Shown: positions 1-64,000 of the stretch, in pieces
How the letters are laid out: every line of letters starts with the position of its first letter
Position numbering within the stretch: the first letter of the stretch is position 1
Assembly (NCBI GenBank): GCA_021776235.1
Contig: JAJFGG010000066.1
Location: 26,904-90,903, forward strand
Length of the DNA stretch: 64,000 bases
DNA from: Alphaproteobacteria bacterium
GTDB lineage: Bacteria; Pseudomonadota; Alphaproteobacteria; GCA-2731375
Reading direction: 5' to 3'
The notes under the pieces: model-generated
What the model was told of the DNA's origin: nothing
Database searches by the model: none
The model's input: only the letters and a program-made list of their open reading frames with translations
Translations under genes and position numbers: made by a program

Positions 1-320
1 TCGGCCACGGCCCGGCTGTTGGTGCCGGGCATGTTGCAAACGGTGATGCCCCGGGCGCGGGCGCTATCGAGATCGATGGTGTTGACGCCCACACCAATCT
101 TCTGGATCAGACGCAGTTTCGGTGCGGCGGCGATGACCTCGGCTGTGGCCGGTTGCAGCACGTGCCACAGAACGTCGGCGTCCGCCAGCAATTGGAACAG
201 TCGCGCATCGTCACCCTCGTCACAGGTATCGATCGTCAGCCAGTCACTCTCCGCGGCACGCAGGCGGGTGGAGATGCCGGCGCTTGCGGCATAGTGAAAA
301 ACCGCCTTCAATTTAGCCAT
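1..320 (-). CDS. D-isomer-specific 2-hydroxyacid dehydrogenase (phosphoglycerate-dehydrogenase-like), N-terminal part; 3' end lies outside the window
   Basis: Minus-strand ATG at 320 (revcomp of ...ccat at 318-320). Translation MAKLKAVFHYAASAGISTRLRAAESDWLTIDTCDEGDD...LIQKIGVGVNTIDLDSARARGITVCNMPGTNSRAVAE matches the substrate-binding/N-terminal region of the D-2-hydroxyacid dehydrogenase family. Absent from the ORF track because it is cut by the window edge. Confidence 0.55.
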   Translation of the reverse strand, partial: MAKLKAVFHYAASAGISTRLRAAESDWLTIDTCDEGDDARLFQLLADADVLWHVLQPATAEVIAAAPKLRLIQKIGVGVNTIDLDSARARGITVCNMPGTNSRAVA

Positions 321-467
321 TCAATAGATCCTTCGCACGCGGTACCTATCGCGGGTGTGGCCCGCATTTATATCGTAGGGTATTACCGAATGATGGCAAA
401 TGGAGGATAGCCTGACGCCGGAATTATTTCCCGAACGGCGGCCATTACTAATGACCGTTGGTGTAAC

Positions 468-541
468 TGGAGCGGGCGAAGAGAATCGAACTCTCGTCTT
501 AAGCTTGGGAAGCTCCTGCTCTACCATTGAGCTACGCCCGC
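468..541 (-). tRNA. tRNA-Gly (anticodon CCC), 74 nt including 3' CCA, with a non-canonical anticodon stem
   Basis: Revcomp of 468-541 reads GCGGGCGTAGCTCAATGGTAGAGCAGGAGCTTCCCAAGCTTAAGACGAGAGTTCGATTCTCTTCGCCCGCTCCA. The 7-bp acceptor stem GCGGGCG/CGCCCGC is perfect. D-arm is GCTC..GAGC; T-arm is GAGAG-TTCGATT-CTCTT; anticodon loop is TTCCCAA. Anticodon stem GGAGC/GCTTA has one G-A mismatch and one G-U pair. Confidence 0.75.
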
Positions 542-748
542 CTGGGGGCTGTTTAACACAGACCAATAGAATGCGAAACGGCGTCTCCTGGCTGATTTTC
601 ATGCACGATAGTTCACAGTCTCGCGAGCGGGGGGGTCTGGACCGTTGACAATGGAGGGCCGTCTGTGAAACTTGGCCGCGGTCCGCAACGGGTGGGCAGG
701 GCGGCGGCCGTTGCGCTGCCGATGTTTCGTTGGTTTGAGGAGCAGTAA

Positions 749-1708
749 ATGAACGGTGCAATACCGGGTACAGTGCCCGCCGCGCTGGACAAGGCAAAGT
801 TTCATGATCCCCACCGTACCCTCGATGGTGAGCCACGCGCCGTTGTGACCCTGAGCAATCTGGAGACGCTTTGGTTCAATACCGGGACATTGTGTAACCT
901 GACCTGCACCAACTGCTACATCGAATCGAGTCCCAGCAACGACCGTCTCGCGTATTTGAGCGTAGCGGAGGTCGGCGCCGTACTGGACGAATTGCAAACT
1001 GACTGGCAAGCCCATGAAATCGGCTTTACCGGGGGTGAGCCGTTCATGAATCCCGATATTCTGGCGATGCTGGATAATGCCTTGGCGCGCGGCTACCGGG
1101 TCCTGGTTCTGACAAACGCCATGCGGCCCATGATGAAGCTGGCGGATGGTCTGTTGGCTTTGCAGGACAAATACGGCGATCAGCTCTGTCTGCGTGTATC
1201 CATGGACCATTATGCCCCTAACGTACACGAGTTGGAACGCGGCGCTCATAGTTGGCCGCCGATGCTCAAGGGGCTGACCTGGCTGGGCAAAAATGGTTTT
1301 GCTATCAACGTTGCCGGGAGGACCTTGTCGGGCGAGGACGAGGCCGGCTTGCGGCAGGGCTATGCCCGCCTGTTCGCAGCTCATGGCATTCCGATCGATG
1401 CCGCCGACCCAGGCGAATTGGTACTGTTTCCGGAGATGGACGACGCTCTGGATGTGCCCGAAATCACCTCTGCCTGTTGGGCTTTATTGAACGTTTCGCC
1501 GGATGCGATGATGTGCGCCACGTCGCGCATGGTGGTCAAGCATAAGGGTGATGCGCAGCTGACCGTGATGCCTTGTACTCTGTTGCCCTACGACGCGCGC
1601 TTCAAAATGGGCTCGACGCTGGCGGCTGCGAATGGCGCCGTCGCGCTGAACCACCCTCATTGTGCCCGGTTTTGCGTTTTGGGCGGCGGTTCCTGCAGCG
1701 CCGGATAA
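749..1708 (+). CDS. Radical SAM protein with Cys-rich C-terminal (SPASM/twitch-like) region
   Basis: CNLTCTNCY (CxxxCxxC) cluster motif near the N-terminus, a GGEP glycine-rich SAM motif, and C-terminal cysteines CWALL...MMCATS...MPCTLL...HPHCARFCVLGGGSCSAG. RBS-like gaggag upstream of the ATG. Confidence 0.8.
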   Translation: MNGAIPGTVPAALDKAKFHDPHRTLDGEPRAVVTLSNLETLWFNTGTLCNLTCTNCYIESSPSNDRLAYLSVAEVGAVLDELQTDWQAHEIGFTGGEPFMNPDILAMLDNALARGYRVLVLTNAMRPMMKLADGLLALQDKYGDQLCLRVSMDHYAPNVHELERGAHSWPPMLKGLTWLGKNGFAINVAGRTLSGEDEAGLRQGYARLFAAHGIPIDAADPGELVLFPEMDDALDVPEITSACWALLNVSPDAMMCATSRMVVKHKGDAQLTVMPCTLLPYDARFKMGSTLAAANGAVALNHPHCARFCVLGGGSCSAG

Positions 1709-1787
1709 ACCTTGATCGACCGTACGCCGAAACGCCGGGGCAGAATCCCTTATCGTGGCCTGCCGGTTCGGCTTATGATACGGCGCC

Positions 1788-2978
1788 ATGAGTTATGAAA
1801 AACCGTTTGCCGGACTGAATGTCCTGGATTTGAGCCAGGGCTATGCCGGCCCTTATTGTGCCGGGCTATTGGCCCAATATGGTGCCGATGTCATCAAGGT
1901 GGAACCGCCCGAGGGCGACTGGGCCCGGGGCCTCGGCCGGGTCTATGGCGACCAATCCACGATCTCGCTGGCCGCCAACCGGGGCAAGAAGAGCATCGTT
2001 CTGGATTTGAAATCTGCCGGCGGGCTGGCCGTTGCCCATGAACTGGCTGCCCGCTGCGACGTATTCATGGAAGGATTCCGTCCCGGCGTCTGCGCCCGCT
2101 TTGGCTTGGCCTATGACGATTTGCGAAAGGTCAATCCCGGGGTGATCTATCTGGCGGTGAGCGGTTTTGGCCATGACGGTCCCTATGCGCGGGAGGCGAG
2201 TACGGACACGGTGGCACAGGCCTTTTCCGGCCTGATGTCCGTCAATCGCGGCAATGATGACGTTCCCCACCGCGTCGGCCATTACATTGTCGATTGCGTG
2301 ACGGCGCTGTACGCCTATCAGGCCCTTTGCACCGCATTATATGCGCGCCGGGATGAGCCGGAGGGCCGCCTGATAGATTGCAGTTTGATGCAGGCAGCGG
2401 CAGCGGTGCAGACCTCCAAGATCGCGGATTTTCATTTGGAAGATGGCAAGCCGGTCGCCAATAATGCGCCTGCCGGCAGCTACAATACCCAGAATGGCTT
2501 TATCGCCATCACCCTGGTCAAGGAAGAGCAGTTTAGACAAATGTGTCTGGCCCTGGGCCAACCTGCCCTGGCCGACGATCTCCGTTACGTCGATTTTGCC
2601 AACCGGGCCGAGAATATGGATAGTCTGGGCCCGCTGTTGCAGGAGATCCTGTTGCAGCGTCCGGCGGCGGAATGGTCGGCACATTTCCGGGCCGCAGGGG
2701 TTCTGGCCCATCCGGTTGCGGATTATGGCGATTGGATGGCTGATCCACACGTCGTCGCAACCCAGGCTTTCGCGATGATAGGGCAACAGGGCGTCGGGCC
2801 GATGCCCGTGGCCCAAATCCCCGGCGCTGCCGCCATTGATCCGGATGATCCAGGCCAACAGGCGCCATTTCTGGGCCAGCATAGCCGGCTGATACTTGCA
2901 GAACTGGGTTATGACGACGAAAAAATTGCCGCGTTGGCGGCTGACGGCGCAGTGAGATTTTATGAGCATAAGGAGTAG
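1788..2978 (+). CDS. CoA-transferase family III (CaiB/BaiF-like) protein
   Basis: N-terminal GLNVLDLSQGYAGPYCAGLLAQYGADVIKVEPPEGD and overall length of about 396 aa are typical of family III acyl-CoA transferases. Confidence 0.85.
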   Translation: MSYEKPFAGLNVLDLSQGYAGPYCAGLLAQYGADVIKVEPPEGDWARGLGRVYGDQSTISLAANRGKKSIVLDLKSAGGLAVAHELAARCDVFMEGFRPGVCARFGLAYDDLRKVNPGVIYLAVSGFGHDGPYAREASTDTVAQAFSGLMSVNRGNDDVPHRVGHYIVDCVTALYAYQALCTALYARRDEPEGRLIDCSLMQAAAAVQTSKIADFHLEDGKPVANNAPAGSYNTQNGFIAITLVKEEQFRQMCLALGQPALADDLRYVDFANRAENMDSLGPLLQEILLQRPAAEWSAHFRAAGVLAHPVADYGDWMADPHVVATQAFAMIGQQGVGPMPVAQIPGAAAIDPDDPGQQAPFLGQHSRLILAELGYDDEKIAALAADGAVRFYEHKE

Positions 2979-2985
2979 AGGACCG

Positions 2986-3474
2986 ATGGGTAGCGAAGAA
3001 TTTGATCCTGCAAGACACCGGTTTACGGAGGCCAGGTATTTTGATGATCTGAGCATTGGCGAGCAGTTCTATATAAATTCGCGCACCGTGACGGACGCCC
3101 AGTTCAGCGCCTTTCAGGCGGCCTCGGGGGACAATCACCCAATCCATTATGATGTGGAATATTGCAAGGCTCTTGGCCATCCCGGCCTGCTGGCGCATGG
3201 CTTTCAGGTGTTGATACAAAGCGCTGCGGGCGCCGGTGTTTTCCCTCATGTAATGGGCGAGGCACTGGTCGGCTTCATCGAACAATCCAGCCGGTTTCTA
3301 AAGCCGGTCTATGCCGGCGACACCCTGTATCCGATGCTGACTATTCTGGAATTGAAGCCGCAGCGCAGCACCGGCGTGGTTGTCGTTGGCTCGACGATAC
3401 ACAATCAAAGGCGTGAATTGGTCATGGAAGGCGAACAGCGTTATCTGGTGCGTAGACGCAATCCGGACGAATAG
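2986..3474 (+). CDS. MaoC-like (R)-specific enoyl-CoA hydratase / hot-dog fold dehydratase
   Basis: Hot-dog/MaoC pattern (FSAFQAASGDNHPIHYDVEYCKALGHPGLLAHGF). The start was moved from the track's 2962 to the ATG at 2986, which has an AAGGAG RBS 10 nt upstream. The alternative start would overlap the CoA-transferase by 17 bp. Confidence 0.75.
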   Translation: MGSEEFDPARHRFTEARYFDDLSIGEQFYINSRTVTDAQFSAFQAASGDNHPIHYDVEYCKALGHPGLLAHGFQVLIQSAAGAGVFPHVMGEALVGFIEQSSRFLKPVYAGDTLYPMLTILELKPQRSTGVVVVGSTIHNQRRELVMEGEQRYLVRRRNPDE

Positions 3475-3485
3475 CGGCGGTCAGC

Positions 3486-4934
3486 ATGGGTGAATATCGG
3501 GCGGTTTTTCTGGTCAACGGCATAATGCTGTTGATCCTGGGCATCGCAATGATGGTGCCGGTACTGCTGGATGCGCGGGTTGATCACCCGGATTGGCAGG
3601 TTTTCCTGGCGGCGGCATTTTTGACGGCCTTCGTCGGTGCCGGTATCAGCATCACCTGTTGGGGTAGCGGCGGGGATTTGCACTTACGGCAGGCCTTTGT
3701 CCTGACCACCACTGTCTGGATCGTGACACCCACCTTCGCGGCCCTTCCCTTTGCCTTTTCCGATCTCAATCTCAGCTACACGGACGCCTTTTTTGAAGCC
3801 ATGTCGGGCATCACGACCACTGGCTCCACAGTGATTTCCGGATTGGAGGATGCGCCGCCGGGTATTCTGATCTGGCGGGCTTTGCTGCAATGGATGGGTG
3901 GCATCGGCATTATTGTGACCGCCATCGCGATCCTGCCCTTATTGCAGGTTGGCGGCATGCAGCTGTTCCAAATGGAAACATCAGATGCGTCAGAAAAGGT
4001 ATTGCCGCGCACGGCGCAGATCGCGGGGACCATCAGCATCATTTATCTATCCCTTTCCGTTCTCTGCGCGCTGGTCTACTGGGCCGCCGGGATGCCGCCG
4101 TTCGACGCCGCCGCCCATGCCATGACCACGATTGCGACCGGCGGTTTTTCCACTTCCGATGGGTCCATTGGGATCTATGACAGCGCCCTGATCGACTATA
4201 CCGCGACCGCCTTCATGATCATCGGCAGCCTGCCTTTCCTGCTGTATTTTCAGGTGGCGCGCGGCCGGCCCCTGGCGCTTTGGCGCGACAGTCAGGTGCG
4301 TTGGTTCTTTGCCATATTGTTCGCCGCGATTGCTGGCATGACCTTGTGGCAGGTGGGTGGCAATGAACTGCCATTCGGCGAAGCCCTGCGCTTTACCACC
4401 TTCAACGTTACTTCAATATTGACCGGCACGGGCTATGCCACCGACGATTATAGCCAGTGGGGCGGTTTCGCGGTTGTGATGTTCTTCTTTGTCATGTTCA
4501 TTGGCGGCTGTGCTGGTTCAACCTCGTGCGGCATCAAGATCTTCCGTTTCCAGGTGCTCTATGCAGCGGCCCGCACCCAGATGGGCGCCCTGTTGCAGCC
4601 CCACGGCGTTTTCGTTGCCAACTTCAACCGCCGGCCCATACCCGAATCGGTGATGGATTCGGTCATGAGCTTCTTTTTCCTGTTTGCCCTAAGCTTTGCC
4701 TTTCTGGCCGTGGCGCTCAGCCTGATGGGACTGGACTTTCTGACCGCCGTATCCGGCGCCGCCACCGCGATTGCCAATGTCGGCCCCGGCCTGGGCAGCG
4801 TCATCGGGCCTTCGGGCACGTTTGCCCCGCTGCCGGACATGGCAAAATGGCTTCTGGCGGCAGGCATGTTGCTGGGCCGTCTGGAGCTGTTAACGGTGAT
4901 GGTCTTGTTTACCCGCACCTTCTGGCGCGGTTAG
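3486..4934 (+). CDS. trkH: Trk-system potassium uptake protein TrkH
   Basis: 482-aa polytopic membrane protein with characteristic TrkH/KtrB repeats (GFSTSDGS, GGCAGSTSCGIK, TIATGGFS). Confidence 0.85.
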   Translation: MGEYRAVFLVNGIMLLILGIAMMVPVLLDARVDHPDWQVFLAAAFLTAFVGAGISITCWGSGGDLHLRQAFVLTTTVWIVTPTFAALPFAFSDLNLSYTDAFFEAMSGITTTGSTVISGLEDAPPGILIWRALLQWMGGIGIIVTAIAILPLLQVGGMQLFQMETSDASEKVLPRTAQIAGTISIIYLSLSVLCALVYWAAGMPPFDAAAHAMTTIATGGFSTSDGSIGIYDSALIDYTATAFMIIGSLPFLLYFQVARGRPLALWRDSQVRWFFAILFAAIAGMTLWQVGGNELPFGEALRFTTFNVTSILTGTGYATDDYSQWGGFAVVMFFFVMFIGGCAGSTSCGIKIFRFQVLYAAARTQMGALLQPHGVFVANFNRRPIPESVMDSVMSFFFLFALSFAFLAVALSLMGLDFLTAVSGAATAIANVGPGLGSVIGPSGTFAPLPDMAKWLLAAGMLLGRLELLTVMVLFTRTFWRG

Positions 4935-5080
4935 ACCAGTTTCGATACTCATCGAATCAGATTAACCACGACATGCTCTAACTATTGCCGCTCACGCTCG
5001 TGCGCCAAAGCGCGCCGCTCCGCGTGGGCGGTGCATCAGCGCCGGGCCGCCGTCGCGGCCTGGATTGTGTAATTCGAAAT

Positions 5081-5140
5081 CGAATTCGGTCTGGTGTCCT
5101 GGGTCAGAAGTATGTCCTGAACATGACGTGCTTCTGACCC
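5081..5140. terminator. Perfect 20-bp inverted repeat (stem 5081-5100 / 5121-5140, 20-nt loop) between convergent trkH and dctM; preceded by a small aattcg-aaat-cgaatt hairpin
   Basis: ctggtgtcctgggtcagaag ... cttctgacccaggacaccag are exact reverse complements. Location suggests a bidirectional terminator or REP-like element. No T-tract follows the hairpin. Confidence 0.55.
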
Positions 5141-5162
5141 AGGACACCAGGATATTTCCGGG

Positions 5163-6542
5163 CTATTCAAAAACCTGCGCCGGCAGCCATTGGGCCAGGC
5201 GCGGAAAGCTCATGACGAGTGCGATGACCGTCAGTTGCGCGCCCACAATGGGAAGGATGCCCCAGTAAATATCGGTGATTTTGACCTGGGGTGGTGCAGC
5301 GCCTTTGAGGAAAAATAACGCGAAGCCGAAAGGCGGCGTCAAGAATGATGTTTGCAGGGTCAGGGCAATCAAGGTCGCCATCCAGAGGGCCGTGCCCATG
5401 TTATCGCCGGCATGGGCGGCGAAATCCAAATCGGACAGCACCGGCAGGAACAGGGGCAATGTAATGATTGTGATCTCGATCCAGTCGATAAAAAACCCCA
5501 AGACAAATATGATGCCGATGATGGTGAGAAGCATGCCCCAATCACCCAGGGCCAGCCCCTGCAGCATGCCGCTGACGACCTCGTCGCCACTGAAAAAGCG
5601 GAACGGATAGGAAAAGACGTTGGCGGCCAGAACAACGAAGAAGACCATGGCTGTCATCAGTGCCGTGCCTTCCACGACCTCGCGGAACAGGGGCCAGGTC
5701 AACCGGCCGTTCAAAAGCATCAGCAGGATGCCGCCCGCCGCACCCACGGCGCCTGACTGGGGCGGTGTGGCCCAGGCGAATATGATTGACCCCAAGACCA
5801 GAAAAATTAGACCGGCCGGCAACACCAGGCCCCGCACGTAGAAACCAAGCCATTGCCAGGACGTCCAGCCATGGCTCCAGTCCGACCCCACGCTTTCGTG
5901 CAGCGCCTTTGGCGGCGACCGCCATGCGGCCAGCATGTAGTAAAACAGGTACAGTGCGACCAGAATGGCTGCCGGCCACATGGTGGCAAGGAACATGTGC
6001 CCGATTGACACGCCCAACTTGCCGGCCAGAAAAAACAGCATGATCGCAGGCGGCAAAATAAGGCCCAGGGTTCCCGCCGCAGCTACGACACCACTGGCCA
6101 GGGCCGGGCGATAGCCCTGTTCCAGCATGGTCGGCAAGGCGATCAGGGCCAGGGTCGCGACCGAGGCGCCGACGACCCCTGCCGTGGGTGCGAGCAGGAT
6201 GCCCAAAAAGGTCACGGCGATGGCCATGCCCGCCGGCACCCGTCCAAGCAAATGCTGCAGACACAATAACAGATCGCGGGCAATGCCGCTTTTCTCCAAC
6301 GCCATGCCCATGAACAACAGCATGGGCACCGTGGGATAGATCAGGCTGCCATTGATGCTGCCGTATATGCGCAACGGCACGTTCAACAGGGCGATCCACG
6401 GCATCTCTCCCAGGGCGATGCCGATCAGGCAAAACCCGACGCCCAGGCCGGCCAGCAGCACCGCCACCGGCAGACCGGAAAAGATCAAAATCGCCAACGA
6501 GGCCAGCATGAGATAGGGCAGGATATCGACGAATTCCGGCAT
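5163..6542 (-). CDS. dctM: TRAP transporter large permease DctM
   Basis: About 459-aa polytopic protein with DctM-family signatures. ATG at 6542 (MPEFVDILPYL...) lies 5 nt downstream of the upstream ORF's stop. The track's 497-aa version carries an unlikely N-terminal extension. Confidence 0.85.
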   Translation of the reverse strand: MPEFVDILPYLMLASLAILIFSGLPVAVLLAGLGVGFCLIGIALGEMPWIALLNVPLRIYGSINGSLIYPTVPMLLFMGMALEKSGIARDLLLCLQHLLGRVPAGMAIAVTFLGILLAPTAGVVGASVATLALIALPTMLEQGYRPALASGVVAAAGTLGLILPPAIMLFFLAGKLGVSIGHMFLATMWPAAILVALYLFYYMLAAWRSPPKALHESVGSDWSHGWTSWQWLGFYVRGLVLPAGLIFLVLGSIIFAWATPPQSGAVGAAGGILLMLLNGRLTWPLFREVVEGTALMTAMVFFVVLAANVFSYPFRFFSGDEVVSGMLQGLALGDWGMLLTIIGIIFVLGFFIDWIEITIITLPLFLPVLSDLDFAAHAGDNMGTALWMATLIALTLQTSFLTPPFGFALFFLKGAAPPQVKITDIYWGILPIVGAQLTVIALVMSFPRLAQWLPAQVFE

Positions 6543-6547
6543 GGCTT

Positions 6548-7129
6548 TCAGTCTTTGGCGCGGCGTTGCGCCAAATTGCGCACGGCTGCGACGATTGCCG
6601 CCAGCAGAAACAGGCCCAGGCCAAAGGGCATGGCGCCTTTCAATAGCCATCGCCACGGCCCGCCAAGGGTCAGCGCCAGTCTCTCGCCGTCATCGAAGCT
6701 GTTAATCGCATAGTCGATGCCAAAATAGAGAACCACCATTACAAACGGCAGCATGAGCAAGAGCAGACCCAGCAGTTCTATGCGGCCCTGCATTGCCGGC
6801 GACAGGCGTTCCCTGATGACATCGACCCGGACATGGGCGCCGCGAATGTAGGCATAGCCCAGGGTCAGCAGGACCAGGAACACGAACAGTTCCCATTCCA
6901 GGTATTGCGGCAGGGACAAAGCGGCGTTGAATACCTTACGGGCGACAATCTCGTAGACACGCACACCGATCATCGCCGGCAGAATGATCAGGGCGCTCCA
7001 GAATCCGATGCCGCAGATGGCGCGGTCAATGGCGCTCAGGATAAGCAAAAGGCGTTCCCGGCTGGAAGCCGCACGAAAGGCGGCCCAGCGCCGCCGCCGG
7101 GGGCCCTGCACGCGCCGGTGCCGGAGCAT
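6548..7129 (-). other. DctQ-like TRAP small-permease module encoded in-frame at the 3' end of the RND ORF
   Basis: 4 predicted TM helices (AICGIGFWSALIILPAMIGV, LEWELFVFLVLLTLGYAYI, IELLGLLLLMLPFVMVVLYFGIDYA, AMPFGLGLFLLAAIVAAV) and the conserved HVRVD motif. Starts at an internal Met and is immediately followed by dctM, as in canonical dctQM pairs. Confidence 0.7.
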
Positions 7130-10100
7130 TTTCTGAATATCCAGTTGTATGGCAAGCAAGGACGGGACCACCAGCAGAACCAAGAGCGTGGCAACGGCAA
7201 GGCCGAAAATCAGGGTTATGGCCATGGGTATAAGAAACTGCGCCTGCAGGCTGGTTTCAAACAACAACGGTGTCAGGCCGCCGATTGTGGTCAACGAGGT
7301 CAGCAGAACGGCGCGCAGCCGGTCCTGGCTGCCGGCTATGATGGCCTGAAAGCTGTCTTCGCCGGCGGCAATACTTTCATCGATGGTGGAAACCAGAATG
7401 ATGGAATCGTTAACCAGTATGCCGGACAGACCCAACAGGCCGACCAGGGTCAGCAAGCTCAAATCAAATCCCAGCAGCAGATGCCCCATGACCGCCCCGA
7501 CGATGCCAAACGGGATAACGGCCATCACCACGACGGGCCGGACATAGCTGGAGAAAACCCAGGCCAGGATGACATAGATCGCAGCCAGGCCGATCAGGGC
7601 GCCCAGCCGCATATCGGCCATGGTGCGGGCCTGTTCTTCAGCCCGTCCAGCGAAGCTGTACTGCAGACCGTATTGCCGGGCAATGCTGGGCAATTCGCTG
7701 TCTTCAAGTGCTTCCAGCAACTTGCCCATGCTAATTTCGCTTACGTCCAACTCGCCTGTGATGGCGGCCTCGCGCAGGCCGTCCTGGCGCCGGATGCGTG
7801 CGAATCCGGCGTCTTCCCGCATGGATACCACTTCGCTCAGGGGAACATCGACGCCGCTGGGGCCGCGAAGATACAGGTTCAACAGGTCTTCGGTCGTGAT
7901 CGCACCGCGCTCATATTGCACCTTTACCGTGACTTCCTCGTCGCCCCGGGGAAAACGCTTGGCGATGGCACCTTGAAACGCCGCCCGCACCTGTCGGCCC
8001 ACGCTGTCCGTCGAAAAACCAAGAGCCCGCCCACGCGGCGTCAATTCCAGGATCACTTCCTGCTTGCCGTATGGCAGATCATCCTCAACGTCACTGACGC
8101 CGGGGAAACGTTGCAGCAGGGTCTTCACCTCGTGTGTGGCGGCCTTCAGATCGCGGGTGGTGCCGCCCTGTAAACGAATATCGATCTCCTTCCCAGGCGG
8201 CCCGCCTCTGCGTGCATTCAAGTTGATGCGATCCACACCTGGCTGCCGTTGGATGCGCTGGCGCCAGGTCTCGATAAAATCCGGCATGCGGATCTGGCGA
8301 TGATCGGACGGTATCAATTCCACATAAAGGCCACCGTATTTGTCTCCTCGCACGCTGTAAAACTCGGCGGCTTGAGATTTGCCGAGACTGCCGAAGGTGG
8401 AATGGATCAGCGGCTCGCTGGCCACGGACGTGCCTGGGGACTGCGTCGCCGCCTCGCGCGCGGCCCGCTCCAACTCGTGCACCATGGCCTCTGTCCGGGC
8501 GCGCGGCGTTCCGGGCATCATCACTACGTTGCCATAGACAATGTTGCCTTCGGGTGTGGGAAAAAATTGAAAGCCAATCCGCCCGCCGCCAATTATACCC
8601 AGGGCAATGATCAGAGCGGCGACGGCGCAGGCCACGGTCAAGTACCGCCATTGTATGCAGGCAACTAGAAAAGGTCGGTATCCACGGCTGCGAAACTGAT
8701 CAAACTGACGGTTGAACCAGGCACGTGCCCGAGACTCCTGCTGGTTCGCCTGACCCAACGCGCCACGCAAATGACCCGGCAAAATCAGAAAACATTCAAG
8801 CAGACTGGCGACCAGAACAGAAACCGTGACCAGGGGAATGGCGCTCAAGATAGTGCCGATGATACCACCGATGATGATCAGCGGCAAAAAGGCGGCAATA
8901 GTGGTCAGGGAAGACGCCACCACCGGCGCCAACATGCGCAAGGCGCCCTCTTCGGCCGCTTGCCGGGCACTCAGTCCAGTGGCGCGGCGCGTGGCGGCAT
9001 GCTCGCCAACCACAATAGCGTCGTCAACGATAATGCCGAGCGTCATTATCAGTGCGAACAGACTGACCATGTTGATGGATTGCCCGGTCAGCAGCATCAC
9101 GCCCGTTGTCGCCAGCAGCGCGACCGGAATTCCGGCTGCGACCCAAATGGCCACACGCAAATTCAAAAAGATGAACAAGATGATCACGACCAGCGCCAGG
9201 CCGCCAACGCCATTTTTCAATAGTATAGCGATACGCTCGCTGATCAGGCCAGCTTGTACATCGTAATGTTCCAACTTCAGGGTCGGCGGCAGAGTCTGGC
9301 GCAGTTCCGCCAAATAACGCTCAACCGCGGCGGCAGCCTCCAGCGCATCTGCGCCAACAGCGCGTTTGACATGCAACTCGATCGCCCGGTCCTTGGCCAG
9401 GCGGCCTTCCACGGCATCTGCGTCGAAGGCTTCGTGTACACCCGCAATATCGCGTAGGCGTATCTTTTCACCGTTTGGCAGGGAGCGGATTTCTATATCG
9501 CCGAGGCCGGTGGCGGAGGTTTCAAGGCCCAGGCTGCGAATTTGCTTTTCAACCTGGCCTTCTATATTGCCCGACGGCAGATCCTGGCTGCGGTCACGAA
9601 TGCGATCTGCCACGTCACTCAGGCTCAAGCCCAGACGGCGCAAGGTTTGCGGCGTCATATCGACCCATATTTCCTCGTCCCTGGCGCCATACAACAGGAC
9701 CTGATCGATGCCGCGGGCCAGCAGTCCCTCGCGAATTCGCTTGGCGATGGCCTTTAGGGCGCTTTCACTAAACGGGCCGGAAACGGCAATGCGCGATATG
9801 GTGTCGTAGCGGGTGACCCGGCGAATAATTGGGGTTTCGCTGCCGGCGGGCAAGGTCGTGACCTGGGCGACGGCCGAAACCACATCCGCGCGTCCGGCCT
9901 GCATATCGCTGCCCGCGTTGAATTGCACCAAGACCGTTCCCGATCCCTCGACCGCGAATGAAATGATGTGATCCACGTTATTGAGATAACGGACTTCAGG
10001 CTCGATGGCGGTGACGATGTTGCCTTCAATGTCGCTCGCACTGGCGCCCGGCCAGGCGACAGTGACCGACACCATATCGATACCGAAATCCGGGAAGAAC

Positions 10101-10213
10101 TGTGTATTCAAGCGGGATAAAGACACTGCGCCAAGAACCAGCATGACCACCATCAACAGGTTGGCGGCATTGCGGTGACGGACAAACAATTTGACCAGAT
10201 CGGCGGGGTTCAT
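6548..10213 (-). CDS. RND efflux permease (AcrB/HAE1-like, ~1028 aa) continuing in-frame, with no stop codon, into a DctQ-type TRAP small-permease module (~193 aa)
   Basis: Single 1221-aa ORF. The N-terminal ~1028 aa show RND hallmarks, and TM12 ends ...VVPSLLAIQLD. Five codons later an internal Met (codon 7129-7127) opens MLRHRRVQGPRRRRW... followed by 4 TM helices and the DctQ signature GAHVRVDVIRERL. The ATG overlaps the MFP stop (ATGA at 10210-10213). Confidence 0.7.
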   Translation of the reverse strand: MNPADLVKLFVRHRNAANLLMVVMLVLGAVSLSRLNTQFFPDFGIDMVSVTVAWPGASASDIEGNIVTAIEPEVRYLNNVDHIISFAVEGSGTVLVQFNAGSDMQAGRADVVSAVAQVTTLPAGSETPIIRRVTRYDTISRIAVSGPFSESALKAIAKRIREGLLARGIDQVLLYGARDEEIWVDMTPQTLRRLGLSLSDVADRIRDRSQDLPSGNIEGQVEKQIRSLGLETSATGLGDIEIRSLPNGEKIRLRDIAGVHEAFDADAVEGRLAKDRAIELHVKRAVGADALEAAAAVERYLAELRQTLPPTLKLEHYDVQAGLISERIAILLKNGVGGLALVVIILFIFLNLRVAIWVAAGIPVALLATTGVMLLTGQSINMVSLFALIMTLGIIVDDAIVVGEHAATRRATGLSARQAAEEGALRMLAPVVASSLTTIAAFLPLIIIGGIIGTILSAIPLVTVSVLVASLLECFLILPGHLRGALGQANQQESRARAWFNRQFDQFRSRGYRPFLVACIQWRYLTVACAVAALIIALGIIGGGRIGFQFFPTPEGNIVYGNVVMMPGTPRARTEAMVHELERAAREAATQSPGTSVASEPLIHSTFGSLGKSQAAEFYSVRGDKYGGLYVELIPSDHRQIRMPDFIETWRQRIQRQPGVDRINLNARRGGPPGKEIDIRLQGGTTRDLKAATHEVKTLLQRFPGVSDVEDDLPYGKQEVILELTPRGRALGFSTDSVGRQVRAAFQGAIAKRFPRGDEEVTVKVQYERGAITTEDLLNLYLRGPSGVDVPLSEVVSMREDAGFARIRRQDGLREAAITGELDVSEISMGKLLEALEDSELPSIARQYGLQYSFAGRAEEQARTMADMRLGALIGLAAIYVILAWVFSSYVRPVVVMAVIPFGIVGAVMGHLLLGFDLSLLTLVGLLGLSGILVNDSIILVSTIDESIAAGEDSFQAIIAGSQDRLRAVLLTSLTTIGGLTPLLFETSLQAQFLIPMAITLIFGLAVATLLVLLVVPSLLAIQLDIQKMLRHRRVQGPRRRRWAAFRAASSRERLLLILSAIDRAICGIGFWSALIILPAMIGVRVYEIVARKVFNAALSLPQYLEWELFVFLVLLTLGYAYIRGAHVRVDVIRERLSPAMQGRIELLGLLLLMLPFVMVVLYFGIDYAINSFDDGERLALTLGGPWRWLLKGAMPFGLGLFLLAAIVAAVRNLAQRRAKD

Positions 10214-11454
10214 TGACGGACTTCGACCTTTTGTCCTGGTCCTATTTCGGCAAACCTGGTCAGCACCACCTGCTCGCCATCGCGGATATCACCCTGCAGA
10301 AGGACATCATTGCCGACCCGCGCCGTCAGTTCGACCGCCCGCCGTTCCAGACGGTCGCCTTGGATGACATAAATGGTATCACCGTTGTACAAGGCGCTTT
10401 CAGGTATTCGCGCCACGCCGCGATATTTTTGATCGGGCATGGCGATGGCTACGAAGGCACCAGGGCGAAGAGGATTTGTCAAATCTGCGCCAGCTAGCCG
10501 GATGAATACCGGTACACCGCCGCTGGCGCTGTCTATGCGGGCGTCAACGCGGTCCAATCGCCCGTCGTAACGGAAACTTCGCCCACCCACCTGCCAGGTA
10601 ATCTCCGCCGACCGGCCGGTCAGGGGGCCGTCCGAGACCAGGCGGCCGTATTGTCCGTTGGACAGAATGACCCTTGCTTCTAAACGGCCAGCGTCAATTA
10701 GCCGCGCGACGCGATCATTGGCGTTCAGGCGCTTGCCTACCTGGGCCTGCACATCGGCCAGGAAACCATTGAAGGGTGCGGTCAATCGCGCCCGTTGCAG
10801 ATCCCGTTTCGCCCGCCGCAGATTCACGCCGAGGCGATTGATGACCGCTTCCTGTTGTTTGATACGCGCGGTTTCGCCCGCCAATTCGCTTTTCCGCATT
10901 TCGGTCATCTTCTGCTGCCGGGTCAGGTCAATGCGCGCGGTATCCAGCCGCTTTTCGGAAACCGTGCCCCGGGTAGACAGCGAGCGCACGCGTTTCACTT
11001 CGCGCTGAAGCAAGCTGACCAATTCCAGATCGCGGCCCAGCGCCAACCCGTATGACTCCTTGCGGGCGCTGATTTCCTCCAAACGCGCCATTGCTTCCCG
11101 CGTCTGCGCCGACAGTTCATCTATCTTGGCCTGATAGTCGAATTCATCGATTGCGATTATCAAGTCGCCCTGATGCAAACTGCCGCCGTCGACGAAATTG
11201 TCGGCGACCGCGACCACCTCGCCGGCTACCAGGGCCCGTAGCTCGACCTCCCGCCCCGCGACAATTTCCCCGTACAGGCGCAGCTTCGGCTGAATATCAC
11301 CAAAGGCCACCGGGTGCGCGGTCACCAACCAGGCCTGTTCGGGTTGGTCCAGGGGCTCGACAATGGGTTTTGTGCGTACCAGATAGGCAGCGCCCATCAC
11401 GGCAGCCAGAACCACCATGGCCGGCACCACCGCTTTTCGAACTTGCCAAGACAT
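10210..11454 (-). CDS. Efflux RND periplasmic adaptor (membrane-fusion protein, HlyD/AcrA family)
   Basis: 414 aa with an N-terminal TM anchor, coiled-coil segment (QAKIDELSAQTREAMARLEEISARKES...) and C-terminal beta-barrel/MP domain pattern. Translationally coupled to the RND ORF. Confidence 0.85.
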   Translation of the reverse strand: MSWQVRKAVVPAMVVLAAVMGAAYLVRTKPIVEPLDQPEQAWLVTAHPVAFGDIQPKLRLYGEIVAGREVELRALVAGEVVAVADNFVDGGSLHQGDLIIAIDEFDYQAKIDELSAQTREAMARLEEISARKESYGLALGRDLELVSLLQREVKRVRSLSTRGTVSEKRLDTARIDLTRQQKMTEMRKSELAGETARIKQQEAVINRLGVNLRRAKRDLQRARLTAPFNGFLADVQAQVGKRLNANDRVARLIDAGRLEARVILSNGQYGRLVSDGPLTGRSAEITWQVGGRSFRYDGRLDRVDARIDSASGGVPVFIRLAGADLTNPLRPGAFVAIAMPDQKYRGVARIPESALYNGDTIYVIQGDRLERRAVELTARVGNDVLLQGDIRDGEQVVLTRFAEIGPGQKVEVRQ

Positions 11455-11574
11455 GGCGGAAACCTACGCAGCCTCGCCGGAACGATCAAGCATTCCGATC
11501 CAGGAACACCCTTTGGTGGACCGCTGCCTGGTCGACCGCTATCCTGGCCGGATTGTTGCAATGGGGAAATCTGC
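11455..11574. promoter_or_regulatory. Divergent intergenic region between the MFP-RND operon and argE (probable promoters)
   Basis: 120-bp gap between divergently oriented start codons. No adjacent regulator gene (no TetR/LysR), and no specific operator recognised. Confidence 0.3.
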
Positions 11575-12732
11575 ATGACTGCTCAACTTTTTACGCCACG
11601 CGAAATGATCGAACGATTGGTGGCATTCGATACAACAAGCCGAGAGTCCAATCTGGAGTTGATCCATTTCGTGCGTGACTATTTGGCCGGTCATGGCGTG
11701 GCCTCGACGTTGATCCACAACGAAAGTGGCGCCAAGGCCAATCTTTTTGCCACGGTTGGCCCCGTCGTCGATGGCGGCGTCGTGCTGTCGGGCCATACCG
11801 ATGTGGTTCCGGTTGATGGCCAGGATTGGTCCAGTGATCCTTTTCAGGTGGACGAGCGCGAGGGCCGGCTGTATGGCCGCGGCACGGCGGACATGAAAAG
11901 CTTCTCCGCCATCGCCCTTGCCTTGGTGCCGGCCATGGTGGAACGTGGCCTGTCACTGCCCATTCATTTTGCCCTTTCCTATGACGAGGAGGTCGGCTGT
12001 CTGGGCGCCCCGGACCTTTCCCGCCATATTCAGGGTCTGCCGTGCCGGCCGCAGGCGTTGATCGTTGGCGAGCCGACGGAGATGAAGGTGGTCAACGCCC
12101 ACAAAGGCTGCTGTGCCATCAGGACCGTCGTAACCGGTTTGGAGGGGCATTCCTCAGAGACGCACAAGGGCGTCAATTCCATTTTTGCCGCCATGGAGTT
12201 GATCCGGTACTTGGCCGATCTGGCGGAAGAATTTAAGACATCCAATGTCGATCCACGCTTTGACCCGCCCTACACCACCATTCAGGTAGGAACCATCACC
12301 GGCGGCACCGCCGGAAATATCATTCCCAAGGAAACCACGTTCTGGTGGGAATATAGGGCCCTGCCAAACATCGATGGTTCAAAAATAGTGGCCGATTTCC
12401 AGGCCTTTGCAGCCAACGAGGTGCTGCCGAAAATGCGCGCGGTTCATCCCCTTGCCGATATTCGTATCGATGTGCGGGGCGAGGTCATTCCGCTGTTGCC
12501 GGAAGATGGTTCGCCCGCGGAAACCCTGGTTCTGGCACTAACCGGCAGTAATCAAACCTATGCTGTTTCCTATGGCACCGAAGCCGGAATTTTCCAGAAG
12601 GGCGGCGTTGCATCAGTAATTTGCGGACCAGGCAGTATTTCTGTTGCGCATCGCCCGGACGAGTATGTGGAGATCTCACAGATCGAAGCCTGTACCGCGT
12701 TCATGCATCGGCTGATTGACCGGTTGGCCTGA
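11575..12732 (+). CDS. argE: Acetylornithine deacetylase (M20 peptidase family)
   Basis: MTAQLFTPREMIERLVAFDTTSRESNLELIHFVRDYL..., HTDVVP, DMKS metal-binding motifs; 385 aa. Start moved to the internal ATG at 11575; the track's upstream extension is antisense to the MFP gene. Confidence 0.8.
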   Translation: MTAQLFTPREMIERLVAFDTTSRESNLELIHFVRDYLAGHGVASTLIHNESGAKANLFATVGPVVDGGVVLSGHTDVVPVDGQDWSSDPFQVDEREGRLYGRGTADMKSFSAIALALVPAMVERGLSLPIHFALSYDEEVGCLGAPDLSRHIQGLPCRPQALIVGEPTEMKVVNAHKGCCAIRTVVTGLEGHSSETHKGVNSIFAAMELIRYLADLAEEFKTSNVDPRFDPPYTTIQVGTITGGTAGNIIPKETTFWWEYRALPNIDGSKIVADFQAFAANEVLPKMRAVHPLADIRIDVRGEVIPLLPEDGSPAETLVLALTGSNQTYAVSYGTEAGIFQKGGVASVICGPGSISVAHRPDEYVEISQIEACTAFMHRLIDRLA

Positions 12733-12790
12733 CCGTTTATACCAACCTAGCCTCTATATGGGTCCCTACCAGCGCAGGTTGGTATTGGTC

Positions 12791-13390
12791 CTATGGCGCG
12801 CGTTTGAACGGGGCCAGGTGACGATTAATATTGGCCGTCATCCCGCGGTCGAAATCCTTGGCGGCGGCCTCGATAAAGCGATACAGGGCATCGTCACGTT
12901 CGTTGATGCTGACCTCTTCCGGCATGGTGCGTTGCCGGGTCGCGGTGGCTGATGCGAACCCGCGACCCAAGCCGCCGGCGGTCACAATTTCCAACTTCGC
13001 TTCCAGCCGGGCGCCATAGCGGGCCGCCTGATCGAGGGTAAACATGGCTTCAAAGCCCTCTTTCTTGTGCAACTTCTCGATCCTGACGGATGCGTCAATG
13101 ATGATGAATTTCGCCTGGCCGCTTGTTCCCATGGCGCGCAGACGATCCTTCGCCCAATTCCGCATTGCCTGGGCTGGCGCCAATGGCAGCGCATGTTCCA
13201 CATTCGGGGCGCGCAGCGGCGAACGATATTGTTCGACGATCTCTATGCGGGCGACATTCAAATGTATCTCCGGCAGGTGACTAAACCGCAGGTCGGGATA
13301 GGTGACCTTCTTCAAGGGGCTTTCGCAGGCTGCCAAAAGAAAGCCGAAACAAAGGACGGGCAGGAGTGGCAGAAGGCGGTATAGCGTCAT
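12791..13390 (-). CDS. Hypothetical lipoprotein
   Basis: Signal peptide with lipobox LLAAC; no recognisable catalytic motifs. Confidence 0.6.
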   Translation of the reverse strand: MTLYRLLPLLPVLCFGFLLAACESPLKKVTYPDLRFSHLPEIHLNVARIEIVEQYRSPLRAPNVEHALPLAPAQAMRNWAKDRLRAMGTSGQAKFIIIDASVRIEKLHKKEGFEAMFTLDQAARYGARLEAKLEIVTAGGLGRGFASATATRQRTMPEEVSINERDDALYRFIEAAAKDFDRGMTANINRHLAPFKRAP

Positions 13391-13443
13391 ATCAAGTGTC
13401 CTGGATCAGAAATACGTCAGGTTTAGGACCGGTAAGAAGGTTC

Positions 13444-14367
13444 CTATTCAGACAAGCCGAATTGACCAAGGGGAAATGTATAGGAAGCATTGCAGAATTC
13501 ACAGGTTACGATCAGTTGATCGTCCACCGCCAGGTCATGCAGTTCGGTATTCGGCAGCTGCTGCAAAATTCGTTCCGCCCGTTGCAGGGAGCAGCGGCAA
13601 CCTGGGCGTAGCCGGGTCGGTTCGAATATCCGCACACCGTCTTCATGGAACAGGCGATAGAGAAGATCATCCCCGGCCAGGCCGGGGTCGATTAACTCAC
13701 TGGACTGGGTGCTGGCCAGCAAAGTGACCACGCGACGCCAATCATCTTCGGATACCTCACCCCGCTCAAACTCCACGCCCCGGGCCAGCAAACTAGGATC
13801 GCCCTCGGGCAGACGCTGCAGCATGATCGCTCCGCTACGCCAATTTCCGTCACTCGCGTTTCTGCCGCTCGCCAGGACAATTGCAGTCTCGATCTGTTCC
13901 GATTCGCGGAAATAGTTATGCGCGCAATCGGCCAGACTGAACCCTTCCAATGCGACGATGCCCTGATAGCGTTCTGTATCGGGCCCTTGATCGACCGTGA
14001 AGGCAATGTAACCGGCGCCCAGAAGGCGGGGAATGGACGGCATCATACCGGGATCTACGCTGCGCACGGCATCGGCGTCGAACTGGGCATAGCCACGCAA
14101 ACTGCCCGGTGATTTCAGGTCGGCTAGCAACGTGGATATGGGTCCATCGCTATTGGTTTGCAGGGTGAAAACCCCGTCAAACTTCAGGGCGCCCGCCAAG
14201 GCACAAGACAGTGCCAGGGCCTCAGCTAGCAGGCGGGACACCAGATCCGGATAATCATGACGGTTGAGAATTTCGTCCAGCGCCGGACCCAGGCGAACCA
14301 GCCTGCCGCGGACACCGATACGTTCAATTTGAAAGGGTCTGATCAGGTCGTCCGGGGCAGCGGTCAA
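13444..14367 (-). CDS. hslO: Redox-regulated chaperone Hsp33
   Basis: C-terminal zinc centre CRCS...CEFCNASY (CxC...CxxC) and overall Hsp33 architecture; 307 aa. Confidence 0.85.
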   Translation of the reverse strand: MTAAPDDLIRPFQIERIGVRGRLVRLGPALDEILNRHDYPDLVSRLLAEALALSCALAGALKFDGVFTLQTNSDGPISTLLADLKSPGSLRGYAQFDADAVRSVDPGMMPSIPRLLGAGYIAFTVDQGPDTERYQGIVALEGFSLADCAHNYFRESEQIETAIVLASGRNASDGNWRSGAIMLQRLPEGDPSLLARGVEFERGEVSEDDWRRVVTLLASTQSSELIDPGLAGDDLLYRLFHEDGVRIFEPTRLRPGCRCSLQRAERILQQLPNTELHDLAVDDQLIVTCEFCNASYTFPLGQFGLSE

Positions 14368-14371
14368 CGGC

Positions 14372-15298
14372 TTATTCCAGACACCATGTTAGGATGCCTT
14401 TTTGCGCGTGCAGGCGGTTTTCCGCTTCGTCCCAGACCAGGGAACGAGGCCCGTCGATCACCGCCGCGGTTACTTCTTCGCCGCGATGGGCTGGCAGACA
14501 ATGCATGAACACCGCATCTGATTTTGCCTTGGCCATTAAGCCATCGTTCACCTGATATGGCGCCAGCATATTATGCCGGTCCGATTTCTGATCATCATGC
14601 ATAGAGACCCAGGCATCGGAAACGATGCAATCGGCACCGCTCACCGCCTCCTCGGTGGATTCGGTGACAATAATCGTGGCACCTTGTTGCCTGGCCCAAG
14701 CCACGGCGCCATCCGATGGGCTAAGGGCCTGCGGGCATGCCAGACGCAGTTCGTAGCCAAAGCGGGCGGCACCATGGATCCAGGATGTAGCAACATTGTT
14801 GCCATCTCCCGACCAGGCGACAATTTGCGACCTCGAAGGGCCGCGGTGTTCTTCAAGTGTCATCACATCGGCCATCAACTGGCAGGGATGACTGCTGTCG
14901 GTCAGGCCATTGATCACCGGTACCGTGGCGTGCTCCACCAACTCGTTCAGCATCGTGTGCGACTTTGTGCGCAACATGATGGCATCGACGTAGCGTGACA
15001 GGACCCGCGCGGTGTCGGCCATGGATTCACCACGGTCCAACTGCAGGTCATCAGAATTCAAAACGATGGTTTCGCCACCCAATTGCCGCATGCCGACATC
15101 GAACGACACGCGGGTTCGGGTCGATGGTTGAATGAAAACCATCGCCAAAACTTTGCCGGCCAGCGGCCGATCTTCGTCGGGTTCTCCTCGCCCTTGGCCG
15201 GCGCGGGAAGATTTGCGCGCCTTGGCGCTGTCCAAAATACCGCGCAAGGTGGCGTCATCGATCTGGTCAATGTCCAGAAAATGGCGCGGTTGGGTCAT
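14372..15298 (-). CDS. argF: Ornithine carbamoyltransferase
   Basis: STRTR carbamoyl-phosphate motif, HPCQ and HCLP motifs; 308 aa. Confidence 0.9.
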
Positions 15299-16485
15299 TG
15301 CCCCAATTCCCGGCAGACGTCCTCCAGCGCCGAAATCGCTTCATCGACATGGTTTTCTTCTATGTTCAGGGGCGGCAGCATGCGCATTACATTGTCGCCG
15401 GCTGGCGGTACCAGAACGCCGCGGCCTCGCATAGCGGTCACCATATCCATGTTGGGTACACGGCATTTGATCCCTAACAACAGACCCTTGCCGCGCACAT
15501 CCTCAATCACCGAGTCATTGCGCCGGCACAAGTCTTCCAGCCGTGAACGCAGCAAATCGCCGATCCGTTCGACTTCGGCCATGAAGCCATCGCCCAGGAC
15601 AACATCCAACACCGCATTGCCGGCGGCCATGGCCAGCGGATTGCCGCCATAGGTGGAACCATGAGTGCCGGGGACCATGCCCTTGGCGGCGTCGGATGTG
15701 GCCATGCAGGCACCAACCGGAAAGCCACCGCCGATACCCTTGCCCAGTGTGACGATGTCCGGCGTCACGCCGGACCATTCATGGGCCAGAAGACGGCCGG
15801 TCCGGCCCATTCCGGTTTGCACTTCATCAATGATCAACAGCAAGCCGTTGTCGTCGCAGACCTGCCGCAATTGCTGCATCACGGCATCCTCGATCATCAT
15901 GACGCCGCCCTCCGCCTGGATCGGCTCTATCATGATTGCGGCCGTGTGTGGCCCAATCGCCGCCTGCAAGGCATCCATATCGCCTACCGCGACATGATCG
16001 AAACCATCCACCTTCGGGCCAAAGCCGTCCAGGACCTTTTCCCCACCGGTGGCGGCGATGGTCGCCAGAGTACGGCCATGGAAACAGTTGTCGAAGGTGA
16101 TGACACGAAAGCGCTCCGGATTGCCGTTGGTGTGGTGATAACGGCGTGCCATCTTGATTGCGCATTCGTTCGCCTCGGCACCTGAATTGCAGAAAAAGAC
16201 GGTGTCGGCAAAGCTGTTTGCAACCAATCGATCCGCCAGGCGTTCCTGACCCTGGATGCGGTACAGATTTGATGTATGCATCAATGTCGCGGCCTGTCGC
16301 TGGATTTCCGCCACCAAATGGGGATGGCTATGGCCCAGGCACAGCACTGCCAGGCCGGTGGCAAAATCCAGATATTTGCCTCCCTCGGTGTCGTATAAAT
16401 AGGCTCCTTCGCCCCGTTCGAATGCGATATCAATTCTGCCATAGGTTGGCATGACCGATGCGGTCATCGCGGCACCCTCCTGCAT
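15295..16485 (-). CDS. argD: Acetylornithine aminotransferase (class III PLP aminotransferase)
   Basis: Class-III aminotransferase signature ([14 protein letters not shown], lysine-containing), 4-bp overlap with argF. Start may be the downstream Met at 16467. Confidence 0.85.
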
Positions 16486-16567
16486 TTATGTGACGGCTCT
16501 ATATGTCGCCGAGGAAAGGGGCCGGATTATCTATGCAAACGCGCGGCTGTCAATGCGCCTTTACGAA

Positions 16568-18700
16568 CTAAACGATCTCTGGCGCCTCGGATTCAGGTGG
16601 AATCCCGAAATGCGCCCATCGTTGACGCCCGCCTTCGATGTCCAAATAGTGCAGAAGCGCGGAAACCGGCCGCCTATCGAACGCCGTGCCGGCGCCAGCT
16701 ACAAGGGCCTTGCACGCTTCGTCAAACGACATGCCTTGGCGATAGGCCCGGGCACTGACCATGCCGACAAACGCGTTGGCCACGGCGACGACGCGTGCGG
16801 TGGGCAATATATTCTCCTCGGCCAGGTTATCCGGCTGCCCATCGCCGTCCCAACGTTCCTGAATTTGCCGGATGGTATCGGCGACCGGGCCGTCGAAACC
16901 CACTCCTTTGATCAGTTCCGCGCTGGTAAAGACCGAATCGCGCACCATGGCTAATTCGGTATCGGTCAATTTACCGGTTTTGATCAATAGCGCACGCGGC
17001 ACCGATACCTTGCCCAAATTCATCAAGGCGCCGGCGATGTCGCAGGTCTCGACGGCGGCGGCATCCATGTGCATGCCTTGGGCAATAGCACTGGCAACCT
17101 CGGCGACGCGCGCGGAATGATGGGCGGAAAATGGATCGCGCCGGTCTACCACGGCAACGCAGGTCTGCACCAGTTCACGAAGAATTCGGGCGCGCCGTTC
17201 CCGCTCGTCGACCAGATCGGTAATATCCTCCAAAATCATCAAGACCCCGGAGATTTCCTCACCCTCGGAACGCAGTGGAATGTGATCTGATTTGACGACG
17301 CGGCGTCCGGTCTGGCCCTGTTCCGTGCGCCATTCGGTTAAAGGCCGGCCATTTTCAACGACCTGGGCATTGGCCCGTTGCAATGCCTCCGCCTTGTCCG
17401 CACCCATAGCGCTGACCAGGGATTTACCAACAAGTTCATTGCCAACGATGCCGGTTTCTTCGCTGGTTCTGGAATTGGCGAAAATAACGTCGCCTTGTCG
17501 GTCGACGGCGGCAATGGCGGTGGGCTGGCTGTCGGTGACAACGCGCAGAAAATCACTCACGGATTGAAGCTGGGCGTTGGATTGCCGTAGTCCTTCGGAC
17601 GCTGCGGCGACCCGTACCGACGAGCCATGGCGCCAAACCGCAAAAATGGTCGCGGTGATCACGGCGATCACAAGCCATAGACCAATCAAAAGGATTATTT
17701 GACGGCGATCGGACACGGCCAGGGCTTCGGACCGGTCGACGCTTCGTATCAAGGCCCAGGGAAGGCCCTGGATGCCGCGGCTGGTTGCCAGAACGTCCTC
17801 TCCCTGATAATTGGCAAAGATGCCGAAGCCACCAATCCGGTCAAGCAACTCTGCCGCAGCCAAGCGGTTGGTATCCACATCCATGACCCGTTGCAACGGC
17901 GGTGTGCCGTCCCGCAGCGGGGAAAGATATTCCAGCGTGTTGCCCTTTTTTCGCACCAGGTAGGATTGGCCGCTTTTGAGCGCTTCCCCCGGCTGCGTTA
18001 GTCGGTCAAACAAATCGGCGCCGACCAGTCGGATCCCCAGGATGGCGCCGACCTGATCCGCCGGTCGATTTTCGCCCTGGACGGCAAAGATGGGTTGCAG
18101 GAAAGCCATCGTGGCCTGGCCCGTGGGCCCGAGATAGAGATCGAGCAGCCCCCGCGTGCCCGGACTGGTCCCGCGTAGGAATTCCTTAAAACGCCCGTCC
18201 AATGCCGGTGTTCCCGGTGTGGTGACCAGTATTTCGCCTTTTCGGTCCAGCAAGGCCAGGCCGGCCACCCCGACCCGCTTTACGTTGGCCTGCACATCAG
18301 TACCTCGCATAGGCGCACTGAAGCCGGATTGATCGGCGGTAACGACCAACAAATTAGCCAGATATTCGGCTTGGGCTGATTGGTCCGTGATAGCGCCCGA
18401 GCGCCCTTCCGAAAGAGAATACTCCGTCAAATACAGCTGCAAAGACAGATTATCCGCCAAGCCGGACAGGGTTTTGAATTGCCGGTCCCGCCATTCGCGC
18501 ACGGCTTGGGCCCGACTGGCGGCAACGATGCCAAGTCGAACCTGCCATTGTTGCAGATCGCGTTCGCCCTCGGCCTTAACGAACCGATGAACGGCAACCA
18601 TGCCCAATACCGCACACAGCAACAATATGGCGCCGGCGATGGCGACATTGCGGTTAATTTTGCCCGTTGCTTCGTCTCTCTCGATTCTGATGCCGCTCAT
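16568..18700 (-). CDS. Membrane-anchored sensor protein with periplasmic domain, PAS domain and a degenerate HD-GYP domain
   Basis: N-terminal TM, ~300-aa periplasmic region, second TM, PAS-like segment. C-terminal HD-GYP-like fold with HHSARVAEV..., but the HD dyad reads LMNLGK (instead of LHDIGK) and the GYP motif reads ERWDGDGQP. Confidence 0.7.
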   Translation of the reverse strand: MSGIRIERDEATGKINRNVAIAGAILLLCAVLGMVAVHRFVKAEGERDLQQWQVRLGIVAASRAQAVREWRDRQFKTLSGLADNLSLQLYLTEYSLSEGRSGAITDQSAQAEYLANLLVVTADQSGFSAPMRGTDVQANVKRVGVAGLALLDRKGEILVTTPGTPALDGRFKEFLRGTSPGTRGLLDLYLGPTGQATMAFLQPIFAVQGENRPADQVGAILGIRLVGADLFDRLTQPGEALKSGQSYLVRKKGNTLEYLSPLRDGTPPLQRVMDVDTNRLAAAELLDRIGGFGIFANYQGEDVLATSRGIQGLPWALIRSVDRSEALAVSDRRQIILLIGLWLVIAVITATIFAVWRHGSSVRVAAASEGLRQSNAQLQSVSDFLRVVTDSQPTAIAAVDRQGDVIFANSRTSEETGIVGNELVGKSLVSAMGADKAEALQRANAQVVENGRPLTEWRTEQGQTGRRVVKSDHIPLRSEGEEISGVLMILEDITDLVDERERRARILRELVQTCVAVVDRRDPFSAHHSARVAEVASAIAQGMHMDAAAVETCDIAGALMNLGKVSVPRALLIKTGKLTDTELAMVRDSVFTSAELIKGVGFDGPVADTIRQIQERWDGDGQPDNLAEENILPTARVVAVANAFVGMVSARAYRQGMSFDEACKALVAGAGTAFDRRPVSALLHYLDIEGGRQRWAHFGIPPESEAPEIV

Positions 18701-18858
18701 CCGAAACTGCCCTCCTGTCTATTGCCTGCGCAATTGCAACTGAAAATGGTAAATATTTCGGTATACATGACAGTAAATATCTATTCTTACTGCTCTTTCG
18801 GCTATGATTGCGCTACGGCGAACCCTCTCCCTTTGTCCCTTGCCAGGAAAGTAACGCG

Positions 18859-19752
18859 ATGCAAATCCCGCTGTTTGCAATCGCCTCGGCGCTGGCTATT
18901 CACACGCTTTGGGGTGGCAACCCGGTCGCGGTGAAACTTGGGCTGGAAGCGTTCCCGCCATTGTGGAGTGCTTTTATACGCTTTGCCATCGCGATATTAT
19001 GTGTAGCTGTCTGGGCCCGACTCAACAGAATTCGTATTTGGCCGGAAGCGGGCGAATGGCCCGGCCTTTTCATTCTGGCATTTCTGTTTACGACACAGAT
19101 CATCATGATGAATACCGGCATCAATTTGACCAGCGGCGCGTCCGCTGCCGTCATGACCGCGGCCCACCCCCTATTCGCAGGCCTGTTCGCGCATTTCATG
19201 ATAGCCGGAGACCGTCTGACGATTGGTAAAGTGATGGGATTGTTGATCGCCTTCTTCGGCGTCGGATTGGTGCTGACGGGAGGGCGAATTCCACAGGAAC
19301 TGTCCCACGGGGACATTGGCGATATCCTGGTCCTGGCCAGCACGGTGTTATTGGGCTGGCGGATGATCTGGACCGCGCGGTTGGTAAGCAGCATCGAGGC
19401 GACACGAGTGGTTCTTTGGCAGATGCTACTGTCGCTTGGCGTTTTCGGGACAGGCGCGGTGCTGTGGGAGGACATTGCCTGGGAGGCCGTTGGCTGGATA
19501 CCGGTCAGCGCCTTGGCCTATCAGGGTATTGTCATCGCCGGCCTTGGCTTCATGGTCAATGCCTGGTTGATAAAGCATTACAGCCCGACGGTGATGGTCA
19601 GCTTCGGCTTCATCTCGCCGCTCTCCGGCGTGGCGCTGAGCGCAGTTCTATTGGGCGATGTTCTGACCTGGGACCTGGCGGCGGGCACGGCTATCGTCGG
19701 CGCCGGTATGGTCATATTGGCGCGGCAGGGCGGGCGGCGACCGGAAAACTAG
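18859..19752 (+). CDS. DMT-superfamily (EamA-like) transporter
   Basis: 10-TM protein with duplicated EamA-like halves. Start chosen at the ATG at 18859 (MQIPLFAIASALAI...). Confidence 0.7.
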   Translation: MQIPLFAIASALAIHTLWGGNPVAVKLGLEAFPPLWSAFIRFAIAILCVAVWARLNRIRIWPEAGEWPGLFILAFLFTTQIIMMNTGINLTSGASAAVMTAAHPLFAGLFAHFMIAGDRLTIGKVMGLLIAFFGVGLVLTGGRIPQELSHGDIGDILVLASTVLLGWRMIWTARLVSSIEATRVVLWQMLLSLGVFGTGAVLWEDIAWEAVGWIPVSALAYQGIVIAGLGFMVNAWLIKHYSPTVMVSFGFISPLSGVALSAVLLGDVLTWDLAAGTAIVGAGMVILARQGGRRPEN

Positions 19753-19799
19753 CGCTCGGCGAACCGTCACGGCATAATCCAGGCAGGGAGTAATCAAAT

Positions 19800-21881
19800 A
19801 TGAACGTAAAGCCGGAAATTCACTTTAGTGCCTGCCCACACGATTGCCCGTCGACCTGCGCGCTTGAGGTGGAGAAGTTGGATACCCATACCATAGGCCG
19901 TGTCCGCGGCGCGAAAGACAATGGTTACACGGCAGGCGTGATCTGCGGCAAGGTGGCGCGATACGCCGAGCGTATCCATCATCCCGATCGATTGACCCAG
20001 CCTTTGCGGCGCAAGGGAGCCAAAGGCTCCGGTGTTTTTGCGCCCATTCCATGGGATGACGCTCTGGATGAAGTCGCGGAAGGCTTGCTTCGGGCAGAGC
20101 AAAAGCATGGCACGGAGGCCGTTTGGCCTTATTTCTACGCGGGCACCATGGGCTTGGTGATGCGGGACGGAATTCACCGTCTTCGCCACGCCAAGAAATA
20201 TTCGGGCATGCATGCAACCATTTGCGTGACCTCGGCCTGGAACGGTTTCATTGCGGGCACCGGACGCCTGGCCGGCGCGGATCCGCGTGAAATGGCCCAG
20301 TCCGACTGTTTGGTGATTTGGGGCACCAATCCGGTCAATACCCAAGTCAATGTCATGACCCATGCCAGCAGCGCCCGCAAGAAGCGGGGCACCAAAATCG
20401 TTCATATTGATACCTACCGCAATGGCACGGCGGAACAGGCTGATCTGTTCCTCTGTGTGCGTCCAGGCACCGATGGGGCGTTGGCCTGCGCGGTAATGCA
20501 TGTCCTGTTTCGCGATGACTTGGCAAACAGAGAATACCTGGAAAAATATACCGACTGCCCAGCCAGGCTGGAGGCGCATTTGCGGGACAAAACACCAGAA
20601 TGGGCGGAAGCCATCAGTGGTGTGCCGGTCGCCGATATCGAGGCCTTCGCAAAATTGGTCGGCGAAACACCAAAGACCTACTTTCGCCTGGGCTATGGCT
20701 TTTCAAGGCAGCGCAACGGCGTCGTGAATATGCATGCAGCGTCTTGTATTGCTGCCGTCACCGGCGCCTGGCTGGAAGAAGGCGGCGGCGCCTTTCACAA
20801 CAACGGCGCCATCTATCATTGGGACAAAAGCATGATCGAGGGGCTTGATGTCCTGGACCCGTCTATACGGGTCTTGGATCAGTCACGCATCGGCCCGGTG
20901 CTGACCGGCGACCGCCGTGATCTGGGCGATGGTCCCCCCGTAACGGCGTTGTTCATTCAAAACACCAACCCCATGCGCGTGGCGCCGGATCATAATCTGG
21001 TGCGCCAGGGCTTTGCCAGAGAGGACCTGTTTGTCTGTGTGCACGAACAATTTCTGACGGAAACCGCCCAGGCGGCGGATATCGTCCTGCCGGCCACCAT
21101 GTTCCTGGAACATGACGATTTGTATCAGGGAGGAGGCCATCAATACATTACCTTGGGCCCCAAGGTGGTCGAGGCGCCGGGCGAATGCCGGTCCAATCAC
21201 CAAGTGATAAATGAACTGGCCAAGCGCCTGGGCGCGGAACATGCAGGTTTCGATATGACGGCCTGGGAATTGATTGATTGGACGTTGCAGGCATCGGGCT
21301 GGGGTGATGCGGAAACCCTGCGCGAACAGCGCTGGATTGATTGTCAGCCCGAATTCGCCAGGGCGCATTATATTGACGGCTTTGCCCATCCGGACGGGAA
21401 GTTCCGCTTTGCCCCCAATTGGACGGGTGTGTTGCCCCATGGCTTTGGCCCCGATGGATCGGCCAGCGAGATGCCGGCCTTGCCTGATCATTGGCCGGTC
21501 ATTGAAGAAGCAACCGAGGCCATGCCGTTCCGTCTGGTAACCGCGCCGGCCCGCAGTTACCTGAATTCTTCCTTCACCGAGACGCCGACCTCGATCGCAC
21601 GCGAGGGAAAACCGACGGTCATGCTGCATCCCAGCGATGCTGCTACGCTGGGTGTTGATAATGACGACGTCGTCCATCTGGGCAATGATCGCGGCGAGGT
21701 GCCGATAGCCGTGGAAATTTTCGATGGGGTGCAGCCGGGCGTGGTGGTGGTCGAAAGCATTTGGCCAAACGCAGCTTTTGCCGGCGGCCGGGGCATCAAT
21801 GTTCTTACGGGCGCCGACCCGGTGGCGCCGGTTGGCGGGGCCGCATTTCACGACAACCGAATATGGATCAAACCGGCCTGA
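19800..21881 (+). CDS. Molybdopterin-dependent oxidoreductase (DMSO-reductase superfamily) with N-terminal 4Fe-4S domain
   Basis: N-terminal CPHDCPSTC...C cluster motif and molybdopterin oxidoreductase domains; 693 aa. Specific substrate not assignable from sequence alone. Confidence 0.75.
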   Translation: MNVKPEIHFSACPHDCPSTCALEVEKLDTHTIGRVRGAKDNGYTAGVICGKVARYAERIHHPDRLTQPLRRKGAKGSGVFAPIPWDDALDEVAEGLLRAEQKHGTEAVWPYFYAGTMGLVMRDGIHRLRHAKKYSGMHATICVTSAWNGFIAGTGRLAGADPREMAQSDCLVIWGTNPVNTQVNVMTHASSARKKRGTKIVHIDTYRNGTAEQADLFLCVRPGTDGALACAVMHVLFRDDLANREYLEKYTDCPARLEAHLRDKTPEWAEAISGVPVADIEAFAKLVGETPKTYFRLGYGFSRQRNGVVNMHAASCIAAVTGAWLEEGGGAFHNNGAIYHWDKSMIEGLDVLDPSIRVLDQSRIGPVLTGDRRDLGDGPPVTALFIQNTNPMRVAPDHNLVRQGFAREDLFVCVHEQFLTETAQAADIVLPATMFLEHDDLYQGGGHQYITLGPKVVEAPGECRSNHQVINELAKRLGAEHAGFDMTAWELIDWTLQASGWGDAETLREQRWIDCQPEFARAHYIDGFAHPDGKFRFAPNWTGVLPHGFGPDGSASEMPALPDHWPVIEEATEAMPFRLVTAPARSYLNSSFTETPTSIAREGKPTVMLHPSDAATLGVDNDDVVHLGNDRGEVPIAVEIFDGVQPGVVVVESIWPNAAFAGGRGINVLTGADPVAPVGGAAFHDNRIWIKPA

Positions 21882-21915
21882 CGACCCTTGAACCTACTGC
21901 TCGAAGGAGGATGTT

Positions 21916-22842
21916 ATGAGCCAGATCGAAACCGTATCGGAAAGCCATAGCCCGCTTGCGAACGGCGTCGCATTTGTTGACGGAGACTTTATGCCCGTTG
22001 CCGAGGCGCGGATTCCCCTGTCCGATTGGGGTTTCCTGCACTCGGATGTGACCTATGACGTGGTTGCGGTCTGGGGCGGCGGTTTCTTTCGCCTCGCGGA
22101 CCATTTGGACCGATTCTTTCGCGGCATTGGGAAACTGCATATGCAGTCGCCTTACGACCGCGATGAAGTGGCCGCAATATTGGCCGAGTGCGTGCGCCGC
22201 GCCAGCTTGCGCGAGGCCTACGTCAAAGCCATCTTGACCCGGGGCACGCCACCCGCCGGCAGCCGTGACCCCCGGGATTGTGATAATCGTTTCTATGCCT
22301 TGGCGATTCCCTATGTCTGGATTGCCTCGCCGGAAAAACAAGAACAGGGCCTGCATCTAACGGTCAGCAGCGTACCCCGTATCGCGCCGGAATCGGTTGA
22401 TCCGACCGTAAAGAATTTTCACTGGGGCGATATGGTTCAAGGCCTTTTTGAGGCCTATGACCGGGGCCGCGAAACACCCGTGCTGACCGATGGCAAGGGC
22501 AATATCACGGAAGGACCCGGCTTCAATCTGTTCGCCAGTTTTGGCGGGCGATTGATCACGCCGGCCAGCGGTGTCCTATTGGGCATCACCCGAATGACCG
22601 TGATCGAACTGGCCCAGTCCCTTAACGTCAAAGTCGATGTGGGCGTTTTGCCGGAGGCTGAGTTGCGCCAGGCCGACGAGATTTTTCTCTCCAGTACCGC
22701 CGGCGGCGTGATGCCTGTGACCCGTCTGGACGGCGTCCTTGTCGGCGACGGCAGTCCGGGACCCCTGACCCAGCGCTTGCGCCAGATGTACTGGGACGCC
22801 CATGACGACGACAAGTACGTTACGCGGATCGACTATGATTAG
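21916..22842 (+). CDS. Class IV (fold type IV) PLP aminotransferase (branched-chain / D-amino-acid aminotransferase family)
   Basis: 308 aa; pattern EAYVKAILTRGT... and ...EIFLSSTAGGVMPVTRLDG typical of fold-type IV aminotransferases. Confidence 0.7.
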   Translation: MSQIETVSESHSPLANGVAFVDGDFMPVAEARIPLSDWGFLHSDVTYDVVAVWGGGFFRLADHLDRFFRGIGKLHMQSPYDRDEVAAILAECVRRASLREAYVKAILTRGTPPAGSRDPRDCDNRFYALAIPYVWIASPEKQEQGLHLTVSSVPRIAPESVDPTVKNFHWGDMVQGLFEAYDRGRETPVLTDGKGNITEGPGFNLFASFGGRLITPASGVLLGITRMTVIELAQSLNVKVDVGVLPEAELRQADEIFLSSTAGGVMPVTRLDGVLVGDGSPGPLTQRLRQMYWDAHDDDKYVTRIDYD

Positions 22843-24043
22843 CGGCCGCTAACGGTCCGCTTAGGGCCAGGGCCAGGGGTATCGTGGTCAAGGCGAACAA
22901 ACCGACCACGGCCATGGTTTGAGGTACGCCGTACAGGTCGCTAAGGACACCAAATACGGTTGGCGAAATGGCCCAGGCCCCGATCGTCAGGGTCATGAAC
23001 AGGCCGAAGCCACGGCCATGGCGCTCCGGCGCGACAAATTCCGCCACGCTGGCGTAAAGCACCGACGATGTTCCGTTCAAGGCGACGCCCACTGCCGGCA
23101 ATAGGATCAGGGCAGCTTCCAAGGGCAAGGGCAAAAGCAGCAAAATGCCGCCACCGGTTGCCAGTTCACTCAATACGGCAGTTCGCACAATCCCCAGGCG
23201 TTCGGCAATCAGGCCACAAATCAGCTTGCCGGCGGCGCCACCGGCGAAGGTTAGAACCAGCGCGAAGCCGATGGTTTCGATTTCCGCTCCCTTGCTCAAC
23301 AGCAGGAATGGTAAAAATGTCATGAAACCGGCCCGACTGGCGCCGTCGATCATTGAGGTCGCCGACAGCAGCGCAAAGCCGCGGCGCTGGCGTATGCCCC
23401 AGTCGCCTGGATTTCCAGTTGCCGTTTCGCCAATTTTGGCTTGGGGTAGGCTGCGGGGATGGCCCCCGGCGCCCAAGAATCGGAATAGAAGCAAGACACC
23501 GAGCGCCGCAACTATTCCAAATCCGCCATAGCCGGTGGTTATATAGCGCCAATCCAGGGTCGCCAGGGCCAAGGCAGCCAGACCCGGGACCGCCATTTTT
23601 CCCAGATCACCAGAGAAATTATAGATCCCCAGCGCGGCGCGGCGGGGACCATCCTCATAGGCCCGGGCGACGATGGTGGAGTTCAAGGGGTGCTGTGTAC
23701 TGGCGCCGACGCCCGCTATGGCCAGCGCCACCGCCAGTCCCAGGGCACCGCCGGCAAAGTCCAAAAGGCAAAACCCCAATCCGGCCAATGCGGTGCCAAG
23801 CACCAGGATGCGCCGTTCCCCCCAGCGTTCCGATGCCAGTCCGGCGGGCAGTTGACCAACGGTCATGGCGCCAGAAAAGGTGGAGGAAATGGCGCCGACC
23901 TGGCTCAGGCTAAGCGTAAATTCCGCCTGCCAGATAGGCAGCAACAGGATGATGAGGTCCGCAAAACCGTCATGGATAAAATGGGTCGTGCAAGAGGCAC
24001 CGAGGATTCGCCGGCGCCGCGGTACATCGGGTAAAGCTACCAC
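22820..24043 (-). CDS. MFS transporter
   Basis: 12-TM, 407 aa, MFS-like loop motifs (GERWGERR). Confidence 0.7.
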   Translation of the reverse strand: MVALPDVPRRRRILGASCTTHFIHDGFADLIILLLPIWQAEFTLSLSQVGAISSTFSGAMTVGQLPAGLASERWGERRILVLGTALAGLGFCLLDFAGGALGLAVALAIAGVGASTQHPLNSTIVARAYEDGPRRAALGIYNFSGDLGKMAVPGLAALALATLDWRYITTGYGGFGIVAALGVLLLFRFLGAGGHPRSLPQAKIGETATGNPGDWGIRQRRGFALLSATSMIDGASRAGFMTFLPFLLLSKGAEIETIGFALVLTFAGGAAGKLICGLIAERLGIVRTAVLSELATGGGILLLLPLPLEAALILLPAVGVALNGTSSVLYASVAEFVAPERHGRGFGLFMTLTIGAWAISPTVFGVLSDLYGVPQTMAVVGLFALTTIPLALALSGPLAAANHSRSA

Positions 24044-24843
24044 TTGGCCCCTGGCGGCCGCTCCAAGGTATCGAGGAACCGCAAAACATGGGCATGCAGC
24101 GCCGGGCCCGCGCTGATCACCGATTTGTGCCGCAGGTCCTGTTGGTTATATCTGAAATCCTGACCATGGGAGTTGGTGTTGACGCCACCGGCTTCCGCCA
24201 GGATCAATTCCGCCGCGGCGATATCCCAATCGCTCTTCCCCGATAGCGAGATGCAGGCGTCGTATCGGCCTTCGGCGACAAGGCACATGCGGTAGGCAAT
24301 CGAATTGACCATGTGGATGGTTACCTGTGCGGGTTTGTGGTCGGAGCCGGTGTTCCTGAACAAGTGCCGGCCGGTCAAAAGACGCGCCCCTTCAAAGCCC
24401 GTCGCTGCGCTGACGCGAATGGGTCTTCCGTTCAAGCGGGCGCCGCCGCCCAGCACTGCATCGTAGAATTCTTCGGTGGCAGGATTAAAAACCGCAGCGG
24501 CCAGCGGACGGCCATCGCGCACCAGGGCCGCGCAGACCGTAAATTCCGCGCGTTGTTGGATAAATGCCCGGGTGCCATCAATCGGGTCCACGACCCAGAC
24601 GTCACTGCAATCAAGGCGTTTGGGATCGTCTTCGGTTTCCTCGGATAACCAACCGTAGGTGGGCCGCTCGCCCAGCAGTTTTCCGCGCAACAGGTCATCC
24701 ACCGCATGATCCGCTTCGGATACCGGATCGTCCGGTCCTTTTTGCCAATGCTTTACGCCGTCATGGAAGTAGCTGAGTGCCAGCCTGCCGCCTTCGCGTA
24801 CCGTTTCCAGCAACAAGGCGTAATCCTGTTCCAGTTGGCTCAC
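24037..24843 (-). CDS. Inositol monophosphatase family protein (SuhB/CysQ-like)
   Basis: WVVDPIDGTRAF and WLSEETED motifs of the IMPase/FIG superfamily. Confidence 0.8.
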   Translation of the reverse strand: MSQLEQDYALLLETVREGGRLALSYFHDGVKHWQKGPDDPVSEADHAVDDLLRGKLLGERPTYGWLSEETEDDPKRLDCSDVWVVDPIDGTRAFIQQRAEFTVCAALVRDGRPLAAAVFNPATEEFYDAVLGGGARLNGRPIRVSAATGFEGARLLTGRHLFRNTGSDHKPAQVTIHMVNSIAYRMCLVAEGRYDACISLSGKSDWDIAAAELILAEAGGVNTNSHGQDFRYNQQDLRHKSVISAGPALHAHVLRFLDTLERPPGAKW

Positions 24844-26195
24844 GTCCCAGCCACCATTAAACCGTCGATACGCAACGTGGGCGCATTGCTGCCGTAGCGG
24901 AAGGTCAAATCGTCCGCGGGGGTTATATTCAAAAACATATCTTTCAGGTTTCCGGCGATGGTCAATTCAGACACCGGGTGGGTCAGGGCGCCATTCTCAA
25001 TCCAGAAGCCAGAGGCGCCACGGCTGTAGTCGCCGGTGACGCCATTGACGCCAAAACCAATGAGTTCCGAGACGTATAGACCGGTGGCAACACCGGCCAG
25101 CAGCTCTTCCCGGCTGCAGGCGCCGGGCTGCATATACAGATTTGTCGTACTTGGTGATGGCGGACCCGAGGTGCCGCGGCTGGCATGGCCGGTGGTTGCC
25201 AGGCCCAATTGCCGGGCCGACGCTGAATCCATGATCCAGGTCATCAGTTCACCGTTATCGACCAACAACCATTCCCGGTTTGCCACGCCTTCACCATCAA
25301 AAGGCTTTGATGCCAGGCCCCGTGGTCGATGGGGATCGTCGACAATGGATATGCCGTCCGCGAATACCTTCTTGCCCAGACTGCTCTTCAGGAACGAGGT
25401 GCCGCGGGCCACTGAAATGCCGCTAACGGCGCTTGTGAAATGGCCAAGCATCGAGTGAGCGACGCGGGGGTCGAAAATCACCGGTATTTTCTGGCTTTCG
25501 ACCTTGCGTGGGTTCAGGCGCCCAAGAGCCCGCTCGCCCGCGGCCGTGCCGACGACCGCGGCCTTGGCGAGATCGGCGGCATGGTGGGCAGAGGTGAAAT
25601 CATAATCCCGTTCCATTTTTGTACCTTCACCCGCGATGACGGATGCGAACAGCGAGTGAGATGACGAGGCATAACCGCCCGAAAAGCCGTTCGAAGTGAC
25701 CAAGGCAATGCGGCTACTGCCCCAGCTGGCGCCGGCGCTCTCGGAATTGCTGACCCCCTCAACCGCCAGGGCGGCCGTTTCCGCCTCCGCTGCCATGTCG
25801 TACAGTACTTCCGGTGTTGGCTCCTGGTCGTCGTAGAGGTCAAGGTCGGGAATGTCCCTGCACAGGCGATCGGTTTCCGCCAGACCGCAATACGGGTCGT
25901 CAGGCATGGCGGCCGCCATGGCAAGACCGCGCTGGAGCAATTCTTCCAAGCTGACCGGGGAAATATCGGTCGAGGAAACGATAGCCTGTTTCTGGCCAAG
26001 AAAGATGCGAAGGCCAAGATCCTTGCTCTCTGATCTCTCCAAATCCTCGCGCGCGCCCAGTCGATAGCTGACTTCGAGCGAAGCGGAATTAAACAGAACC
26101 GCGTCGGCGGCCTCTGCCCCGGCCCGTTTCGCCTTGGCGACAAGTTCGGACAACAGATCCAGGTCGTTGGCCGTATCGGCCGGCAGTTGGCTCAT
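24840..26195 (-). CDS. pmbA: TldD/PmbA-family metalloprotease (PmbA-like)
   Basis: About 451 aa with PmbA/TldD fold signatures. Start set to the ATG at 26195 (MSQLPADTANDL...) instead of the longer track ORF. Confidence 0.75.
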   Translation of the reverse strand: MSQLPADTANDLDLLSELVAKAKRAGAEAADAVLFNSASLEVSYRLGAREDLERSESKDLGLRIFLGQKQAIVSSTDISPVSLEELLQRGLAMAAAMPDDPYCGLAETDRLCRDIPDLDLYDDQEPTPEVLYDMAAEAETAALAVEGVSNSESAGASWGSSRIALVTSNGFSGGYASSSHSLFASVIAGEGTKMERDYDFTSAHHAADLAKAAVVGTAAGERALGRLNPRKVESQKIPVIFDPRVAHSMLGHFTSAVSGISVARGTSFLKSSLGKKVFADGISIVDDPHRPRGLASKPFDGEGVANREWLLVDNGELMTWIMDSASARQLGLATTGHASRGTSGPPSPSTTNLYMQPGACSREELLAGVATGLYVSELIGFGVNGVTGDYSRGASGFWIENGALTHPVSELTIAGNLKDMFLNITPADDLTFRYGSNAPTLRIDGLMVAGT

Positions 26196-26339
26196 GCCGT
26201 ATCCCCGCGGTTGGACAATTTCCGTTGCGCTCTGTATAGGCTTTCTGCGTCGCTTTTGCGACTGCTGCCCCATCAAATTGGAAAAATTTGTCACAGTTGA
26301 AACCGCTTGGCGTAAAATTTGCGTAAATATGCTCCTGTG

Positions 26340-26521
26340 CCTGCGATGCCCATGGAGGAATTTCTTTCGGGCATGGCGGCGAACCGCGGCATTCCGCCGG
26401 GCCGTCTGGGTACAGCGCAAGAATTCGCCAACATGGCTTACTTTTTTTGGCTTCCGATGCCGGCGCCCACGTCACCGGAACGGCGGTCAATGCTGATTGC
26501 GGATTTTTGCCCGCAGTGTGA
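26340..26521 (+). pseudogene. C-terminal remnant of a short-chain dehydrogenase/reductase (SDR), frameshifted
   Basis: One frame reads ...GIPPGRLGTAQEFANMAYFF. After a +1 shift in the t-run it continues FLASDAGAHVTGTAVNADCGFLPAV*, i.e. the canonical SDR C-terminus. No N-terminal Rossmann part is present upstream. Confidence 0.55.
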
Positions 26522-26548
26522 GTGGGACAGGAGATCCGCAGCAAGTTG

Positions 26549-26713
26549 CTAAAAATCCGAGACGATACCCTTGCGTTCCCAATCGCCATAGCGGGTTGGC
26601 TCAAGACCCTTGGGGCCGCCGATTTCCGCCGCTGGTTTTTGCTTTTCCGTGGCCGGTTCCGGCTCAACCTTGTTTTCACCGGCTTTTTTTGAAGTCGTCG
26701 ATTTCGTTGCCAT
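26549..26713 (-). CDS. DUF1674-family small protein (SDHAF4-like), 54 aa; not in ORF track
   Basis: Minus-strand ATG at 26713 gives MATKSTTSKKAGENKVEPEPATEKQKPAAEIGGPKGLEPTRYGDWERKGIVSDF*. The C-terminal GGPKG-EPTRYGDWERKG-SDF is the hallmark of DUF1674 proteins. Confidence 0.7.
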   Translation of the reverse strand: MATKSTTSKKAGENKVEPEPATEKQKPAAEIGGPKGLEPTRYGDWERKGIVSDF

Positions 26714-26864
26714 CTAACGCGTCTCCCGCATGGAATATCTTGCCTGGGACGCGACCGACTTGATTGCGCGACCTGCTTGGTATTGCATGACCAGCAGGCT
26801 AGAACCTACCAGTGTCTGGGAATGGAGGCCAAGCATCAATGGCGCCGGCTGACGGGATCAATAT

Positions 26865-28163
26865 GTGATGAGTGATACGGGGCATCGGTCACGGGCCGCC
26901 GCCATGCGGCTTTTGGGCCAGATTTTGGATCGGCGGCAAATGCTGGATCAGGCTCTGGCGGATGATCTGGAGCCGGGCCGGCGGCTGGCCGGTTTGGCGC
27001 CGCGGGATCGCGCCTTTGCCCGTTTGCTTACGGTGACGGTTCTGCGGCGGCTCGGGCAAATTGACGACGCAATTTCCCGTTGTCTGGACAAACCCTTGAA
27101 CCGTGCCGCGAAACCGGCCCTCAACGCGCTGCGTCTTGCCGGCGCCCAGGCTTTGTTCCTCGGCACCCCGGCCCATGCCGTGGCGGACGGCGCGGTCCGC
27201 CTGATGGCACCCCGCCGCCGCCACCTAAGCGGGTTGGTCAACGCGGTTTCCAGGCGCCTGACGCGCGACGCAGCGGCAATTCTGGCCGGCCAGGATGAGG
27301 TGCGGCTTAACTGCCCGGATTGGCTATGGCTGATTTGGTCAACGGCATATGGCGCAGCGGTCGCACGGCAGATGATCGCCGCCATGCTATTGGAGCCGCC
27401 GTTGGACCTGACCTTCAAAAGTGATGCCGGCGCCTGGGCGCAGATACTGCAGGGAGAGGTTCTGCCCACTGGCACTCTGCGTTGCACGGCGGGCGGGGCG
27501 ATTCAGGAATTACCTGGATTTGAGGCGGGGGAATGGTGGGTCCAGGATACGGCCGCGAGCCTGCCTGTGCATCTGCTGGGTCAGGTCGCGAATCGGGATG
27601 TTTTGGATCTTTGCGCCGCACCGGGCGGAAAAACCGCACAATTGGCGGCGTCGGGTGCGCGGGTTACGGCGATCGATAATGCGCCTAGAAGGCTGGCGTT
27701 GCTGCGGTCAAACCTGGATCGGCTCAATTTGCAGGCTGACGCAATTGTTGCTGACGTTTTGACCTGGCGGCCGCCCAGGCCTTTTGAATTCATACTTTTG
27801 GACGCTCCGTGCAGCGCAACCGGCACCATACGCCGGCATCCCGACATCTGGCATTTGCGCACGCCCGAGGACGTTCGCCAGGCCGCGGCATTGCAGGACC
27901 AGTTGTTGTGGGCCGCGATGGAGATGTTGGCGCCTGGCGGGACGCTGATTTACAGCACCTGCTCTCTTCAGCCCGAAGAATGTGAACAAAGGATAGACGC
28001 ATTATTGGCATCGGGCGCGCCGGTGGCGCGGCGGCCCATTGCCGCGGCGGAGCTGTTTGGTATGGATGATCTGATCACCGCCATTGGCGACTTGCGATCA
28101 TTGCCCCATAACCTGGGCGGCATGGATGGGTTTTATGCCTGTCGTCTCGTGCGCGGCGGATAG
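26865..28163 (+). CDS. rsmB: 16S rRNA (cytosine-C5)-methyltransferase RsmB/Sun family
   Basis: NusB-like N-terminus plus SAM-MTase motifs ([29 protein letters not shown]). GTG at 26865 and ATG at 26868 are both possible starts. Confidence 0.8.
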
Positions 28164-28224
28164 AACAGGTTTGGATGCCCCCTGGCTTGTTGCAGCCAAC
28201 AGGGCAAACTGCTACCTAGCGCTC

Positions 28225-28893
28225 ATGCAGCAATCCACCCGCATCGCTCCGTCAATTCTCTCCGCCGACTTTGCCGCGTTGGGCGATGATGTTCGGGCGG
28301 TGAGCGAGGCCGGCGCCGATTATATTCATATTGATGTCATGGACGGACATTTCGTTCCAAATTTGACCATTGGGCCAGAGGTGATCGCCGCCCTTCGGCC
28401 CTACAGCGATCTGCCATTTGATGTGCACTTGATGATCGACCCGGTGGATCCCTTTATTCCGGCCTTCGCGTCCGCCGGCGCAAATATCATCACGGTTCAC
28501 GTGGAAGCGGGCGCCCATCTGCATCGAACGATCCAACTGATCAAGGATCAGGGCGCACGGGCCGGGTTGGCCCTGAACCCGGGCACGACTGTTTCGGCTG
28601 TGGAGCCGTTGCTAGAGTACCTGGACCTCGTCCTGGTGATGAGCGTCAATCCGGGCTTTGGCGGTCAGTCTTTCATATCGGGCCAATTGGAAAAGATCCG
28701 GCAGTTAAGGGCCCTCATCGATGGCACCGGGCGCACAATTGATTTGCAGGTCGATGGTGGCATCAACGCCTCGAATGCGGCCGATGCGGTTGCTGCGGGG
28801 GCGGATGTTCTGGTGGCCGGCACGGCGACCTTCATCGGCGGCGTGGACCGTTACGCGGCTAATATAGAGGCGCTGCGGGCGATGCCGGCGTAG
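28225..28893 (+). CDS. rpe: Ribulose-phosphate 3-epimerase
   Basis: [14 protein letters not shown]...[14 protein letters not shown]...[11 protein letters not shown] motifs. Start set at the ATG at 28225. Confidence 0.9.
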
Positions 28894-29014
28894 AGCGACT
28901 TTCGATTAGATGGCACTGCAAAGGCTATAGTGGTGATGGCGCCGATTGCTCCAACTCTTACGATCTGGGCTATCGGCCATTGGTACGCTTTTGGACTGGG
29001 AATAGCGCGACGAC

Positions 29015-30652
29015 ATGAATGATGGTTGGAGGCGGCTGAAAAATGCTGGATATCGAACCCGCTTGTACCGTTTCGCCCTGGAACGGCGCCAGATTGAACA
29101 GCTGGAATTTCTACCCCATGACCCCTGGCCCGGCGATCCGAAAGTGGCGGATGAACTGTTCCGGGGCCAGTACCGCTTCGCCGGGCGGGAAGCCAGCGCG
29201 CCGAACCAGCCCCCCTGGCGATTGCGGCCCGACGATCACGAATGGCTCGCCGAGCTGCATGGCTTTGAATGGCTGCGCCATTTCGCCGAATCGGGTGGTG
29301 AGACGGCGCTGGCCCACGCCCGCCGGCTGCTTCGGTCCTGGATAGACCTGTGCCGTGATATCGACCCGGTAACCTGGTCCCCGGGGGTGCTTGGCCAGCG
29401 ACTGACGGCGTGGCTCAGCCATGGGCGATTTCTGTTACAAGGCGCGGATACGGATTTCGCCGATGCCTATTTAGGTTCTCTTGCAGTGCAATGGCTGCAC
29501 TTGCAGCGCACCGCAGGCGATGCGCGGTTTGGCCTCGAACAATTGTCGGCGTTGCTGGGCCTTGTTTATGGCGCCATGTCGTTGCCGGGCGAAGACGGCG
29601 CCGTCACCAGAGGCTTGCGGCAAATCGAACGATTGCTTGAAAATCAAACCATGCAGGACGGCGGCTACAACAGTCGTGCGCCTTCGGATCTGATGACGGT
29701 CTTGCGGCGGTTGATCGCGCTGCGGGGGGCGGTTGGCGATTCTGGGCGGCCTGTTCCCGATTGGCTGCAAACGGCAATCGGCCGGATGGCGCCGTTGCTG
29801 CGGGGGCTGCGCCATGGTGACGGCGGATTGGCGTTGTTCAACGGCGGCATCGAAGAAGATTCTGACAACGTGAACACAACCCTGGTTCGGGCCGACGTGA
29901 AGGGCAAGACGTTGTTGAGCGCTACGCAATCAGGCTTTCAGCGGATGACCGCGGGTAGTGCGCTTCTTTTGACGGATACCGGGGCGCCGCCGGCTGGCGA
30001 ATGGGGCCGTTACGCCCATGCCGGCGGTGGCGGTTTCGAACTTTCCATCGGTAAACGGCGTCTGGTCGTCAATTGTGGCAGTGGTCGCCAGCGTAGCGCC
30101 GAATGGCGCGAGGCAGCCCGGGCGACCGCCGCGCATTCGACGCTGCAGTTCGCGAACGCCAACGCCTGGCCGATTACGGCGGCTGGTGACTTCGGGCCCA
30201 ACCCCAGCCGTCTTCACTGCCGGCGACACGAGGATGAAACCGGCAATACCTGGTTGGAACTGCGTCACGATGGCTATCGCCAGCGTTTTGGGGTGTCACA
30301 CCGCCGGCGGCTGTATCTGGATGCCTCGGGAGGGGATGTTCGGGGCGAAGACCGGTTGGATGCAAATGGCCCGCCGGGCGAGGACATGGAAATCGCCGGG
30401 CGTTCTATTGCCGTCCGATTTCATCTACACCCTGACGTGCAAGCGTCCGCCGTTCACGGTGGCTCTGCCGTCTTGTTGCGATTGGGCGGTGGACAGGGCT
30501 GGCGGTTTCGTGCCGGCGGCGCCGACATCGCCATGGAAGAAAGTGTTTATCTGGGACGCGCCGACCGTATTCGCCGCAGCCAGCAGATCGTCCTCTCGGC
30601 AACCGCGCGGCCCGATGGCAATGTCATCAAATGGGCCTTTCGCCAGGTTTAG
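29015..30652 (+). CDS. Heparinase II/III-family protein
   Basis: 545 aa, pattern matches the conserved alphaproteobacterial heparinase II/III-like proteins. Confidence 0.6.
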   Translation: MNDGWRRLKNAGYRTRLYRFALERRQIEQLEFLPHDPWPGDPKVADELFRGQYRFAGREASAPNQPPWRLRPDDHEWLAELHGFEWLRHFAESGGETALAHARRLLRSWIDLCRDIDPVTWSPGVLGQRLTAWLSHGRFLLQGADTDFADAYLGSLAVQWLHLQRTAGDARFGLEQLSALLGLVYGAMSLPGEDGAVTRGLRQIERLLENQTMQDGGYNSRAPSDLMTVLRRLIALRGAVGDSGRPVPDWLQTAIGRMAPLLRGLRHGDGGLALFNGGIEEDSDNVNTTLVRADVKGKTLLSATQSGFQRMTAGSALLLTDTGAPPAGEWGRYAHAGGGGFELSIGKRRLVVNCGSGRQRSAEWREAARATAAHSTLQFANANAWPITAAGDFGPNPSRLHCRRHEDETGNTWLELRHDGYRQRFGVSHRRRLYLDASGGDVRGEDRLDANGPPGEDMEIAGRSIAVRFHLHPDVQASAVHGGSAVLLRLGGGQGWRFRAGGADIAMEESVYLGRADRIRRSQQIVLSATARPDGNVIKWAFRQV

Positions 30653-30684
30653 AGTCCTTCCGATTTAGACGGAAACGCCATGCC

Positions 30685-30750
30685 GCCCGCTCCCCCTCCC
30701 GGCCACCCGCCGGGATCATGATCTGTGGGTGGCCGGGAGGGGGAGCGGGC
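30685..30750. terminator. Perfect 24-bp inverted repeat (30685-30708 / 30727-30750) with a palindromic loop (gatcatgatc) between the convergent heparinase-like gene and rpiA
   Basis: gcccgctccccctcccggccaccc ... gggtggccgggagggggagcgggc are exact reverse complements. Probable bidirectional terminator / REP-like element. Confidence 0.55.
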
Positions 30751-30767
30751 GGTTCAGTGATTCGACG

Positions 30768-31460
30768 TCAGTCCGAAATACTGCCGTCCGCGATGACCGT
30801 CACCTGATCGCCGGAGCCCAGAAAAATACGTTCCGTCATGCCGCAAAACAAGCCGTGCTCGACCACCCCGGGCAGGCTGGACAGGGTCTGGGCCAGGCTG
30901 GGTGGATCCATGATCGACGGGCCAAAGGCGCAATCCAGGATCCAGTGATTTTCGTCGCTACGGAATGGCTCACCCCCCGCCGTTCGGCGAAGCGTCACTG
31001 CGGCGCCCAAATCGGCCAGACGCAGACTCAAAGGTTGGCGGGCCATGGGTATAATCTCGATAGGCAGGGGAAAAGCCCCCAGCACTGCGACTTGCTTGCT
31101 GGCATCGGCAATGACCACAAAACGCGCTGCCGCCCCGGCAACGATTTTCTCCCTTAACAATGCGCCGCCACCTCCCTTGATCAAATTCAAGGCTCCGTCG
31201 AATTCGTCGGCGCCGTCCACGGCCAGATCAAGGTTCGGTGTTTCATCCAGACTGGTCAGCGTGATGCCCAGCCGATGGCACAATTCGGCACTGTGTTCCG
31301 AGGTGGCGACCCCGGATATGGACATCCCGGCGTTTACCCGCTGGGCCAATAGGTGGATGAAATGATCTGCCGTAGACCCCGTGCCGATGCCAAGACGCAT
31401 ACCGTCCTGGACCAGTTCTACCGCCGCGCTGGCAGCCATTCGTTTTGCTTCATCGCTCAT
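30768..31460 (-). CDS. rpiA: Ribose-5-phosphate isomerase A
   Basis: GIGTGSTA, DGADE, KGGGGAL motifs; 230 aa. Confidence 0.9.
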   Translation of the reverse strand: MSDEAKRMAASAAVELVQDGMRLGIGTGSTADHFIHLLAQRVNAGMSISGVATSEHSAELCHRLGITLTSLDETPNLDLAVDGADEFDGALNLIKGGGGALLREKIVAGAAARFVVIADASKQVAVLGAFPLPIEIIPMARQPLSLRLADLGAAVTLRRTAGGEPFRSDENHWILDCAFGPSIMDPPSLAQTLSSLPGVVEHGLFCGMTERIFLGSGDQVTVIADGSISD

Positions 31461-31521
31461 GGGGCAACCTTTTTTTGCGCTGTCGTTCTGTTTCGTTTCA
31501 GTTCACGTCGATCCGGGCTAT

Positions 31522-32127
31522 ATGTTCGCCATGTCAAAAATCGTGAGCAACCCATCCGCCGTAAACCCAATTCTCAAGCTTGCCTTAGAAATCGGGCCTT
31601 TGGCGCTGTTTTTTCTGACCAATGCCCGGGCTGGACTATTTTGGGCGACGGGCGTCTTCATGGTAGCAATCATTTTCTCGTTGTCGATTACCTGGTTGCT
31701 GGAACGACGGTTGCCCACCTTGCCCCTGGTGACCGGCATCTTTGTTTTGATCTTCGGCGGCCTGACGCTGTATTTGCAGGACGAGCTATTCATCAAGCTG
31801 AAACCGACCATCGTCAACACATTGTTCGCGGTAATCCTTTTGACCGGCTTGCTCTGGGGCAAATCCTTCCTGAAAAGCCTGATGGGAACCATGTTTCCCA
31901 TGACCGATCAGGGTTGGCGCGTGTTGACCTTGCGCTGGGCCATGTTTTTTGTGGTTTTGGCAATTTTGAACGAAATTGTCTGGCGCAACACATCGACTGA
32001 CACTTGGGTAAGTTTTAAGGTTTTTGGCATCATGCCATTGACGATTCTGTTTTCGATTCTGCAGCTACCGGCCATGAACCGTCATCGGTTGCCCGAGGGC
32101 AAATCCGAAGACAAGGGCGGGCTGTAA
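31522..32127 (+). CDS. yciB: Intracellular septation protein A (YciB/IspZ family)
   Basis: About 200-aa, 5-TM protein with YciB-like pattern, upstream of ccmA as in many alphaproteobacteria. Start ambiguous (31522 or 31531). Confidence 0.65.
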   Translation: MFAMSKIVSNPSAVNPILKLALEIGPLALFFLTNARAGLFWATGVFMVAIIFSLSITWLLERRLPTLPLVTGIFVLIFGGLTLYLQDELFIKLKPTIVNTLFAVILLTGLLWGKSFLKSLMGTMFPMTDQGWRVLTLRWAMFFVVLAILNEIVWRNTSTDTWVSFKVFGIMPLTILFSILQLPAMNRHRLPEGKSEDKGGL

Positions 32128-32735
32128 TGTTTCAAGGTCGTGATATTGCCTGTGAACGGGGCGAAAGGCGCATTTTCTCGGGACTTGATTTCGAAATTTC
32201 TCCGGGCCAGGCGCTTGTGCTGCGTGGTCCCAACGGCTGCGGCAAGACGAGCCTGCTGAGAATTGCCGCGACTTTGTTGAAGTCGGCGGCAGGGAATTTG
32301 CTGTGGGATGGCGCGGATGTCGCCGAGGCGCCGGAAGAACATCGCGCAAGGTTGCATTTCATTGGCCATCAGGATGCGGTCAAGGGCGCCTTGACGGTGC
32401 GCGAGAATATCGCCACCTGGTCAAATATCAGGCGCTCCGCAGAGGACCGGGTCGATGCGGCGATGGCCGCGTTCGGCATTGCGCACCTGGCGGATACCCC
32501 GGCGCAATATCTGTCGGCGGGCCAGCATAGGCGGACCGCCTTGGCCAGACTGGTAGCGTCCCGTGCGGCCCTTTGGCTGCTCGACGAACCCACTGTGTCC
32601 CTGGATGCGGATGGCACGGCGTGCCTGCAACGGGCGATTATGGATCATCGCGCCGAGAAGGGCATGGTCATGGCCGCAACTCACATTGAGCTGGGTCTGG
32701 ACGATGTGGAATTTTTGCAGTTGAAGCCGCAATGA
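32127..32735 (+). CDS. ccmA: Heme exporter ATP-binding protein CcmA
   Basis: Walker A GPNGCGKTSLLR, ABC signature LSAGQHRR, Walker B LWLLDEP. Confidence 0.9.
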   Translation: MFQGRDIACERGERRIFSGLDFEISPGQALVLRGPNGCGKTSLLRIAATLLKSAAGNLLWDGADVAEAPEEHRARLHFIGHQDAVKGALTVRENIATWSNIRRSAEDRVDAAMAAFGIAHLADTPAQYLSAGQHRRTALARLVASRAALWLLDEPTVSLDADGTACLQRAIMDHRAEKGMVMAATHIELGLDDVEFLQLKPQ

Positions 32736-33397
32736 AACCGTTCGGGGCTGTTATTGCGCGCGATCTTCGCCTGGCCGTGCGCCAGGGGGGCGCCACTTTT
32801 TTGGCGCTGGTATTTTTCCTCTTGACGGTCACCCTGTTTCCCTTGGGCATTGGCCCGGAACCCGCCATTCTGGCCCGCGTTGCCCCGGGCGTCCTTTGGG
32901 TTGCGGCGTTGCTGGCTGCGATGTTGTCGCTGGATCGGTTGTTTCAGGCGGATTTTGAAGACGGCAGCCTGGAGCAATTGACACTGTCCGGACTGCCTTT
33001 GGGGGGCATCGTCTTGGCCAAGATCATCGCTCATTGGCTGACCACAGGATTGCCCCTGTTGTTGGCAGCGCCGGTATTGGCGGTGTTGTTGAATATGAGC
33101 GACGAAGGTTTTGCGGCGTTGCTTTTGACCATGTTGATCGGTACACCGGCCCTGAGTCTCATTGGCGCCATCGGCGCCGCCCTGACCCTGACAGTGCGCA
33201 GAGGCGGGGTGTTGTTATCGTTGCTGGTATTACCGCTATATATACCGGTGCTGATTTTCGGCGTTTCAGCTATTGATGCCGCGGTTCACGGTCTGAATGC
33301 CAAGCCGCATGTTCTGCTTTTGGCTGCCTTGACGCTGGCGGCGATACCGCTTTGCCCCTGGGCATCGGCGGCGGCGGTAAAGCTGTCATTGGAGTAG
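32732..33397 (+). CDS. ccmB: Heme exporter protein CcmB
   Basis: 6-TM CcmB-family protein, translationally coupled to ccmA. Confidence 0.9.
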   Translation: MKPFGAVIARDLRLAVRQGGATFLALVFFLLTVTLFPLGIGPEPAILARVAPGVLWVAALLAAMLSLDRLFQADFEDGSLEQLTLSGLPLGGIVLAKIIAHWLTTGLPLLLAAPVLAVLLNMSDEGFAALLLTMLIGTPALSLIGAIGAALTLTVRRGGVLLSLLVLPLYIPVLIFGVSAIDAAVHGLNAKPHVLLLAALTLAAIPLCPWASAAAVKLSLE

Positions 33398-33481
33398 TAG
33401 ACGGCCGGCGGGACAAACCGCAAAAAATTGTTGCAGCCGCGGCGCTTGCGCCCATGCCTGCAGGGGGGTACACCTCAATCT

Positions 33482-34207
33482 ATGTCAATGCATTATTTTG
33501 CTAATCCAACGCGATTTAACCGCCTTGCCGGGCGCATTCAGCCGTGGGCCGGCGGACTGGCGGCGATTCTTTTGGTCGTCGGTCTTTATATGGCCCTGTT
33601 CGAGGTGCCGGCGGACTATCAACAGGGTGATACGGTCCGCATCATGTTCGTGCATGTGCCGTCCGCTTGGATGGCCATGTTCTGCTACTCGTTCCTGGCG
33701 GTGGCCAGTGCCGTGGCGTTGATCTGGAAGCATCCTTTGGCGGACCTGGCCGCCAAGGCATCCGCCCCCATTGGCGCCGGATTTACCTTTCTGGCGTTGG
33801 TGACAGGTTCAATCTGGGGCAAGCCTATGTGGGGAACCTGGTGGGTCTGGGATGCGCGGCTGACATCGGTGCTGATCCTGTTCTTCCTTTATCTGGGTTA
33901 TATGGCCTTGTGGCAGTCGATCGAAGACGGACAAAAAGCGGCCAAGGCGGCTGCGGTTCTTGCCCTTGTCGGCGCGGTCAATGTGCCGATTATTAAATTC
34001 TCGGTGGATTGGTGGAATACCCTGCACCAGCCCGCCAGTGTGATGCGCATGGATGGCCCGGCTATCCACCCTAGTATGCTGTGGCCCCTGTTGATCATGG
34101 CCTTGGCGTTCCAGGTTTACTTTGTGGCCCTGTTACTGGCCCGTATGCGGATGGAATTGAATTTGCGGCGTATTCGCGCCCTGCGGCTGGCGGAACGGTC
34201 GAGTTAG
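33482..34207 (+). CDS. ccmC: Heme exporter protein CcmC
   Basis: WGKPMWGTWWVWDARL (WWD domain) and conserved His residues. Start at the ATG at 33482. Confidence 0.9.
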   Translation: MSMHYFANPTRFNRLAGRIQPWAGGLAAILLVVGLYMALFEVPADYQQGDTVRIMFVHVPSAWMAMFCYSFLAVASAVALIWKHPLADLAAKASAPIGAGFTFLALVTGSIWGKPMWGTWWVWDARLTSVLILFFLYLGYMALWQSIEDGQKAAKAAAVLALVGAVNVPIIKFSVDWWNTLHQPASVMRMDGPAIHPSMLWPLLIMALAFQVYFVALLLARMRMELNLRRIRALRLAERSS

Positions 34208-34218
34208 AGGCATTGAAT

Positions 34219-34404
34219 ATGGATGCTATAGGGCAATTTTTTGCGATGGGGGGCTACGCGGCCTATGTCTGGCCGGCGTTCGCGATCGTCCTGGTGGTCA
34301 TGGCGCTGATGTGGTTCACCGGCATCCATGGTTGGCGCAAGTCGGAGCAAACTTTGGCGGCATTGCGCAGCAACCGCCGGCAACGAGAGGGTGACGCCGA
34401 ATGA
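34219..34404 (+). CDS. ccmD: Heme exporter protein CcmD
   Basis: 61-aa single-TM peptide MDAIGQFFAMGGYAAYVWPAFAIVLVVMALMW... immediately after ccmC. Confidence 0.75.
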   Translation: MDAIGQFFAMGGYAAYVWPAFAIVLVVMALMWFTGIHGWRKSEQTLAALRSNRRQREGDAE

Positions 34405-34856
34405 CCCGTAAACAGCGCCGTCTTTATATCGTCGGCGGCTTTATGCTGATCTTCGCATCGGCGGCGGCTTTGGTGTTGATGGCGTTTGAAGAGAACATTG
34501 TATTTTTCTATTCACCTTCCGAGCTGGCGCAAAAATCGGAACAACAGCCGATCCCTCCAGGTCGCCGGCTGCGCATTGGTGGTTTGGTGGAAGAAGGTTC
34601 GGTTCAGCGTGACGCCGATGGCGTCACAATTACGTTTCGCGTCACCGACACGGTGGAAGTCTTGCCGGTGCGTTTTCGCGGCCTTTTGCCGGATCTTTTT
34701 AGGGAAGGCCAGGGGATTGTTGCCGAAGGCACCCTGGCGATGAATGGAACATTCGTGGCAACCGAGGTGCTGGCCAAACATGACGAAACATATATGCCGA
34801 AGGAAGTCGCCGAAGCTTTGAAGAAGGCTGGTCAATGGCAGGGGGACGATGAATGA
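34401..34856 (+). CDS. ccmE: Cytochrome c-type biogenesis heme chaperone CcmE
   Basis: N-terminal anchor, OB-fold; 151 aa. Confidence 0.9.
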   Translation: MTRKQRRLYIVGGFMLIFASAAALVLMAFEENIVFFYSPSELAQKSEQQPIPPGRRLRIGGLVEEGSVQRDADGVTITFRVTDTVEVLPVRFRGLLPDLFREGQGIVAEGTLAMNGTFVATEVLAKHDETYMPKEVAEALKKAGQWQGDDE

Positions 34857-35815
34857 CCGACGGCACGACTTCGGAAAAACCATGCGTCCTGTTGATCGAA
34901 CCAATTCCAAGCTGGATCGTCGACCGGGCCCATGATTTGTTTGAATTGATCGTTTTGCCGCACGAGAGTGAAAGACCGCCCGAGTTTCTCGACAATGTCG
35001 AGCGTATTCGCGGCATTGCCATGCCGGGCTTCGCCAAGGTCGACGCCGCCATGATGGCGCTGTTGCCAAATTTGGAAATGGTCGCCTGTTTTGGGGTTGG
35101 CTATGACGGCGCCGACATAGGCTATGCTATGCAACATGGCATCGCCGTTACCAATACTCCGGATGTGTTGACGGACTGCGTGGCCGATCTTGGCATGGCA
35201 ATGATCTTGGCCACGTTGCGAAAGATTGTGGAGGGGGACCGCTACGTTCGGGCGGGGCGATGGGAAAGCGAGGGAATATTGGATCTGGCGAATTCGCCGC
35301 GCGGCCGGTGCCTGGGCATCGTCGGCCTGGGCCGCATTGGCCTGGCGCTGGCAAATCGGGCCGAGGCGTTTGGCATGACCATCGCCTATCATAACCGCAC
35401 GGAACGGGATGACGTGCCTTATCCCTATTACCCCAGCGCCGGTGCCCTGGCCGCGGCGTGTGATGTCATGGCCCTGACCTGTCCGGGCAGCGAAGCAACC
35501 CGCAATTTGATCAACCGCGAGGTCCTTGAAGCCCTGGGCAGTACAGGCTATCTGATCAATATCGCGCGCGGCAGCGTTGTTGATGAAGCGGCGCTGGTGC
35601 AGGCTTTGTTGGACCACACCATTGCTGGCGCCGGTCTGGATGTCTTCGCTGCCGAGCCACACGTGCCTGCGGCGCTGTTCGCATTGGAGAATGTGGTCCT
35701 GCAACCCCATCAGGCCAGCGCGACGGTGGAAACACGGACCGCCATGGGGAATTTGACTGTCGACAATTTGCTGGCCCATTTTCAAGGCCTGCCCTTGCCG
35801 AACCAGGTGGCATAG
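34853..35815 (+). CDS. D-isomer-specific 2-hydroxyacid dehydrogenase (glyoxylate/hydroxypyruvate reductase-like) inserted between ccmE and ccmF
   Basis: NAD-binding GxGxxG (GIVGLGRIGLALA), catalytic R/E/H pattern; 320 aa. Coupled to ccmE (4-bp overlap). Confidence 0.8.
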   Translation: MTDGTTSEKPCVLLIEPIPSWIVDRAHDLFELIVLPHESERPPEFLDNVERIRGIAMPGFAKVDAAMMALLPNLEMVACFGVGYDGADIGYAMQHGIAVTNTPDVLTDCVADLGMAMILATLRKIVEGDRYVRAGRWESEGILDLANSPRGRCLGIVGLGRIGLALANRAEAFGMTIAYHNRTERDDVPYPYYPSAGALAAACDVMALTCPGSEATRNLINREVLEALGSTGYLINIARGSVVDEAALVQALLDHTIAGAGLDVFAAEPHVPAALFALENVVLQPHQASATVETRTAMGNLTVDNLLAHFQGLPLPNQVA

Positions 35816-35905
35816 CGGGATGCTTGACTCTTATCAGAGCCTGGCCGGGACACCGATGTTGAGTTCTTGTTGGCTGGATCGGCCTAACAGGCAAAGGATG
35901 CCCTC

Positions 35906-37906
35906 ATGACCGCGGAACTGGGACATTACGCACTGGTGCTGGCGCTATCGGTGGCTCTGGTGCAGGCGACGATACCGTTGCTGGGGGCCTGGCGCGGTGA
36001 CCCGGGCTGGGTGGGCCTGGCGCGGCCGGCGGCCTTGGTGCAATGTTTTTTGGTGACGGTTGCGTTTGGGGCCTTGATGTACGCTTACGTGACCTCGGAT
36101 TTCTCCGTGCTCAACGTTGCCTCCAATTCCCATTCCGCCAAGCCGCTGTTGTACAAGATCTCCGGCGTTTGGGGTAATCACGAGGGCTCGCTACTGCTGT
36201 GGTTGTTGATCCTGGTGCTATTCGGGGCGGCGGTGGCCGCTTTCGGCGGTAACCTGCCGGCGCCGTTTCGGGCCCGGGTCCTGGCGGTGCAGGCGATGAT
36301 CGCCGTTGGCTTCCTCACCTTTGTCTTGTTCACGTCGAACCCATTCGAACGGCTATTGCCGGCGCCCCTGGACGGAAATGGGTTAAATCCCTTGTTGCAG
36401 GATCCGGGCCTCGCCTTTCATCCGCCATTTCTCTATCTCGGTTATGTCGGCTTCTCCATGGCTTTTTCGTTCGCCGTGGCCGCCTTGATTGAAGGCCGTG
36501 TCGACGCGGCCTGGGCCCGCTGGGTCCGGCCCTGGACCCTGGCAGCCTGGTGCTTTTTGACCCTGGGTATCGCGCTCGGCTCCTGGTGGGCCTATTACGA
36601 ACTTGGCTGGGGTGGTTGGTGGTTCTGGGACCCGGTAGAGAACGCCTCGTTTATGCCGTGGCTGGCAGGTACCGCGTTGCTGCATTCGTCTATCGTGGTG
36701 GAAAAGCGGGATAGTTTGAAGAACTGGACCGTGCTGCTGGCGATTCTGACATTTTCGTTGAGCTTGCTGGGGACCTTCCTGGTCCGTTCGGGGGTCCTGA
36801 CTTCGGTGCATGCCTTCGCCACGGATCCGGCCCGCGGCGTCTTCATTCTCGCCTTTTTGATCGTCGTCATCGCAGGCTCGTTGACCCTGTACGCTGTCCG
36901 GGCGCCGGCAATGAAAGGCGGCGGTATATTTTCGCCGGTCAGCCGGGAAGGCGGCCTGGTGTTGAATAATCTGCTTCTCTCCACGGCCTGCGCGACGGTC
37001 CTTTTGGGCACCCTTTATCCGCTGTTTCTTGATGCCGTGACCGGTGACAAAATTACCGTTGGGCCGCCTTTCTTCAATATGACCTTCGGTCCGCTCATGG
37101 TGCCGGTATTTATTGCCATGGCGGTCGGACCGATGTTGCCGTGGAAGCGTGGCGACCTTCTTGGCGCGGTGCAGCGGCTGAAATTTGCCATTGCCGCGGC
37201 CGTGGCGGCGCTTCTGCTGACCTTGGTGCTGGCCTATGACGGCCCCTGGCTGGCGATCCCGGGTATCGCGCTGGGTGTCTGGGTAATCGCCGCCGCGTTG
37301 GAGGAAGCAGCCCATAGATTGCGCCTGTTCCGGGTCCCGATCGCGGAAAGCATGCGCCGCCTGATGCGTTCACCGCGGGCCGCCTGGGGCACCACGTTTG
37401 CCCACGCCGGTGCCGGGATGGTCATCATCGGCGTCGTCGCTTCGTCCTCCTGGCAAGTGGAGAAACTGCAGGTTCTGCGTCAGGGCGAAAGCGTTGCTGT
37501 GGGTGCCTACGAGTTTAAGTTCGAGGGGGCAACGCCGGTTGCCGGGCCCAACTATGGTGCGGTGCGCGGTACCTTCCGGGTCAGCCGGAATGGTGCGGAA
37601 GTCGCCGTTATGCAACCGGAATCCCGGAGCTATCAGGACCCGCCCATGGAGACGACGGAAGCTGCGATCCGCACCGGCTGGGGTGGTGATCTGTACGCGG
37701 TCATCGGTGATCCGACCGGTGACGGATCATGGTCAACCCGGTTTTACAACAAGCCGATGATCCATTGGATTTGGACGGGCGCATTGCTCATGGTCTTTGG
37801 CGGTTTGTTTTCCTTGAGTGACCGCCGCCATCGGGTTGGTGCTCCAGCCCGGCGCGGTAGAATGGCGAAAACGGTAAAAACCGCGGCATCAATGGCCGGT
37901 AAATAG
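35906..37906 (+). CDS. ccmF: Cytochrome c-type biogenesis protein CcmF
   Basis: 666-aa polytopic protein with WWD-like domain (WGGWWFWDPVEN) and conserved His residues. Confidence 0.9.
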   Translation: MTAELGHYALVLALSVALVQATIPLLGAWRGDPGWVGLARPAALVQCFLVTVAFGALMYAYVTSDFSVLNVASNSHSAKPLLYKISGVWGNHEGSLLLWLLILVLFGAAVAAFGGNLPAPFRARVLAVQAMIAVGFLTFVLFTSNPFERLLPAPLDGNGLNPLLQDPGLAFHPPFLYLGYVGFSMAFSFAVAALIEGRVDAAWARWVRPWTLAAWCFLTLGIALGSWWAYYELGWGGWWFWDPVENASFMPWLAGTALLHSSIVVEKRDSLKNWTVLLAILTFSLSLLGTFLVRSGVLTSVHAFATDPARGVFILAFLIVVIAGSLTLYAVRAPAMKGGGIFSPVSREGGLVLNNLLLSTACATVLLGTLYPLFLDAVTGDKITVGPPFFNMTFGPLMVPVFIAMAVGPMLPWKRGDLLGAVQRLKFAIAAAVAALLLTLVLAYDGPWLAIPGIALGVWVIAAALEEAAHRLRLFRVPIAESMRRLMRSPRAAWGTTFAHAGAGMVIIGVVASSSWQVEKLQVLRQGESVAVGAYEFKFEGATPVAGPNYGAVRGTFRVSRNGAEVAVMQPESRSYQDPPMETTEAAIRTGWGGDLYAVIGDPTGDGSWSTRFYNKPMIHWIWTGALLMVFGGLFSLSDRRHRVGAPARRGRMAKTVKTAASMAGK

Positions 37907-37917
37907 GGTCTGCTGAA

Positions 37918-38496
37918 TTGAACGAGCTGGATTTGGAGGAGACGCCCAGGCGCTTGTGGCCGCGCCTGCTGCCCCTGGCGGTGGCGCTGATCATCGGCGG
38001 CTTTCTGTTCGCCGGTTTAAGCCTGCGGCCAAAGGAAATCCCATCCGTCCTGATCGGCAAGGCGGTGCCCGAGTTCAATCTGCCGGCCTTGCCCAAGCGT
38101 CCAAAAGGTTTGCAATCGGCCGATTTGAAGGGCCAGGTTTCATTGGTCAACGTCTTCGCCTCATGGTGTGTCTCCTGCCGGGTGGAACATCCCCTTTTTA
38201 TGAAATTGAAGGCCCGGGATCTGGTGCCCGTGCACGGCCTCAATTACAAGGATGATGGCCCCGCCGCCATGAGCTGGCTGGCCCGGCATGGCGATCCCTA
38301 TGACCGTGTCGGACAGGATCTGAAGGGCAGGGTGGGTATCGATTGGGGTGTTTACGGTGTGCCCGAAACCTTCCTGATCAATGCGGAAGGACGGATCGTC
38401 TGCAAGCATATCGGCCCGGTGATGGAGCGCGACCTGGAAGAGAAACTATTGCCGGCGGTCAAGGCACTGCGGCAGGGCGGCGTGGCGAAATGTTGA
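37918..38496 (+). CDS. ccmG: Thiol:disulfide interchange protein CcmG/DsbE
   Basis: Thioredoxin fold with WCVSC active site. No in-frame ATG before residue ~90, so the start is non-ATG (TTG at 37918 or the in-frame TTG at 37954). Confidence 0.8.
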   Translation: MNELDLEETPRRLWPRLLPLAVALIIGGFLFAGLSLRPKEIPSVLIGKAVPEFNLPALPKRPKGLQSADLKGQVSLVNVFASWCVSCRVEHPLFMKLKARDLVPVHGLNYKDDGPAAMSWLARHGDPYDRVGQDLKGRVGIDWGVYGVPETFLINAEGRIVCKHIGPVMERDLEEKLLPAVKALRQGGVAKC

Positions 38497-38978
38497 TGAC
38501 CTTGTTGCGGCGGCTGGTTCTTGCCTTGTGCCTGATGGCACCGCTGGCCCCGGCCTGGTCCGTCGCCGTGGATACGCCCCTGGACGATCCCGCGTTGGAA
38601 GCCCGGGCGCGGGCTATACACAAGCAATTGCGCTGTCTGGTCTGCCAGAACCAGTCAATCGAGGATTCAAACGCCACCCTGGCGCGGGATCTGCGTGTTC
38701 TGGTGCGGGAACGCATAACGGCCGGCGACAGTGACGACGCGGCGATCCGCTTTATCGTGGATCGTTATGGCGATTGGGTATTGTTGCAGCCGCCGGTGAA
38801 AGGTGGAACCGTGCTGCTGTGGCTGGGCCCGCTGCTGTTTTTGCTATTGGCGGTCATTTCCCTGGTTTTTTGGTACCGCCGGCGCCGCGGCGCGCCGGTG
38901 GTAGCGGCGAACGCGCCCTTGAGCGCGGACGAGCAGGCCCGGCTGAAAGCATTGCTGGACGATGGAGATCCTAAATGA
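38490..38978 (+). CDS. ccmH: Cytochrome c-type biogenesis protein CcmH
   Basis: Signal peptide, LRCLVCQNQSI motif, C-terminal TM; 162 aa. Start at the ATG at 38490. Confidence 0.85.
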   Translation: MLMTLLRRLVLALCLMAPLAPAWSVAVDTPLDDPALEARARAIHKQLRCLVCQNQSIEDSNATLARDLRVLVRERITAGDSDDAAIRFIVDRYGDWVLLQPPVKGGTVLLWLGPLLFLLLAVISLVFWYRRRRGAPVVAANAPLSADEQARLKALLDDGDPK

Positions 38979-40414
38979 CGCTGTGGCTGGCGATCGGTGG
39001 GCTGACACTGGTGGCGGTTTTGCCAATCCTTTGGCCCTTGTTGCGGCCCTCGCAAGGGGGCGCAACCCGGCTGGATCATGATTTGGAAGTTTATCGCGAC
39101 CAATTGCGCGAGGTGGAAGTTGAACTGGCCGCCAATGCGCTGACCGATAAAGAGGCCGGCGAAGCAAAACGGGAAATAGAGCGGCGTATTTTACGCGCCG
39201 CCGAACAAGGCCAGGGCGGTGGCGATTCGGTCGCGCCATCGGCCATCACCGCCGTTTTGCTTGCTCTATTGCTGCCCGCCGTGACGTTGTTTTTGTATGT
39301 CTCGCTGGGCCAGCCAGGGCAGATGGATCAACCGCTGGCGGCGCGGGAGGTGGCGGCGCCGGTGGAGGCCGCATCGCCCCATGAATTGTCCGGACCCCAA
39401 CGCGATCAGATCATTGAAATGGTCGCCCGCTTGGCCACACGCCTGCAGGAGCAGCCCGACGACTTGGATGGTTGGATATTGTTGGGCCGCTCCCAGGCGG
39501 CCCTGGCTCAATTTGACCAGGCGGCAAAGGCACTGCAACGGGCCGTGGCGCTTTCCGGGGATGATGCCAATTTGCAGATGGCGCTTGGTGATGCCTTGAC
39601 CAAGGCCGCCGGCGGCACGGTCACGCCGGAAGCCGTGGCAGCGTTCGAAAAGGCGAAGCAGCTCGAGCCCGGGCAGTTGGGCGCGCGTTACTACCTGGCC
39701 CTGGCCGAACTGCAGGCCGGTCGGCCTCGGGTGGCCTACGATGCCTGGTTGCTACTTTATCGGGAATTGCCGGAAAATGGTGATAACCGACAGGCCCTGG
39801 CGGCGCAAATCCGCCGGACGGCGGAACAACTCGGCATCGATCCGGAACCCGAATTGGCGGCGGCGCCCGTCAGACCCGCACCGGCCACCGCACCGGCCAC
39901 TGCACCGGCCACTGCGCCGGGCCCCGACCGTGCCGATGTCGCTGCGGCAGCCGCCATGTCGACGGATGAACGTCAAGAATTCATCCAATCCATGGTGCAG
40001 CGCCTGGCGGACCGACTGAAAGACGAGCCCGGCGATTTTGATGGCTGGATGCGCCTGGCCAGGGCGTACGGTGTTTTGCGGCGGCTGGACGATGCCGCCG
40101 CAGCCTATGGGCGCGCCGCCGCATTGCGCCCCAACGATCCCCTTCCCTTGAATGCCCAGGCCATGGCCCTGATCGAAGCGGCGCCGGCCAATCAGGCATT
40201 GCCCGGATCCACTATCGCGGTATTGCGCCGGTTGGAGACGCTGCAGCCCGACAACCCCCGTGTCCTGTGGTTTCTTGGCATGGTGGATGCCGCCGATGGC
40301 CGCCGTTCGGCGGCGATTGAACGCTGGCAGCGGTTGCACGATCAGCTTCCTGAGAACAGCAAAGAGCGTGAAAAATTGCAGGTGGCCATTGATCGTTTGC
40401 GGGCCGCAAATTGA
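38975..40414 (+). CDS. ccmI: Cytochrome c-type biogenesis protein CcmI/CycH (TPR-repeat)
   Basis: N-terminal TMs and TPR-like repeats. Internal low-complexity PAPATAPATAPATAPG encoded by a DNA tandem repeat near 39885-39930. Confidence 0.8.
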   Translation: MTLWLAIGGLTLVAVLPILWPLLRPSQGGATRLDHDLEVYRDQLREVEVELAANALTDKEAGEAKREIERRILRAAEQGQGGGDSVAPSAITAVLLALLLPAVTLFLYVSLGQPGQMDQPLAAREVAAPVEAASPHELSGPQRDQIIEMVARLATRLQEQPDDLDGWILLGRSQAALAQFDQAAKALQRAVALSGDDANLQMALGDALTKAAGGTVTPEAVAAFEKAKQLEPGQLGARYYLALAELQAGRPRVAYDAWLLLYRELPENGDNRQALAAQIRRTAEQLGIDPEPELAAAPVRPAPATAPATAPATAPGPDRADVAAAAAMSTDERQEFIQSMVQRLADRLKDEPGDFDGWMRLARAYGVLRRLDDAAAAYGRAAALRPNDPLPLNAQAMALIEAAPANQALPGSTIAVLRRLETLQPDNPRVLWFLGMVDAADGRRSAAIERWQRLHDQLPENSKEREKLQVAIDRLRAAN

Positions 40415-40609
40415 GCTTGTAAGGCTGCGGATTCATCCTTTCTTAATTCCTTGGGCACTACCATCTATCCCAGAACTGCAGATCAACGGCATCAAAAGCG
40501 CCATATATTTAAGAGGGTTGTACGAAATGGCAAACCGTCGGCGACGGCGGGACGCAAAGCTTCCGGTCTGGCTAATCCAGATAGCGGGGTTACCGAAAGG
40601 ATCCATGTT

Positions 40610-41020
40610 ATGTCGACGGATACGTTGATGGCGCTGCGCGCGCTGATAATCGATGATCAACGCACCATGCGCTCGATCGTTCGCAGATTGCTTTCCCAGG
40701 TAGGCATTATTGATGTAACGGAAGCGGCCGGTGGCGCCGAAGCCTTCGATCTGCTCGAGGCCGCGGGAGAGCAACCGCCAGACTTCGTGATTTGCGATCT
40801 GCACATGGAGGACGGCGACGGCATGGCCTTCTGCAATAAGATTCGACGCCACAAGAACGGCAATATCGCGCAGATACCGGTTTTGATCCTGACCGGTGAC
40901 AGCGATAGCTTCCTGCACGAGGTGGCGTTGCAGATTGGCGCCGTGAATGTGCTGACAAAACCGATCTCGGGCCCCGACCTGGAGCGGGAGATCTATCACG
41001 CCGTGGGTTTTGCCTGCTAG
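40610..41020 (+). CDS. Stand-alone response-regulator receiver (CheY-like) domain protein
   Basis: 136 aa; IIDDQ, phospho-acceptor Asp in VICDLHMEDGDG, conserved T and K (LTGDSDS, TKP). No output domain. Confidence 0.8.
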   Translation: MSTDTLMALRALIIDDQRTMRSIVRRLLSQVGIIDVTEAAGGAEAFDLLEAAGEQPPDFVICDLHMEDGDGMAFCNKIRRHKNGNIAQIPVLILTGDSDSFLHEVALQIGAVNVLTKPISGPDLEREIYHAVGFAC

Positions 41021-41040
41021 ACTCGATTTCGTATGATGCA

Positions 41041-41115
41041 ATCCAGGCCGCGACGGCGGCCCGGCGCTAATGCGCCACCCTCGCGGAGCGGTGCGTTTTG
41101 GCGCACAAGCGTGAG
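41041..41115 (+). repeat. Intergenic ~75-bp repeat element, copy 1 (two short hairpins: ggccgc-gacg-gcggcc and gtgcg-tttt-ggcgcac)
   Basis: About 85% identical to 43613-43700 by eye; shared core GGCCGCGACGGCGGCCCGGCGC...TGCGCC.CCCT.G.GGAGC.GTGCG....GGCGCAC..GCGTGA.CG. Confidence 0.6.
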
Positions 41116-41154
41116 CGACAATAGCTAGTCCGTATCGATGACAATCGAAACGGA

Positions 41155-42321
41155 CTAATGAAAGGCCCCGCCAATCAGATCGCGGGCGATAATTAGCCGC
41201 TGCACCTCGTTCGGACCTTCGCCAATGCGCCGGATGCGCATCTCCCTGAACCAGCGTTCGAAGGGAAACTCCTTGGTGACGCCATAGCCGCCATGGATCT
41301 GCATGGCCCGGTCAACCACCCGGCCGCCGGCTTCCGTGGCCGCGATTTTGGCCATGGCGGCTTCCGTCCGAAAGGGCTCGCCCTGGTCGGCCTTGTGGGC
41401 CGCGGCCAGGGTCAGCCAGCGGGCGGTGCGAATGTCCAGTTCATTGTCGATGATCATGTTTTGGATGGTCTGCCGGGTGGCCAGCAGATCGCCAAAGGTC
41501 TCGCGTATCTTGACGTATTCGATGGCCATTTCCTGGGCCCGCATGGCGACCCCAAGGCAACTGGCGGCATAAGGAATGCGGTTGCGTGTCAACCGTTCGT
41601 TGGCGATGCCAAAGCCGCCGTCCACCTGGCCCAGGATATTCTCGGACGGCACCCGCAGGTCCTCGAACTGCAGTTCGGTGGCGTAATGGGTCGAACGCAG
41701 GGTATGCACGATACGCCGGACATGAAATCCCGGCATGTCCGTATCGACAATAAAGCAGGTGACGCCGGCCCGGCCCTTGTCGGGGCTGGTGCGGGCGAAG
41801 ACTAGGCCGAAATCGGCCCGGTCGGCGCCCGAGATGAATATTTTCTGCCCGTTGATGACCCAATCGTCACCGTCCTGAACGGCCCGGGTCTGTATGGCGC
41901 GGGCCGGATCGCTGCCCCCCGAAGGCTCCGTCAGTCCAAAGAATCCGCGTTTTTCACCCCGCAGGGTCGGGTATAGATAACGGTCTTTCTGATCATCATT
42001 GGCATCATAAAGCTGGGCCAGGCCCATGCTGCCGAAGGTGCCGTAACAGGGGGTATATAAACCGGCGCGGTGTTGCGACATTTCCATGGCCAGCAGGGTG
42101 CGCGTCATCACATCCAGGCCGGCGCCGCCGAATTCCTCCGGCACATCCATTTGGTACAGGCCCATGCCGGTGGTTATGGCGACCAGGCGGTCATGTTCTT
42201 CCCCGGGCAATTCACTGGCGTCGGGGTCCAGATCGGCTTCCAGGGGATCAACCTCCTGCCGCACGAAACGCCGCACCTGTTCAACCAGCATCCGCTGTTC
42301 GTCGGAAAGTTCCAAGTCCAT
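41155..42321 (-). CDS. Acyl-CoA dehydrogenase
   Basis: 388 aa with ACAD N-terminal, middle (FAD) and C-terminal domain patterns (GGYGVTKEFPFERWFREMRI at the C-terminus). Confidence 0.85.
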   Translation of the reverse strand: MDLELSDEQRMLVEQVRRFVRQEVDPLEADLDPDASELPGEEHDRLVAITTGMGLYQMDVPEEFGGAGLDVMTRTLLAMEMSQHRAGLYTPCYGTFGSMGLAQLYDANDDQKDRYLYPTLRGEKRGFFGLTEPSGGSDPARAIQTRAVQDGDDWVINGQKIFISGADRADFGLVFARTSPDKGRAGVTCFIVDTDMPGFHVRRIVHTLRSTHYATELQFEDLRVPSENILGQVDGGFGIANERLTRNRIPYAASCLGVAMRAQEMAIEYVKIRETFGDLLATRQTIQNMIIDNELDIRTARWLTLAAAHKADQGEPFRTEAAMAKIAATEAGGRVVDRAMQIHGGYGVTKEFPFERWFREMRIRRIGEGPNEVQRLIIARDLIGGAFH

Positions 42322-42343
42322 TTGTCGGTCTCCCAGAAAGGCT

Positions 42344-42679
42344 CTAACTCAAACTCAATTGGCCGATGCGCCGCGGCCGGTGCTTTTCATTGCCAGGGGG
42401 CAGGGTGCCATGATCGCCCATGTGAACCTTCAACAGCTCCTCCCAACGGCTCAGATACTGCTGGTTCACTTCCAGCCGGAAATGATGGCCGCCGCCCCGT
42501 TCGGCCAGCTCGTCCTGCAGGGCGCCGCGCAGGCCCCAAAGACTGCGGCCGCCAGCATAGCCGATATAGATAACCTCCCGGCTGTCGTCGGCAATCTGAT
42601 AGACGCCCAGTTGCGCCGGCAGGCCCGCAAGCGCTTCCGCCGTCAGGGGCCGCCAGGCTTTCTCCATCCGTATGGCCAT
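42344..42679 (-). CDS. Small hypothetical protein with GIY-YIG-like N-terminal motif (111 aa)
   Basis: MAIRMEKAWRP...GVYQIADDSREVIYIGYAGGRS resembles a GIY-(10)-YIG spacing followed by Arg and Glu. Start set at the ATG at 42679 to avoid overlap with the enoyl-CoA hydratase gene. Confidence 0.45.
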   Translation of the reverse strand: MAIRMEKAWRPLTAEALAGLPAQLGVYQIADDSREVIYIGYAGGRSLWGLRGALQDELAERGGGHHFRLEVNQQYLSRWEELLKVHMGDHGTLPPGNEKHRPRRIGQLSLS

Positions 42680-42692
42680 GTCTCCAGCCCCG

Positions 42693-43448
42693 CTATACGC
42701 CGCGGAAATCAGGTTGCCGCCGTTCCAGCCTGGCCTTGACGCCTTCCAGGGCATCGGTCGAGGCTGCTACCTTGGCCACGTCGGCGTTCAGGTCATCATG
42801 CGGCGTGGCGTCCCGGAAGGCCATGTGCCGGACCAGCATGGCTTTCATGTTGCGCAGCGACAGCGGCGCGTTGGCCGCCAGACGGTCGATGATCTTTTGC
42901 GCCGCTTCCTGCAGGCCGTCCGGTTCCGCGATCCGCGCGATAATGCCCATTTCATGCATGCGCGTGGCCGGCAGCGGATCGCCCAACAGCAGAATTTCCC
43001 GGCTCGCCACCGGGCCGGCAACCTCCATCAGTTTCTTGGCCAGGAACCAGGTCGGGGCCAGACCGATCTGCGACAGGGACATCCCGAATATCGCCGACGT
43101 GCTGGCGACAACGAAGTCGCAATGTAGGGCCAGTTCGTTGCCCCCCGCGATGGCCGGGCCATGCACCACGGCGACCACGGGCAGGGGATAGACTTCGACC
43201 CGGCGCAGCATGGCCTCGATCGCTCCGGGCTTGCCCAGGCCGGCCGCTTTCTGGCTCAAATCCATGCCGGAACAAAACGACGGCCCGTTGGCGCGCAGCA
43301 CCGCCACCCGCTCCTCGGCCCCCGGTTCGTCCGGAAAGGCCGCACTCAGGCCGTCCAGGGTCTCCTGATCCAGGGCATTGCGTTTCTCGGGCCGATTCAA
43401 GGTTATGGTCCGCACGGGACCATCTATATCCACCAGGACTTTGCTCAT
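42693..43448 (-). CDS. Enoyl-CoA hydratase/isomerase (crotonase family)
   Basis: 251 aa; oxyanion-hole pattern AAVHGPAIAGGNELALHCDF and crotonase fold. Confidence 0.85.
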   Translation of the reverse strand: MSKVLVDIDGPVRTITLNRPEKRNALDQETLDGLSAAFPDEPGAEERVAVLRANGPSFCSGMDLSQKAAGLGKPGAIEAMLRRVEVYPLPVVAVVHGPAIAGGNELALHCDFVVASTSAIFGMSLSQIGLAPTWFLAKKLMEVAGPVASREILLLGDPLPATRMHEMGIIARIAEPDGLQEAAQKIIDRLAANAPLSLRNMKAMLVRHMAFRDATPHDDLNADVAKVAASTDALEGVKARLERRQPDFRGV

Positions 43449-43612
43449 GGGGCGCTCCTACCGTTGAAATTTTTTCATCGCTATTGGCCTGACTATAGCA
43501 AAGCTTGCCCGCCCGGGAGCAATTTCGCTGCACAATTGGCCGGCCCGGGCCGCGCCCCGGCGCGCTGGCGTGCACGAAGAAGGTCGTTTCATTTTGAATG
43601 CGTGTCCAGACT

Positions 43613-43700
43613 GGACCACGGCCGCGACGGCGGCCCGGCGCCCCTGCGCCGCCCTGGTGGAGCCGTGCGCCCTGGCGCACCGGCGTGAACGCCAAAAAGC
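43613..43700 (+). repeat. Intergenic ~75-bp repeat element, copy 2 (direct repeat of 41041-41115)
   Basis: Same core and same orientation as copy 1. Lies between the enoyl-CoA hydratase start and the mutM stop. Confidence 0.6.
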
Positions 43701-43731
43701 TGATTCCTGTTCGATGCATATCGAACACGAA

Positions 43732-44556
43732 TCAGCGCTGGCATCTGGAACAAAAGAAGGTGGAACGGCCCGCCTGCACCAGGCGCTTGATGGCCTGTCC
43801 GCATTGGCCGCAGGCTTCGCCCTCGCGTCCATAGACCGCGAATTCGTGCTGGAAATAGCCCAGCTCGCCCGAGGCCTGAACATAGTCCCGCAGGGTCGAG
43901 CCGCCCTTGGCGATGGCCTTCGACAGCACGTCGCGAATGGCCGGCACCAGCCGTTCGGCCCGCCGGCCGGCCACCGAGGCCGCCAGGCGGCGCGGCGATA
44001 TGCCCGTATGGAACAGTGCCTCGCAGACATAGATATTGCCCAGCCCGGCGACGATTTTCTGATCCAGCAGGGCCGATTTGATCGGCGTCCGCCGGCCTCG
44101 CAGGGCCTGCGAGAGGACCACGCCGTTGAATTCATTGCCCAGGGGTTCTGGCCCCAGGTCCCGTAACAGGCGGTGCTTGTGCAACTCGTCGCCGGGGACC
44201 AGATCCATCATGCCGAACCGGCGGTGATCCTGATACACCACCGTGTGGCCGCCATCCGTTTCCAGCAGGACATGGTCATGCTTGCCGGGATCGGGCGCCA
44301 GGCCACTATGGATATACATCCGCCCCGACATGCCCAGATGGGTCATCCAGACCCAGCCGTCGTCCAGATCGGCCAGAATGAATTTCGCCCGCCGGTACAG
44401 CCGCTGCACGGTCCGGCCCTGCAGCCGCTGGGCGAAGTTATCCGGCAGGGGCCAGCGCAGATTGTCGCGCCGCTGGCTGACCCTGGTCAGCCGGTGGCCC
44501 ACCAGGGGCCCTTCCAGGCCGCGGCAGACGGTTTCAACTTCGGGCAGTTCTGGCAT
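43732..44556 (-). CDS. mutM: Formamidopyrimidine-DNA glycosylase
   Basis: N-terminal MPELPEVE (catalytic Pro2/Glu3), H2TH, C-terminal zinc finger CGQCGQ...CSRCQ. Confidence 0.9.
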
Positions 44557-44668
44557 CCGGGCACGTTAGCTGATCGGGCCGGTGGCCGCCAGCCGGCGGA
44601 AAAAAATATGCTATGCTGCCGCCGCGTTCGATCAAGCATGCCGCACGAACAGGGGGGCGAGGCCAGTC

Positions 44669-45412
44669 ATGGCGCCAGAAGCCAGCACCGATTTCGGTTT
44701 TCAGCGTGTCCCATGGGGGGAAAAGACCGCCCGGGTACGCGGCGTCTTCAGCTCTGTGGCGGGCCGCTACGACGTCATGAACGACCTGATGTCGGGTGGT
44801 CTGCACCGCCTCTGGAAGACCGCCTTCATCACCTGGCTGCGGCCCAGGGCCGGCATGCATCTGCTGGATCTGGCGGGCGGCACGGGCGATATCGCCTTCC
44901 GCTTTCTCGCCGCCGGCGGCGGCCGGGCCACGGTGGCGGATATCAACCGGGACATGCTTTTGGTGGGGCAAAACCGGGCCCGGCGGCGGCGTCTGGCCGG
45001 CCCCATCGAATGGCTCTGCGCCAACGCCGAAAGCCTGCCCCTGCCTGATGCCTCCGTCGACGCGGTCACCTGCGCCTTCGGCATCCGCAATATGACCGAC
45101 AAGGCCGGGGCCCTGGCCGAAATGCACCGGGTGCTGAAGCCCGGCGGCCGTTTCCTGTGCCTGGAATTCTCCCGTCTCGCCCTGCCGGGGCTGGAGGGCC
45201 TGTATGACACATACTCGTTTCAGGTCGTGCCGCGCCTGGGCCGCATGGTCGCCGGTGACGAGGCCTCGTACCGCTACTTGGCCGAAAGCATCCGCACTTT
45301 TCCCGATCAGGACGCCTTCGCCGCCATGCTCACCCGGGCGGGCCTGGGCAACGTCAGCTACCGCAACCTGGCGGGCGGCATCGCCGCCATGCATTCCGCC
45401 TGGCGGATTTGA
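44669..45412 (+). CDS. ubiE: Ubiquinone/menaquinone biosynthesis C-methyltransferase UbiE
   Basis: YDVMNDLMSGGLHRLWK motif, SAM-binding LDLAGGTGD; conserved fpg-ubiE neighbourhood. Confidence 0.85.
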   Translation: MAPEASTDFGFQRVPWGEKTARVRGVFSSVAGRYDVMNDLMSGGLHRLWKTAFITWLRPRAGMHLLDLAGGTGDIAFRFLAAGGGRATVADINRDMLLVGQNRARRRRLAGPIEWLCANAESLPLPDASVDAVTCAFGIRNMTDKAGALAEMHRVLKPGGRFLCLEFSRLALPGLEGLYDTYSFQVVPRLGRMVAGDEASYRYLAESIRTFPDQDAFAAMLTRAGLGNVSYRNLAGGIAAMHSAWRI

Positions 45413-45516
45413 AGTCTGACGCTGAAGTCTGACGCCTTGTTTCCGATACCGGTATTTGATCTGCGTTAAAGTTGCGGCTAGTCTTTTTTCTCCATCTAAA
45501 ATGGAGGGCGCGGATC

Positions 45517-46923
45517 ATGAGTAACCTTACGGATAATGTCGGGAATGTTGTTGTCCTTATGTTGGAGAACCGATCCTTCGACACTATTCTCGGCGGCCTC
45601 TACGCTGGCGGCTCTTCGCCCGTCACCGGCCAGCCTTTTGACGGTGCCCAAGGCACGGTGACCACGAACGATACCAACGTCGACCCCGATCCCTACGAAT
45701 ACCTCGACGAAGTCTATCTGCAGCAATTTGGCGCCGACGCGCCCGCCAGTGGCTGGAATCGGACGGATGCTCCGCCTATGAACGGCTTTGTCGACAACTA
45801 CACCGCTGCGATCAAGGAGTGGAATGGCAAGTTCCTCCACCGGCACGAACAGAAAGACACGGTCGGTGCTCAGATCGCCTATCAGTATGACGCGACCGTG
45901 CTGCCGAACACCTGGTTCCTGGCCCAGCAGTTCGCCGTTTGCGATCGTTGGTACAGCGCGGTCCCAAGCGACACCTGGCCCAACCGGCGTTTTGCTCTAT
46001 CGGGAACTTCGTTTGGCGACATTTACGATACGCCGAAAGTGGAACTGTTCTGGCCCACGATCTTCGACAACATGGCCACGGCTGGGGTCACGTGGAAGAT
46101 ATACGCCGACGGTCCGTCTCTGACGGCAATTCTGTGGCCGCATTTGATAGGTTACTTCTCTTTCGGATCCATAACGGATTTCGAGAATGATTGCGCCGCG
46201 GGCACATTGCCCCAGTTCGCGTTCGTGGAACCCGACTACAGCTCCGCCGGCAATTCCATGCACCCACCATACCCGGTCAGTCCCGGGGATCTGTTCATTG
46301 CGCAGATCTACAATGCCGTTCGTGGCAACACGGCCCAGTGGGATCAGACATTGCTGCTCGTGACCTTTGACGAGCATGGCGGCACCGCCGACCACGCGCC
46401 GCCGCCCGCGACCGCCGTCGCACCAGACAGCCACACCCAGGATGGCTTTGATTTCACCCGCTTCGGGGTCCGCGTGCCCATGTTGATGATCTCTCCCTAT
46501 ATTCCCGCGGGCACGGTCTATCGGCCCGCCGCAGGAACCTGCGATCACACCAGTATCCTCAGCACCCTTGAACTGCTGTTCGGTCTGGACCCATTGACCA
46601 ATCGGGACAAGGTCGCGCCCGCGCTGGACGGGCTGCTTGGCGCGACCCTGCGTACGGATTGTCCCCCCAGCACCAATCTTACGCCGGCGCCAACCGCGTC
46701 GTCCGTGCTGAGCGATGCCAGCAACCTGGCGCCAAACCATTTGCTGGTCTCGATGCTGGACATGGCCACGAGGCTGCCAACGGTTGATCGCTACCGCCAG
46801 TGGTGCGCGTCCGGCGAAGGCCGGGCGCCGTCGGGCAAACCGAACACCGACCATCTGACCGAGGTCGAGGCTTTGCAGATCATCCAGGCGAAAATCAACG
46901 AATATCTGCGCGCATTGGAGTAA
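45517..46923 (+). CDS. Phosphoesterase-family protein (phospholipase C / acid phosphatase AcpA-like)
   Basis: ENRSFD near the N-terminus and DEHGG later, characteristic of the phosphoesterase (PLC/AcpA) family. ATG at 45517 with GGAGGG RBS. Confidence 0.7.
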   Translation: MSNLTDNVGNVVVLMLENRSFDTILGGLYAGGSSPVTGQPFDGAQGTVTTNDTNVDPDPYEYLDEVYLQQFGADAPASGWNRTDAPPMNGFVDNYTAAIKEWNGKFLHRHEQKDTVGAQIAYQYDATVLPNTWFLAQQFAVCDRWYSAVPSDTWPNRRFALSGTSFGDIYDTPKVELFWPTIFDNMATAGVTWKIYADGPSLTAILWPHLIGYFSFGSITDFENDCAAGTLPQFAFVEPDYSSAGNSMHPPYPVSPGDLFIAQIYNAVRGNTAQWDQTLLLVTFDEHGGTADHAPPPATAVAPDSHTQDGFDFTRFGVRVPMLMISPYIPAGTVYRPAAGTCDHTSILSTLELLFGLDPLTNRDKVAPALDGLLGATLRTDCPPSTNLTPAPTASSVLSDASNLAPNHLLVSMLDMATRLPTVDRYRQWCASGEGRAPSGKPNTDHLTEVEALQIIQAKINEYLRALE

Positions 46924-47016
46924 AGCTGCCGCTGTCTTTCACGGCGGTACTCCGGTGGTTGCGCGCAGCGATGCCACCATTTGCGGCGGTGGTGCGTTGT
47001 GCAAGGGCGCGATGGT

Positions 47017-48084
47017 TTATTCGAACAATCCCAGGAAAGTATCGATTTTGCCAATAACGGTGGCTGTAAGCCCGGCCCCATCGCCCGTCAACGCCGCCTT
47101 TAATACCAGATCGAGCTCGCCGGTCAGGGTCTTGAAGCGGCGTACTGTCGCCAGGTCCGGCGCCGGCGCCTTCGCCTGCAGGATCAGGGTCTCCGCGTCG
47201 GTCACCACCTGATCGATGATATCGGCAATCGCCGGCGGCAGGCGGTTGTGGCCGCCGCCGGGCCGCGCCTCCGTCTCCATAAAGCCGGCCAATGCCTTGC
47301 GCACGGCTGCAATCAGCTCTCTTAAACTGTTTTCCAGGTCGGCCGCGGCGGCCAACTGCTGATCGCGGCTCACATCCGGTCGCCGCCGCCGTGTCCGCTC
47401 TGGATCAATCTCCATGGCCGGCCTGTCATCAGGGCCCAGCTTGATCCGGTAGTGGGATTTCTCCGCCGGTTCCGCCGCCGGTTCCGCCGCAGGTTCCACC
47501 GCAGGTTTCGTGGGCGCCTTCGCCACGGGCGTGTCTTCAACCGGGGCCACGCCATTTTCCGGGCGGTGCGGCTCCCCGCAATCCAGTTCGGAATGTCTCA
47601 GCGCCAGTTGCCAATGCATGGCCCGCTTCAGGCCATCGCAATCCAGGCCCTTGACGGCGCTCAGGTCGGCGTTCATCAGATTGGCCTGCCTTATGTCCGC
47701 ACCGGTCAGATTGGCGCCGGACAGGTTGGCGCCGATCAGCGTCGTATCGATCAGGTTGGCATCGTCCAGAGCCGCCCCGATCAGTTTCGCCCCGATCAGC
47801 GCCGCCCGGTACAGATATGCGCCGTTCAGCGCCGCGCCGTTCAGGTCCGCGCCACTCAGGTCCGCCTCTCTCAGGTCTGCATTCTCCAGGTCCGCCCCGC
47901 TCAGGTCCGCGTCTCTCAGCTTGCCGTCACTCAGATTGGCATCGCTGAAATTCGCCCCGCCCAGGTTGGCGCCGGTGAAGTTCACGGCGCTCAGGTCAGG
48001 CCGGATATCGGGATAGTCCCGGCGCCAGGCGTTCCACGCCTCAACCCCCTCCGTCAGCTTCGCCAGATGTTCTCTATCCGCCAT
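47017..48084 (-). CDS. Pentapeptide-repeat protein with PA/E-rich linker and uncharacterised C-terminal domain
   Basis: Many tandem A(D/N)LxG pentapeptides (ANLGGANFSDANLSDGKLRDADLSGADLENADLREADLSGADL...). Linker PAVEPAAEPAAEPAEK, then ~170 aa with no recognisable motif. Start at the ATG at 48084. Confidence 0.75.
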   Translation of the reverse strand: MADREHLAKLTEGVEAWNAWRRDYPDIRPDLSAVNFTGANLGGANFSDANLSDGKLRDADLSGADLENADLREADLSGADLNGAALNGAYLYRAALIGAKLIGAALDDANLIDTTLIGANLSGANLTGADIRQANLMNADLSAVKGLDCDGLKRAMHWQLALRHSELDCGEPHRPENGVAPVEDTPVAKAPTKPAVEPAAEPAAEPAEKSHYRIKLGPDDRPAMEIDPERTRRRRPDVSRDQQLAAAADLENSLRELIAAVRKALAGFMETEARPGGGHNRLPPAIADIIDQVVTDAETLILQAKAPAPDLATVRRFKTLTGELDLVLKAALTGDGAGLTATVIGKIDTFLGLFE

Positions 48085-48431
48085 GCCGCGAGTATAGCCG
48101 CCCGCCGCCAGACCCGGCAATGCCACGCGGACGGCGGCCATCTATTGGGGCAGGCGTGCCGGCTTCGATTTGTATGCAACCACAGAGTCCGCTCCTCAGC
48201 TCTGCGTCGCACCAGCCCGCGCAGGATACGTCCGCCCGCCCGGCGCCATTTCGGGAACTCGTCCGCCGCGGCCAGCAGGATCTCGCTATCGCCTTCGTCG
48301 ATATCCGGGTGGTCCATGGTCACCCTGGATCGGTCCAGGCCCCAGATCGAGCTATGGCAGATTGTGGCAATGCCGATGCAGACGGGGTCAGGTGTCCGCC
48401 AATAGGCGCGCCTGGCGTGTGAACTATGCAA
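48054..48431 (-). pseudogene. Decayed paralogue of the prophage GH24 lysozyme (N-terminus replaced, ~150-bp internal deletion)
   Basis: Translation ...GIATICHSSIWGLDRSRVTMDHPDIDEGDSEILLAAADEFPKWRRAGGRILRGLVRRRAEERTLWL aligns with the endolysin at 51841-52284 (GYGSIWGLDRARLTMAHPDISEGDGEILLA...ADEFLRWRRAGGRILRGLVRRRAEERALWL). It lacks the catalytic N-terminal EGFSPVPYLD region and the central segment. DNA-level similarity is also visible. Confidence 0.7.
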
Positions 48432-48589
48432 TGACGCGGTTTTTTTCCACCATGCCTACGCCTCATTGACTCCCGGGCACTTAGGATTTTATCCTTTTTT
48501 GCTGATGTTCTTATATCGAACAGCGTATGCGATAATAGACGGGCTGGTTGTCAATCCCGGAAATATTGATCCAATTAAGGAGGGGTGCA

Positions 48590-49837
48590 ATGTTTAGAAA
48601 ATTCTTTCTGCGTCTAATCGAAATTGTAACGGCGATATTTATTGCCGCTTACATTGCCTTTGTGCCCACAGTCGTGATGAGTCAAGGTCTTCCGGAAGGG
48701 ATGATTTACTTCTATGCCTATGGCAACGCTTCTGGCGAGGACGCCTGCCCGAAAGGCGGCGAGGCATTGCCCGGCGGAAACTTGATCAAGGTTGGTAAGG
48801 AATCAGCAGATCCGGTCGGGACGCCGCTGGAAGACAAAACCGACCCGATGCACACACACGGAAAGCGGGTCCTCGTTTATCCCAATTTGGAACCCATGTC
48901 GATTTATTCGAGCACCTGTGACAAGGGCGGCTCGGAGGATAAATCGGGAAACTGCAATTTTTCGGGGGCCGCGCCCGGACCATTTACGGGGATAGGCTTT
49001 GTCGAATCCGCATCTTCGGGGCTTTCTTTTTTTCAAATCACGGCCTGTAAACAAACCGAAAAGCCAGCTTCTAAGTCCGGGCTAGATGTATTTCCAGTGG
49101 GTGCAGTCGTGTTCACCACTGGCGTTTCATTATGTAGTCAAATTGACCATTCCTGGAAATCTTTTAACAACGCCGGCAACGGTCTCTTCATAGTCACCCC
49201 AATGTCAGGGCAAAGCGTCGGTTTTTCAGCGGTAGTGGGGGAAAAGGGTGATACGAACCACGTCCATGTGCTCAAGGGAGAATTCGCGACCCCAACGGTT
49301 TATTTCGCCGCGGTCGCGGGGAAAGAGGGTGAAAAAGGTGGGCGATTGGCCGTGTCGAAAACCGACTACAAATATTACAATGATACCGACGCAGGGCCAG
49401 GCCTCCCATACTTGCAATATCCCTTATGCGAAAAACAGGAGAGCGAAAGACGCTATAGGTACAACATTCCGTCTGGGGTGGTCGTCTTCTCCAATACAGC
49501 CTGCACCGATGGCTGGTCCGAGGTGCGGGACAAGAATGGGGATCGACCGGATGGCCGCTTTATCGTCACTTTGCTTGGTGGCGGCGCAAACTTAACCGCG
49601 TTTGGAGCGCAACCTGGTATCGATAATACAACGATGGTGAGCCACAGACACGAAGGTACAGCACTTATCTCCCCACCTGCAGCGGGAGTGACCGTGAGAT
49701 CGACCGTGGCACCGGTAGATCCCAAAAACCCCGGAAACTATGCCGGGATTTTTTTGCATGCGCCGAAAGATATCGAGACAAATGAGTCAAAGGTAAACGC
49801 CCCGTACGTCCGGCTCCGGCTATGTCAAAAGAACTGA
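48590..49837 (+). CDS. Hypothetical membrane-anchored/secreted Gly- and Cys-containing protein (415 aa), lower-GC DNA
   Basis: ATG at 48590 with AAGGAGG RBS; N-terminal TM (LIEIVTAIFIAAYIAFVPTVV). No recognised domain. Codon usage visibly AT-richer than the backbone. Confidence 0.55.
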   Translation: MFRKFFLRLIEIVTAIFIAAYIAFVPTVVMSQGLPEGMIYFYAYGNASGEDACPKGGEALPGGNLIKVGKESADPVGTPLEDKTDPMHTHGKRVLVYPNLEPMSIYSSTCDKGGSEDKSGNCNFSGAAPGPFTGIGFVESASSGLSFFQITACKQTEKPASKSGLDVFPVGAVVFTTGVSLCSQIDHSWKSFNNAGNGLFIVTPMSGQSVGFSAVVGEKGDTNHVHVLKGEFATPTVYFAAVAGKEGEKGGRLAVSKTDYKYYNDTDAGPGLPYLQYPLCEKQESERRYRYNIPSGVVVFSNTACTDGWSEVRDKNGDRPDGRFIVTLLGGGANLTAFGAQPGIDNTTMVSHRHEGTALISPPAAGVTVRSTVAPVDPKNPGNYAGIFLHAPKDIETNESKVNAPYVRLRLCQKN

Positions 49838-49937
49838 CGCCCGTCGAGTATCCGTGGACAGCGTAAGATAAGGGGTTCCCGCCGCCGAATCCGCCAGGAA
49901 GTCGGGTTCGCGATCACCAGTTGATGGCCGGCCGGCT

Positions 49938-50174
49938 TTGAGGATCATCGCGCCGAAGGCAATTGTAGCAAACCCACCGACGGCTGACCTCGACATCTAC
50001 CGCACCGCCAAGCTGTTGATAGACCAATACGGCGAAGATGCAGCCTTTCACGCCGGCATGCGGGTGGATGAGATGTTGGACAGGGGCGACTTGGACGGCA
50101 GGGCGGTTTGGCGGCGGGTTCTTGCGGCTGTGGAGGAATTGCAGAGTGTGGGGGTTGAGGGGCCGGTGCATTAG
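49938..50174 (+). CDS. Small hypothetical protein (78 aa) of uncertain reality (non-ATG start)
   Basis: ...DIYRTAKLLIDQYGEDAAFHAGMRVDEMLDRGDLDGRAVWRRVLAAVEELQ reads like a coding sequence. The only upstream in-frame start is TTG. Confidence 0.35.
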   Translation: MRIIAPKAIVANPPTADLDIYRTAKLLIDQYGEDAAFHAGMRVDEMLDRGDLDGRAVWRRVLAAVEELQSVGVEGPVH

Positions 50175-50237
50175 TGAATCATGGTTTGAAATTCAACATT
50201 CAAGGCGCGGTTCCCGCGCGTTGCATACAATTCAAGC

Positions 50238-51047
50238 TCAAAAAAAGCCCCTGAAATGATCCACTACAAGAGCAGTATAGTCACATAAATGTTGGGATAT
50301 TTTGAGAACAGGTAGGGGCTCCTGATTTGATTCAACCGCTGCTACAGCTGCACCAGTCCAGTCACCTGAAGCTGCTTCAATGGCACAATTAGTCCGATAC
50401 TCTAGAAGAACGGCCTCTGGTTCTAGAGGCCCAGCCCATACAGTAACATCTGGCGGAACATTCGCTGATGCGTCCTCATCAGAGTAAAATTTTACTGATG
50501 TAGATAATGAAATTCTCTCAGGTGCGACGAGCACAACAGGTGGAATCTGATGTTTATCTGTATTGCTAAATTTCTGAAGTAAAACTAGCGGATCCTGTTC
50601 AGGACAACCCAACACATCAACCTTATTTCGATGATATGGCTGAATCCTCTCGATCATTTCAACCGCTTTCTCAGGAAGCTGATTTAGCCTTGTCCTATCA
50701 AGTTGAGTTTCTTTCTCACATATTGGAAAATGTATTGCCCGTGGGTTCGTCGGAGGGTCAAGCTGAGTTCGCGCCAAGGCAAAGGCCAAGTTATCTAGAC
50801 CACTACGTAAATTATGAACGATTTCTCCAAAACAAAGAGACCAGTCTTGGGGTGTTTCTGGCGAATCGTATCTGTCTAATATTAATTTATAACCCATTCG
50901 CTCATCACGCAATTCGCAACGAGCTTTGATTGGATGTAGTTCATTCCAATTAGAGACCGAGACAGTAAGTTCGGATAACAATTTTGCTGCCCGCTGGAGC
51001 TTAAGCTCTGCAGGTTCAAGAAATTTAAGATGATCACCCTCGTTCAT
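50238..51047 (-). CDS. Hypothetical protein (269 aa) encoded on low-GC DNA
   Basis: Clean ATG at 51047; no recognisable motif. DNA markedly AT-richer than the surroundings; sits between the island genes and the prophage lysis cassette. Confidence 0.5.
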   Translation of the reverse strand: MNEGDHLKFLEPAELKLQRAAKLLSELTVSVSNWNELHPIKARCELRDERMGYKLILDRYDSPETPQDWSLCFGEIVHNLRSGLDNLAFALARTQLDPPTNPRAIHFPICEKETQLDRTRLNQLPEKAVEMIERIQPYHRNKVDVLGCPEQDPLVLLQKFSNTDKHQIPPVVLVAPERISLSTSVKFYSDEDASANVPPDVTVWAGPLEPEAVLLEYRTNCAIEAASGDWTGAAVAAVESNQEPLPVLKISQHLCDYTALVVDHFRGFF

Positions 51048-51840
51048 TGCAACAGCACCATAAATTTTTTACGAGTATTAGTAACAATATTTTTCATAGA
51101 AATTCGCAGAACTAGGGTCAAGATGCGCCCAGAACAAACTGCGAATCCTACAAGAAATTGCACCCGTACGGAGCTGGAAAACCTGACCCACTCAGACGGA
51201 ATAAAAGCGAACAAAAAGAGGGGCCAGGCAAACCCTGACCCCCCGATCCGTTTTTGCTCTTCAGGCTAACAATTGAACGACCACATAGGCTATTGCCCAA
51301 GCGATCGCGGCCATGTTGACCCGAACAACGATCTGAACAGTCATGATATTTCACGACCCTTCTGATCCACGGCGCCGCGAACCATAAGGTTGCGGGAAAC
51401 GCGCCCTGATCAACGGATAAGCCGCCGTTACAGGGATGATCGGCCCGCCATCCATTTTGGCCAAACAAGATGACGATCCCCGCTAGTTCAGCGGCAGTGC
51501 GGACCCATAAAGGGCTGCCCGTATACTGCGGCAACGGGGCTGCGGTTATCCGGTTAGGGAACGATCCACGGAACTAACGTGGGAACCCGCCGGGCCGCGC
51601 ATTCTCTCATGATCCGCTGGTTAACGAATCACGGGGAAGGCAGAGTAACATAAAATCGATATTCGAACGAATCGATCGGCGCCCACCAAACTACACGTGC
51701 TAAAGGCGGAGCCCCCTGCCATCCTATTTTCCCGCCAGACGCCCAACCAGGCCGTCCAGGCCCTCGACAAGCGCAAGCCGCCCAGGGCAATGATCACTTT
51801 CGCCGCATCGGGCCCCCGCACTCTGCCGCCAAAGGGGAAA

Positions 51841-52284
51841 TCAACCCAGCCACAACGCCCGCTCCTCCGCCCGCCGCCGTACCAAGCCACGCAGGATACG
51901 CCCACCCGCCCGGCGCCACCTGAGGAACTCGTCCGCCGCACCGGCCATATCGCCGCGGTTGGCCTTCATGCGCAGGGTTGAAGACTGCAGGTTGCCGCTG
52001 CCCAAGTTGTAGGTAAACGACACCAGGGCGGAGAACTGGCCCCCTGACAACGGCACACGGATCAGCCGCCGCACGGCCCGTTCGGTATGTTGCAGCATCC
52101 GCGCCAGCAGGATCTCACCATCGCCTTCGCTGATATCCGGATGCGCCATGGTCAGCCGGGCCCGATCCAGGCCCCAGATCGAGCCATAGCCGATAGTGGG
52201 GATACCTATGGGGTCCAGGTACGGCACAGGCGAGAAGCCTTCGAAATGCTTGATGATCTCCAGGCCGGCGGCGTTGGTCTTCAT
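51841..52284 (-). CDS. Phage lysozyme (GH24 endolysin)
   Basis: EGFSPVPYLDPIGIPTIGYG motif (catalytic Glu and conserved fold of T4-type lysozymes); 4-bp overlap with the upstream holin-like gene. Confidence 0.8.
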   Translation of the reverse strand: MKTNAAGLEIIKHFEGFSPVPYLDPIGIPTIGYGSIWGLDRARLTMAHPDISEGDGEILLARMLQHTERAVRRLIRVPLSGGQFSALVSFTYNLGSGNLQSSTLRMKANRGDMAGAADEFLRWRRAGGRILRGLVRRRAEERALWLG

Positions 52285-52733
52285 TTCGGGTAGAACGTCT
52301 TCATGGCCCGGTGGCCAAACCAGAACGACAGGATGGCCGCAAACAGGGCCCGGGTTTCCTCGTCCCAGACCTGGGTCAGCGTTTCCAGGCTGACACCATC
52401 CGAGCCGAAGATCAGATACATAGCGGCGGATTTGATGAAAACGAACTCCAGCACCATGATGTAGGTCACCACCGGGCGCACGGATCCGCGCAGGGCATCG
52501 ACCCAGGCGATACCGGCCTTGCGGTCGTGGCGGTGCAGGCTTTCTGTCTCGCGGATATCGGCATCGATGTTGATTTCCTCCAGGCGCTGGGTATGGGCCT
52601 GGGTCTGCGCCTGCATCTGCAGATCCATCACTTTCAGTTCGTGCGCCTTGTCCTGGCGGTCCTGGAAATAATCCATCACCTTGGGCAGGAACGACGTGCC
52701 GAAGCCCAACAGGGAACCGAGTAGAGAGAGCAT
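52281..52733 (-). CDS. Putative holin (3 predicted TM segments)
   Basis: 150 aa with TM1 LSLLGSLLGFGTSF, TM2 VVTYIMVLEFVFIKSAAMYLIF, TM3 LFAAILSFWFGH. Immediately upstream of, and overlapping, the endolysin gene. Confidence 0.55.
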   Translation of the reverse strand: MLSLLGSLLGFGTSFLPKVMDYFQDRQDKAHELKVMDLQMQAQTQAHTQRLEEINIDADIRETESLHRHDRKAGIAWVDALRGSVRPVVTYIMVLEFVFIKSAAMYLIFGSDGVSLETLTQVWDEETRALFAAILSFWFGHRAMKTFYPK

Positions 52734-53081
52734 GCTGTTACCTCATGAAAAAAAGCCGCCTCGGTGGGCGGCTTGCGTTGGTTGCGGTGTATTCGTTAGA
52801 AAACTGCCGTTTAGGCGCTGCCGCGGCAGGAGTGGAATTATTCCAACGATACGGACCACCCCAGCAAAACCAATAAACGGAGGCGCGGGCGAAAACTCAC
52901 AACAGACTGCTGTGTCCAGAATGGACAATGGAACCGCTGTTGAGTAAAATTGGGCTTGATCTCTAAGCGTACATTCATAAAGCAATATGAAAGAGACTAT
53001 TTTGCATAGGAATTGTATCTCGAAAAGTACAAATATTTGGAAGCGTACAACTGAAGTAAGGTATTTCTTGGTATTTCGGAT

Positions 53082-53372
53082 ATGAATAGGTCAATAATTG
53101 AATATTTAGCACCGTGGGTTGGACATATTTTATTGTTCGTTTCAATTTCTCTTTTTTTATTGGCATTCGTATACCATTTCAGGCTTAGGTGGGCAATTGA
53201 AAATAGAATACACGGAAAATTTTTTACAAAACAATTTTATGTTAGGACAAGGCTTCTAAATCCTATCGAAAGAAGGTATAGACGTTTATCGAATTTGTTT
53301 GGTTTTATTTCTTTTATTATTTTTGCTTTCCATATTGAGTATTTAAAGAGACATAAAGAGTTGTCTTTTTGA
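53082..53372 (+). CDS. Small membrane protein (96 aa, 2 TM) in AT-rich moron
   Basis: ORF within the ~1-kb AT-rich segment (about 52.95-54.0 kb). Hydrophobic segments ILLFVSISLFLLAFVY and LFGFISFIIFAF. Confidence 0.4.
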   Translation: MNRSIIEYLAPWVGHILLFVSISLFLLAFVYHFRLRWAIENRIHGKFFTKQFYVRTRLLNPIERRYRRLSNLFGFISFIIFAFHIEYLKRHKELSF

Positions 53373-53473
53373 TCGTTAGAAATTCTCTGTCGCTCTGATC
53401 CCAATTGCCGCCGGAAGGATTGTCGCAAAATATCACCAAATTCGGGAACCGCGGCTACGCGGACGACCTACCT

Positions 53474-53989
53474 CTATCCAAAATGCAATAGCATCATAGA
53501 TAAAAAATTTGAATACCAAGCAAAAACGATGCCAGAAAAAGACACAAGCGCAGCAGGACCTTGCGTCTCTTTCAGTTGGCCAACAAGGTAAATGAAAGCA
53601 CCGATTTGGATCGCCATAACTGCAAGAAATATCCCGGCGCTTACAGACTGGGAGACTTGTCCCGAAAGAGAATTAGCTACCTCAAACAGCCCCAAACTCA
53701 ATAAAAGCGGCATCAACAACCACAAGAACCCGACTTGTCGCCGCCATATCCCGATAACCAGTCCTATGATCAGACAAATCGCCGCGGCAACCAGCAAAAT
53801 GAAGCTACCAAGATAGCTAAAAATGCCAATGAGCTCAAAAATAGCCAACAATTCCCCAACTTTGATTACAACACATAGCAACTTTGGCGCATTCGAATTA
53901 TTCCGGTTAGGAGGGCTGAGCCAATGCCATCGCTTCAGGCTATCGCCCAACCAGCCTGCACGCAACCTGGCGGCGACTATGCGGGACAA
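53474..53989 (-). CDS. Membrane protein (up to 171 aa, ~4 TM) in AT-rich moron
   Basis: Hydrophobic helices LLAIFELIGIFSYLGSFILLVAAAICLIIGLVIGIW, FLWLLMPLLLSLGLF, IFLAVMAIQIGAFIYLV, ALVSFSGIVFAWYSNFLSMMLL. Start uncertain. Confidence 0.45.
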   Translation of the reverse strand: MSRIVAARLRAGWLGDSLKRWHWLSPPNRNNSNAPKLLCVVIKVGELLAIFELIGIFSYLGSFILLVAAAICLIIGLVIGIWRRQVGFLWLLMPLLLSLGLFEVANSLSGQVSQSVSAGIFLAVMAIQIGAFIYLVGQLKETQGPAALVSFSGIVFAWYSNFLSMMLLHFG

Positions 53990-53999
53990 TACGGCTCCC

Positions 54000-54266
54000 T
54001 CAGGCGCCAGGCTTCAGCGCATCCCAGACCAAGGCCGCCACCAAAACCAACGTGCCGGTCAGGACGGTCAGCACCGCCTTGCGCCCGGCGGCATCGGCTA
54101 ACTTGCGCCAGCGCCTCGCATGCACCAGATCGGCGCGGAACTCGTTGACCTGGGCCTGGTCTTCAATATCCACACCAAGCAAGCGCCAGGTGTCCCGCAT
54201 GACGCTGTGGGCCGCGGCAACGCCCGCCTCCTGGGCAATGGCCTGGATTTCGTCCCGGTCTCTCAT
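54000..54266 (-). CDS. Small phage protein with C-terminal TM (88 aa)
   Basis: ORF with C-terminal hydrophobic helix VLTVLTGTLVLVAALVW, located between the tail-fiber-proximal genes and the moron. Confidence 0.4.
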   Translation of the reverse strand: MRDRDEIQAIAQEAGVAAAHSVMRDTWRLLGVDIEDQAQVNEFRADLVHARRWRKLADAAGRKAVLTVLTGTLVLVAALVWDALKPGA

Positions 54267-54568
54267 GTGGTGGGCCCCTCTGTTATCCGTTCAAGGTATT
54301 CCCAGGCCTGGCCGGCGGTGACCATGCAGGAGATGCCGTTGGGGTGAGTGACGATGATGGTCCAGGTGCCCTTGGCCGAGGTCAGGACCTCCAGCACCCG
54401 GCCGGTCGCCGTTACGCCCATGGCGCTGGGGGCCTCGCCGTGGCTGCGACCTAGATGGGCCAGGAATTTCCCGCGCTCGCCACAGACCGCGGCGGGGGAT
54501 ACCTGGGCCTGGGCTAGATTGGGCATAAAAAAAGCCGCCAGGGCGGCGGCCAGCAGGGGATATCGCAT
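54263..54568 (-). CDS. Small secreted phage protein (101 aa)
   Basis: Signal peptide MRYPLLAAALAAFFMPNLAQA followed by a ~80-aa Cys-containing domain; 4-bp overlap with the downstream ORF. Confidence 0.45.
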   Translation of the reverse strand: MRYPLLAAALAAFFMPNLAQAQVSPAAVCGERGKFLAHLGRSHGEAPSAMGVTATGRVLEVLTSAKGTWTIIVTHPNGISCMVTAGQAWEYLERITEGPTT

Positions 54569-54574
54569 TTCGTC

Positions 54575-55009
54575 CTACTCCGGCTTGGGGATGCGGGCCT
54601 TGATCGCCAGCACCTTGCCCAATAGATCGTCCATCTCCTGGATCAGCGGTGTGCCGTCCAGGCGCAACTGGTTGTACTGCTTCAGGATGACATCCAGGCA
54701 GTCACCGATCGCGTTCATCTGGCCCGGTTCCCGGCCCAGGGCGGCGGCGTAGGCGGCGGCGCGCCGTTGCCGGTAGCTGGGCTCGTTGGCCGCCTGCCGG
54801 GCCGCCTCCGCCGCCGCATACGCCGCCCTGGTCATGTATCCGGGCCCGGCGCTCGCGGCCCGATAGGCCGCTGCATGGCGGCCGATCTTGGCCGCCAGGG
54901 CGGCTTCCGGATCGCCCCTGAAGCTGGCCTGGCAATGGCGCCACCAGGCGGCCGGGTCCACAACCGCATGGGCCAGGACCGCCGTTTCGTTTTGGCTCAA
55001 TTCCCGCAT
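54575..55009 (-). CDS. Hypothetical phage protein (144 aa) downstream of the tail fiber gene
   Basis: Ala/Arg-rich protein with no recognised motif. Its position after the tail fiber gene might suggest an assembly-chaperone role, but that is unsupported. Confidence 0.4.
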   Translation of the reverse strand: MRELSQNETAVLAHAVVDPAAWWRHCQASFRGDPEAALAAKIGRHAAAYRAASAGPGYMTRAAYAAAEAARQAANEPSYRQRRAAAYAAALGREPGQMNAIGDCLDVILKQYNQLRLDGTPLIQEMDDLLGKVLAIKARIPKPE

Positions 55010-55021
55010 CTTGTCTGCCTC

Positions 55022-56101
55022 CTATGCCGCCAGCAGCAAGCCGCCGAACTGGCTTGACGTGGTCGCCGGTAAATCAACGATGGCCGTGCCGCCGTTTATG
55101 CTCAAATTGACCTTCGCAGTATCGGCGGCGTCCATGTAGGTGATGGCGGTGACTTCCAGTTCCAGGCGCTCGTCACCCGTGTTGGTTTCCCGTATGGCAC
55201 CGGGGTTGACCTGGCGGTTGTAGTTATAGCTCGGTGTCTGGATGCCCATCACCAGCGCGGTATGGGCACCGGCAACATCCACCATGTAAAGTTTTGTCCA
55301 GAGCAGGTAAAAGCCCGGCACCGGCGCCGTGAAGCTGGTGCCGTCGAAATTGCCGCCCTGGTCTTTTATGGTCGTGCCGAATGTCACGTCGGCCGAGCCG
55401 CCGGCGCCAAAGGTATTGTCCTGGGCCACTGATTTATGGGCCATGAAGGCCGGCTGGCCCGGCACCGACAGGCGCCCGGCGCCGTCAACGCTCAATTGCT
55501 CCTGGTTGGCAATGCCCAGGGTAGCGAGTGCGGCTGTTATGGTGGCATCGCCCAGCAGGGTCTGCATCAGGGTCGTGGGTACGATGCCGGCCACGATGGC
55601 CGCCGCCGCATAGGTGGCCAGGGCCGTGCCGGCGGCGTCAAAGCCGATCAGTTGCCCAGCCGCCGGCGTCACCTCCAGCCCGGTCAGCGAGGAGCTGACC
55701 GGCACCCGCAGCGAGCGCGCGTCCACCTCGTCCAGCTGCTGGTCGATCATCCGGGATTTGTCGATCATGCTTTCCAGGGTGTCGGTGTTCAGGGCCCCGG
55801 CGGTGGGCAGGTCGTCCGGCTGGCTCAGGGGCACGGCCCGTTTCAGGGTCACGGTCAGGGCAGGGGCGCCGCTGCCCCGGGGCGCCGTGCTATAGCTCAC
55901 ATTGCCGCCCGAATCCGAACCGACGCCCGAGACGGCAAAGCCCGAGGTAATCTCCGTATCGCCCTCGAAGACCTGCAAATGCGAGGCATCCAATATCTTG
56001 AAGGTATAGGGAAACACAGTCTGCAGTTCCGCCGCCGCATAGCGGTCAACGGCGGCCGATGCCGATAGGGTCATGGCCTCTCCTTTCCATTGTCGTGCCA
56101 A
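55022..56101 (-). CDS. Tail fiber protein (T7 gp17-like N-terminal tail-attachment domain)
   Basis: N-terminus ...LQTVFPYTFKILDASHLQVFEGDTEITSGF... resembles the conserved N-terminal domain of T7-type tail fibers. C-terminal Gly/Thr-rich region. Confidence 0.55.
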   Translation of the reverse strand: MARQWKGEAMTLSASAAVDRYAAAELQTVFPYTFKILDASHLQVFEGDTEITSGFAVSGVGSDSGGNVSYSTAPRGSGAPALTVTLKRAVPLSQPDDLPTAGALNTDTLESMIDKSRMIDQQLDEVDARSLRVPVSSSLTGLEVTPAAGQLIGFDAAGTALATYAAAAIVAGIVPTTLMQTLLGDATITAALATLGIANQEQLSVDGAGRLSVPGQPAFMAHKSVAQDNTFGAGGSADVTFGTTIKDQGGNFDGTSFTAPVPGFYLLWTKLYMVDVAGAHTALVMGIQTPSYNYNRQVNPGAIRETNTGDERLELEVTAITYMDAADTAKVNLSINGGTAIVDLPATTSSQFGGLLLAA

Positions 56102-56185
56102 GCCATGCTGGAAGGGCCCAATCGAAAGGACCCCGGAGCACCGTCAGCAACTCTCGCGCATTGCGCCACCGGATGGCCGGGGTGA

Positions 56186-57508
56186 TCACTCATCTTTGCC
56201 GTCTTCCGGTGGCTGGTCTTCTTTGCCGTCTGCCTCGTCTTGCTTTTGCTTTAGCTCGTTCAAACGATCCTGCAATGCATTCATGGCATCGCGGCAGACC
56301 TCCCGGACATCGCGGGCGTATTCCTCCCTGTCGTCGCCCTTCTTCAATTTTCGCACGGCTGCCACGAAGTCTTTCCCGGTATTGCGGATCAGCCGCGCCA
56401 GACTGAAACGTTCCCATGCTTTCCAATCGCCACGCAGGTTTCTGGCGGCCGAGTTGATATGGGCGGCGAAGTCAACACCGTTGTATCTGCCGCCAAGGGA
56501 AGTATCGGGACGGCTGGAGTTTAACCGCGGATTTTGAGCGTCCGGGCCTGGCTTATACAGTTCCGGCATCTTTATCTCGCCTTTGCCATTGAGAGTCGCG
56601 CCGCCGATGTGGTTGACCAGGTCGATCAGGTCCGGGAACTCGGTGTTGAGAACATCAAGGCATTGCTGAATGATGATATCGTTGCCTTCCTGGGTCCATT
56701 TGTTGCCGCGGCTATGCAGCGGTTTCGTCCAGATTTTGATCAGGTCGTCGGCCACCAATTGGTATGGTTGGTGGCTGTCTGCGTCCGCCTTGCCTGCCGC
56801 GCCCGGAACAGCTTTTCCGGGCGGGATCGGCGGCCTTGCCGCCGCGCGGCCTCTCTTCGGCTTGCCGCTTCCCAGGTTTCCGCGCAGAAGCTGGGTCGCC
56901 ACTGTTGTGCCGACAAACAGAGTTAGCAAAATCCACGCCTTTTCGGCGCTAATGGCGCCCGCTGCGAGAAGGACCGGCACAAAAGCCAGTTTTCTGTATT
57001 CAGGCGGCGGGCCGTCGGGATCGGTGGGGTCTCCATCAAGGCGAACGGCCAGCACCTGGGCAACTTGTCTGGCCTCGGCGATCTCCTCTTCAGTGCGCTC
57101 CGAACCGATCCCCTCGAACAGTGCGCCGGATCTGGCAAACGCTTCGTAGTATTGCGCCGCCATCCCGCGCTGTTTGCCGTCGCCGCCCGCCTCGCCTGGT
57201 TGCATGGCATTGGCCACGTCCGGCACCGCCGTATTCTCGTCGGTTGACGGTGCGGGTTCCTCGGCGCCTGGCCCCAGGCTTGGCAAGCCACCTTCGTCCG
57301 GCCGTACTGGGTCTTCCGGCATCTCGAGCGGCGCCGCCTCGTTAGGCGTTGCCTCGGCGGACCGCTCCCGCAGCTCCAGGCCTTCGGCTTCCGCGTCCGC
57401 GAAACTGATCCGGACGCTGTTGCCGTCCGTACCGATGACCGGGCCGGACCCATCGACCAGCATCAGGCCGCGTTCGTCCGGCGTGTTGCGCCATTCGAGA
57501 GTGTTCAT
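56186..57508 (-). CDS. Hypothetical virion-associated protein with central TM segment and C-terminal domain of unknown function (440 aa)
   Basis: Start set at the ATG at 57508 (MNTLEWRN..., AGGAG RBS 7 nt upstream). Acidic/Pro-rich N-terminal half, TM helix (LAFVPVLLAAGAISAEKAWILLTLFVGTTVATQLL). C-terminal ~200 aa has no recognised motif and a charged tail. Confidence 0.55.
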   Translation of the reverse strand: MNTLEWRNTPDERGLMLVDGSGPVIGTDGNSVRISFADAEAEGLELRERSAEATPNEAAPLEMPEDPVRPDEGGLPSLGPGAEEPAPSTDENTAVPDVANAMQPGEAGGDGKQRGMAAQYYEAFARSGALFEGIGSERTEEEIAEARQVAQVLAVRLDGDPTDPDGPPPEYRKLAFVPVLLAAGAISAEKAWILLTLFVGTTVATQLLRGNLGSGKPKRGRAAARPPIPPGKAVPGAAGKADADSHQPYQLVADDLIKIWTKPLHSRGNKWTQEGNDIIIQQCLDVLNTEFPDLIDLVNHIGGATLNGKGEIKMPELYKPGPDAQNPRLNSSRPDTSLGGRYNGVDFAAHINSAARNLRGDWKAWERFSLARLIRNTGKDFVAAVRKLKKGDDREEYARDVREVCRDAMNALQDRLNELKQKQDEADGKEDQPPEDGKDE

Positions 57509-57846
57509 AGGCATGCTCCTGCCGCGCCACGCCGGCGGCATGGGCCTGGAAAGTTGCTTCGTTTTTGGCTATATTTTGGTCAGGGACTGGCGGCGTTTTG
57601 GACGTACGGCGAAGGCCCGGGAAATCGGGCATTAACCCCACCGGTCCCACCCTGATTCTTCTTCTTCCAGAGTTCCAGAAGATTTCTCGCTTCTGTTTTG
57701 GCCGTCGGAGCAGGACGCTACAATCTAAGGTCGTGCACCTGGGAAATTTTTTTGCATTGGTATAAGGTGCAATTGGGAAGTGGGATGCGGTGGTTCGCCT
57801 TCTGGCGACAAAAACTGGAAACGGTTCTCTGCAGCCTGCTTCCTAC

Positions 57847-60579
57847 TTAATTCTTGTCCATTTTTTGTCTTTTCCACATAGTGCGGAAAGTCAGCCGGCC
57901 CTTCTTCGTGCTGACGGCCTCGACTATATAGAGTGTACCGTCCGGCAAATTTTTCTTGAAGAGAAGGCGCAGAGGCTGACGTTTCGTCATTTCCTGCAAT
58001 TCAACGTCGTCAAATGTTTTGGCAATGGCGGGTACTAAGCCAAAGTCACTGAAACCGAGCGCTACGTGGTTCGCCTGTTTCTCTGAAGGCCCGTGGGATT
58101 TGTAGGCATGCAATCCATTGTTGGCAGAGATTTCCTGATGGTAACCTGAAAAATCTCTGCCGGTTTTCTGGCGTATGCGCTCTGCCGTATCCGCGTCCAA
58201 GTCCGGTAAATGCAACACCGTCCCGCCTTTTATCCCGGTCTTGAGTTCGCCGCGAACTGCCATTTCGATGAACATCGACGCCGCATCGCCCGCTGTCACA
58301 TCGGCGCCAAAGTCCTCCGCGTACATTTCGACATTGGTTTTTGGGTTGTTCTCTAGCTGTAGCAGAATGCGTGCCTTTGCCCGGTCCATCCGTATGGATC
58401 GGTCGGCCTTGCCAAAGATTCGCGGCAGATACCGTCTTCCCAGCTGCCATGCCCGCATGATGAGAAGTCCGTAGCCGGCATTGGTAACTTCCATGCCTTC
58501 CGGCAGATCTATGATGTCGTTGAGGGCAACAGGGCTTTTGATCAGGAAGGCACCTGCGCCCGGTTCCCCTTCTGGCAGGCCGTTCTCGGAGCCCGGCGAA
58601 TTTTCCGCCGTGCCGGTCGCCGCGTCGCTCACCGTCTGACCGGCCCGGCCGTTGCTTTCCAGGATCGGCCCACGCGCCTTGCCCTCCGCTGCCGGCTCGG
58701 CGCCTGCGCCGCGCGTCTGGTGGGCGGCCAGGACGGCGGCGGCATGGGCCTGGATGCGGCCCAGGTCATAGCTCTTGGGTACACGGTAGGTGGTGGAAAA
58801 GTTGAAATGGTCGTTGACGATCTTGTCGGTCGCCAGCCTGGCCGCGGCCTCCGGCGAACGCCCTCTTGCCACGAGATCCAGGGCGAATAGATAGATGCCG
58901 TCCCGGGTCTGTTCGGCGATGGCCCTGTCCCTGTTCCCGTCCCCGGCGGCGGACGCGGTGCGGAAAAAGCCGGCCAATTGTTCGTCAATTGCCCCCTTGA
59001 CGGCTTCGGCCTGGGCCTCGGACAAACCCTTTTCCAGCGCCCGCGGGCCGGCGGCTTCCGCCGCTATGATTCGGTTCAGGGCCGGCGCCATCTCCGGTTT
59101 ATGGGCCAATGCGGCGACGATAGGCGCGGAAGGGCTATGGCTGAAGGCCAGAAAATCCCGCATGGCCACCGCGCGGTGAGCGCCGCTTGGAGCCAGCAGC
59201 CTGGCCATGAAGTCTGCTTTATCGCCCGCCTGGTCATAGTCCCCTGCCGCCTGCGCCGCCTCCTGGTTGGAGAAATAGCGGTAGAGGAAATCAGGCCCGC
59301 CAATGACCTGTTGCAGGGCGATGTTTCTGGCCCGCGAGGGCTCCGGCGTCTTCAGGGCCGGGCCGCCCGCCGCGAAACCCGCCGGATCCCGGGTGAATTG
59401 CCTCTGGCGGTCCTGTAACGCCTTGACGGCAGCCAGATACAGTTTCTGCTTCACCGTGAAGCTCTCGGCGTCGGGCTCCGGCCGTCTGGCCTGCACTAGA
59501 TGCCAGGCCTGTTCGCCGGGTGTGAAACGGATCTCCGTCATGGTGGCGAAATAGCTCAGCGCCTGGGCGGCCCTCTCGTCGTAATCCCCCAAGGCCGCTG
59601 CATCGCCCAGATCGACGATCCGTTGCCGCAGGCCCGCTACGCCCTGGCCGCTGGTCTCGCGGCGGGCCAGATCCTCGGCGATCAGTCCCGCCACCTCGCG
59701 GCCCTCCACGGCGCGCTGGGTTTTCAGGGCGCCCGAGATGGCGGCGGCGGCGGCGGCCTTCTCCAAGCCGTTGGCCAGCAGGTGATCGTAGCCGCCATTA
59801 TCCATAACGGCCCGGGCGTCCGCCGGGTCGGCCTGGGCATCCCTGGCGATTGTTCCCTGGGCCCAGACCCGCAGGGCCGCAATGCGGCTTTGCGCGTTGC
59901 TGATAGTGCCCAGGCGCTGCTGCTCGGCGAAATCGCCGTTGGCCTCGGCAATCATGGCCGCTTGCGCCGGGCCGCGAAGGGCCGCGATGCGCTTCTGCCG
60001 GTCCCCTGTGCGTATATCCAGTTGCTGCCGCGACCAGCTGGTTTCCCGTACCGCCTGGTTGGTTCGTACCTGACGCGCCCCGGCCCGTTCCACGTTACCG
60101 GCATGAGTGCTGGCCAGCCGTTTGGCGTCCGGGTTAGAAATCTTGCCGAACAGCTTATCCCGGCCCTCGGCGAACTTCTCGGTATAGCGGGATGGATAGT
60201 CGCTGCCGTCAGGGGCGCCCTGGCCGGCGTAGGCTTCGGCCCCGGTCCGGATCCTGTCCAGTTCGACCTTGGCGTTCTGGAACTCGGTTTCGGCTAATTC
60301 CTGGTTGCGCCGTATCCTGGCCTGGATGGCGATTTCCGTCAGATCCCTGCCGGCCCCGGAGATCACCCGGCCCAGGTTCGCGTCCGCCTGCCCCTTGGCC
60401 ACCAGGGCCGCCGTTTGCCGGCGCATGGCGGCGTTCTCACGGGCGAACGAACGGTCCAGGGCGGCGCCCTCCGCCTGTGCGCCCTGCAACGCCCCCGTGC
60501 TGCCGTCTGGCCCGCCACCGTCAAAGGCAGGGCCGGCGGGGTTCAGACCCCGCTGGCTGAAGATACGGTCAATGCGCAT
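57847..60579 (-). CDS. Large internal virion protein (gp15/gp16-like, ~910 aa) with a C-terminal domain encoded on lower-GC DNA
   Basis: Position and size match T7-like internal core proteins. Start at the ATG at 60579 (MRIDRIFSQRG...). The last ~230 aa (...HAYKSHGPSEKQANHVALGFSDFG...LPDGTLYIVEAVSTKKGRLTFRTMWKRQ) are encoded by visibly AT-richer DNA. Confidence 0.6.
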   Translation of the reverse strand: MRIDRIFSQRGLNPAGPAFDGGGPDGSTGALQGAQAEGAALDRSFARENAAMRRQTAALVAKGQADANLGRVISGAGRDLTEIAIQARIRRNQELAETEFQNAKVELDRIRTGAEAYAGQGAPDGSDYPSRYTEKFAEGRDKLFGKISNPDAKRLASTHAGNVERAGARQVRTNQAVRETSWSRQQLDIRTGDRQKRIAALRGPAQAAMIAEANGDFAEQQRLGTISNAQSRIAALRVWAQGTIARDAQADPADARAVMDNGGYDHLLANGLEKAAAAAAISGALKTQRAVEGREVAGLIAEDLARRETSGQGVAGLRQRIVDLGDAAALGDYDERAAQALSYFATMTEIRFTPGEQAWHLVQARRPEPDAESFTVKQKLYLAAVKALQDRQRQFTRDPAGFAAGGPALKTPEPSRARNIALQQVIGGPDFLYRYFSNQEAAQAAGDYDQAGDKADFMARLLAPSGAHRAVAMRDFLAFSHSPSAPIVAALAHKPEMAPALNRIIAAEAAGPRALEKGLSEAQAEAVKGAIDEQLAGFFRTASAAGDGNRDRAIAEQTRDGIYLFALDLVARGRSPEAAARLATDKIVNDHFNFSTTYRVPKSYDLGRIQAHAAAVLAAHQTRGAGAEPAAEGKARGPILESNGRAGQTVSDAATGTAENSPGSENGLPEGEPGAGAFLIKSPVALNDIIDLPEGMEVTNAGYGLLIMRAWQLGRRYLPRIFGKADRSIRMDRAKARILLQLENNPKTNVEMYAEDFGADVTAGDAASMFIEMAVRGELKTGIKGGTVLHLPDLDADTAERIRQKTGRDFSGYHQEISANNGLHAYKSHGPSEKQANHVALGFSDFGLVPAIAKTFDDVELQEMTKRQPLRLLFKKNLPDGTLYIVEAVSTKKGRLTFRTMWKRQKMDKN

Positions 60580-61289
60580 TAGAGAACCCTCGCATATGAT
60601 GAAACGCCCCGGCCGAAGTCCGCCAGTCCGCCGATCAGCGCCCCCCTCCCGCGCGCCTCCGCCCCGGCCGCGTTGCTCAACGAGGTAGCGGCGTTGCTCC
60701 ACCCGGTGCGGCGCAGGCTGTCTGCGTCGATCCGGCCAACCCGGCGCCGCGAGGCGGCCCGCGCCTCGTACAGCTCCCGCTCCCGCTGGCCCTGCAGGGT
60801 GAACAGGTCCGCCTGGCCCCGCTGCCGCGCCGCCCGGCTTTCCGTGTTCAGGCGGATGATGTCCAGGTCCTTGTCCAGCTCCCCGAAGCCTTCCGCGATC
60901 AGCAGGTTCGGCGTGGTGTCGTCGATCATCCGGCCCTGGGCGGCAAAGCCCGTGACCATGGAGGAAACCCGCGCCTCGCCTATGCGCCGGGTCTGGGACA
61001 GGGCAACCAGGCCGGCCTGTTCCTCGGCCACCGCGTTCTGCAGCGACAGGGCCGCGTTGGCCTGGGCGATTTCCTGATTTGACAGGCCAAGGCGCTCCAG
61101 CAGGGCCGCCTCGATCGCCGCCAGTTCCTCCGCCGCCCGGGCCTGTTCCTCGGCTGCTTGCAGCGAGAACGAGGCCTGGCTTTCAAAGGCTTCCGCCTGA
61201 TCGTCCGCCGCCCGGGCTGAACTGACCGCGCCGACGACCGAGGCGCCCAGGCCGATAATGGCGCCGATACTGCCCAGACCAAAAGCCAT
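60579..61289 (-). CDS. Internal virion protein (gp13/gp14-like), 236 aa
   Basis: N-terminal hydrophobic Gly-rich segment then Ala/Glu-rich coiled region. Located between the gp12-like and large core-protein genes. Confidence 0.45.
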   Translation of the reverse strand: MAFGLGSIGAIIGLGASVVGAVSSARAADDQAEAFESQASFSLQAAEEQARAAEELAAIEAALLERLGLSNQEIAQANAALSLQNAVAEEQAGLVALSQTRRIGEARVSSMVTGFAAQGRMIDDTTPNLLIAEGFGELDKDLDIIRLNTESRAARQRGQADLFTLQGQRERELYEARAASRRRVGRIDADSLRRTGWSNAATSLSNAAGAEARGRGALIGGLADFGRGVSSYARVL

Positions 61290-63274
61290 CAGTCATTCAC
61301 CTCTTCACGCATGAGCAAAGCCAGCACCGTGGCCGGCAGGGGTTGGTTGGCGGTGATGGTAACCCGTCCCAGACGGTCCCAGCCCGACGGCGGTTTGATG
61401 GCGATGGGCCCGGTGTAAAGCGGTATGGCCGCCCCGACCTGATCCTCCACCTCGCGGAAGATCACGTCGTCGCCCGTTGCCCCGGCCTTGGCCGAGGCCG
61501 TCAGCCCGCCTGTATCTTTCAGTTGCAGGATCAGTTTGCCGATGGCCTTCTTGCGACCTTGGCTGGCCCCGTCCCGGGCTCCTGTGGCCAGATCGTTGGT
61601 CACCAGGGTGGCGCTATAGGCCAGGCCGATCTCGACCGCCTCCGCCCCTGCGTCCAGGCTTATGGCGCCGCCCGAAACCACTTTGCTGCCCACAGGCGCG
61701 CCATCGGCCCGGATGGTCACCGTCTCGCCTTCCAGATGGTTCAGGCCGGCCCAGACCGTCTTTGCGGGGCTGGCGGCGCCCACCACGGCGCTATCCACAT
61801 AGACATTGTCCGGGCTCGGCGTCGGGTCGATCACCTCGATATAGCGGCGGGTGCCGCCGTTTATGGTGCGTTTGACCACCAGCCAGACCTCGTCGCCGTT
61901 GTCACCGGGGATCACCGCCACGCTTTCCACCTTGGCGTCCGTGCCGGCGATGATGTGCCGGGCCCAGCCGATCACCGCCTGCTGGGGGTAATAGGTGCAG
62001 GACAGCAAAGCGCCGTCCTCCGTGGCGGCCCACAGGGTGCGGTCGGGCTGTTCCTGCCAGGCCACCTCCCGGACGCCGCCCGACAGCAGATGTTCCGAGA
62101 TCACGGAAATCTCGTCCGGTGAATACTCGTCCGTCTCCACATTGAAACCCAGGCTGTCCAGTTGCCGGCCGTCGTTGCTGGGCTTGCCATAGCGCTTGGA
62201 GAACACCACCGTGTCATCCACATCCACGGGCGCCCGATAGGCGCAACCGGCCGAGGCGACCCGTTTCAGGGGAAAATTCGTCGGCGTGATTTCGTCCGCG
62301 TTGACCCGCCAGACCGCCCCGGCGGTGCCAAAGAACAAACCCTTGGAACCCAGCAGCCAGCGCCCCACGTTGGTCCGGGGCGAGGCTACCGTGGCATCGA
62401 ACGGATCGTCGGCGTTGGCGCCCGCCAGCAGGTCGAGGAAGTCGCCGGCCCGGGACAGCCAGATCTTTTGCGGGTTGTTGTTCGACGCCGCCCAGGCCAG
62501 GCGCTGCTGGATGAAGGTCACCGCGCCTGGGTAATCATCCGTGCCGGTAAAGGCCGGCGCCGGGTCCTTGCCCGCCGTGACCGCGTATGTGGTCAGGGCC
62601 CAGGCGGTGTGCCCGGTGCGGGTCAGCTGCTTTGGCGGCTGGCTGGGGTGCGCCAGATACATGATGTCGTTGGATTGCGCGAACATCACTTCCCACAAAA
62701 CGGCTTCGGCCCAGGGCGGCGTGGTGATCTGGTAGACCCGGTAGACCGCCCCGCCCGAGGCATACGCCCCGTGTGTGCTGCCGTCCTCGCCCGACAGCTC
62801 GAACGTGTTGGCGGTCTGATTGGCCACCGTAAAGCGGCGCCCGTTGATCTGGGTCATTCCGGCCACGGCGGATATGACCACATGGGTGCCGTTCGGGTAA
62901 CCATGGCCGGCGGCGGTAATGACCACCGGGTTGTTCTGGCTCGCGCCCGTGATGCTCTTGGCGGTTTCGACCACCCGCCCCTGATCCCTGTAATAACGCA
63001 TGTAGCCGGTGCTGCCGTCGTGCCCCAGTTCGGCCACGTAGGCCTGCTCAACGCCGAAGATAAAGGGGATCAGCCGGGGCGGGTGGGCGCTGTCCTTGAC
63101 CTCGCCGATGAACCGCGTGCCGGCTCGCCGGGTCACCCCGCCATGGGGCATGACCTGCCAGTTGGTCAGGGTCCGGCAGCCCTGAAAATACTGTTTCAGG
63201 TCCGTCCGGCCATACAGCTTGGGCGAGACCTCGCCGGTGGTGAACTGGGTTTGCGCCGGCCACGAGCGCGCCAT
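61289..63274 (-). CDS. Tail tubular protein B (T7 gp12-like nozzle protein)
   Basis: 661 aa. N-terminus ...FTTGEVSPKLYGRTDLKQYFQGCRTLTNWQV... matches the pattern of T7 gp12 (GGISQQPDILRYPDQGSRQVNGWSSE). Position is immediately after the gp11-like gene. Confidence 0.6.
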   Translation of the reverse strand: MARSWPAQTQFTTGEVSPKLYGRTDLKQYFQGCRTLTNWQVMPHGGVTRRAGTRFIGEVKDSAHPPRLIPFIFGVEQAYVAELGHDGSTGYMRYYRDQGRVVETAKSITGASQNNPVVITAAGHGYPNGTHVVISAVAGMTQINGRRFTVANQTANTFELSGEDGSTHGAYASGGAVYRVYQITTPPWAEAVLWEVMFAQSNDIMYLAHPSQPPKQLTRTGHTAWALTTYAVTAGKDPAPAFTGTDDYPGAVTFIQQRLAWAASNNNPQKIWLSRAGDFLDLLAGANADDPFDATVASPRTNVGRWLLGSKGLFFGTAGAVWRVNADEITPTNFPLKRVASAGCAYRAPVDVDDTVVFSKRYGKPSNDGRQLDSLGFNVETDEYSPDEISVISEHLLSGGVREVAWQEQPDRTLWAATEDGALLSCTYYPQQAVIGWARHIIAGTDAKVESVAVIPGDNGDEVWLVVKRTINGGTRRYIEVIDPTPSPDNVYVDSAVVGAASPAKTVWAGLNHLEGETVTIRADGAPVGSKVVSGGAISLDAGAEAVEIGLAYSATLVTNDLATGARDGASQGRKKAIGKLILQLKDTGGLTASAKAGATGDDVIFREVEDQVGAAIPLYTGPIAIKPPSGWDRLGRVTITANQPLPATVLALLMREEVND

Positions 63275-63849
63275 CAGGACAGATGCTCCAGGACGAAGGG
63301 CGAGATGGGCAGCCCATCCTGCACGTCCTCGGCGCCGTCCACATTGCGGGCCTGGCGCAGGATGGCCGCGAAGTCCCGGCCTTTTTGATCCGCTTCGGTT
63401 TTCGAACCGGTCAGGGGCTTGGCCAGTTTCCAGGCCAGGTAATGGGCCAGGGCCTGCACGAAGCCGGCGTCGAACTGGGTGACATCGATAATGCGCCCGA
63501 TATAGACCAGATCCACCGTGCTCTCATGGCTCAGCAGATCCCGCCCTTCCACCTTCCAGTCCGGCGGCTCGGATGGATCGTTGGCCGAAATCACCCGCAG
63601 GCAATAAGGGTCCGTGGGCAGTTTGAAGGAATTATCATAGCCAAAGGCCGGCGCCGTGGCGTTGCGGGCCAGGCTGGCCCGCCGGGTGGCGAAGTTCCAC
63701 GGATGCAGGCGCAGCACGAAATCCCGGGCGTCGTCATAGTGGATGTTGCAATAGCGCCCCTGTTCCGTGCTTTCGGTCAGCGAGGTAATGCGCTGTTCCT
63801 CCAGCACCGCCAGGGCAATGTTGCAGATTTCAACGTCCGATGCGGCCAT
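63274..63849 (-). CDS. Tail tubular protein A (T7 gp11-like gatekeeper protein)
   Basis: 191 aa (T7 gp11 is 196 aa). EICNIALAVLEEQRITSLTEST and LRLHPWNF segments resemble T7 gp11 (VNDILASIGEPPVSTLE / IQSRGWTFNIEE). Confidence 0.6.
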   Translation of the reverse strand: MAASDVEICNIALAVLEEQRITSLTESTEQGRYCNIHYDDARDFVLRLHPWNFATRRASLARNATAPAFGYDNSFKLPTDPYCLRVISANDPSEPPDWKVEGRDLLSHESTVDLVYIGRIIDVTQFDAGFVQALAHYLAWKLAKPLTGSKTEADQKGRDFAAILRQARNVDGAEDVQDGLPISPFVLEHLS

Positions 63850-63888
63850 GGTGGCTCCTTTCAGTCGCCAGTTGTTAGATGTCAGGTT

Positions 63889-63929
63889 TCAGATGTCAGA
63901 AAAGAGCGTCGCCCCGATCTGACATCTGA
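63889..63929 (-). terminator. 12-bp perfect hairpin (tcagatgtcaga / tctgacatctga) between capsid gene end and gp11-like gene; Tphi-like position
   Basis: In T7 the major late terminator Tphi lies exactly between gene 10 (capsid) and gene 11. This hairpin occupies the same position; no U-run follows on the transcript strand. Confidence 0.4.
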
Positions 63930-63950
63930 CCTCTGATCCCTGACCTCTGG

Positions 63951-64000
63951 CTAATCGACCACGTAGACGAAATAGCCCTTGATGGTCGCCCCTGCGGGGA
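63951..64000 (-). CDS. Major capsid protein, C-terminal end only (5' part outside window)
   Basis: Minus-strand frame ends ...PAGATIKGYFVYVVD* with the stop at 63953-63951. Position before the gp11-like gene matches T7 gene 10. Confidence 0.4.
   Translation of the reverse strand, partial: PAGATIKGYFVYVVD

Follow-up and report, generated by a model that had tools for sequence, protein, structure and literature searches.

We analysed a stretch of 64 kb (64,000 nucleotides; hereafter the window) from a marine alphaproteobacterium, in which an efflux-pump protein is joined to a small TRAP membrane subunit. The genes concerned lie on the minus strand. The MFP gene (10210-11454) encodes a membrane-fusion (periplasmic adaptor) protein of 414 aa with an N-terminal membrane anchor, the RND::DctQ fusion gene (6548-10213) is a single ORF of 1221 aa, and dctM (5163-6542; ATG at 6542, stop at 5163-5165) encodes the large TRAP permease subunit of 459 aa. 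The MFP stop overlaps the RND start in an ATGA at 10213-10210, and a 5-nt gap separates the TGA of the fusion from the dctM ATG, confirming the tightly packed, one-strand set described in the earlier note on this DNA. Its neighbours were also as given there, namely trkH (3486-4934, plus strand), which is convergent with dctM, and a gene for an ArgE-like M20 peptidase (11575-12732, plus strand), which lies divergently on the MFP side; the claim that no regulator gene is nearby was likewise borne out. The argE and trkH neighbours are a matter of mere synteny, with no functional link to the transporter genes indicated.

The MFP start and the divergent argE-like gene are separated by an intergenic region (11455-11574), the sole non-coding stretch upstream of the four units and the presumed site of the operon promoter. 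A scan of this upstream region for the sigma-70 consensus gave no match above shuffle expectation. In two relatives, L007 and L008, nucleotide homology to window positions 11699-11517 is kept and now lies directly upstream of dctQ, because MFP and RND have been deleted. Between dctM and trkH there is an inverted repeat (5091-5150) with a 20-nt loop and perfect 20-bp arms, which read CTGGTGTCCTGGGTCAGAAG ... CTTCTGACCCAGGACACCAG. It is without a T-run and the terminator scan gave no call; possibly it is a bidirectional terminator or a REP-like element.

The RND part of the fusion (aa 1-1020; 7154-10213) has 12 TM helices and two large periplasmic loops, and matches PF00873 (ACR_tran) over residues 7-1020 with 541 bits. 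Its closest solved relatives are AdeB, MexB and AcrB (about 245 bits, full length), and it scores far under the NCBIfam permease cut-offs (449 against 1250). The MFP is recognised by HlyD_3 (2e-11) and by TIGR01730 RND_mfp, with 147 bits against a cut-off of 94.9 bits. In common with HAE-1 type pumps such as AdeABC, MexAB-OprM and AcrAB-TolC, the MFP is translationally coupled to a full-length RND protein, and the Asp-Asp motif of TM4 is kept (GIIVDDAIVV). The window system differs from these pumps in its C-terminal DctQ domain, in the absence of an OMF gene from the locus, and in an Asn at the position of AcrB K940 and AdeB K931. This Asn is found in all 119 readable TM10 motifs among the 120 closest relatives, fused and unfused alike.

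An Arg-rich linker of about 60 aa (aa 1021-1080; 6974-7153), beginning QKMLRHRRVQGPRRRRWAAFRAASSRER and probably cytoplasmic, attaches DctQ TM1 to RND TM12, since dctQ has joined the RND reading frame. The DctQ domain (aa 1081-1221 and the stop codon; 6548-6973) is a small TRAP subunit with four TM helices that matches PF04290 over residues 1081-1214 (65 bits; cut-off 28.3). Its subfamily profile matches the solved SiaQ subunits 7QHA_A (7e-8) and 7QE5 (4e-6). DctM matches PF06808 at 1.5e-56, and among solved structures it is related to 9PYM (76 bits) and HiSiaQM (50 bits). With canonical DctP-type TRAP transporters (TC 2.A.56; SiaPQM, DctPQM and the COG4663-4665 'mannitol/chloroaromatic' systems) the pair shares a 4-TM DctQ with the Arg equivalent to HiSiaQ R30, and a DctM with elevator-type hairpin motifs that keeps the equivalents of G337, P342, G517, D521 and T561. 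However, no dctP or TAXI gene accompanies it in the 64 kb, DctQ is part of an RND fusion, DctM has Gln at the E429 position, and the TIGR00786 score (206.9 bits) is under the cut-off of 268.45. As in the fused DctQM permeases (HiSiaQM, TAXI-TRAP), the small subunit is covalently attached to another membrane protein. In those permeases an extra TM helix connects the C-terminus of Q with M (PMC5812351), whereas here Q is attached by its N-terminus, without such a helix, to the C-terminus of the RND protein, and M is a separate gene.

RND::DctQ is a genuine gene fusion that has been kept by selection. A survey of related genomes, as proposed in the earlier note, showed that the arrangement is conserved: nine clusters at 90% identity, drawn from NCBI, ENA and JGI data, contain intact fused ORFs (1202-1226 aa), as do 11 further genomes of a species-representative collection besides that of the window. 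The fused ORF (1214-1226 aa) is intact in all 12 genomes compared, and the frame has stayed open across a dS of about 0.9-1.4. Across these genomes dN/dS is lowest for RND (0.11) and DctM (0.12), followed by MFP (0.14) and DctQ (0.21), and highest in the linker (0.30). The linker is the least conserved of all segments (median identity 47%, against 85% for DctM), with its dN/dS still below 1. That the fusion is an artefact of sequencing or assembly, or a decaying pseudogene remnant, would fit the frameshifted, truncated or deleted versions seen in some close relatives. Nevertheless, the intact frame recurs in genomes and protein clusters from independent projects, purifying selection is strong on all parts, and the constraint on DctM equals that on RND, which makes this reading extremely improbable. 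For the window copy, we rejected it on the protein clusters and the 12-genome dN/dS comparison. We found no published description of the RND::DctQ architecture.

The DctQM pair of the window falls within a large clade that comprises about 80 loci (DctM 45-91% identical) and spans Alpha-, Beta- and Gammaproteobacteria; most of these loci are without an RND gene. As the earlier note had claimed, neither a binding-protein gene of the DctP (PF03480) or TAXI type nor an outer-membrane factor (TolC/OEP) lies nearby; none was found in the 64 kb by Pfam scans of 31 ORFs or by synteny with annotated relatives. A DctP HMM probe gave zero matches in the window and did recover true DctP genes at two other loci. 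Across the clade loci, it matched only in the outgroup L082 and in an unrelated canonical system in L068. No SBP appeared in five clade contexts with precomputed Pfam annotation, and no recurrent SBP family was found among 137 ORFs neighbouring DctQM. The missing SBP, which had been regarded as a peculiarity of the hybrid operon, is thus a trait of the whole clade. L082, the most divergent member (DctM 44% identical), has a normal dctP-dctQ-dctM operon with dctP directly upstream. The clade derives from this canonical family, and the SBP gene no longer adjoins DctQM.

The E429 residue of HiSiaM is reported to be strictly conserved and required for SiaP binding (PMC10942642). At the equivalent position, 64 of 82 clade members have Gln, among them both fused families described here, and the SBP-linked L082 has Glu. 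Since Glu is also present in 17 members without a linked SBP, this sequence signature is merely partial. The S356 position is variable in the clade. These observations bear on whether the window encodes an ordinary SBP-dependent importer of an organic acid, whose dctP or TAXI gene is unlinked and for whose transport mechanism the RND protein is irrelevant. All characterised TRAP systems are strictly SBP-dependent importers (PMC9971032, PMC10942642), and the descent from a P-Q-M family, the retained Arg of DctQ, the 17 members that keep Glu, and the catabolic-type genes (CoA-transferase III, ACAD, AMP-ligase, SDR) at 16 of 66 loci would all agree with such an importer. However, dctP adjoins DctQM only in L082, and such systematic loss of linkage is uncommon among TRAP operons. 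The replacement of E429 by Gln and the variable S356 position also speak against it. In addition, metal-efflux islands, in some cases close to MerR-type regulators, harbour about one third of the clade loci, a setting in which an importer is hard to account for. On balance, we consider it unlikely. Genes for CDF, P-type ATPase, MerR, LspA, multicopper oxidase, SCO1 or PCuAC lie within 2.5 kb in 20 of 66 other loci. Two unfused relatives have co-directional sets, which in L035 comprise a CzcB-like MFP, a CusA/CzcA RND protein (1194 bits), an HMA-CDF, DctQ and DctM, and in L085 an MFP, an RND protein, a CDF, DctQ and DctM.

An outgroup with an RND protein 64% identical to that of the window has the order argE, MFP, RND, trkH without DctQM. 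The lack of an outer-membrane factor, which the earlier note had found remarkable, is therefore ordinary in this slot, for which an MFP-RND pair without OMF is the ancestral state. In the ancestor of the window's clade, DctQM was placed directly downstream of the resident MFP-RND operon and then came to share one frame with RND. Since the outgroup has no DctQM, the fusion is young in this clade; it is also separable, having been reversed at least four times. L007 and L008 retain DctQM after deletion of MFP and RND, and in L014 and L090 a 1-nt frameshift in the linker splits RND from DctQ, both of which are retained. L001 carries a nonsense codon in the linker together with a DctQM deletion, and L003 has lost DctQM. 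The tether, and even the partnership, is therefore dispensable.

We also identified a second RND::DctQ family (L040/P0264, P0391-3, P0368 and P0367), in which a gene with ACR_tran and DctQ overlaps the dctM that comes after it. Pairwise identity within this family is only 29-43%, and all members are still fused. The RND part is about 24% identical to the window protein, its closest unfused relatives are 30-32% identical, and there is no MFP. In the DctM tree, the two fused groups form separate monophyletic clades with many unfused lineages in between. The fusion arose twice, and the second family is the older one. Its neighbours include P450, ferredoxin, thiolase/ChsH2-like and CoA-transferase genes. 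Such a family, which without an MFP cannot be a tripartite exporter and whose neighbours are typical of catabolic clusters, would be expected if the RND porter domain replaced the SBP, in line with the idea in the earlier note that DctQM acts with RND periplasmic domains, capturing an amphiphilic carboxylate from the periplasm or outer leaflet and passing it to the tethered DctQM for import. RND holds the position directly upstream of dctQ that dctP has in the canonical outgroup, and a linked SBP gene is absent. Nevertheless, in the window's family the translationally coupled MFP, under constraint at a dN/dS of 0.14, indicates an outward conduit. L007 and L008 retain DctQM without RND, most clade members never had RND, and we know of no RND protein that passes its substrate to a secondary carrier. 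We therefore regard this reading as a long shot.

A serious rival to the explanation that we favour is a neutral or near-neutral fusion of independent modules, in which dctQM landed behind MFP-RND and the RND frame ran into dctQ. The pump would export its own substrates and DctQM would carry something else, the tether being merely tolerated because the termini are cytoplasmic and DctQ is static. The recent origin in the window's clade fits this view, as do the four independent reversals or losses in which each module proved viable alone, the weakly conserved linker and the syntenic neighbours, which give no functional hint. It is harder to reconcile with an independent and much older second family in which every member is fused, with unfused clade members within MFP-RND-CDF clusters, and with a frame kept open in 12 genomes and a linker whose dN/dS is below 1. 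We rate it as doubtful, albeit well ahead of the importer readings.

Two-step efflux is known from CzcD, ZntA or CadA with CzcCBA, CopA with CusCBA, and EmrE or MdfA with AcrAB-TolC, where an inner-membrane carrier brings the substrate into the periplasm, from which an RND pump then clears it. To our knowledge, these partners are separate proteins without a physical link, and the carriers have never been TRAP-type DctQM; the unfused relatives of the window DctQM do occur in such sets (MFP-CzcA-CDF-DctQ-DctM). Our best explanation, held tentatively, is that an SBP-independent TRAP-type carrier, tethered through a static scaffold subunit to an RND pump, acts in a two-step efflux relay. Without an SBP, DctQM would carry a substrate out of the cytoplasm towards the periplasmic side, where the RND/MFP pump would collect and expel it, a hard-wired form of the known cooperation. 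The operon product would be an inner-membrane supercomplex, (RND::DctQ)3-(DctM)3, joined by MFP and by an OMF whose gene would lie elsewhere. Because the DctQ N-terminus and both termini of RND are probably in the cytoplasm, an extra helix is unnecessary. In solved TRAP structures the Q subunit solely extends the static scaffold (PMC9971032); because DctQ touches only this immobile part of DctM, the elevator motion of DctM should stay free when DctQ is anchored to a large RND trimer. The tether would promote co-assembly, yet be inessential, because either module can persist alone.

In favour of the relay we count that the fusion is real and constrained in 12 genomes, that the same architecture recurs in a second family, that L035 and L085 lie within RND/CDF efflux clusters, that the SBP is unlinked across the clade with the E429 equivalent mostly Gln, and that the tether is compatible with TRAP topology (PMC5812351) and a static Q scaffold (PMC9971032). 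Against it we count the youth of the fusion with its four or more reversals, the second family, which has no MFP and whose catabolic neighbours fit uptake better than tripartite efflux, the fact that every characterised TRAP system imports with the help of an SBP, the Glu kept at the E429 position by 17 members with no linked SBP, and the possibility of an unlinked SBP gene at another place in the genome. The non-canonical assembly proposed in the earlier note thus gains from the two origins and the unfused relatives in RND/CDF clusters, but the splits and losses show that the partnership is not obligate. We know of no demonstration of export by a DctQM. Judging from the sequences, the twofold origin suggests that RND and TRAP types may be able to cooperate. 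ArsB, AbgT, CitMHS and DASS belong to the ion-transporter superfamily and are related to DctM distantly, at that level only. They act as exporters or plain secondary carriers, need no SBP, have no Q subunit, and provide a precedent for how a DctQM without an SBP could function.

The locus comprises three genes on the minus strand of the window: an MFP gene (10210-11454; 414 aa; Pfam HlyD_3), an RND::DctQ fusion gene forming a single uninterrupted ORF of 1221 aa (6548-10213), and dctM (ATG at 6542, stop at 5163-5165; 459 aa). It is flanked by trkH and a gene for an argE-like M20 peptidase, both recognised by Pfam. The earlier note had described four units on one strand with overlapping or near-abutting junctions and with trkH and argE as neighbours, and each of these points was confirmed: the MFP stop and RND start overlap in an ATGA, and the dctM ATG follows the TGA of the fusion after 5 nt. 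When the operon was scanned for promoter and terminator consensus sequences, the counts matched the shuffle expectation, so the case for a single operon is the gene packing itself.

The MFP matches TIGR01730 RND_mfp (NCBIfam) at 147 bits, above the cut-off of 94.9. The RND part covers PF00873 (ACR_tran) at residues 7-1020 with 541 bits (the model has 1021 positions), and is a full-length permease with 12 TM helices and two periplasmic loops, alignable end to end with AdeB, MexB and AcrB. Compared with HAE-1 pumps, it is an ordinary HAE-1-like permease whose best solved relatives are these same three proteins. DctQ, the small 4-TM subunit of TRAP transporters, is here a domain of the RND protein (PF04290, aa 1081-1214, 65 bits against a 28.3-bit cut-off), and its subfamily profile matches the solved Q subunits 7QHA_A and 7QE5. 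DctM, the large 12-TM permease subunit, matches PF06808 at residues 13-448 (1.5e-56) and aligns with the M parts of 9PYM, 8THI/7QE5 and 7QHA_B. Set against the TRAP family, the DctQ and DctM of the window are true TRAP membrane subunits. The RND part scores under the NCBIfam subfamily cut-offs (449 vs 1250), and DctM scores under the TIGR00786 cut-off (206.9 vs 268.45, NCBIfam); both are divergent members of their families.

Within the proton relay of the RND part, the TM4 Asp-Asp motif (AcrB D407, D408) is present as GIIVDDAIVV; an Asp-Asp motif in TM4 was found in 96 of the 120 closest relatives (P0001-P0120). The TM10 position of AcrB K940/AdeB K931 is Asn (N935, window 7409-7411), followed by Asp. 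Since ND or NN occupies this position in 119 of the same 120 homologues, fused or not, the Asn is a trait of the whole RND subfamily.

Several other features of the window were recorded. Between the convergent dctM and trkH lies a perfect inverted repeat of 20 bp (CTGGTGTCCTGGGTCAGAAG / CTTCTGACCCAGGACACCAG; 5091-5150), with a loop of 20 nt and without a T-run, which could be a terminator acting in both directions or an element of the REP/MITE type. A 199-aa ORF on the minus strand (12791-13390) adjoins the argE-like gene and has no Pfam or NCBIfam match; nine related loci and the outgroup share it at the same position. Towards its right end (~48500-64000) the window has a phage- or mobile-element-like appearance, and includes a 951-aa protein (57847-60702) whose C-terminal part is a PBECR3 nuclease domain, a 661-aa protein whose sole match is E1_FCCH (61289-63274), and ORFs without a Pfam match at 48548-49837, 50238-51047, 55022-56101 and 56186-57541.

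A search of 5.8 billion proteins recovered nine 90%-identity clusters of 1202-1226 aa, drawn from NCBI, ENA and JGI, all of which carry PF00873 and PF04290 and are 74-100% identical to the protein of the window. Among species-representative genomes we found 14 loci of the window's clade, all in MAGs of uncultured marine Alphaproteobacteria or Rhodospirillaceae, and 11 of these have an intact fused ORF (1214-1226 aa) and, after it, a DctM of 455-460 aa, giving 12 genomes with that of the window. The MFP-RND-dctQM arrangement is thus intact in 11 other genomes and is no isolated artefact, a possibility that the earlier note had raised. Pairwise dN/dS (Nei-Gojobori; 66 pairs among the 12 genomes, dS ~0.9-1.4) was 0.14 for the MFP, 0.11 for the RND part, 0.30 for the linker (~60 aa), 0.21 for DctQ and 0.12 for DctM. 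Neither half is decaying in these 12 genomes, because DctM is as constrained as the pump. An artefact or pseudogene was rejected on the intact fused clusters from three sources and the low dN/dS, and by the same sequence comparisons the fusion is real and under selection.

In the outgroup, whose RND protein is 64% identical, the slot reads argE / MFP / RND / trkH without dctQM; the MFP-RND pair is therefore the resident and dctQM the later arrival, merged into the RND reading frame. Some close homologues look unfused, but these were rejected as proof of an unfused ancestor, and all of them derive from the fused form. The proteins P0010 and P0013 stop within the linker, apparently cut off by contig ends, and P0013 and P0015 are labelled partial by NCBI. 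In the loci L014 and L090 (P0011), a 1-nt indel at the end of TM12 leaves the linker and DctQ continuing in another frame, with both genes otherwise intact. L001 (P0012) has a nonsense codon in the linker and a deletion by which DctQ runs into the final 30 residues of DctM, and L003 has lost DctQM and kept a linker-like tail. The closest relatives of the window (L007 and L008; DctM 91% and ArgE 93-94% identical) have the order argE / dctQ / dctM / trkH with a relic of RND TM12 before dctQ, and their nucleotide homology to the window leaps from 11517 to 7087, which indicates that a deletion of ~4.4 kb removed the MFP and RND genes. The fusion has thus been undone at least four times in the window's clade, and either module can persist alone, which is clear evidence that the tether is dispensable there. 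The main rival to the efflux relay proposed below, a tolerated fusion of unrelated modules, draws on this history, as the fusion is young in the window's clade and has been repeatedly reversed; we regard that explanation as a serious alternative, somewhat less probable than the relay.

We also identified a second fusion family. The related locus L040 encodes a 1237-aa ORF with ACR_tran at residues 15-1028 and DctQ at residues 1078-1209, followed by a 455-aa DctM, and L042 and L050 hold partial copies of the same type. An exhaustive HMMER search with the DctQ region, together with a search with the L040 protein, extended this family to P0264 (identical to L040), P0391-P0393, P0368 and P0367. 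Its members are 29-43% identical to one another and ~24% identical to the protein of the window, and their nearest unfused RND relatives are 30-32% identical; given the low mutual identity and the distance of the unfused RND proteins, this second fusion is old and stable. In the DctM tree each of the two fused groups is monophyletic, and many unfused lineages separate them; the parsimonious reading is that the RND-DctQ fusion arose twice independently.

The second family has no MFP gene. In two of its loci (L087 and L088), the fusion directly follows ferredoxin and cytochrome P450 genes and is surrounded by thiolase/ChsH2-like, CMD, CoA-transferase III and HpcH genes. The earlier note had suggested that DctQM might act with RND periplasmic domains. 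We retain the idea, with the RND domain standing in for the SBP, as one of the smaller rivals, and it fits the MFP-less second family with its catabolic context better than it fits the window. Within the same DctQ subfamily, eight other proteins (P0255, P0302, P0320, P0327, P0330, P0334, P0359 and P0381) carry an N-terminal hydrophobic multi-TM extension of 100-250 aa that is not RND, a further uncommon addition at this end of DctQ.

The absence of partner genes noted earlier was upheld: across the 64-kb window, 31 ORFs scanned against Pfam and the remaining ORFs compared by synteny with annotated relatives include no DctP, TAXI or TolC-type protein. OMF genes are commonly unlinked from pump genes. 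The syntenic outgroup operon likewise has no OMF gene, and an MFP-RND pair without one is a resident, ordinary feature of this slot. Outside the window's clade, the nearest DctM relatives (70% and 57% identical) are encoded in dctQ-dctM pairs, and neither has a DctP or TAXI gene within 8 kb. We recovered 80 loci with DctM proteins 44-91% identical, mainly from Alpha-, Beta- and Gammaproteobacteria, and clustering of their neighbour genes gave no recurrent SBP-sized family. Pfam analysis of 137 ORFs of 285-445 aa lying up to 7 kb from the pairs, in which each recurrent ORF cluster counted once, assigned no family to more than three of them, and the families listed include no SBP family; the larger clusters, identified by Pfam or synteny, included none that was SBP-like. 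A conserved alternative binding protein adjoining DctQM was rejected on this low recurrence among the 137 neighbour ORFs.

A DctP probe, in which a SiaP query was run with phmmer and one HMM iteration over 3188 ORFs, found two true DctP proteins and no others; Pfam confirmed both. In L068 the DctP gene is 8.7 kb away and accompanies another DctM, of canonical type. In L082, which is the most divergent member (44%) and roots the DctM tree, it immediately precedes dctQ-dctM. Because dctP adjoins DctQM only in this root locus, the clade descends from an ordinary dctP-dctQ-dctM family and its linked SBP gene was lost; the absence of a linked SBP is a clade-wide trait. The system lacks the defining TRAP feature, a cognate, co-encoded SBP. 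That it is nonetheless a canonical importer served by an unlinked SBP is another of the smaller rivals.

Residues were compared with HiSiaQM, in which R30, S356 and E429 are reported to be strictly conserved and required for SBP docking, E429(M) being needed for SiaP binding (PMC10942642). The R30(Q) equivalent is conserved in the clade. The S356 equivalent is Ser in the window, P/T/S across the clade and Pro in the SBP-linked outgroup L082. At the E429 equivalent the window has Gln, as do 64/82 clade members, including both fused families, while L082 and 17 SBP-less members have Glu. At the Na sites, which are built from backbone carbonyls (PMC10942642), G337, P342, G517 and T561 are kept and S295A, S298A, G558S and M564F are altered. 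The DctM changes S295A/S298A/D304S/G558S/M564F were rejected as a marker of SBP loss; they are uninformative because they are common to the SBP-linked L082, which has Thr at S298.

MFP-CzcA-CDF sets are textbook two-step efflux partners, and such sets accompany unfused members of the clade. In L035, one strand carries a CzcB-like MFP, a CusA/CzcA-family RND (1194 bits), an HMA-CDF, DctQ and DctM, and L085 has MFP / RND / CDF / DctQ / DctM. Metal-homeostasis genes, among them HMA-domain CDF, P-type ATPase, MerR, LspA, multicopper oxidase, SCO1, PCuAC, cupredoxin and FTR1-cytochrome c, occur at 23/66 non-redundant loci outside the window's clade, and within 2.5 kb at 20. Loci with such neighbours a few kb from DctQ-DctM include L025, L027, L032, L035, L037, L043, L062, L067, L068, L071, L075, L076, L078, L079, L083 and L085; DsbA-like proteins are also found beside SBP-less pairs in metal-type loci. 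Another 16 loci have catabolic-type genes. CoA-transferase family III genes lie near DctQ-DctM in the window (1788-2978) and in 12 related loci; they occur in both fused families (L040 has one immediately upstream of its fusion, L087/L088 on the downstream side) and also in L004/L021. Their recurrence may hint at an organic-acid substrate.

Five loci carry a second DctM paralogue, 35-39% identical to the DctM of the window and ~5 kb or less from the first (L023:6885-8646, L025:3170-4910, L037:12889-14196, L038:12042-13815, L043:5263-6585). It has its own DctQ in L023, L025 and L038, FTR1-cytochrome c fusion genes occur in four of the five loci, and the DctP probe with the SiaP query detected no DctP gene in any of them.

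Both termini of RND permeases are cytoplasmic. DctQ has four TM helices and a cytoplasmic C-terminus (PMC5812351), so its N-terminus is cytoplasmic as well, and the Arg-rich linker would join it to the RND C-terminus without an extra helix. In known Q fusions, the C-terminus of Q is joined to M through an extra helix, whereas here the N-terminus of Q is joined to RND. In solved TRAP structures, Q touches only the static scaffold of M and enlarges it (PMC9971032), so a tie to a large RND trimer should leave the elevator movement of DctM free. The expected product would be an inner-membrane (RND::DctQ)3-(DctM)3 assembly with the MFP, plus an OMF from elsewhere.

We tentatively favour a two-step efflux relay, at somewhat less than an even chance, in which SBP-independent DctQM would deliver the substrate on the periplasmic side, from where the RND/MFP pump would remove it. 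The relay is preferred because a coupled MFP is kept in the window's family, because unfused relatives are embedded in MFP-CzcA-CDF sets, and because many unfused relatives lie near MerR-type regulators. A broader proposal, which we consider doubtful, is that RND::DctQ and DctM form a previously unrecognised composite envelope transporter, a TRAP elevator without an SBP that would dock through its scaffold subunit onto an RND machine and pass substrate directly. Where an MFP is present, such a transporter would act as an efflux relay hard-wired from the cytoplasm to the outside; the MFP-less family would instead carry out RND-assisted uptake, its RND periplasmic domain taking the place of the SBP.

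Strict dependence on a periplasmic binding protein defines TRAP transporters, and RND pumps are thought to take substrates from the periplasm or outer leaflet, inner-membrane feeder carriers being separate proteins. The full-text literature searched contained no description of an RND-DctQ fusion, of SBP-less or orphan DctQM, or of an SBP-independent TRAP system, which does not in itself prove novelty; nor did the literature searched describe DctQM in metal-resistance clusters or a role of TRAP-type permeases in metal homeostasis. Specialists on TRAP and RND systems would find the architecture and the SBP-less clade surprising, tempered by the dispensable tether in the window's clade. If the fusion is neutral, the locus still offers a well-resolved view of how a membrane-protein fusion arises and then decays repeatedly. 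The clade also provides a natural test, tractable by genetics, of the two-step efflux model, since the fusion specifies which carrier feeds which pump, and unfused versions in cultured relatives (Nisaea denitrificans, Pelagibius marinus and Reyranella) make the question directly testable. A DctQM clade without a linked SBP gene, recurrent in metal-efflux islands and twice fused to RND, challenges the definition of the TRAP family, and if the SBP-independent reading is true, these ~80 loci would encode the first TRAP-derived permeases to dispense with an SBP, and many of these would act in metal homeostasis.

What the first reader, a model, noticed from the sequence alone, without database searches (positions are those of the whole stretch)
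6548..10213. RND efflux permease reads in-frame into a DctQ TRAP small-permease module (1221-aa ORF, no stop between them)
A complete AcrB/HAE1-like RND permease (~1028 aa, ending VVPSLLAIQLD just after TM12) is followed, 5 codons later and with no stop codon, by an internal Met. That Met opens a 4-TM module with the TRAP DctQ signature (GAHVRVDV), and dctM follows 5 nt downstream as in canonical dctQM pairs. Two unrelated adjacent genes lying in the same frame with no intervening stop is unlikely by chance. Either this is a genuine 16-TM RND::DctQ fusion (not a described architecture to my knowledge) or the RND stop has been lost (mutation or sequencing error). Either way it deserves verification.
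Basis: partly seen in the sequence, partly recalled or inferred. Interest (0 to 1): 0.75.

Follow-up and report, generated by a model that had tools for sequence, protein, structure and literature searches.

The report
RND efflux pump fused to TRAP DctQ
A real gene fusion, kept across species, joins an RND efflux-pump permease to the small membrane subunit of a TRAP transporter that has no binding-protein gene nearby; the same join occurs in two unrelated pump lineages, so the two transporter types probably work together, which no paper I could find describes.

Summary
ORF 6548-10213 (-) encodes 1221 aa: ACR_tran at residues 7-1020 and a complete DctQ at 1081-1214. dctM starts 5 nt after the stop, and an MFP gene overlaps the start.

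It is not an error. At least 11 distinct orthologues (74-89% identity, independent assemblies, at least 6 species-level MAGs of marine Alphaproteobacteria) keep the same open junction. The DctQ part and DctM are under purifying selection.

Within this clade the fused state looks ancestral and has been broken secondarily:
- one C>T nonsense codon plus a dctQ/dctM deletion;
- a 1-nt deletion;
- clean loss of dctQM;
- clean deletion of MFP and RND.

A second RND lineage (about 25% identical, Gammaproteobacteria/Pseudomonadota MAGs) carries the same MFP-RND::DctQ-DctM operon.

All these DctQM pairs belong to one DctM clade with no dctP nearby (0 hits in 630 kb; 52 of 64 canonical relatives have one). 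Free-standing members of the clade sit behind MerR-type promoters in metal-resistance clusters.

Best reading (inferred): the immobile Q scaffold tethers a TRAP elevator that works without a binding protein to the pump, giving coupled two-step transport. I found no literature on this.

The parts
10210..11454 (-). Membrane-fusion (periplasmic adaptor) protein gene, 414 aa. First gene of the operon; its stop overlaps the RND start by 4 nt.
   Evidence: Pfam HlyD_3. NCBIfam TIGR01730 RND_mfp, 147 bits against a cut-off of 94.9. Syntenic in all family-A loci.
6548..10213 (-). Fused ORF RND::DctQ, 1221 aa plus stop.
7139..10213 (-). RND permease core, residues 1-1025: 12 TM helices and two large periplasmic loops, ending ...AIQLD after TM12.
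   Evidence: ACR_tran at 7-1020. AF2 pLDDT about 80-90 over this part. Closest solved relatives are AdeB, MexB and AcrB. TM4 VDDAIVV is conserved; the TM10 Lys is replaced by Asn.
7085..7138 (-). Residues 1026-1043 (IQKMLRHRRVQGPRRRRW): the native basic cytoplasmic tail of the RND. Contains the internal ATG (M1029, nt 7129-7127).
   Evidence: Unfused relatives end 14-22 residues after the aligned Asp. L001 ends ...RQRIW* at exactly this point. An ATG three codons upstream of M1029 in the aligned register is the likely start in the RND-deleted loci L009 and L010.
7052..7084 (-). Residues 1044-1054 (AAFRAASSRER): a former 33-nt intergenic spacer, now translated. Contains an SD-like GGGAA.
   Evidence: In L001/L016 a TAG stands where L011 and L012 have CAG (Gln) and the window has GCC (Ala1044), followed by a 33-nt spacer and a TTG start.
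6551..7051 (-). DctQ module, residues 1055-1221: four TM helices with the GAHVRVD motif. Stop TGA at 6548-6550.
   Evidence: Pfam DctQ. N-terminus aligns with free-standing DctQ proteins P0142, P0139 and P0138. AF2 pLDDT 92.9. Foldseek best hit 7qha_A (SiaQ), TM 0.77, rmsd 2.9 A. dN/dS 0.04-0.30.
5163..6542 (-). dctM, the TRAP large (elevator) subunit, 459 aa, starting 5 nt after the fused ORF's stop.
   Evidence: Pfam DctM E 1.5e-56. dN/dS 0.07-0.14 across fused, split and RND-less loci. Falls in the dctP-less DctM clade.
11539..12732 (+). Divergent neighbour, an ArgE-like M20 deacylase. It marks the conserved upstream boundary of the slot (context, not part of the system). The start codon is uncertain.
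   Evidence: NCBIfam PRK07522, 510 bits against a cut-off of 412. Synteny.
3486..4934 (+). Convergent trkH, marking the conserved downstream boundary of the slot (context).
   Evidence: ORF. Pfam TrkH in syntenic loci.

Best explanation
Shown:
- The 1221-aa ORF is a genuine, evolutionarily maintained fusion. An RND-superfamily permease is joined through its own basic cytoplasmic tail and about 11 residues of former spacer to the cytoplasmic N-terminus of a complete 4-TM TRAP DctQ subunit.
- It is encoded in an MFP - RND::DctQ - DctM operon.
- The DctQM pair belongs to a distinct TRAP clade that never has a dctP gene beside it.
- Members of this clade have been joined to RND permeases in at least two unrelated RND lineages. 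Elsewhere they occur as MerR-controlled cassettes in metal-resistance clusters.

Inferred mechanism:
- Q is the immobile scaffold against which the DctM transport domain moves. Tethering Q therefore anchors one DctM elevator beside each RND protomer without hindering either machine.
- The DctQM unit works without a binding protein and moves a substrate across the inner membrane.
- The RND/MFP unit, with an outer-membrane channel encoded elsewhere, handles the same substrate in the periplasm.
- The most likely form is a two-step efflux relay (cytoplasm to periplasm to outside), like CopA with CusCBA or CzcD/ZntA with CzcCBA, but hard-wired by fusion.
- The substrate is unknown. Metal-linked contexts of the free-standing relatives hint at a metal or metal-chelate stress role, but the window's own operon has no such regulator.

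In the window's lineage the coupling is advantageous rather than obligatory, because either half survives without the other.
For: Real and conserved:
- Fused orthologues P0001-P0009 (1202-1226 aa, 74-100% identity) come from NCBI, ENA and JGI assemblies.
- The reading frame is open in GTDB species representatives L011-L015, in L007 and in L029.
- dN/dS is 0.02-0.13 for the RND part, 0.04-0.30 for the DctQ part and 0.10-0.63 for the linker, whose length is constant to within 1 aa. DctM is 0.07-0.14.

Fused state ancestral in this clade:
- In an NJ tree the fused and broken forms make one clade inside unfused, QM-less RNDs.
- The breaks are a CAG>TAG change, a 1-nt deletion and a 4.4-kb deletion that leaves TM12 and tail remnants in front of dctQ.

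Recurrence:
- P0265, P0285-P0292, P0157, P0261, L033 and L040 are ACR_tran::DctQ fusions.
- Where the flanks are visible (L021-23, L031-33, L039, L040) dctM follows. An MFP gene precedes in L021-23 and L040, but none was detected beside L033, where a P450 gene lies upstream.
- The RND parts are about 25% identical to the window's and lie on a separate branch of the RND tree.
- One 5.29-Mb contig appears to carry both the unfused outgroup RND and, at another locus, the closest free DctQM. This supports an independent join in the window's lineage.

dctP-less clade:
- The DctM tree splits the dctP-less loci from the canonical dctPQM loci.
- A DctP HMM built from 42 seeds gives 0 hits in 630 kb of dctP-less loci, including the whole window. 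It hits 52 of 64 canonical loci.
- Pfam on 10 ORFs of binding-protein size (291-432 aa) and on 10 further large ORFs of the window finds no DctP.

Topology and fold:
- Q is N-in/C-in and extends the scaffold (PMC9971032).
- The linker is rich in Arg/Lys: 11 K+R against 2 D+E over residues 1029-1075.
- The DctQ model matches SiaQ.

Metal context of free relatives:
- MerR-family regulators with best hits to CadR/PbrR, CueR and ZntR; CDF exporters; a CopA-type ATPase; DUF411; DsbA.
- MerR-type promoters with 19-bp spacers and dyads lie upstream of dctQ.
Against: - No experiment and no expression data exist. Everything functional is inferred from genomes of uncultured organisms.
- In the window's clade either module can be lost while the other stays under purifying selection. 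MFP and RND are deleted in L009, L010, L019/20 and L027. dctQM is lost or decayed in L008 and L001/L016. The two halves are therefore not obligate partners.
- L002-4 keep an intact dctQ and dctM behind a frameshift (11 contigs), so DctQ can presumably be made from its own start.
- A dctP or TAXI gene could lie elsewhere in these genomes. Only 64 kb (the window) or +-10 kb (the loci) were examined, and no TAXI-specific profile was run on the loci.
- TRAP QM units studied so far strictly need the P subunit and act as importers (PMC9971032), so export without a binding protein would be unprecedented.
- DctM shows no clade-specific Cys/His/Met signature that would point to a metal substrate.
- The window's operon has no MerR regulator and no outer-membrane factor gene nearby.
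- The trees are neighbour-joining without bootstrap support.
- AF2 confidence for the DctQ part within the full-length model is low (pLDDT 55-70), and the relative placement of the two modules could not be inspected.
Confidence: 0.45

Rival explanations
1. Tolerated but functionally neutral fusion. A stop codon was lost in an ancestor, and because the RND C-terminus and the DctQ N-terminus both lie in the cytoplasm the join does no harm. The RND/MFP pump and the DctQM transporter (served by a DctP encoded elsewhere) work independently on unrelated substrates.
For: - Either half is dispensable in close relatives, and the remaining half stays intact under purifying selection.
- The linker is the least constrained segment (dN/dS up to 0.63).
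- The fusion has been undone at least twice by trivial mutations.
- Orphan binding-protein genes are known in the related TTT system (Bug proteins, PMC5812351).
Against: - The same architecture exists in RND lineages only about 25% identical, and within that second group it persists down to 30-42% identity.
- All joined DctQM pairs come from one DctM clade that lacks dctP at every locus examined, whereas the nearest canonical relatives have dctP directly upstream.
- The frame and linker length are kept at saturating synonymous divergence.
Confidence: 0.3
2. The fusion exists at the ORF level only. DctQ is mainly translated on its own from an internal start (M1029 ATG at 7129-7127, TTG L1056 at 7048-7046, or CTG L1059), so the cell makes a normal RND with a C-terminal extension that is minor or degraded, plus a normal free DctQ.
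For: - The frameshifted relatives L002-4 keep dctQ and dctM intact and must start DctQ internally. One gene caller begins it at the TTG aligned with L1059 (P0125).
- In the RND-deleted loci L009 and L010 an ATG lies three codons upstream of M1029 in the aligned register, at the start of the retained tail.
- An SD-like GGGAA/GGGAG sits 3-9 nt upstream of the Leu cluster in the window and in L001, L002, L009, L010, L011 and L012. L007, L013, L014 and L015 carry only looser purine-rich variants.
Against: - No stop or frameshift accumulates between the RND and these internal starts in at least 11 orthologues, nor in the second family, as would be expected if read-through were irrelevant.
- In the window the Leu codon aligned with the conserved TTG is CTG.
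- The promoter-like hit in the junction is at chance level (4 found against 2.6+-1.4 expected).
Confidence: 0.15
3. Import machine in which the RND periplasmic domain (with the MFP) replaces the missing binding protein. It would capture substrate in the periplasm and hand it to the tethered DctM elevator for uptake.
For: - No dctP is present although TRAP QM units normally cannot accept substrate directly (PMC9971032).
- The fusion would place a large periplasmic substrate-binding domain beside QM.
- No outer-membrane factor gene was found among the window ORFs tested.
- The TM10 Lys of the HAE1 proton relay is absent, so the RND may not be a standard proton-driven exporter.
Against: - No RND is known to act in uptake.
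- Free-standing dctP-less DctQM pairs have no RND at all.
- RND-deleted relatives keep DctQM under selection, so QM does not need the RND to receive substrate.
- Lack of an adjacent OMF gene is common for RND operons (general knowledge).
Confidence: 0.05
4. Assembly or sequencing artefact, or a decaying pseudogene.
For: A single missing stop is a common error type. Two relatives do have a stop or indel here.
Against: - The identical open junction is found in independent NCBI, ENA and JGI assemblies and in at least 6 species-level genomes.
- Purifying selection acts on all parts.
- Both domains are full length.
Confidence: 0.02

Closest known systems
Fused DctQM TRAP membrane subunits (for example HiSiaQM; PDB 7qe5, 8thi) and two-chain SiaQM from Photobacterium profundum (7qha)
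   Same: - The DctQ module has the same 4-helix fold (Foldseek TM 0.77 to 7qha_A).
- It is followed by a DctM with the conserved TRAP core, including both Pro-Pro hairpin motifs.
- Q being covalently joined to another membrane protein has a precedent.
   Different: - In known fusions the Q C-terminus is joined to M through an extra TM helix. Here the Q N-terminus is joined to the C-terminus of an RND permease and M stays a separate chain.
- Known systems are strictly DctP- or TAXI-dependent importers (PMC9971032). Here no binding-protein gene is nearby.
Tripartite RND efflux pumps of the HAE1 type (AcrAB-TolC, MexAB-OprM, AdeABC)
   Same: - Full-length ACR_tran permease with an adjacent MFP gene.
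- Closest solved sequences are AdeB, MexB and AcrB, E about 1e-70.
- The TM4 Asp-Asp pair is conserved.
   Different: - There are 196 extra C-terminal residues (aa 1026-1221); about 167 of them (aa 1055-1221) form the four-TM DctQ module.
- It scores below every curated NCBIfam RND cut-off (449 bits against 1250).
- The TM10 Lys of the proton relay is replaced by Asn.
- No OMF gene was found among the window ORFs tested.
Two-step envelope efflux by separate transporters (CopA with CusCFBA; CzcD/ZntA with CzcCBA; MdfA/EmrE with AcrAB-TolC). Recalled from general knowledge, not tested here.
   Same: An inner-membrane transporter delivers substrate to the periplasm and an RND complex removes it from there. 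This is the logic proposed here. Free-standing relatives of this DctQM sit beside CDF and CopA-type genes under MerR control.
   Different: In the known cases the partners are separate proteins with no fixed contact, and none is a TRAP-type elevator. Here the partners are covalently tethered.
Canonical dctPQM operons of the COG4663-4665 'mannitol/chloroaromatic' TRAP group (for example L017 and L036)
   Same: They are the nearest canonical relatives: DctQ 31-45% and DctM about 40-46% identical, sharing the HVRVD motif.
   Different: They always have dctP directly upstream and never an RND gene. They form the other side of the DctM tree.

Membership tests
RND superfamily permease (Pfam ACR_tran) | Full-length match to the family profile. 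| tested here: met
   PF00873 at 7-1020 of the protein against profile positions 2-1017 of 1021, 541 bits against a cut-off of 28.
RND superfamily permease (Pfam ACR_tran) | 12 TM helices with two large periplasmic loops (after TM1 and TM7). | tested here: met
   The hydropathy scan gives hydrophobic stretches around 23-28, 336-473, 524-542 and 874-1021. The AF2 secondary structure shows alpha/beta porter-like regions between them, pLDDT about 80-90.
HAE1-type multidrug RND (AcrB/MexB/AdeB) | Charged proton-relay residues: the TM4 Asp-Asp pair and the TM10 Lys (AcrB D407, D408, K940; residue numbers recalled from memory). | tested here: not met
   Alignment to AdeB and a second HAE1 chain shows TM4 'IIVDDAIVV' conserved, but TM10 'ILVNDSII' aligned to 'LSAKNAIL', which puts Asn in place of the Lys. 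The same VND motif is the consensus of the whole subfamily, including unfused relatives.
HAE1-type multidrug RND (AcrB/MexB/AdeB) | Reaches the curated NCBIfam score for an RND permease model. | tested here: not met
   The best model, NF033617, scores 449 bits against a cut-off of 1250. TIGR00915 scores 332 against 940. CusA/CzcA TIGR00914 scores 244 against 701.
Tripartite RND efflux system | Adjacent periplasmic adaptor (MFP) gene. | tested here: met
   10210-11454 (-): TIGR01730, 147 bits against a cut-off of 94.9, with a 4-nt overlap with the RND start.
Tripartite RND efflux system | Outer-membrane factor (TolC/OprM-type) gene. | tested here: inconclusive
   No OEP family among the 23 window ORFs scanned. 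Not all ORFs were scanned, and OMF genes are often unlinked.
TRAP transporter small subunit (DctQ) | Match to the DctQ profile above the gathering score, over the full length. | tested here: met
   PF04290, 65.1 bits against a cut-off of 28.3, profile positions 1-130 of 132.
TRAP transporter small subunit (DctQ) | Four-helix N-in/C-in fold of solved Q subunits. | tested here: met
   AF2 pLDDT 92.9 with four long helices. The top 7 Foldseek PDB hits are all TRAP Q subunits or domains. The best is 7qha_A, TM 0.77, rmsd 2.9 A. The in/out orientation itself is inferred from the basic linker and PMC9971032.
TRAP transporter small subunit (DctQ) | Encoded next to, and upstream of, a dctM gene. | tested here: met
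   dctM starts 5 nt downstream.
TRAP transporter large subunit (DctM) | Match to the family profiles. | tested here: met
   PF06808, 192.5 bits against a cut-off of 23.8. However, NCBIfam TIGR00786 scores 207 bits, below its cut-off of 268. The conserved core, including two Pro-Pro motifs, is shared with canonical relatives.
Tripartite ATP-independent periplasmic (TRAP) transporter as a system | A DctP- or TAXI-type substrate-binding protein encoded with QM. | tested here: not met
   A DctP HMM gives 0 hits in the 64-kb window and in 566 kb of related dctP-less loci, against 52 of 64 canonical loci. No DctP or TAXI family was found among 23 window ORFs, nor in the Pfam-annotated loci L002, L007, L019 and L021. 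The rest of each genome was not examined.
TRAP transporter as a system | Binding-protein-dependent, Na+-coupled uptake. | not testable with these tools
   Needs transport assays.

The most novel reading that the evidence does not exclude
RND::DctQ with DctM forms a hard-wired supercomplex: an RND trimer carrying three tethered TRAP elevators that work without any binding protein. A TRAP-type QM unit would act as the inner-membrane stage (exporter) of a two-stage trans-envelope efflux machine. Its free-standing relatives would be MerR-controlled members of Zn/Cd/Pb/Cu stress regulons. This would overturn the view that TRAP QM units are obligately P-dependent importers, and it would be the first covalent coupling of two different secondary-transporter classes.
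Probability: 0.25. Interest if true: 0.9.

Novelty: new variant of a known kind. Interest (0 to 1): 0.72.

Why it matters
TRAP transporters are defined by strict dependence on a periplasmic binding protein, and RND pumps are the main Gram-negative efflux machines. The two have never been linked, as far as I could find.

A DctQM clade that consistently lacks dctP and has been joined repeatedly to RND permeases through the one subunit that does not move (Q) gives a concrete, testable case on three questions:
- whether TRAP membrane units can work without P, and possibly in the export direction;
- how inner-membrane transporters hand substrates to RND pumps;
- what the Q subunit is for.

The natural series in close relatives (fused, split by frameshift, split by nonsense, RND-deleted, QM-deleted) is a ready-made set of genetic controls.

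Public annotation currently hides the architecture. The NCBI names for the fused proteins are simply 'efflux RND transporter permease subunit'.

Tried and rejected
- **Sequencing or assembly error:** rejected on conservation across independent assemblies.
- **L001 and L002 as the ancestral unfused state:** rejected. They nest within the fused clade, differ from fused sisters by one C>T change or one deleted base, and L001 also carries a dctQ/dctM deletion.
- **Programmed frameshift in L002-4:** no slippery motif is visible at the 1-nt deletion. Not pursued.
- **A single ancient fusion shared by both families:** unlikely. The RND parts are 25% identical, unfused QM-less RNDs are far closer to each family, and an outgroup genome appears to carry the RND and the closest DctQM at separate loci. 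A weak shared 'basic-W-x-x-A-F-R' motif in the linkers of the window's family and of P0292/P0157 is out of register and was not taken as homology.
- **Metal-ligand signature in DctM:** clade-specific conserved columns contain no Cys, His or Met.
- **Internal promoter at the junction:** the hit at 7155-7128 is within chance expectation.
- **First metagenome scan, with a 14-sequence DctQ alignment:** failed for lack of a conserved stretch. A 7-sequence alignment worked.
- **Second homology search with the DctQ part:** returned only 17 proteins and none of the fused ones. The exhaustive representative search was needed to find the second family.
- **Plasmid collection:** no close relative of the dctP-less DctM. 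The best full-length hits are about 44% identical and of the canonical type.
- **Literature:** seven full-text searches found nothing on RND-DctQ fusions, dctP-less TRAP units or TRAP genes in metal islands.
- **Full-length AF2 model:** gave only low confidence for the DctQ part, and coordinates could not be inspected, so it says nothing about how the two modules pack.
- **Contexts of the two closest free DctQ representatives (P0139, P0140):** the contigs were too short to be informative. The upstream ORF fragments did not resemble the L017 DctP or the RND C-termini on visual inspection; no search was run.

Full report
**1. The observation**

The window contains ORF 6548-10213 on the minus strand, 1221 aa. 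Pfam finds ACR_tran over residues 7-1020 (E 6.5e-162) and a complete DctQ domain over 1081-1214 (E 7.5e-18; profile positions 1-130 of 132).

The sequence shows:
- the RND core ending ...AIQLD at D1025;
- an internal ATG at M1029 (7129-7127);
- no stop until TGA at 6550-6548;
- the dctM ATG at 6542.

dctM (5163-6542) is a 459-aa DctM. An MFP gene (10210-11454) overlaps the RND start by 4 nt.

**2. Not an artefact**

A homology search with the whole protein returns nine 90%-identity clusters of 1202-1226 aa (one being the window's own sequence). They carry both domains, are 74-100% identical, and come from NCBI, ENA and JGI assemblies. In GTDB species-representative genomes the frame is open across the junction in five marine MAGs labelled Alphaproteobacteria or uncultured Rhodospirillaceae (L011-L015). 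It is also open in L007 and in the metagenome contig L029.

Nei-Gojobori estimates on seven fused loci:

| Segment | dN/dS |
|---|---|
| RND part | 0.02-0.13 |
| DctQ part | 0.04-0.30 |
| Tail and linker (44 residues) | 0.10-0.63 |

Synonymous divergence in most of these pairs is 0.8 to saturated, yet the linker length differs by only one residue. DctM has dN/dS 0.07-0.14.

**3. Anatomy of the junction**

- Unfused relatives of the RND end 14-22 residues after the aligned Asp, with a basic tail.
- Free-standing relatives of the DctQ start about 11 residues before TM1 (P0142 MLKLCDAAERA...). This aligns with L1055-A1065 of the window.
- So residues 1026-1043 are the pump's own tail, 1044-1054 are a translated former spacer of 33 nt, and DctQ proper starts near 1055.
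- In L001/L016 a TAG sits exactly where the fused sisters L011 and L012 have CAG, followed by that same 33-nt spacer.
- The linker region (residues 1029-1075) has 11 Arg/Lys against 2 Asp/Glu. This fits a cytoplasmic location.
- The Q subunit is N-in/C-in in the SiaQM structure (PMC9971032). The RND C-terminus is cytoplasmic (established for AcrB-type pumps). The join is therefore topologically allowed.
- An AF2 model of the linker plus DctQ is confident (pLDDT 92.9). Its seven best PDB matches are all TRAP Q subunits, the best being SiaQ 7qha_A (TM 0.77, rmsd 2.9 A).

**4. History within the window's clade (family A)**

The slot is conserved: argD-argF-hsp33-(199 aa)-[ArgE-like M20, opposite strand]-MFP-RND-...-[trkH, opposite strand]. 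Five states occur in it:

| State | Loci | Evidence |
|---|---|---|
| MFP-RND::DctQ-DctM (fused) | window, L007, L011-15, L029 | |
| Same, split by a 1-nt deletion just after AIQLDF; dctQ and dctM intact | L002-4 (11 contigs) | |
| Split by the CAG>TAG nonsense codon, with a deletion joining the front of dctQ to the last codons of dctM | L001/L016 | |
| MFP-RND only | L008, and the more distant L005 | |
| dctQ-dctM only, after a 4.4-kb deletion that joins the region upstream of the MFP gene to the end of RND TM12, leaving TM12 and tail remnants in front of dctQ | L009, L010, L019/20, L027 | |

In a neighbour-joining tree of the RND part, all fused and broken forms make one clade nested among unfused RNDs of 1025-1055 aa. 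The broken forms are sisters of fused ones. The fused state is therefore ancestral for this clade and the others are secondary.

This cuts both ways. The fusion has been kept for a long time, but each half can survive without the other. DctM stays under the same purifying selection in RND-deleted and frameshifted loci.

**5. The fusion is recurrent**

An exhaustive search of 1.84 billion representatives with the 193-residue linker plus DctQ found three more ACR_tran::DctQ proteins in other clusters: P0265 (1232 aa), P0157 and P0261. P0265 is only about 25% identical to the window in the RND part and about 37% in the DctQ part. It sits in (116 aa)-MFP-RND::DctQ-DctM-M20-CoA transferase.

Its family has nine fused clusters (42-100% identity, 1187-1307 aa), labelled Gammaproteobacteria or Pseudomonadota MAGs where named. 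The metagenome scan added the full-length fusions L033 (1238 aa) and L040 (1233 aa). L040 corresponds to P0285 and L033 appears to correspond to P0292, so these are loci of clusters already counted rather than new lineages.

In an RND tree, family A and this second group lie on opposite sides of the midpoint root, each next to unfused RNDs. Within the second group the fused lineages P0157 and P0292 branch outside a large unfused clade. One member of that unfused clade, Magnetospira QH-2, has PadR-MFP-RND and no dctQM.

The closest free DctQM to family A (L028/L030; DctM 65% identical) is not next to an RND. A protein at least 90% identical to its DctM shares the same longest-contig length (5,287,738 bp) as P0017, the QM-less outgroup RND of family A. 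That organism therefore appears to have both, unlinked. The simplest reading is at least two independent joins.

**6. A dctP-less TRAP clade**

I classified 80 loci fetched with the motif HVRVD[IV][LIV]RE.
- Most are canonical dctP-dctQ-dctM.
- A minority have no DctP hit, and their DctM is 50-65% identical to the window's or to P0265's partner.

A DctM tree separates exactly these two sets. A DctP HMM built from 42 seeds gives no hit in 630 kb of dctP-less loci, including the entire window. It hits 52 of 64 canonical loci, and most of the rest are contigs too short to show the upstream gene. Pfam scans of 23 window ORFs found no DctP or TAXI family. The nearest canonical DctQ (39% identity) sits in a dctPQM operon. 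The DctM core motifs are shared by both clades, and no clade-specific Cys/His/Met columns appear.

**7. Context of free-standing dctP-less pairs**

L034/35, L038, L055 and L089/90/92 all have an adjacent MerR-family regulator whose best NCBIfam hits are CadR/PbrR, CueR and ZntR (all below cut-off). Nearby genes include CDF exporters, a CopA-type P-ATPase, DUF411, LspA and DsbA.

Upstream of dctQ in three loci there are promoters with the 19-bp spacer and internal dyad typical of MerR-family control:
- TTGAAC-CTATAGTAGCTATAGGTAC-TAGATT
- TTGCAT-CTACAGTAACTGTAGCTCG-TAAGAT
- TTGACC-CTCTAATAACTAGAGGTTC-TACGCT

The resemblance to CadR/PbrR/ZntR operators is from memory. The window's own operon has no such regulator.

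**8. What the RND is**

It is an RND-superfamily permease with its closest solved relatives among the HAE1 pumps AdeB, MexB and AcrB. It is below every curated NCBIfam cut-off. It keeps the TM4 Asp-Asp pair but has Asn where HAE1 pumps have the TM10 Lys. This trait is shared with its unfused relatives (consensus). I therefore file it as a divergent RND and not as a bona fide HAE1 member.

**9. Mechanism**

*Shown:* a conserved covalent join of an RND permease to the TRAP Q subunit, with M as a separate chain and an MFP upstream.

*Inferred:*
- In the SiaQM structure, Q only extends the static scaffold against which the M transport domain moves (PMC9971032). Q is therefore the one subunit that can be tethered without blocking the elevator. 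This may explain why the join is to Q in every case.
- The lack of dctP across the clade suggests a QM unit that takes substrate directly.
- The recurrent pairing with RND/MFP, and the metal-efflux company kept by free-standing members, suggest that QM and the pump act on the same substrate in series. The most plausible scheme is export to the periplasm followed by RND-mediated removal.

I put about 0.95 on 'real, maintained fusion' and about 0.45 on the tether/relay reading as a whole.

The main rivals are:
- a tolerated neutral fusion with an unlinked DctP (0.3);
- predominant internal initiation of DctQ (0.15);
- an import machine in which the RND replaces the binding protein (0.05).

**10. 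Novelty**

Seven full-text searches found no paper on an RND-DctQ fusion, on dctP-less TRAP membrane units, or on TRAP genes in metal-resistance clusters. Databases hold the proteins, but NCBI names them only as RND permeases. JGI's automatic annotation lists both COGs. Both parts are of known kinds; the architecture and the dctP-less clade appear to be undescribed. I rate it a new variant of a known kind, of high interest to transporter specialists, with function still to be tested.

Noticed in passing
L035 9971-11850; L038 1549-3955; L055 9351-11808; L089 9235-11823: Free-standing dctP-less dctQ-dctM pairs each have an adjacent MerR-family (CadR/CueR/ZntR-like) regulator. Three of the four (L035, L038, L089) show a MerR-type promoter (19-bp spacer with a dyad) directly upstream of dctQ. 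They lie among CDF exporters, a CopA-type ATPase, DUF411, LspA and DsbA genes. This would place a TRAP-type unit in metal-stress regulons.
   Followed up: partly
L035 13111-16850 (also L034 3357-7096): A second, unusual TRAP-like pair next to the first one: a 357-aa protein with DctQ only in its C-terminal half, followed by an 886-aa protein with three DctM-matching stretches (double length).
   Followed up: no
P0149 (356 aa), P0222 and P0227 (342 aa), P0275 (426 aa, weak sub-cut-off RDD hit + DctQ): Other DctQ proteins with long N-terminal extensions of unknown nature turned up among the closest representatives. DctQ may be joined to further membrane modules besides RND.
   Followed up: partly
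window 11539-12732 and 1788-2978; L021 15103-17683: An M20 peptidase and a family-III CoA-transferase lie near the operon in both fusion families. In the window's family they predate the arrival of dctQM (they are present in the outgroup L005), and the M20 scores as ArgE next to argD/argF. The resemblance may therefore be coincidental.
   Followed up: partly
window 7155-7128 (-): A sigma-70-like hexamer pair (TTGCCA-16-GAAAAT) lies exactly at the RND/DctQ junction. The number of such hits in the region is at chance level.
   Followed up: partly
window 57847-60702 (-), 61289-63274 (-) and the run of small minus-strand ORFs at 50238-57541: A 951-aa protein with a C-terminal PBECR3 nuclease domain (a phage-associated family) and several ORFs with no Pfam match. 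Possibly a prophage or phage-derived region at the right end of the window.
   Followed up: no
window 48548-49837 (+), 55022-56101 (-), 44173-45048 (+), 56186-57541 (-): Four sizeable ORFs (291-451 aa) with no Pfam family at E<=1e-4.
   Followed up: no
window 47017-48141 (-): A 374-aa pentapeptide-repeat protein.
   Followed up: no
Linker regions: window residues 1039-1049; P0292 and P0157 linkers: A short basic-aromatic motif (RRRW-AFR / RRIWMRQAFRR / RRKWFRTAWRR) recurs in the RND-DctQ linkers of otherwise distant fusion families. AF2 predicts it as a confident short helix. It could be an interfacial amphipathic helix or a trace of common origin.
   Followed up: partly

Follow-up and report, generated by a model that had tools for sequence, protein, structure and literature searches.

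A tail, ejection and lysis gene cluster of apparent HTVC010P-like phage origin in the chromosome of a Rhodospirillaceae-like alphaproteobacterium

The window (the whole 64,000-nt stretch of DNA analysed here) comes from a Rhodospirillaceae-like alphaproteobacterium with a GC content of ~60%. Its last part, positions 51841-64000, carries a single co-oriented block of phage-type genes on the minus strand, which runs from the end of a 162-aa protein gene through a stem-loop, an adaptor, a nozzle, three internal/ejection proteins, a fibre and small genes to a holin and a GH24 endolysin. The GC3 of the cluster (0.71-0.86) matches that of neighbouring host genes. The features of the block and of the adjoining region are listed below from the window edge inwards.

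63951..63998, minus strand: C-terminal end of a homologue of a ~162-aa protein (last 15 codons, PAGATIKGYFVYVVD, and the stop codon)
63877..63948, minus strand: strong stem-loop between head and tail genes (core 63889-63929; -36.6 kcal/mol, z = -5.3)
63274..63849, minus strand: adaptor/tail tubular protein A in the gp11 position, 191 aa (phrog_394, E 3.5e-51)
61289..63274, minus strand: nozzle/tail tubular protein B, gp12-like, 661 aa (phrog_376, E 5.1e-162; PF16190, E 2.7e-10)
60579..61289, minus strand: internal virion protein in the gp14 position, 236 aa (phrog_418 'internal virion protein', E 2.6e-07)
57847..60579, minus strand: large internal/ejection protein in the gp15/gp16 positions, 910 aa, with a C-terminal PBECR3 domain
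56186..57541, minus strand: third internal/ejection-position protein (gp15/gp16 positions), 451 aa, placed by position
55022..56074, minus strand: tail fibre, anchored to the tail by its N-terminal domain and variable at the C-terminal tip
54000..55009, minus strand: three small conserved genes of 144 aa, 101 aa (with signal peptide) and 88 aa, recognised by position, PHROG matches and relatives
52743..53989, minus strand: low-GC insertion within the cluster (GC 0.31-0.51) with a 171-aa membrane protein and three ORFs of 63-80 aa
52281..52733, minus strand: holin-like protein, 150 aa, 3-TM (phrog_6637, E 1.3e-31)
51841..52284, minus strand: GH24 endolysin, 147 aa, the last gene of the cluster (PF00959, E 4.5e-39; E-x8-D-x5-T motif)
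48431..51840, no strand assigned: low-GC spacer of 3.4 kb with ORFs at 50238-51047 (minus) and 48548-49837 (plus) and a terminator-like hairpin at 51244-51218
48177..48400, minus strand: decayed second endolysin copy (5' end gone, internal deletion of ~160 nt, ~80% identical to the intact copy)
47017..48141, minus strand: pentapeptide-repeat gene (PF00805) directly after the endolysin remnant
35546..45412, no strand assigned: conserved host flank with ubiE, fpg, enoyl-CoA hydratase, DUF7508, acyl-CoA dehydrogenase, response regulator and ccmI/H/G/F genes (gene lists, tblastx)

The initial annotation of this DNA described a phage late module in a chromosome, which is borne out. The late gene order that it read, from a hairpin through gp11-like, gp12-like, internal, fibre and small proteins to a holin and endolysin, is real, as are the hairpin ahead of the adaptor gene and the assignment of the lysin to the GH24 lysozymes. 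The codons at the window edge, which were taken for the C-terminus of the capsid protein, belong to another gene. The reading frame that terminates at 63951 matches the C-terminal end of a 162-aa ORF in L002 (homologous loci are designated L and a number), and position 64000 aligns to position 9170 of L004, within the L004 ORF 8731-9219. In both loci, this ORF follows the major capsid gene and precedes the adaptor gene, and the capsid gene of the window cluster would end several hundred bases past the window edge. The window ends inside the 162-aa ORF, before the head and packaging genes. Statements on those genes are therefore derived from relatives, as is the basis of the interpretation proposed below.

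The stem-loop has no U-run. A stem-loop or terminator is present at the equivalent position in seven relatives; in four of the seven (L002, L003, L005 and L022), it is a canonical GC stem with a T-run after it. The window stem-loop is probably a transcription attenuator or an RNA-processing site. The adaptor profile matched the 'Connector Protein' of PDB 8ck1 (E 7e-33), and T7 gp11 itself was not reached by the profile search. The nozzle, which has an E1_FCCH-like beta domain inserted at about aa 100-185, is 39% identical to that of HTVC010P, and its profile matched the 8ck1 nozzle (E 1.8e-157), T7 gp12 in PDB 6r21 (E 0.002) and other nozzle proteins. Both proteins are of the gp11/gp12 type. 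Compared with closer relatives, dN/dS is 0.13-0.18 for the adaptor and 0.12-0.17 for the nozzle.

The 236-aa internal virion protein is 72-88% identical to its homologues in relatives (dN/dS 0.20-0.33). For the 910-aa protein, the ATG at 60579 is a better placed start than the mechanically assigned GTG at 60702; the PF18812 (PBECR3) match (E 1.9e-12) lies at aa 840-947 of the 951-aa ORF. PBECR3 is a barnase/EndoU/RelE-like nuclease domain and is also present on the homologues in L015 and L026; dN/dS of this protein is 0.35-0.46 over long alignments. The 451-aa protein has no PHROG, Pfam or PADLOC match; its homologues are 80% (L004) and 53% (L002) identical, with dN/dS of 0.49-0.58. In the fibre, the N-terminal ~120 aa (aa 10-135) matched 13 PHROG podovirus fibre, tail and tailspike families and the fibre of PDB 8ck1/28lx (E 5e-12), with no match to T7 gp17 itself, and the C-terminal tip gave a sub-threshold C1q-like match (E 0.09). 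Among the small genes, the 101-aa and 88-aa ORFs matched phrog_25396 and phrog_6420, respectively; the 144-aa and 101-aa ORFs have homologues in relatives, and L026 and L029 have size-matched ORFs at the corresponding positions.

The window holin aligns over its full length with PF11351 (GTA_holin_3TM) but below the threshold (E 0.2), and homologues with 55-62% identity bear this domain; dN/dS of the holin and endolysin is 0.09-0.22. The right limit of the cluster is exactly the endolysin stop codon, where the similarity to L002 ends. The endolysin adjoins host genes in L002, L026 and L029/L030, and directly adjoins ubiE in L026 and L029. The low-GC insertion has no counterpart in relatives from other samples, whose gene lists pass from the small genes directly to the holin, and the 3.4-kb spacer did not align to any fetched relative locus. 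No PADLOC, PHROG or Pfam match was obtained for the ORFs of either low-GC segment. The decayed endolysin copy, which was found as the direct repeats D1 and D2, is 74-84% identical to four endolysin alleles (blastn); being about equidistant from the four, it does not tell which endolysin copy is native. This second copy may stem from a second arrival or from a replacement, neither of which is simple vertical descent. In JGI contig 3300072015, the order is endolysin, pentapeptide-repeat gene and ubiE. The repeat search at the right end detected the decayed endolysin copy alone and no att-like repeat, and no tRNA or other RNA family was found nearby.

In close relatives the unit is complete. It opens with TerS, TerL, a variable segment, a DUF2927 lipoprotein gene on the opposite strand and an acyltransferase gene, and continues with a T7-type portal (PF12236, T7-gp8-type), a Bbp19-like protein, a scaffold, a PF19821 capsid, the 162-aa protein and the genes seen in the window. 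The unit extends from TerS to the endolysin only (about 20-25 kb), and L004 (89% nucleotide identity), L002, L005, L015 and L020 are colinear with the window. The lack of a visible terminase in the window, which had been remarked initially, is explained by the position of TerS and TerL ahead of the portal. The relatives' gene lists, drawn up from Pfam and PHROG profiles alone, contain no integrase, repressor, replication gene, RNA polymerase or DNA polymerase. Within 10 kb upstream of the portal, the largest genes encode 331 aa (L015), 660 aa (L018) and 626 aa (L020; the host RecQ), none with an RNA polymerase domain. Of the modules to be sought beyond the window edge, the capsid and portal are thus present in the relatives, whereas RNA polymerase and integrase were not found. 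The initial annotation had also allowed for a mere remnant; this option comes closest to the truth, but not in the form of a remnant devoid of a capsid/portal module, since the relatives possess one.

Virion and packaging genes alone, without replication or integration functions, are found in L020, L018 and the JGI contig. L015 lacks TerS and TerL and has in their place 9 kb of small genes of no known family. The more distant relative L037 (39.9 kb; TerL 50%) has an early region and shows what is missing from the window-type cluster. Two other genomes contain deleted remnants at the same locus, one with TerS and lysis genes only and the other with small genes and lysis genes only, indicating that the cluster is dispensable. 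L029 bears IS transposases, and no other recombinase domain is present in the gene lists. No single retrieved contig has an intact cluster together with both flanks. A 91,489-nt contig at NCBI encodes a holin, an endolysin and a 144-aa protein identical to those of the window. Another NCBI protein, the portal P0189 from a 61,062-nt contig, shares 94% identity with that of L004 and may represent the missing half of the window cluster. Logan matches to the adaptor and holin were confined to contigs of 1-3.5 kb, a scan of metagenome contigs by portal alignment yielded no relatives, and no close relatives were found on plasmids.

The relatives' cluster is placed between recQ and ubiE-fpg. On the right, the flank of L026 is colinear with the window from ubiE to ccmF, with 83-95% amino acid identity (tblastx). 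On the left, RidA-PALP-RecQ adjoins TerS in L020 and JGI contig 3300072015, with recQ ~0.4-0.5 kb from TerS, and a radical-SAM gene adjoins TerS in L018. The ubiE flank is common to four genomes and the recQ flank to two. In these relatives TerS and the endolysin each have host genes as their immediate neighbours, and an early region is absent. The right side of L002 and the left contexts of L018 and L015 differ, which could reflect mobility.

HTVC010P-like podoviruses are an abundant lineage. The best phage matches of the cluster were HTVC010P-type pelagiphages, VP2-like vibriophages and Liberibacter phages, with <60% identity in all 234 matching records. Compared with HTVC010P-type pelagiphages, including the integrated SAR11 prophage PNP1 and HTVC028P, the identity is 36-39% for the nozzle and 50-54% for the relatives' capsid. 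HTVC010P has the same late order (TerL, portal, scaffold, capsid, small ORF, tube A, tube B, internal proteins, fibre and endolysin), and an acetyltransferase occurs in the module of both types. The HTVC010P group is defined by seven core genes (PMC8477408). Homologues of the HTVC010P capsid, scaffold and portal are present in close relatives and those of tube A and tube B in the window; the relatives' TerL gave no tblastn match to HTVC010P at 1e-4, and no nuclease was found. Some HTVC010P-type members are temperate, and the lysis gene of most is a peptidase M15 (PMC8477408), whereas this cluster has a GH24 endolysin and a PF11351-family holin. HTVC010P-type phages further possess ~10-15 kb of early genes (for a nuclease and DNA metabolism, plus in some cases an integrase and an Xre-like regulator), a region that is absent from the relatives of the cluster. 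As judged from sequence, region 51841-64000 is the distal half (tail, ejection, fibre and lysis) of a phage-derived cluster of the HTVC010P-like lineage, and its genes specify a short tail of the T7 style, although the genome is not of Autographiviridae type.

The region was first labelled as Autographiviridae-type; temperate members of the T7-like group have been known before. An integrated T7-like phage, or the late region of one, would explain why the adaptor, nozzle, internal proteins and fibre follow the T7 order with a hairpin ahead of the adaptor gene. The likeness is real in the tail machine, which consists of an adaptor and a nozzle distantly homologous to gp12 (reached by the nozzle profile), in the three internal proteins between nozzle and fibre, in the head-tail stem-loop, and in the PF12236 portal of the relatives. 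It does not extend to the rest of the genome. In T7 the terminase lies at the right end, whereas here no terminase follows the fibre and holin, and TerS and TerL lie ahead of the portal in the relatives. The capsid family differs (PF19821), a module for RNA polymerase, DNA polymerase or primase is lacking from the relatives, and no gene of RNA- or DNA-polymerase size is present in L015, L018 or L020 within 10 kb upstream of the portal. In addition, T7 uses an amidase where this cluster has a GH24 lysozyme, and an extra 162-aa gene lies here between the capsid and adaptor genes. The best matches are HTVC010P-type, and Autographiviridae records are absent among the top matches listed. The closest solved structures for the nozzle, adaptor and fibre N-terminus are those of the podovirus tail in PDB 8ck1 ('Tail Nozzle', 'Connector Protein', 'Tail fibers'), a likeness at the sequence level. 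The T7-like explanation is thus already largely refuted, and we regard it as very improbable.

Purifying selection acts on the structural and lysis genes, with dN/dS of 0.1-0.3. At dS 0.25-1.9, the values are 0.12-0.18 for the adaptor and nozzle (against the closer relatives) and 0.09-0.22 for the holin and endolysin, and the ORFs of 661, 910 and 451 aa contain no frameshifts. The dS of the lysis genes orders three genomes, the only three with both data sets, in the same way as that of the adjacent host genes.

On balance, we slightly favour the interpretation that this is a grounded, vertically kept, prophage-derived cluster at one fixed locus, with virion, packaging and lysis genes that would still be functional. 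Another possibility is an intact temperate HTVC010P-like prophage, capable of normal excision and replication, whose integrase, repressor and replication module lie past the window, upstream of or beyond the terminase. Integration into the host genome does occur in Subgroup II HTVC010P-type phages, which carry an integrase (PMC8477408). In the window copy, the upstream half falls past the window edge, every window ORF is intact, and the differing flanks of L002, L018 and L015 suggest movement; the 14 small co-oriented genes of no known family upstream of the L015 portal region might be an early region. However, recQ lies only ~0.4-0.5 kb from TerS in L020 and the JGI contig, an integrase is absent from the 4-8 kb to the left and the 10 kb to the right, the right side of the window represents the same locus, and the endolysin end has neither a tRNA nor an att-like repeat. 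An intact prophage is therefore unlikely. A functionless, decaying cryptic prophage, whose ORFs remain intact because too little time has passed, would accord with the two genomes reduced to TerS plus lysis genes or small plus lysis genes, with the two low-GC insertions and the decayed endolysin copy in the window, and with the missing TerS and TerL of L015. Neutral decay over such divergence would, however, be expected to give dN/dS near 1 and broken frames, whereas the values for the adaptor, nozzle, fibre, holin and endolysin are 0.1-0.3 at dS 0.25-1.0 and the ORFs of 661, 910 and 451 aa are unbroken; we consider this explanation rather improbable. A cf-PICI or satellite was also weighed and dismissed, since the tail is encoded within the cluster itself and both an integrase and a replication module are lacking.

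According to the grounded-cluster interpretation, an ancestral temperate phage would have shed its early and lysogeny half and then become fixed at the locus. The remaining packaging, virion and lysis genes may still work, because they are intact under purifying selection over substantial synonymous divergence. On expression, they would be predicted to produce T=7-type short-tailed particles and to lyse the cell via the holin and lysozyme. Since the cluster cannot excise or replicate by itself, packaged DNA, if any, would be excised in situ from the host chromosome, as by a gene transfer agent (GTA) or in lateral transduction.

The grounded cluster is thus possibly GTA-like. As judged from the relatives, it would resemble RcGTA-type elements in being a chromosomal cluster that opens with a terminase and contains packaging and virion genes only, without integrase or replication genes, and also in its syntenic locus in several genomes, purifying selection, incomplete copies in some genomes and PF11351-family holin. 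The RcGTA tail is siphovirus-type, in contrast to the podovirus-type adaptor and nozzle found here. Moreover, the lysis genes of this cluster lie inside it, and a capsid of the HTVC010P size class (genomes of about 35 kb) would be large enough for the whole cluster of ~20-25 kb. GTA particles package random host DNA, are produced under host regulators and cannot transfer the whole cluster. A search for CtrA boxes and shared motifs upstream of TerS in L020 and L018 revealed none and is uninformative. It is conceivable, but in our estimate doubtful, that the TerS-to-endolysin unit between recQ and ubiE is a domesticated podovirus-derived GTA or lateral-transduction device of this Rhodospirillaceae-like clade, which would package chromosomal DNA in situ into short-tailed particles and have an origin independent of the genetically characterised GTAs. 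To our knowledge, none of the latter has a podovirus-type tail. If the GTA interpretation is true, the retention of the lysis cassette under selection despite the deletion of virion genes would imply a host-level role for the holin and endolysin.

In several related alphaproteobacteria, a complete-looking HTVC010P-like cluster of packaging, virion and lysis genes, lacking genes for autonomous life, is still under purifying selection, and GTAs are thought to arise from just such a genomic signature. If particles are made, this cluster would represent a second, independent alphaproteobacterial case of phage domestication; if they are not, it would provide a well-dated example of stepwise prophage decay in which the lysis cassette has been selectively kept.

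The minus-strand region 51841-64000 is a single block of ORFs, all in the same orientation. Profile searches (PHROG, Pfam) assigned the cluster ORFs as follows.

63849-63274, minus strand, tail tubular protein A/adaptor (phrog_394, E 3.5e-51)
63274-61289, minus strand, tail tubular protein B/nozzle (phrog_376, E 5.1e-162; phrog_457 weakly; PF16190 E1_FCCH-like insert, E 2.7e-10)
61289-60579, minus strand, internal virion protein, 236 aa (phrog_418, E 2.6e-07)
60579-57847, minus strand, 910-aa protein in the internal/ejection position (C-terminal PBECR3, PF18812, E 1.9e-12)
57541-56186, minus strand, 451-aa protein (no match in the profile searches)
56074-55022, minus strand, tail fibre (13 PHROG fibre/tail families over the first ~120 residues)
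55009-54000, minus strand, three small conserved ORFs
52733-52281, minus strand, holin-like protein, 150 aa (phrog_6637)
52284-51841, minus strand, GH24 lysozyme (endolysin; PF00959, E 4.5e-39)

These assignments, together with a robust hairpin upstream of the adaptor gene (-36.6 kcal/mol, z = -5.3), bear out the late gene order and the lysis by a GH24 lysozyme that were proposed in the initial annotation. The hairpin, also proposed there, is matched by a stem-loop between the corresponding genes of seven relatives, four of which show a canonical terminator with a GC stem and a T-run. The ORF at the window edge had been read as a capsid C-terminus; it ends in ...PAGATIKGYFVYVVD*, with the stop at 63951, and is not the capsid. 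It aligns to the C-terminal end of a 162-aa ORF, which relatives carry between their major capsid and adaptor genes and whose product is a candidate capsid cement or decoration protein.

Two of the virion proteins carry additional domains. The nozzle insert is a beta domain of ~75 aa (62720-62975, nozzle aa ~100-185); the 661-aa variant with this insert is found in the window and in the relative loci L002, L004 and L005, and a 588-aa variant lacking it in L015, L020 and L022. The C-terminus of the 910-aa protein (57847-58200) is a PBECR3 nuclease domain (barnase/EndoU/colicin E5/RelE-like), which is also present in the L015 homologue, where the following gene contains an LPD3 'polyvalent protein' domain. 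Its position in an ejection-type virion protein, with the LPD3 neighbour in L015, suggests that it may be an injected effector.

The full extent of the element was read from relatives drawn from GTDB genomes, IMG/VR and public assemblies, of which L004 shares 89% DNA identity with window positions 64000-58261. In a tblastn synteny table, the gene order of L020 is terminase small and large subunits (TerS, TerL), 218 aa, 109 aa, a DUF2927 protein (opposite strand), an acyltransferase, 217 aa, portal (PF12236), a Bbp19-like protein, scaffold, capsid, 162 aa, adaptor, nozzle, 238 aa, 694 aa and fibre. L004 begins with the C-terminal portion of an L020-type TerL (83% identity) as its first ORF. The terminase therefore precedes the portal, which explains why no terminase was seen in the window and contradicts the T7 order. 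In L015, TerS and TerL are replaced by 14 unknown small genes, in a block that contains an internal duplication (701-988 and 4889-5176, two 95-aa ORFs with ~89% DNA identity); the 12 ORFs scanned in this block gave no PHROG match. A more distant relative, the 39.9-kb viral contig L037 (TerL 50% identity), carries early-type genes (ArdC-like and PAPS-reductase-like) upstream of its terminase, on the opposite strand.

The opposite-strand DUF2927 lipoprotein gene is conserved within the cluster and adjoins the acyltransferase gene (L004 2702-3418, L006 80-733, L020 8128-8865, L022 3379-4098); its product shows 36-48% identity among relatives and is far more diverged than the virion genes. A REP-like repeat of ~80-105 nt with several GC-rich hairpins (consensus around ...CACGCCGGTGCGCC...GGCGCAC...GGCGCCGGGCCGC...GCGGCC) lies between host genes in the window (41045-41149, 43618-43697 and 4989-5061) and within the cluster of three relatives (L004 8524-8691 and 16479-16557; L005 4419-4524; L006 5754-5859). 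In all three it is intergenic and follows the capsid gene, as two tandem copies in L004, where one further repeat lies farther downstream than this pair.

The phage lineage was examined through the nozzle and capsid proteins. Of 50,697 phage records searched with the nozzle by tblastn, 234 matched, all at <60% identity, with HTVC010P-type pelagiphages at the top (36-39%), followed by cyanophages, Xanthomonas CP2-like phages, VP2-like vibriophages and Liberibacter phages. The capsid of L004, the closest relative, belongs to PF19821 and is 50-54% identical to HTVC010P-type capsids. The order in HTVC010P is TerL, portal, scaffold, capsid, a small ORF, tail tubular proteins A and B, internal proteins, fibres and endolysin. 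This group has been described as sharing seven core genes, its TerL has its nearest homologues in a Rhodospirillaceae genome, and its subgroup II is temperate (PMC8477408). A nozzle profile built from eight sequences matches a solved podovirus nozzle (PDB 8ck1, E 1.8e-157) and T7 gp12 (PDB 6r21, E 0.002); the adaptor profile matches the 8ck1 connector (E 7e-33), and the N-terminal part of the fibre matches its 8ck1 counterpart. These matches and the HTVC010P-type affinity indicate, at the level of homology, that the tail machine is of T7-like architecture and that the genome type is not Autographiviridae. Of the T7-like (Autographiviridae-type) label in the initial annotation, the T7-style tail is retained, but in the features that define Autographiviridae (an RNA polymerase, the order of the genome, the capsid family) the cluster, read together with its relatives, differs. 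The cluster resembles a T7-style tail on an HTVC010P-type head.

The boundaries were likewise read from relatives. Similarity between the window and L002 ends at the endolysin stop codon, after which L002 continues with host-type genes. In L026, ubiE lies 35 nt beyond the endolysin, and next come fpg, genes for an enoyl-CoA hydratase, DUF7508, an acyl-CoA dehydrogenase and a response regulator, and ccmIHGF; the right-side neighbours in L029 and L030 match those of L026, and this flank is colinear with window positions 45412-35546 (83-95% amino-acid identity). On the left side, TerS is immediately preceded by RidA, PALP and a canonical RecQ in L020 and adjoined by a radical-SAM gene in L018. 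Flanks other than recQ/ubiE are present in L002, L018 and L015, and an intact cluster with both flanks was not found on any one retrieved contig. Both sides are joined on a JGI contig (3300072015), which reads RidA, PALP, RecQ, TerS, three small ORFs, holin, endolysin, a pentapeptide-repeat protein, ubiE and fpg through to ccmF, and which by its gene order is a deleted remnant at the recQ-ubiE locus. In a second remnant, L029, IS elements and metabolic genes precede the three small ORFs, holin, endolysin and ubiE. The holin-endolysin pair adjoining ubiE is kept where all virion genes are lost (L029 10001-10893, L030 9509-10401 and the JGI contig), and PF11351, which takes its name from gene transfer agent (GTA) release, is found in homologues of the holin. 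Integrase, repressor, replication protein, RNA polymerase and DNA polymerase are absent from the gene lists of L002, L018, L020, L026, L029, L030 and the JGI contig; the only recombinase-type domains in the relatives' lists are the IS transposases of L029.

A decayed second endolysin copy, with its 5' end missing and an internal deletion of ~160 nt, lies at 48177-48400. It is about 80% identical to the intact copy at 51841-52284 (74-84% to four intact alleles) and adjoins a pentapeptide-repeat gene, the place of the intact endolysin in the JGI contig, suggesting an old duplication, a replacement or a second arrival at the locus. The two copies are separated by a 3.4-kb low-GC spacer (48431-51840, GC 0.44-0.52) that aligned with none of the fetched loci. 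It contains a strong terminator-like hairpin (51244-51218) and ORFs of 269 aa (minus strand) and 429 aa (plus strand, with an N-terminal hydrophobic stretch), neither of which matched Pfam, PHROG or PADLOC. A second low-GC insertion (52743-53989, GC 0.31-0.51) separates the holin from the small conserved genes. Its ORFs comprise one for a 171-aa multi-pass membrane protein and three of 63-80 aa. Nothing comparable is listed among the genes of L002, L026 or L029; a short Logan contig (L025, run SRR15505512) contains an identical holin and a 171-aa gene at the corresponding position.

Selection on the cluster was estimated by the Nei-Gojobori method on codon alignments derived from tblastn.

dN/dS of cluster genes, and dS of flanking host and lysis genes
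Adaptor: dN/dS 0.13-0.18 (closer relatives)
Nozzle: dN/dS 0.12-0.17 (closer relatives)
236-aa protein: dN/dS 0.20-0.33
910-aa protein: dN/dS 0.35-0.46 (long alignments)
451-aa protein: dN/dS 0.49-0.58 (full-length alignments)
Fibre: dN/dS 0.11-0.38
Holin: dN/dS 0.09-0.22
Endolysin: dN/dS 0.10-0.16
Window and L029: host dS 0.48-0.68; lysis dS 0.56-1.10
L026 and L029: host dS 0.67-0.86 (ccmI 1.49); lysis dS 1.17-1.28
Window and L026: host dS 0.75-1.11 (ccmI 1.49); lysis dS 1.18-1.94

Across the cluster-gene comparisons, dS ranged from 0.17 to about 1.9. The three pairs rank identically for lysis and host genes, lysis dS being one to two times host dS, and GC3 is 0.71-0.86 in cluster genes versus 0.73-0.82 in neighbouring host genes. 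The low dN/dS, the tracking of host dS by lysis dS and the host-like GC3 together indicate that the cluster genes have remained functional while diverging about as far as the host genomes have. L029 has lost its virion genes, yet purifying selection on its holin and endolysin persists (dN/dS about 0.1-0.2).

These features fit a prophage-derived cluster that would have lost its early and lysogeny half, with the head/packaging half and the left junction read from relatives. An HTVC010P-type prophage is the nearest known thing, but the cluster does not have the early region of that group. In a clade of Rhodospirillaceae-like alphaproteobacteria, the cluster appears to have become fixed between recQ and ubiE, and it would still encode a full short-tailed particle and its lysis functions. 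It would be unable to excise or replicate by itself, so that any DNA packaging would begin in situ. The genomic pattern is that of a GTA or of lateral transduction, and we infer such a function from the genes. The testable genomic hallmarks of a GTA are found in relatives only, and there only partly, and we consider it unlikely that the cluster is a podovirus-derived GTA. Grounded, prophage-derived clusters, fixed in the chromosome and no longer mobile, are a kind already known, and the present cluster would represent a variant of that kind.
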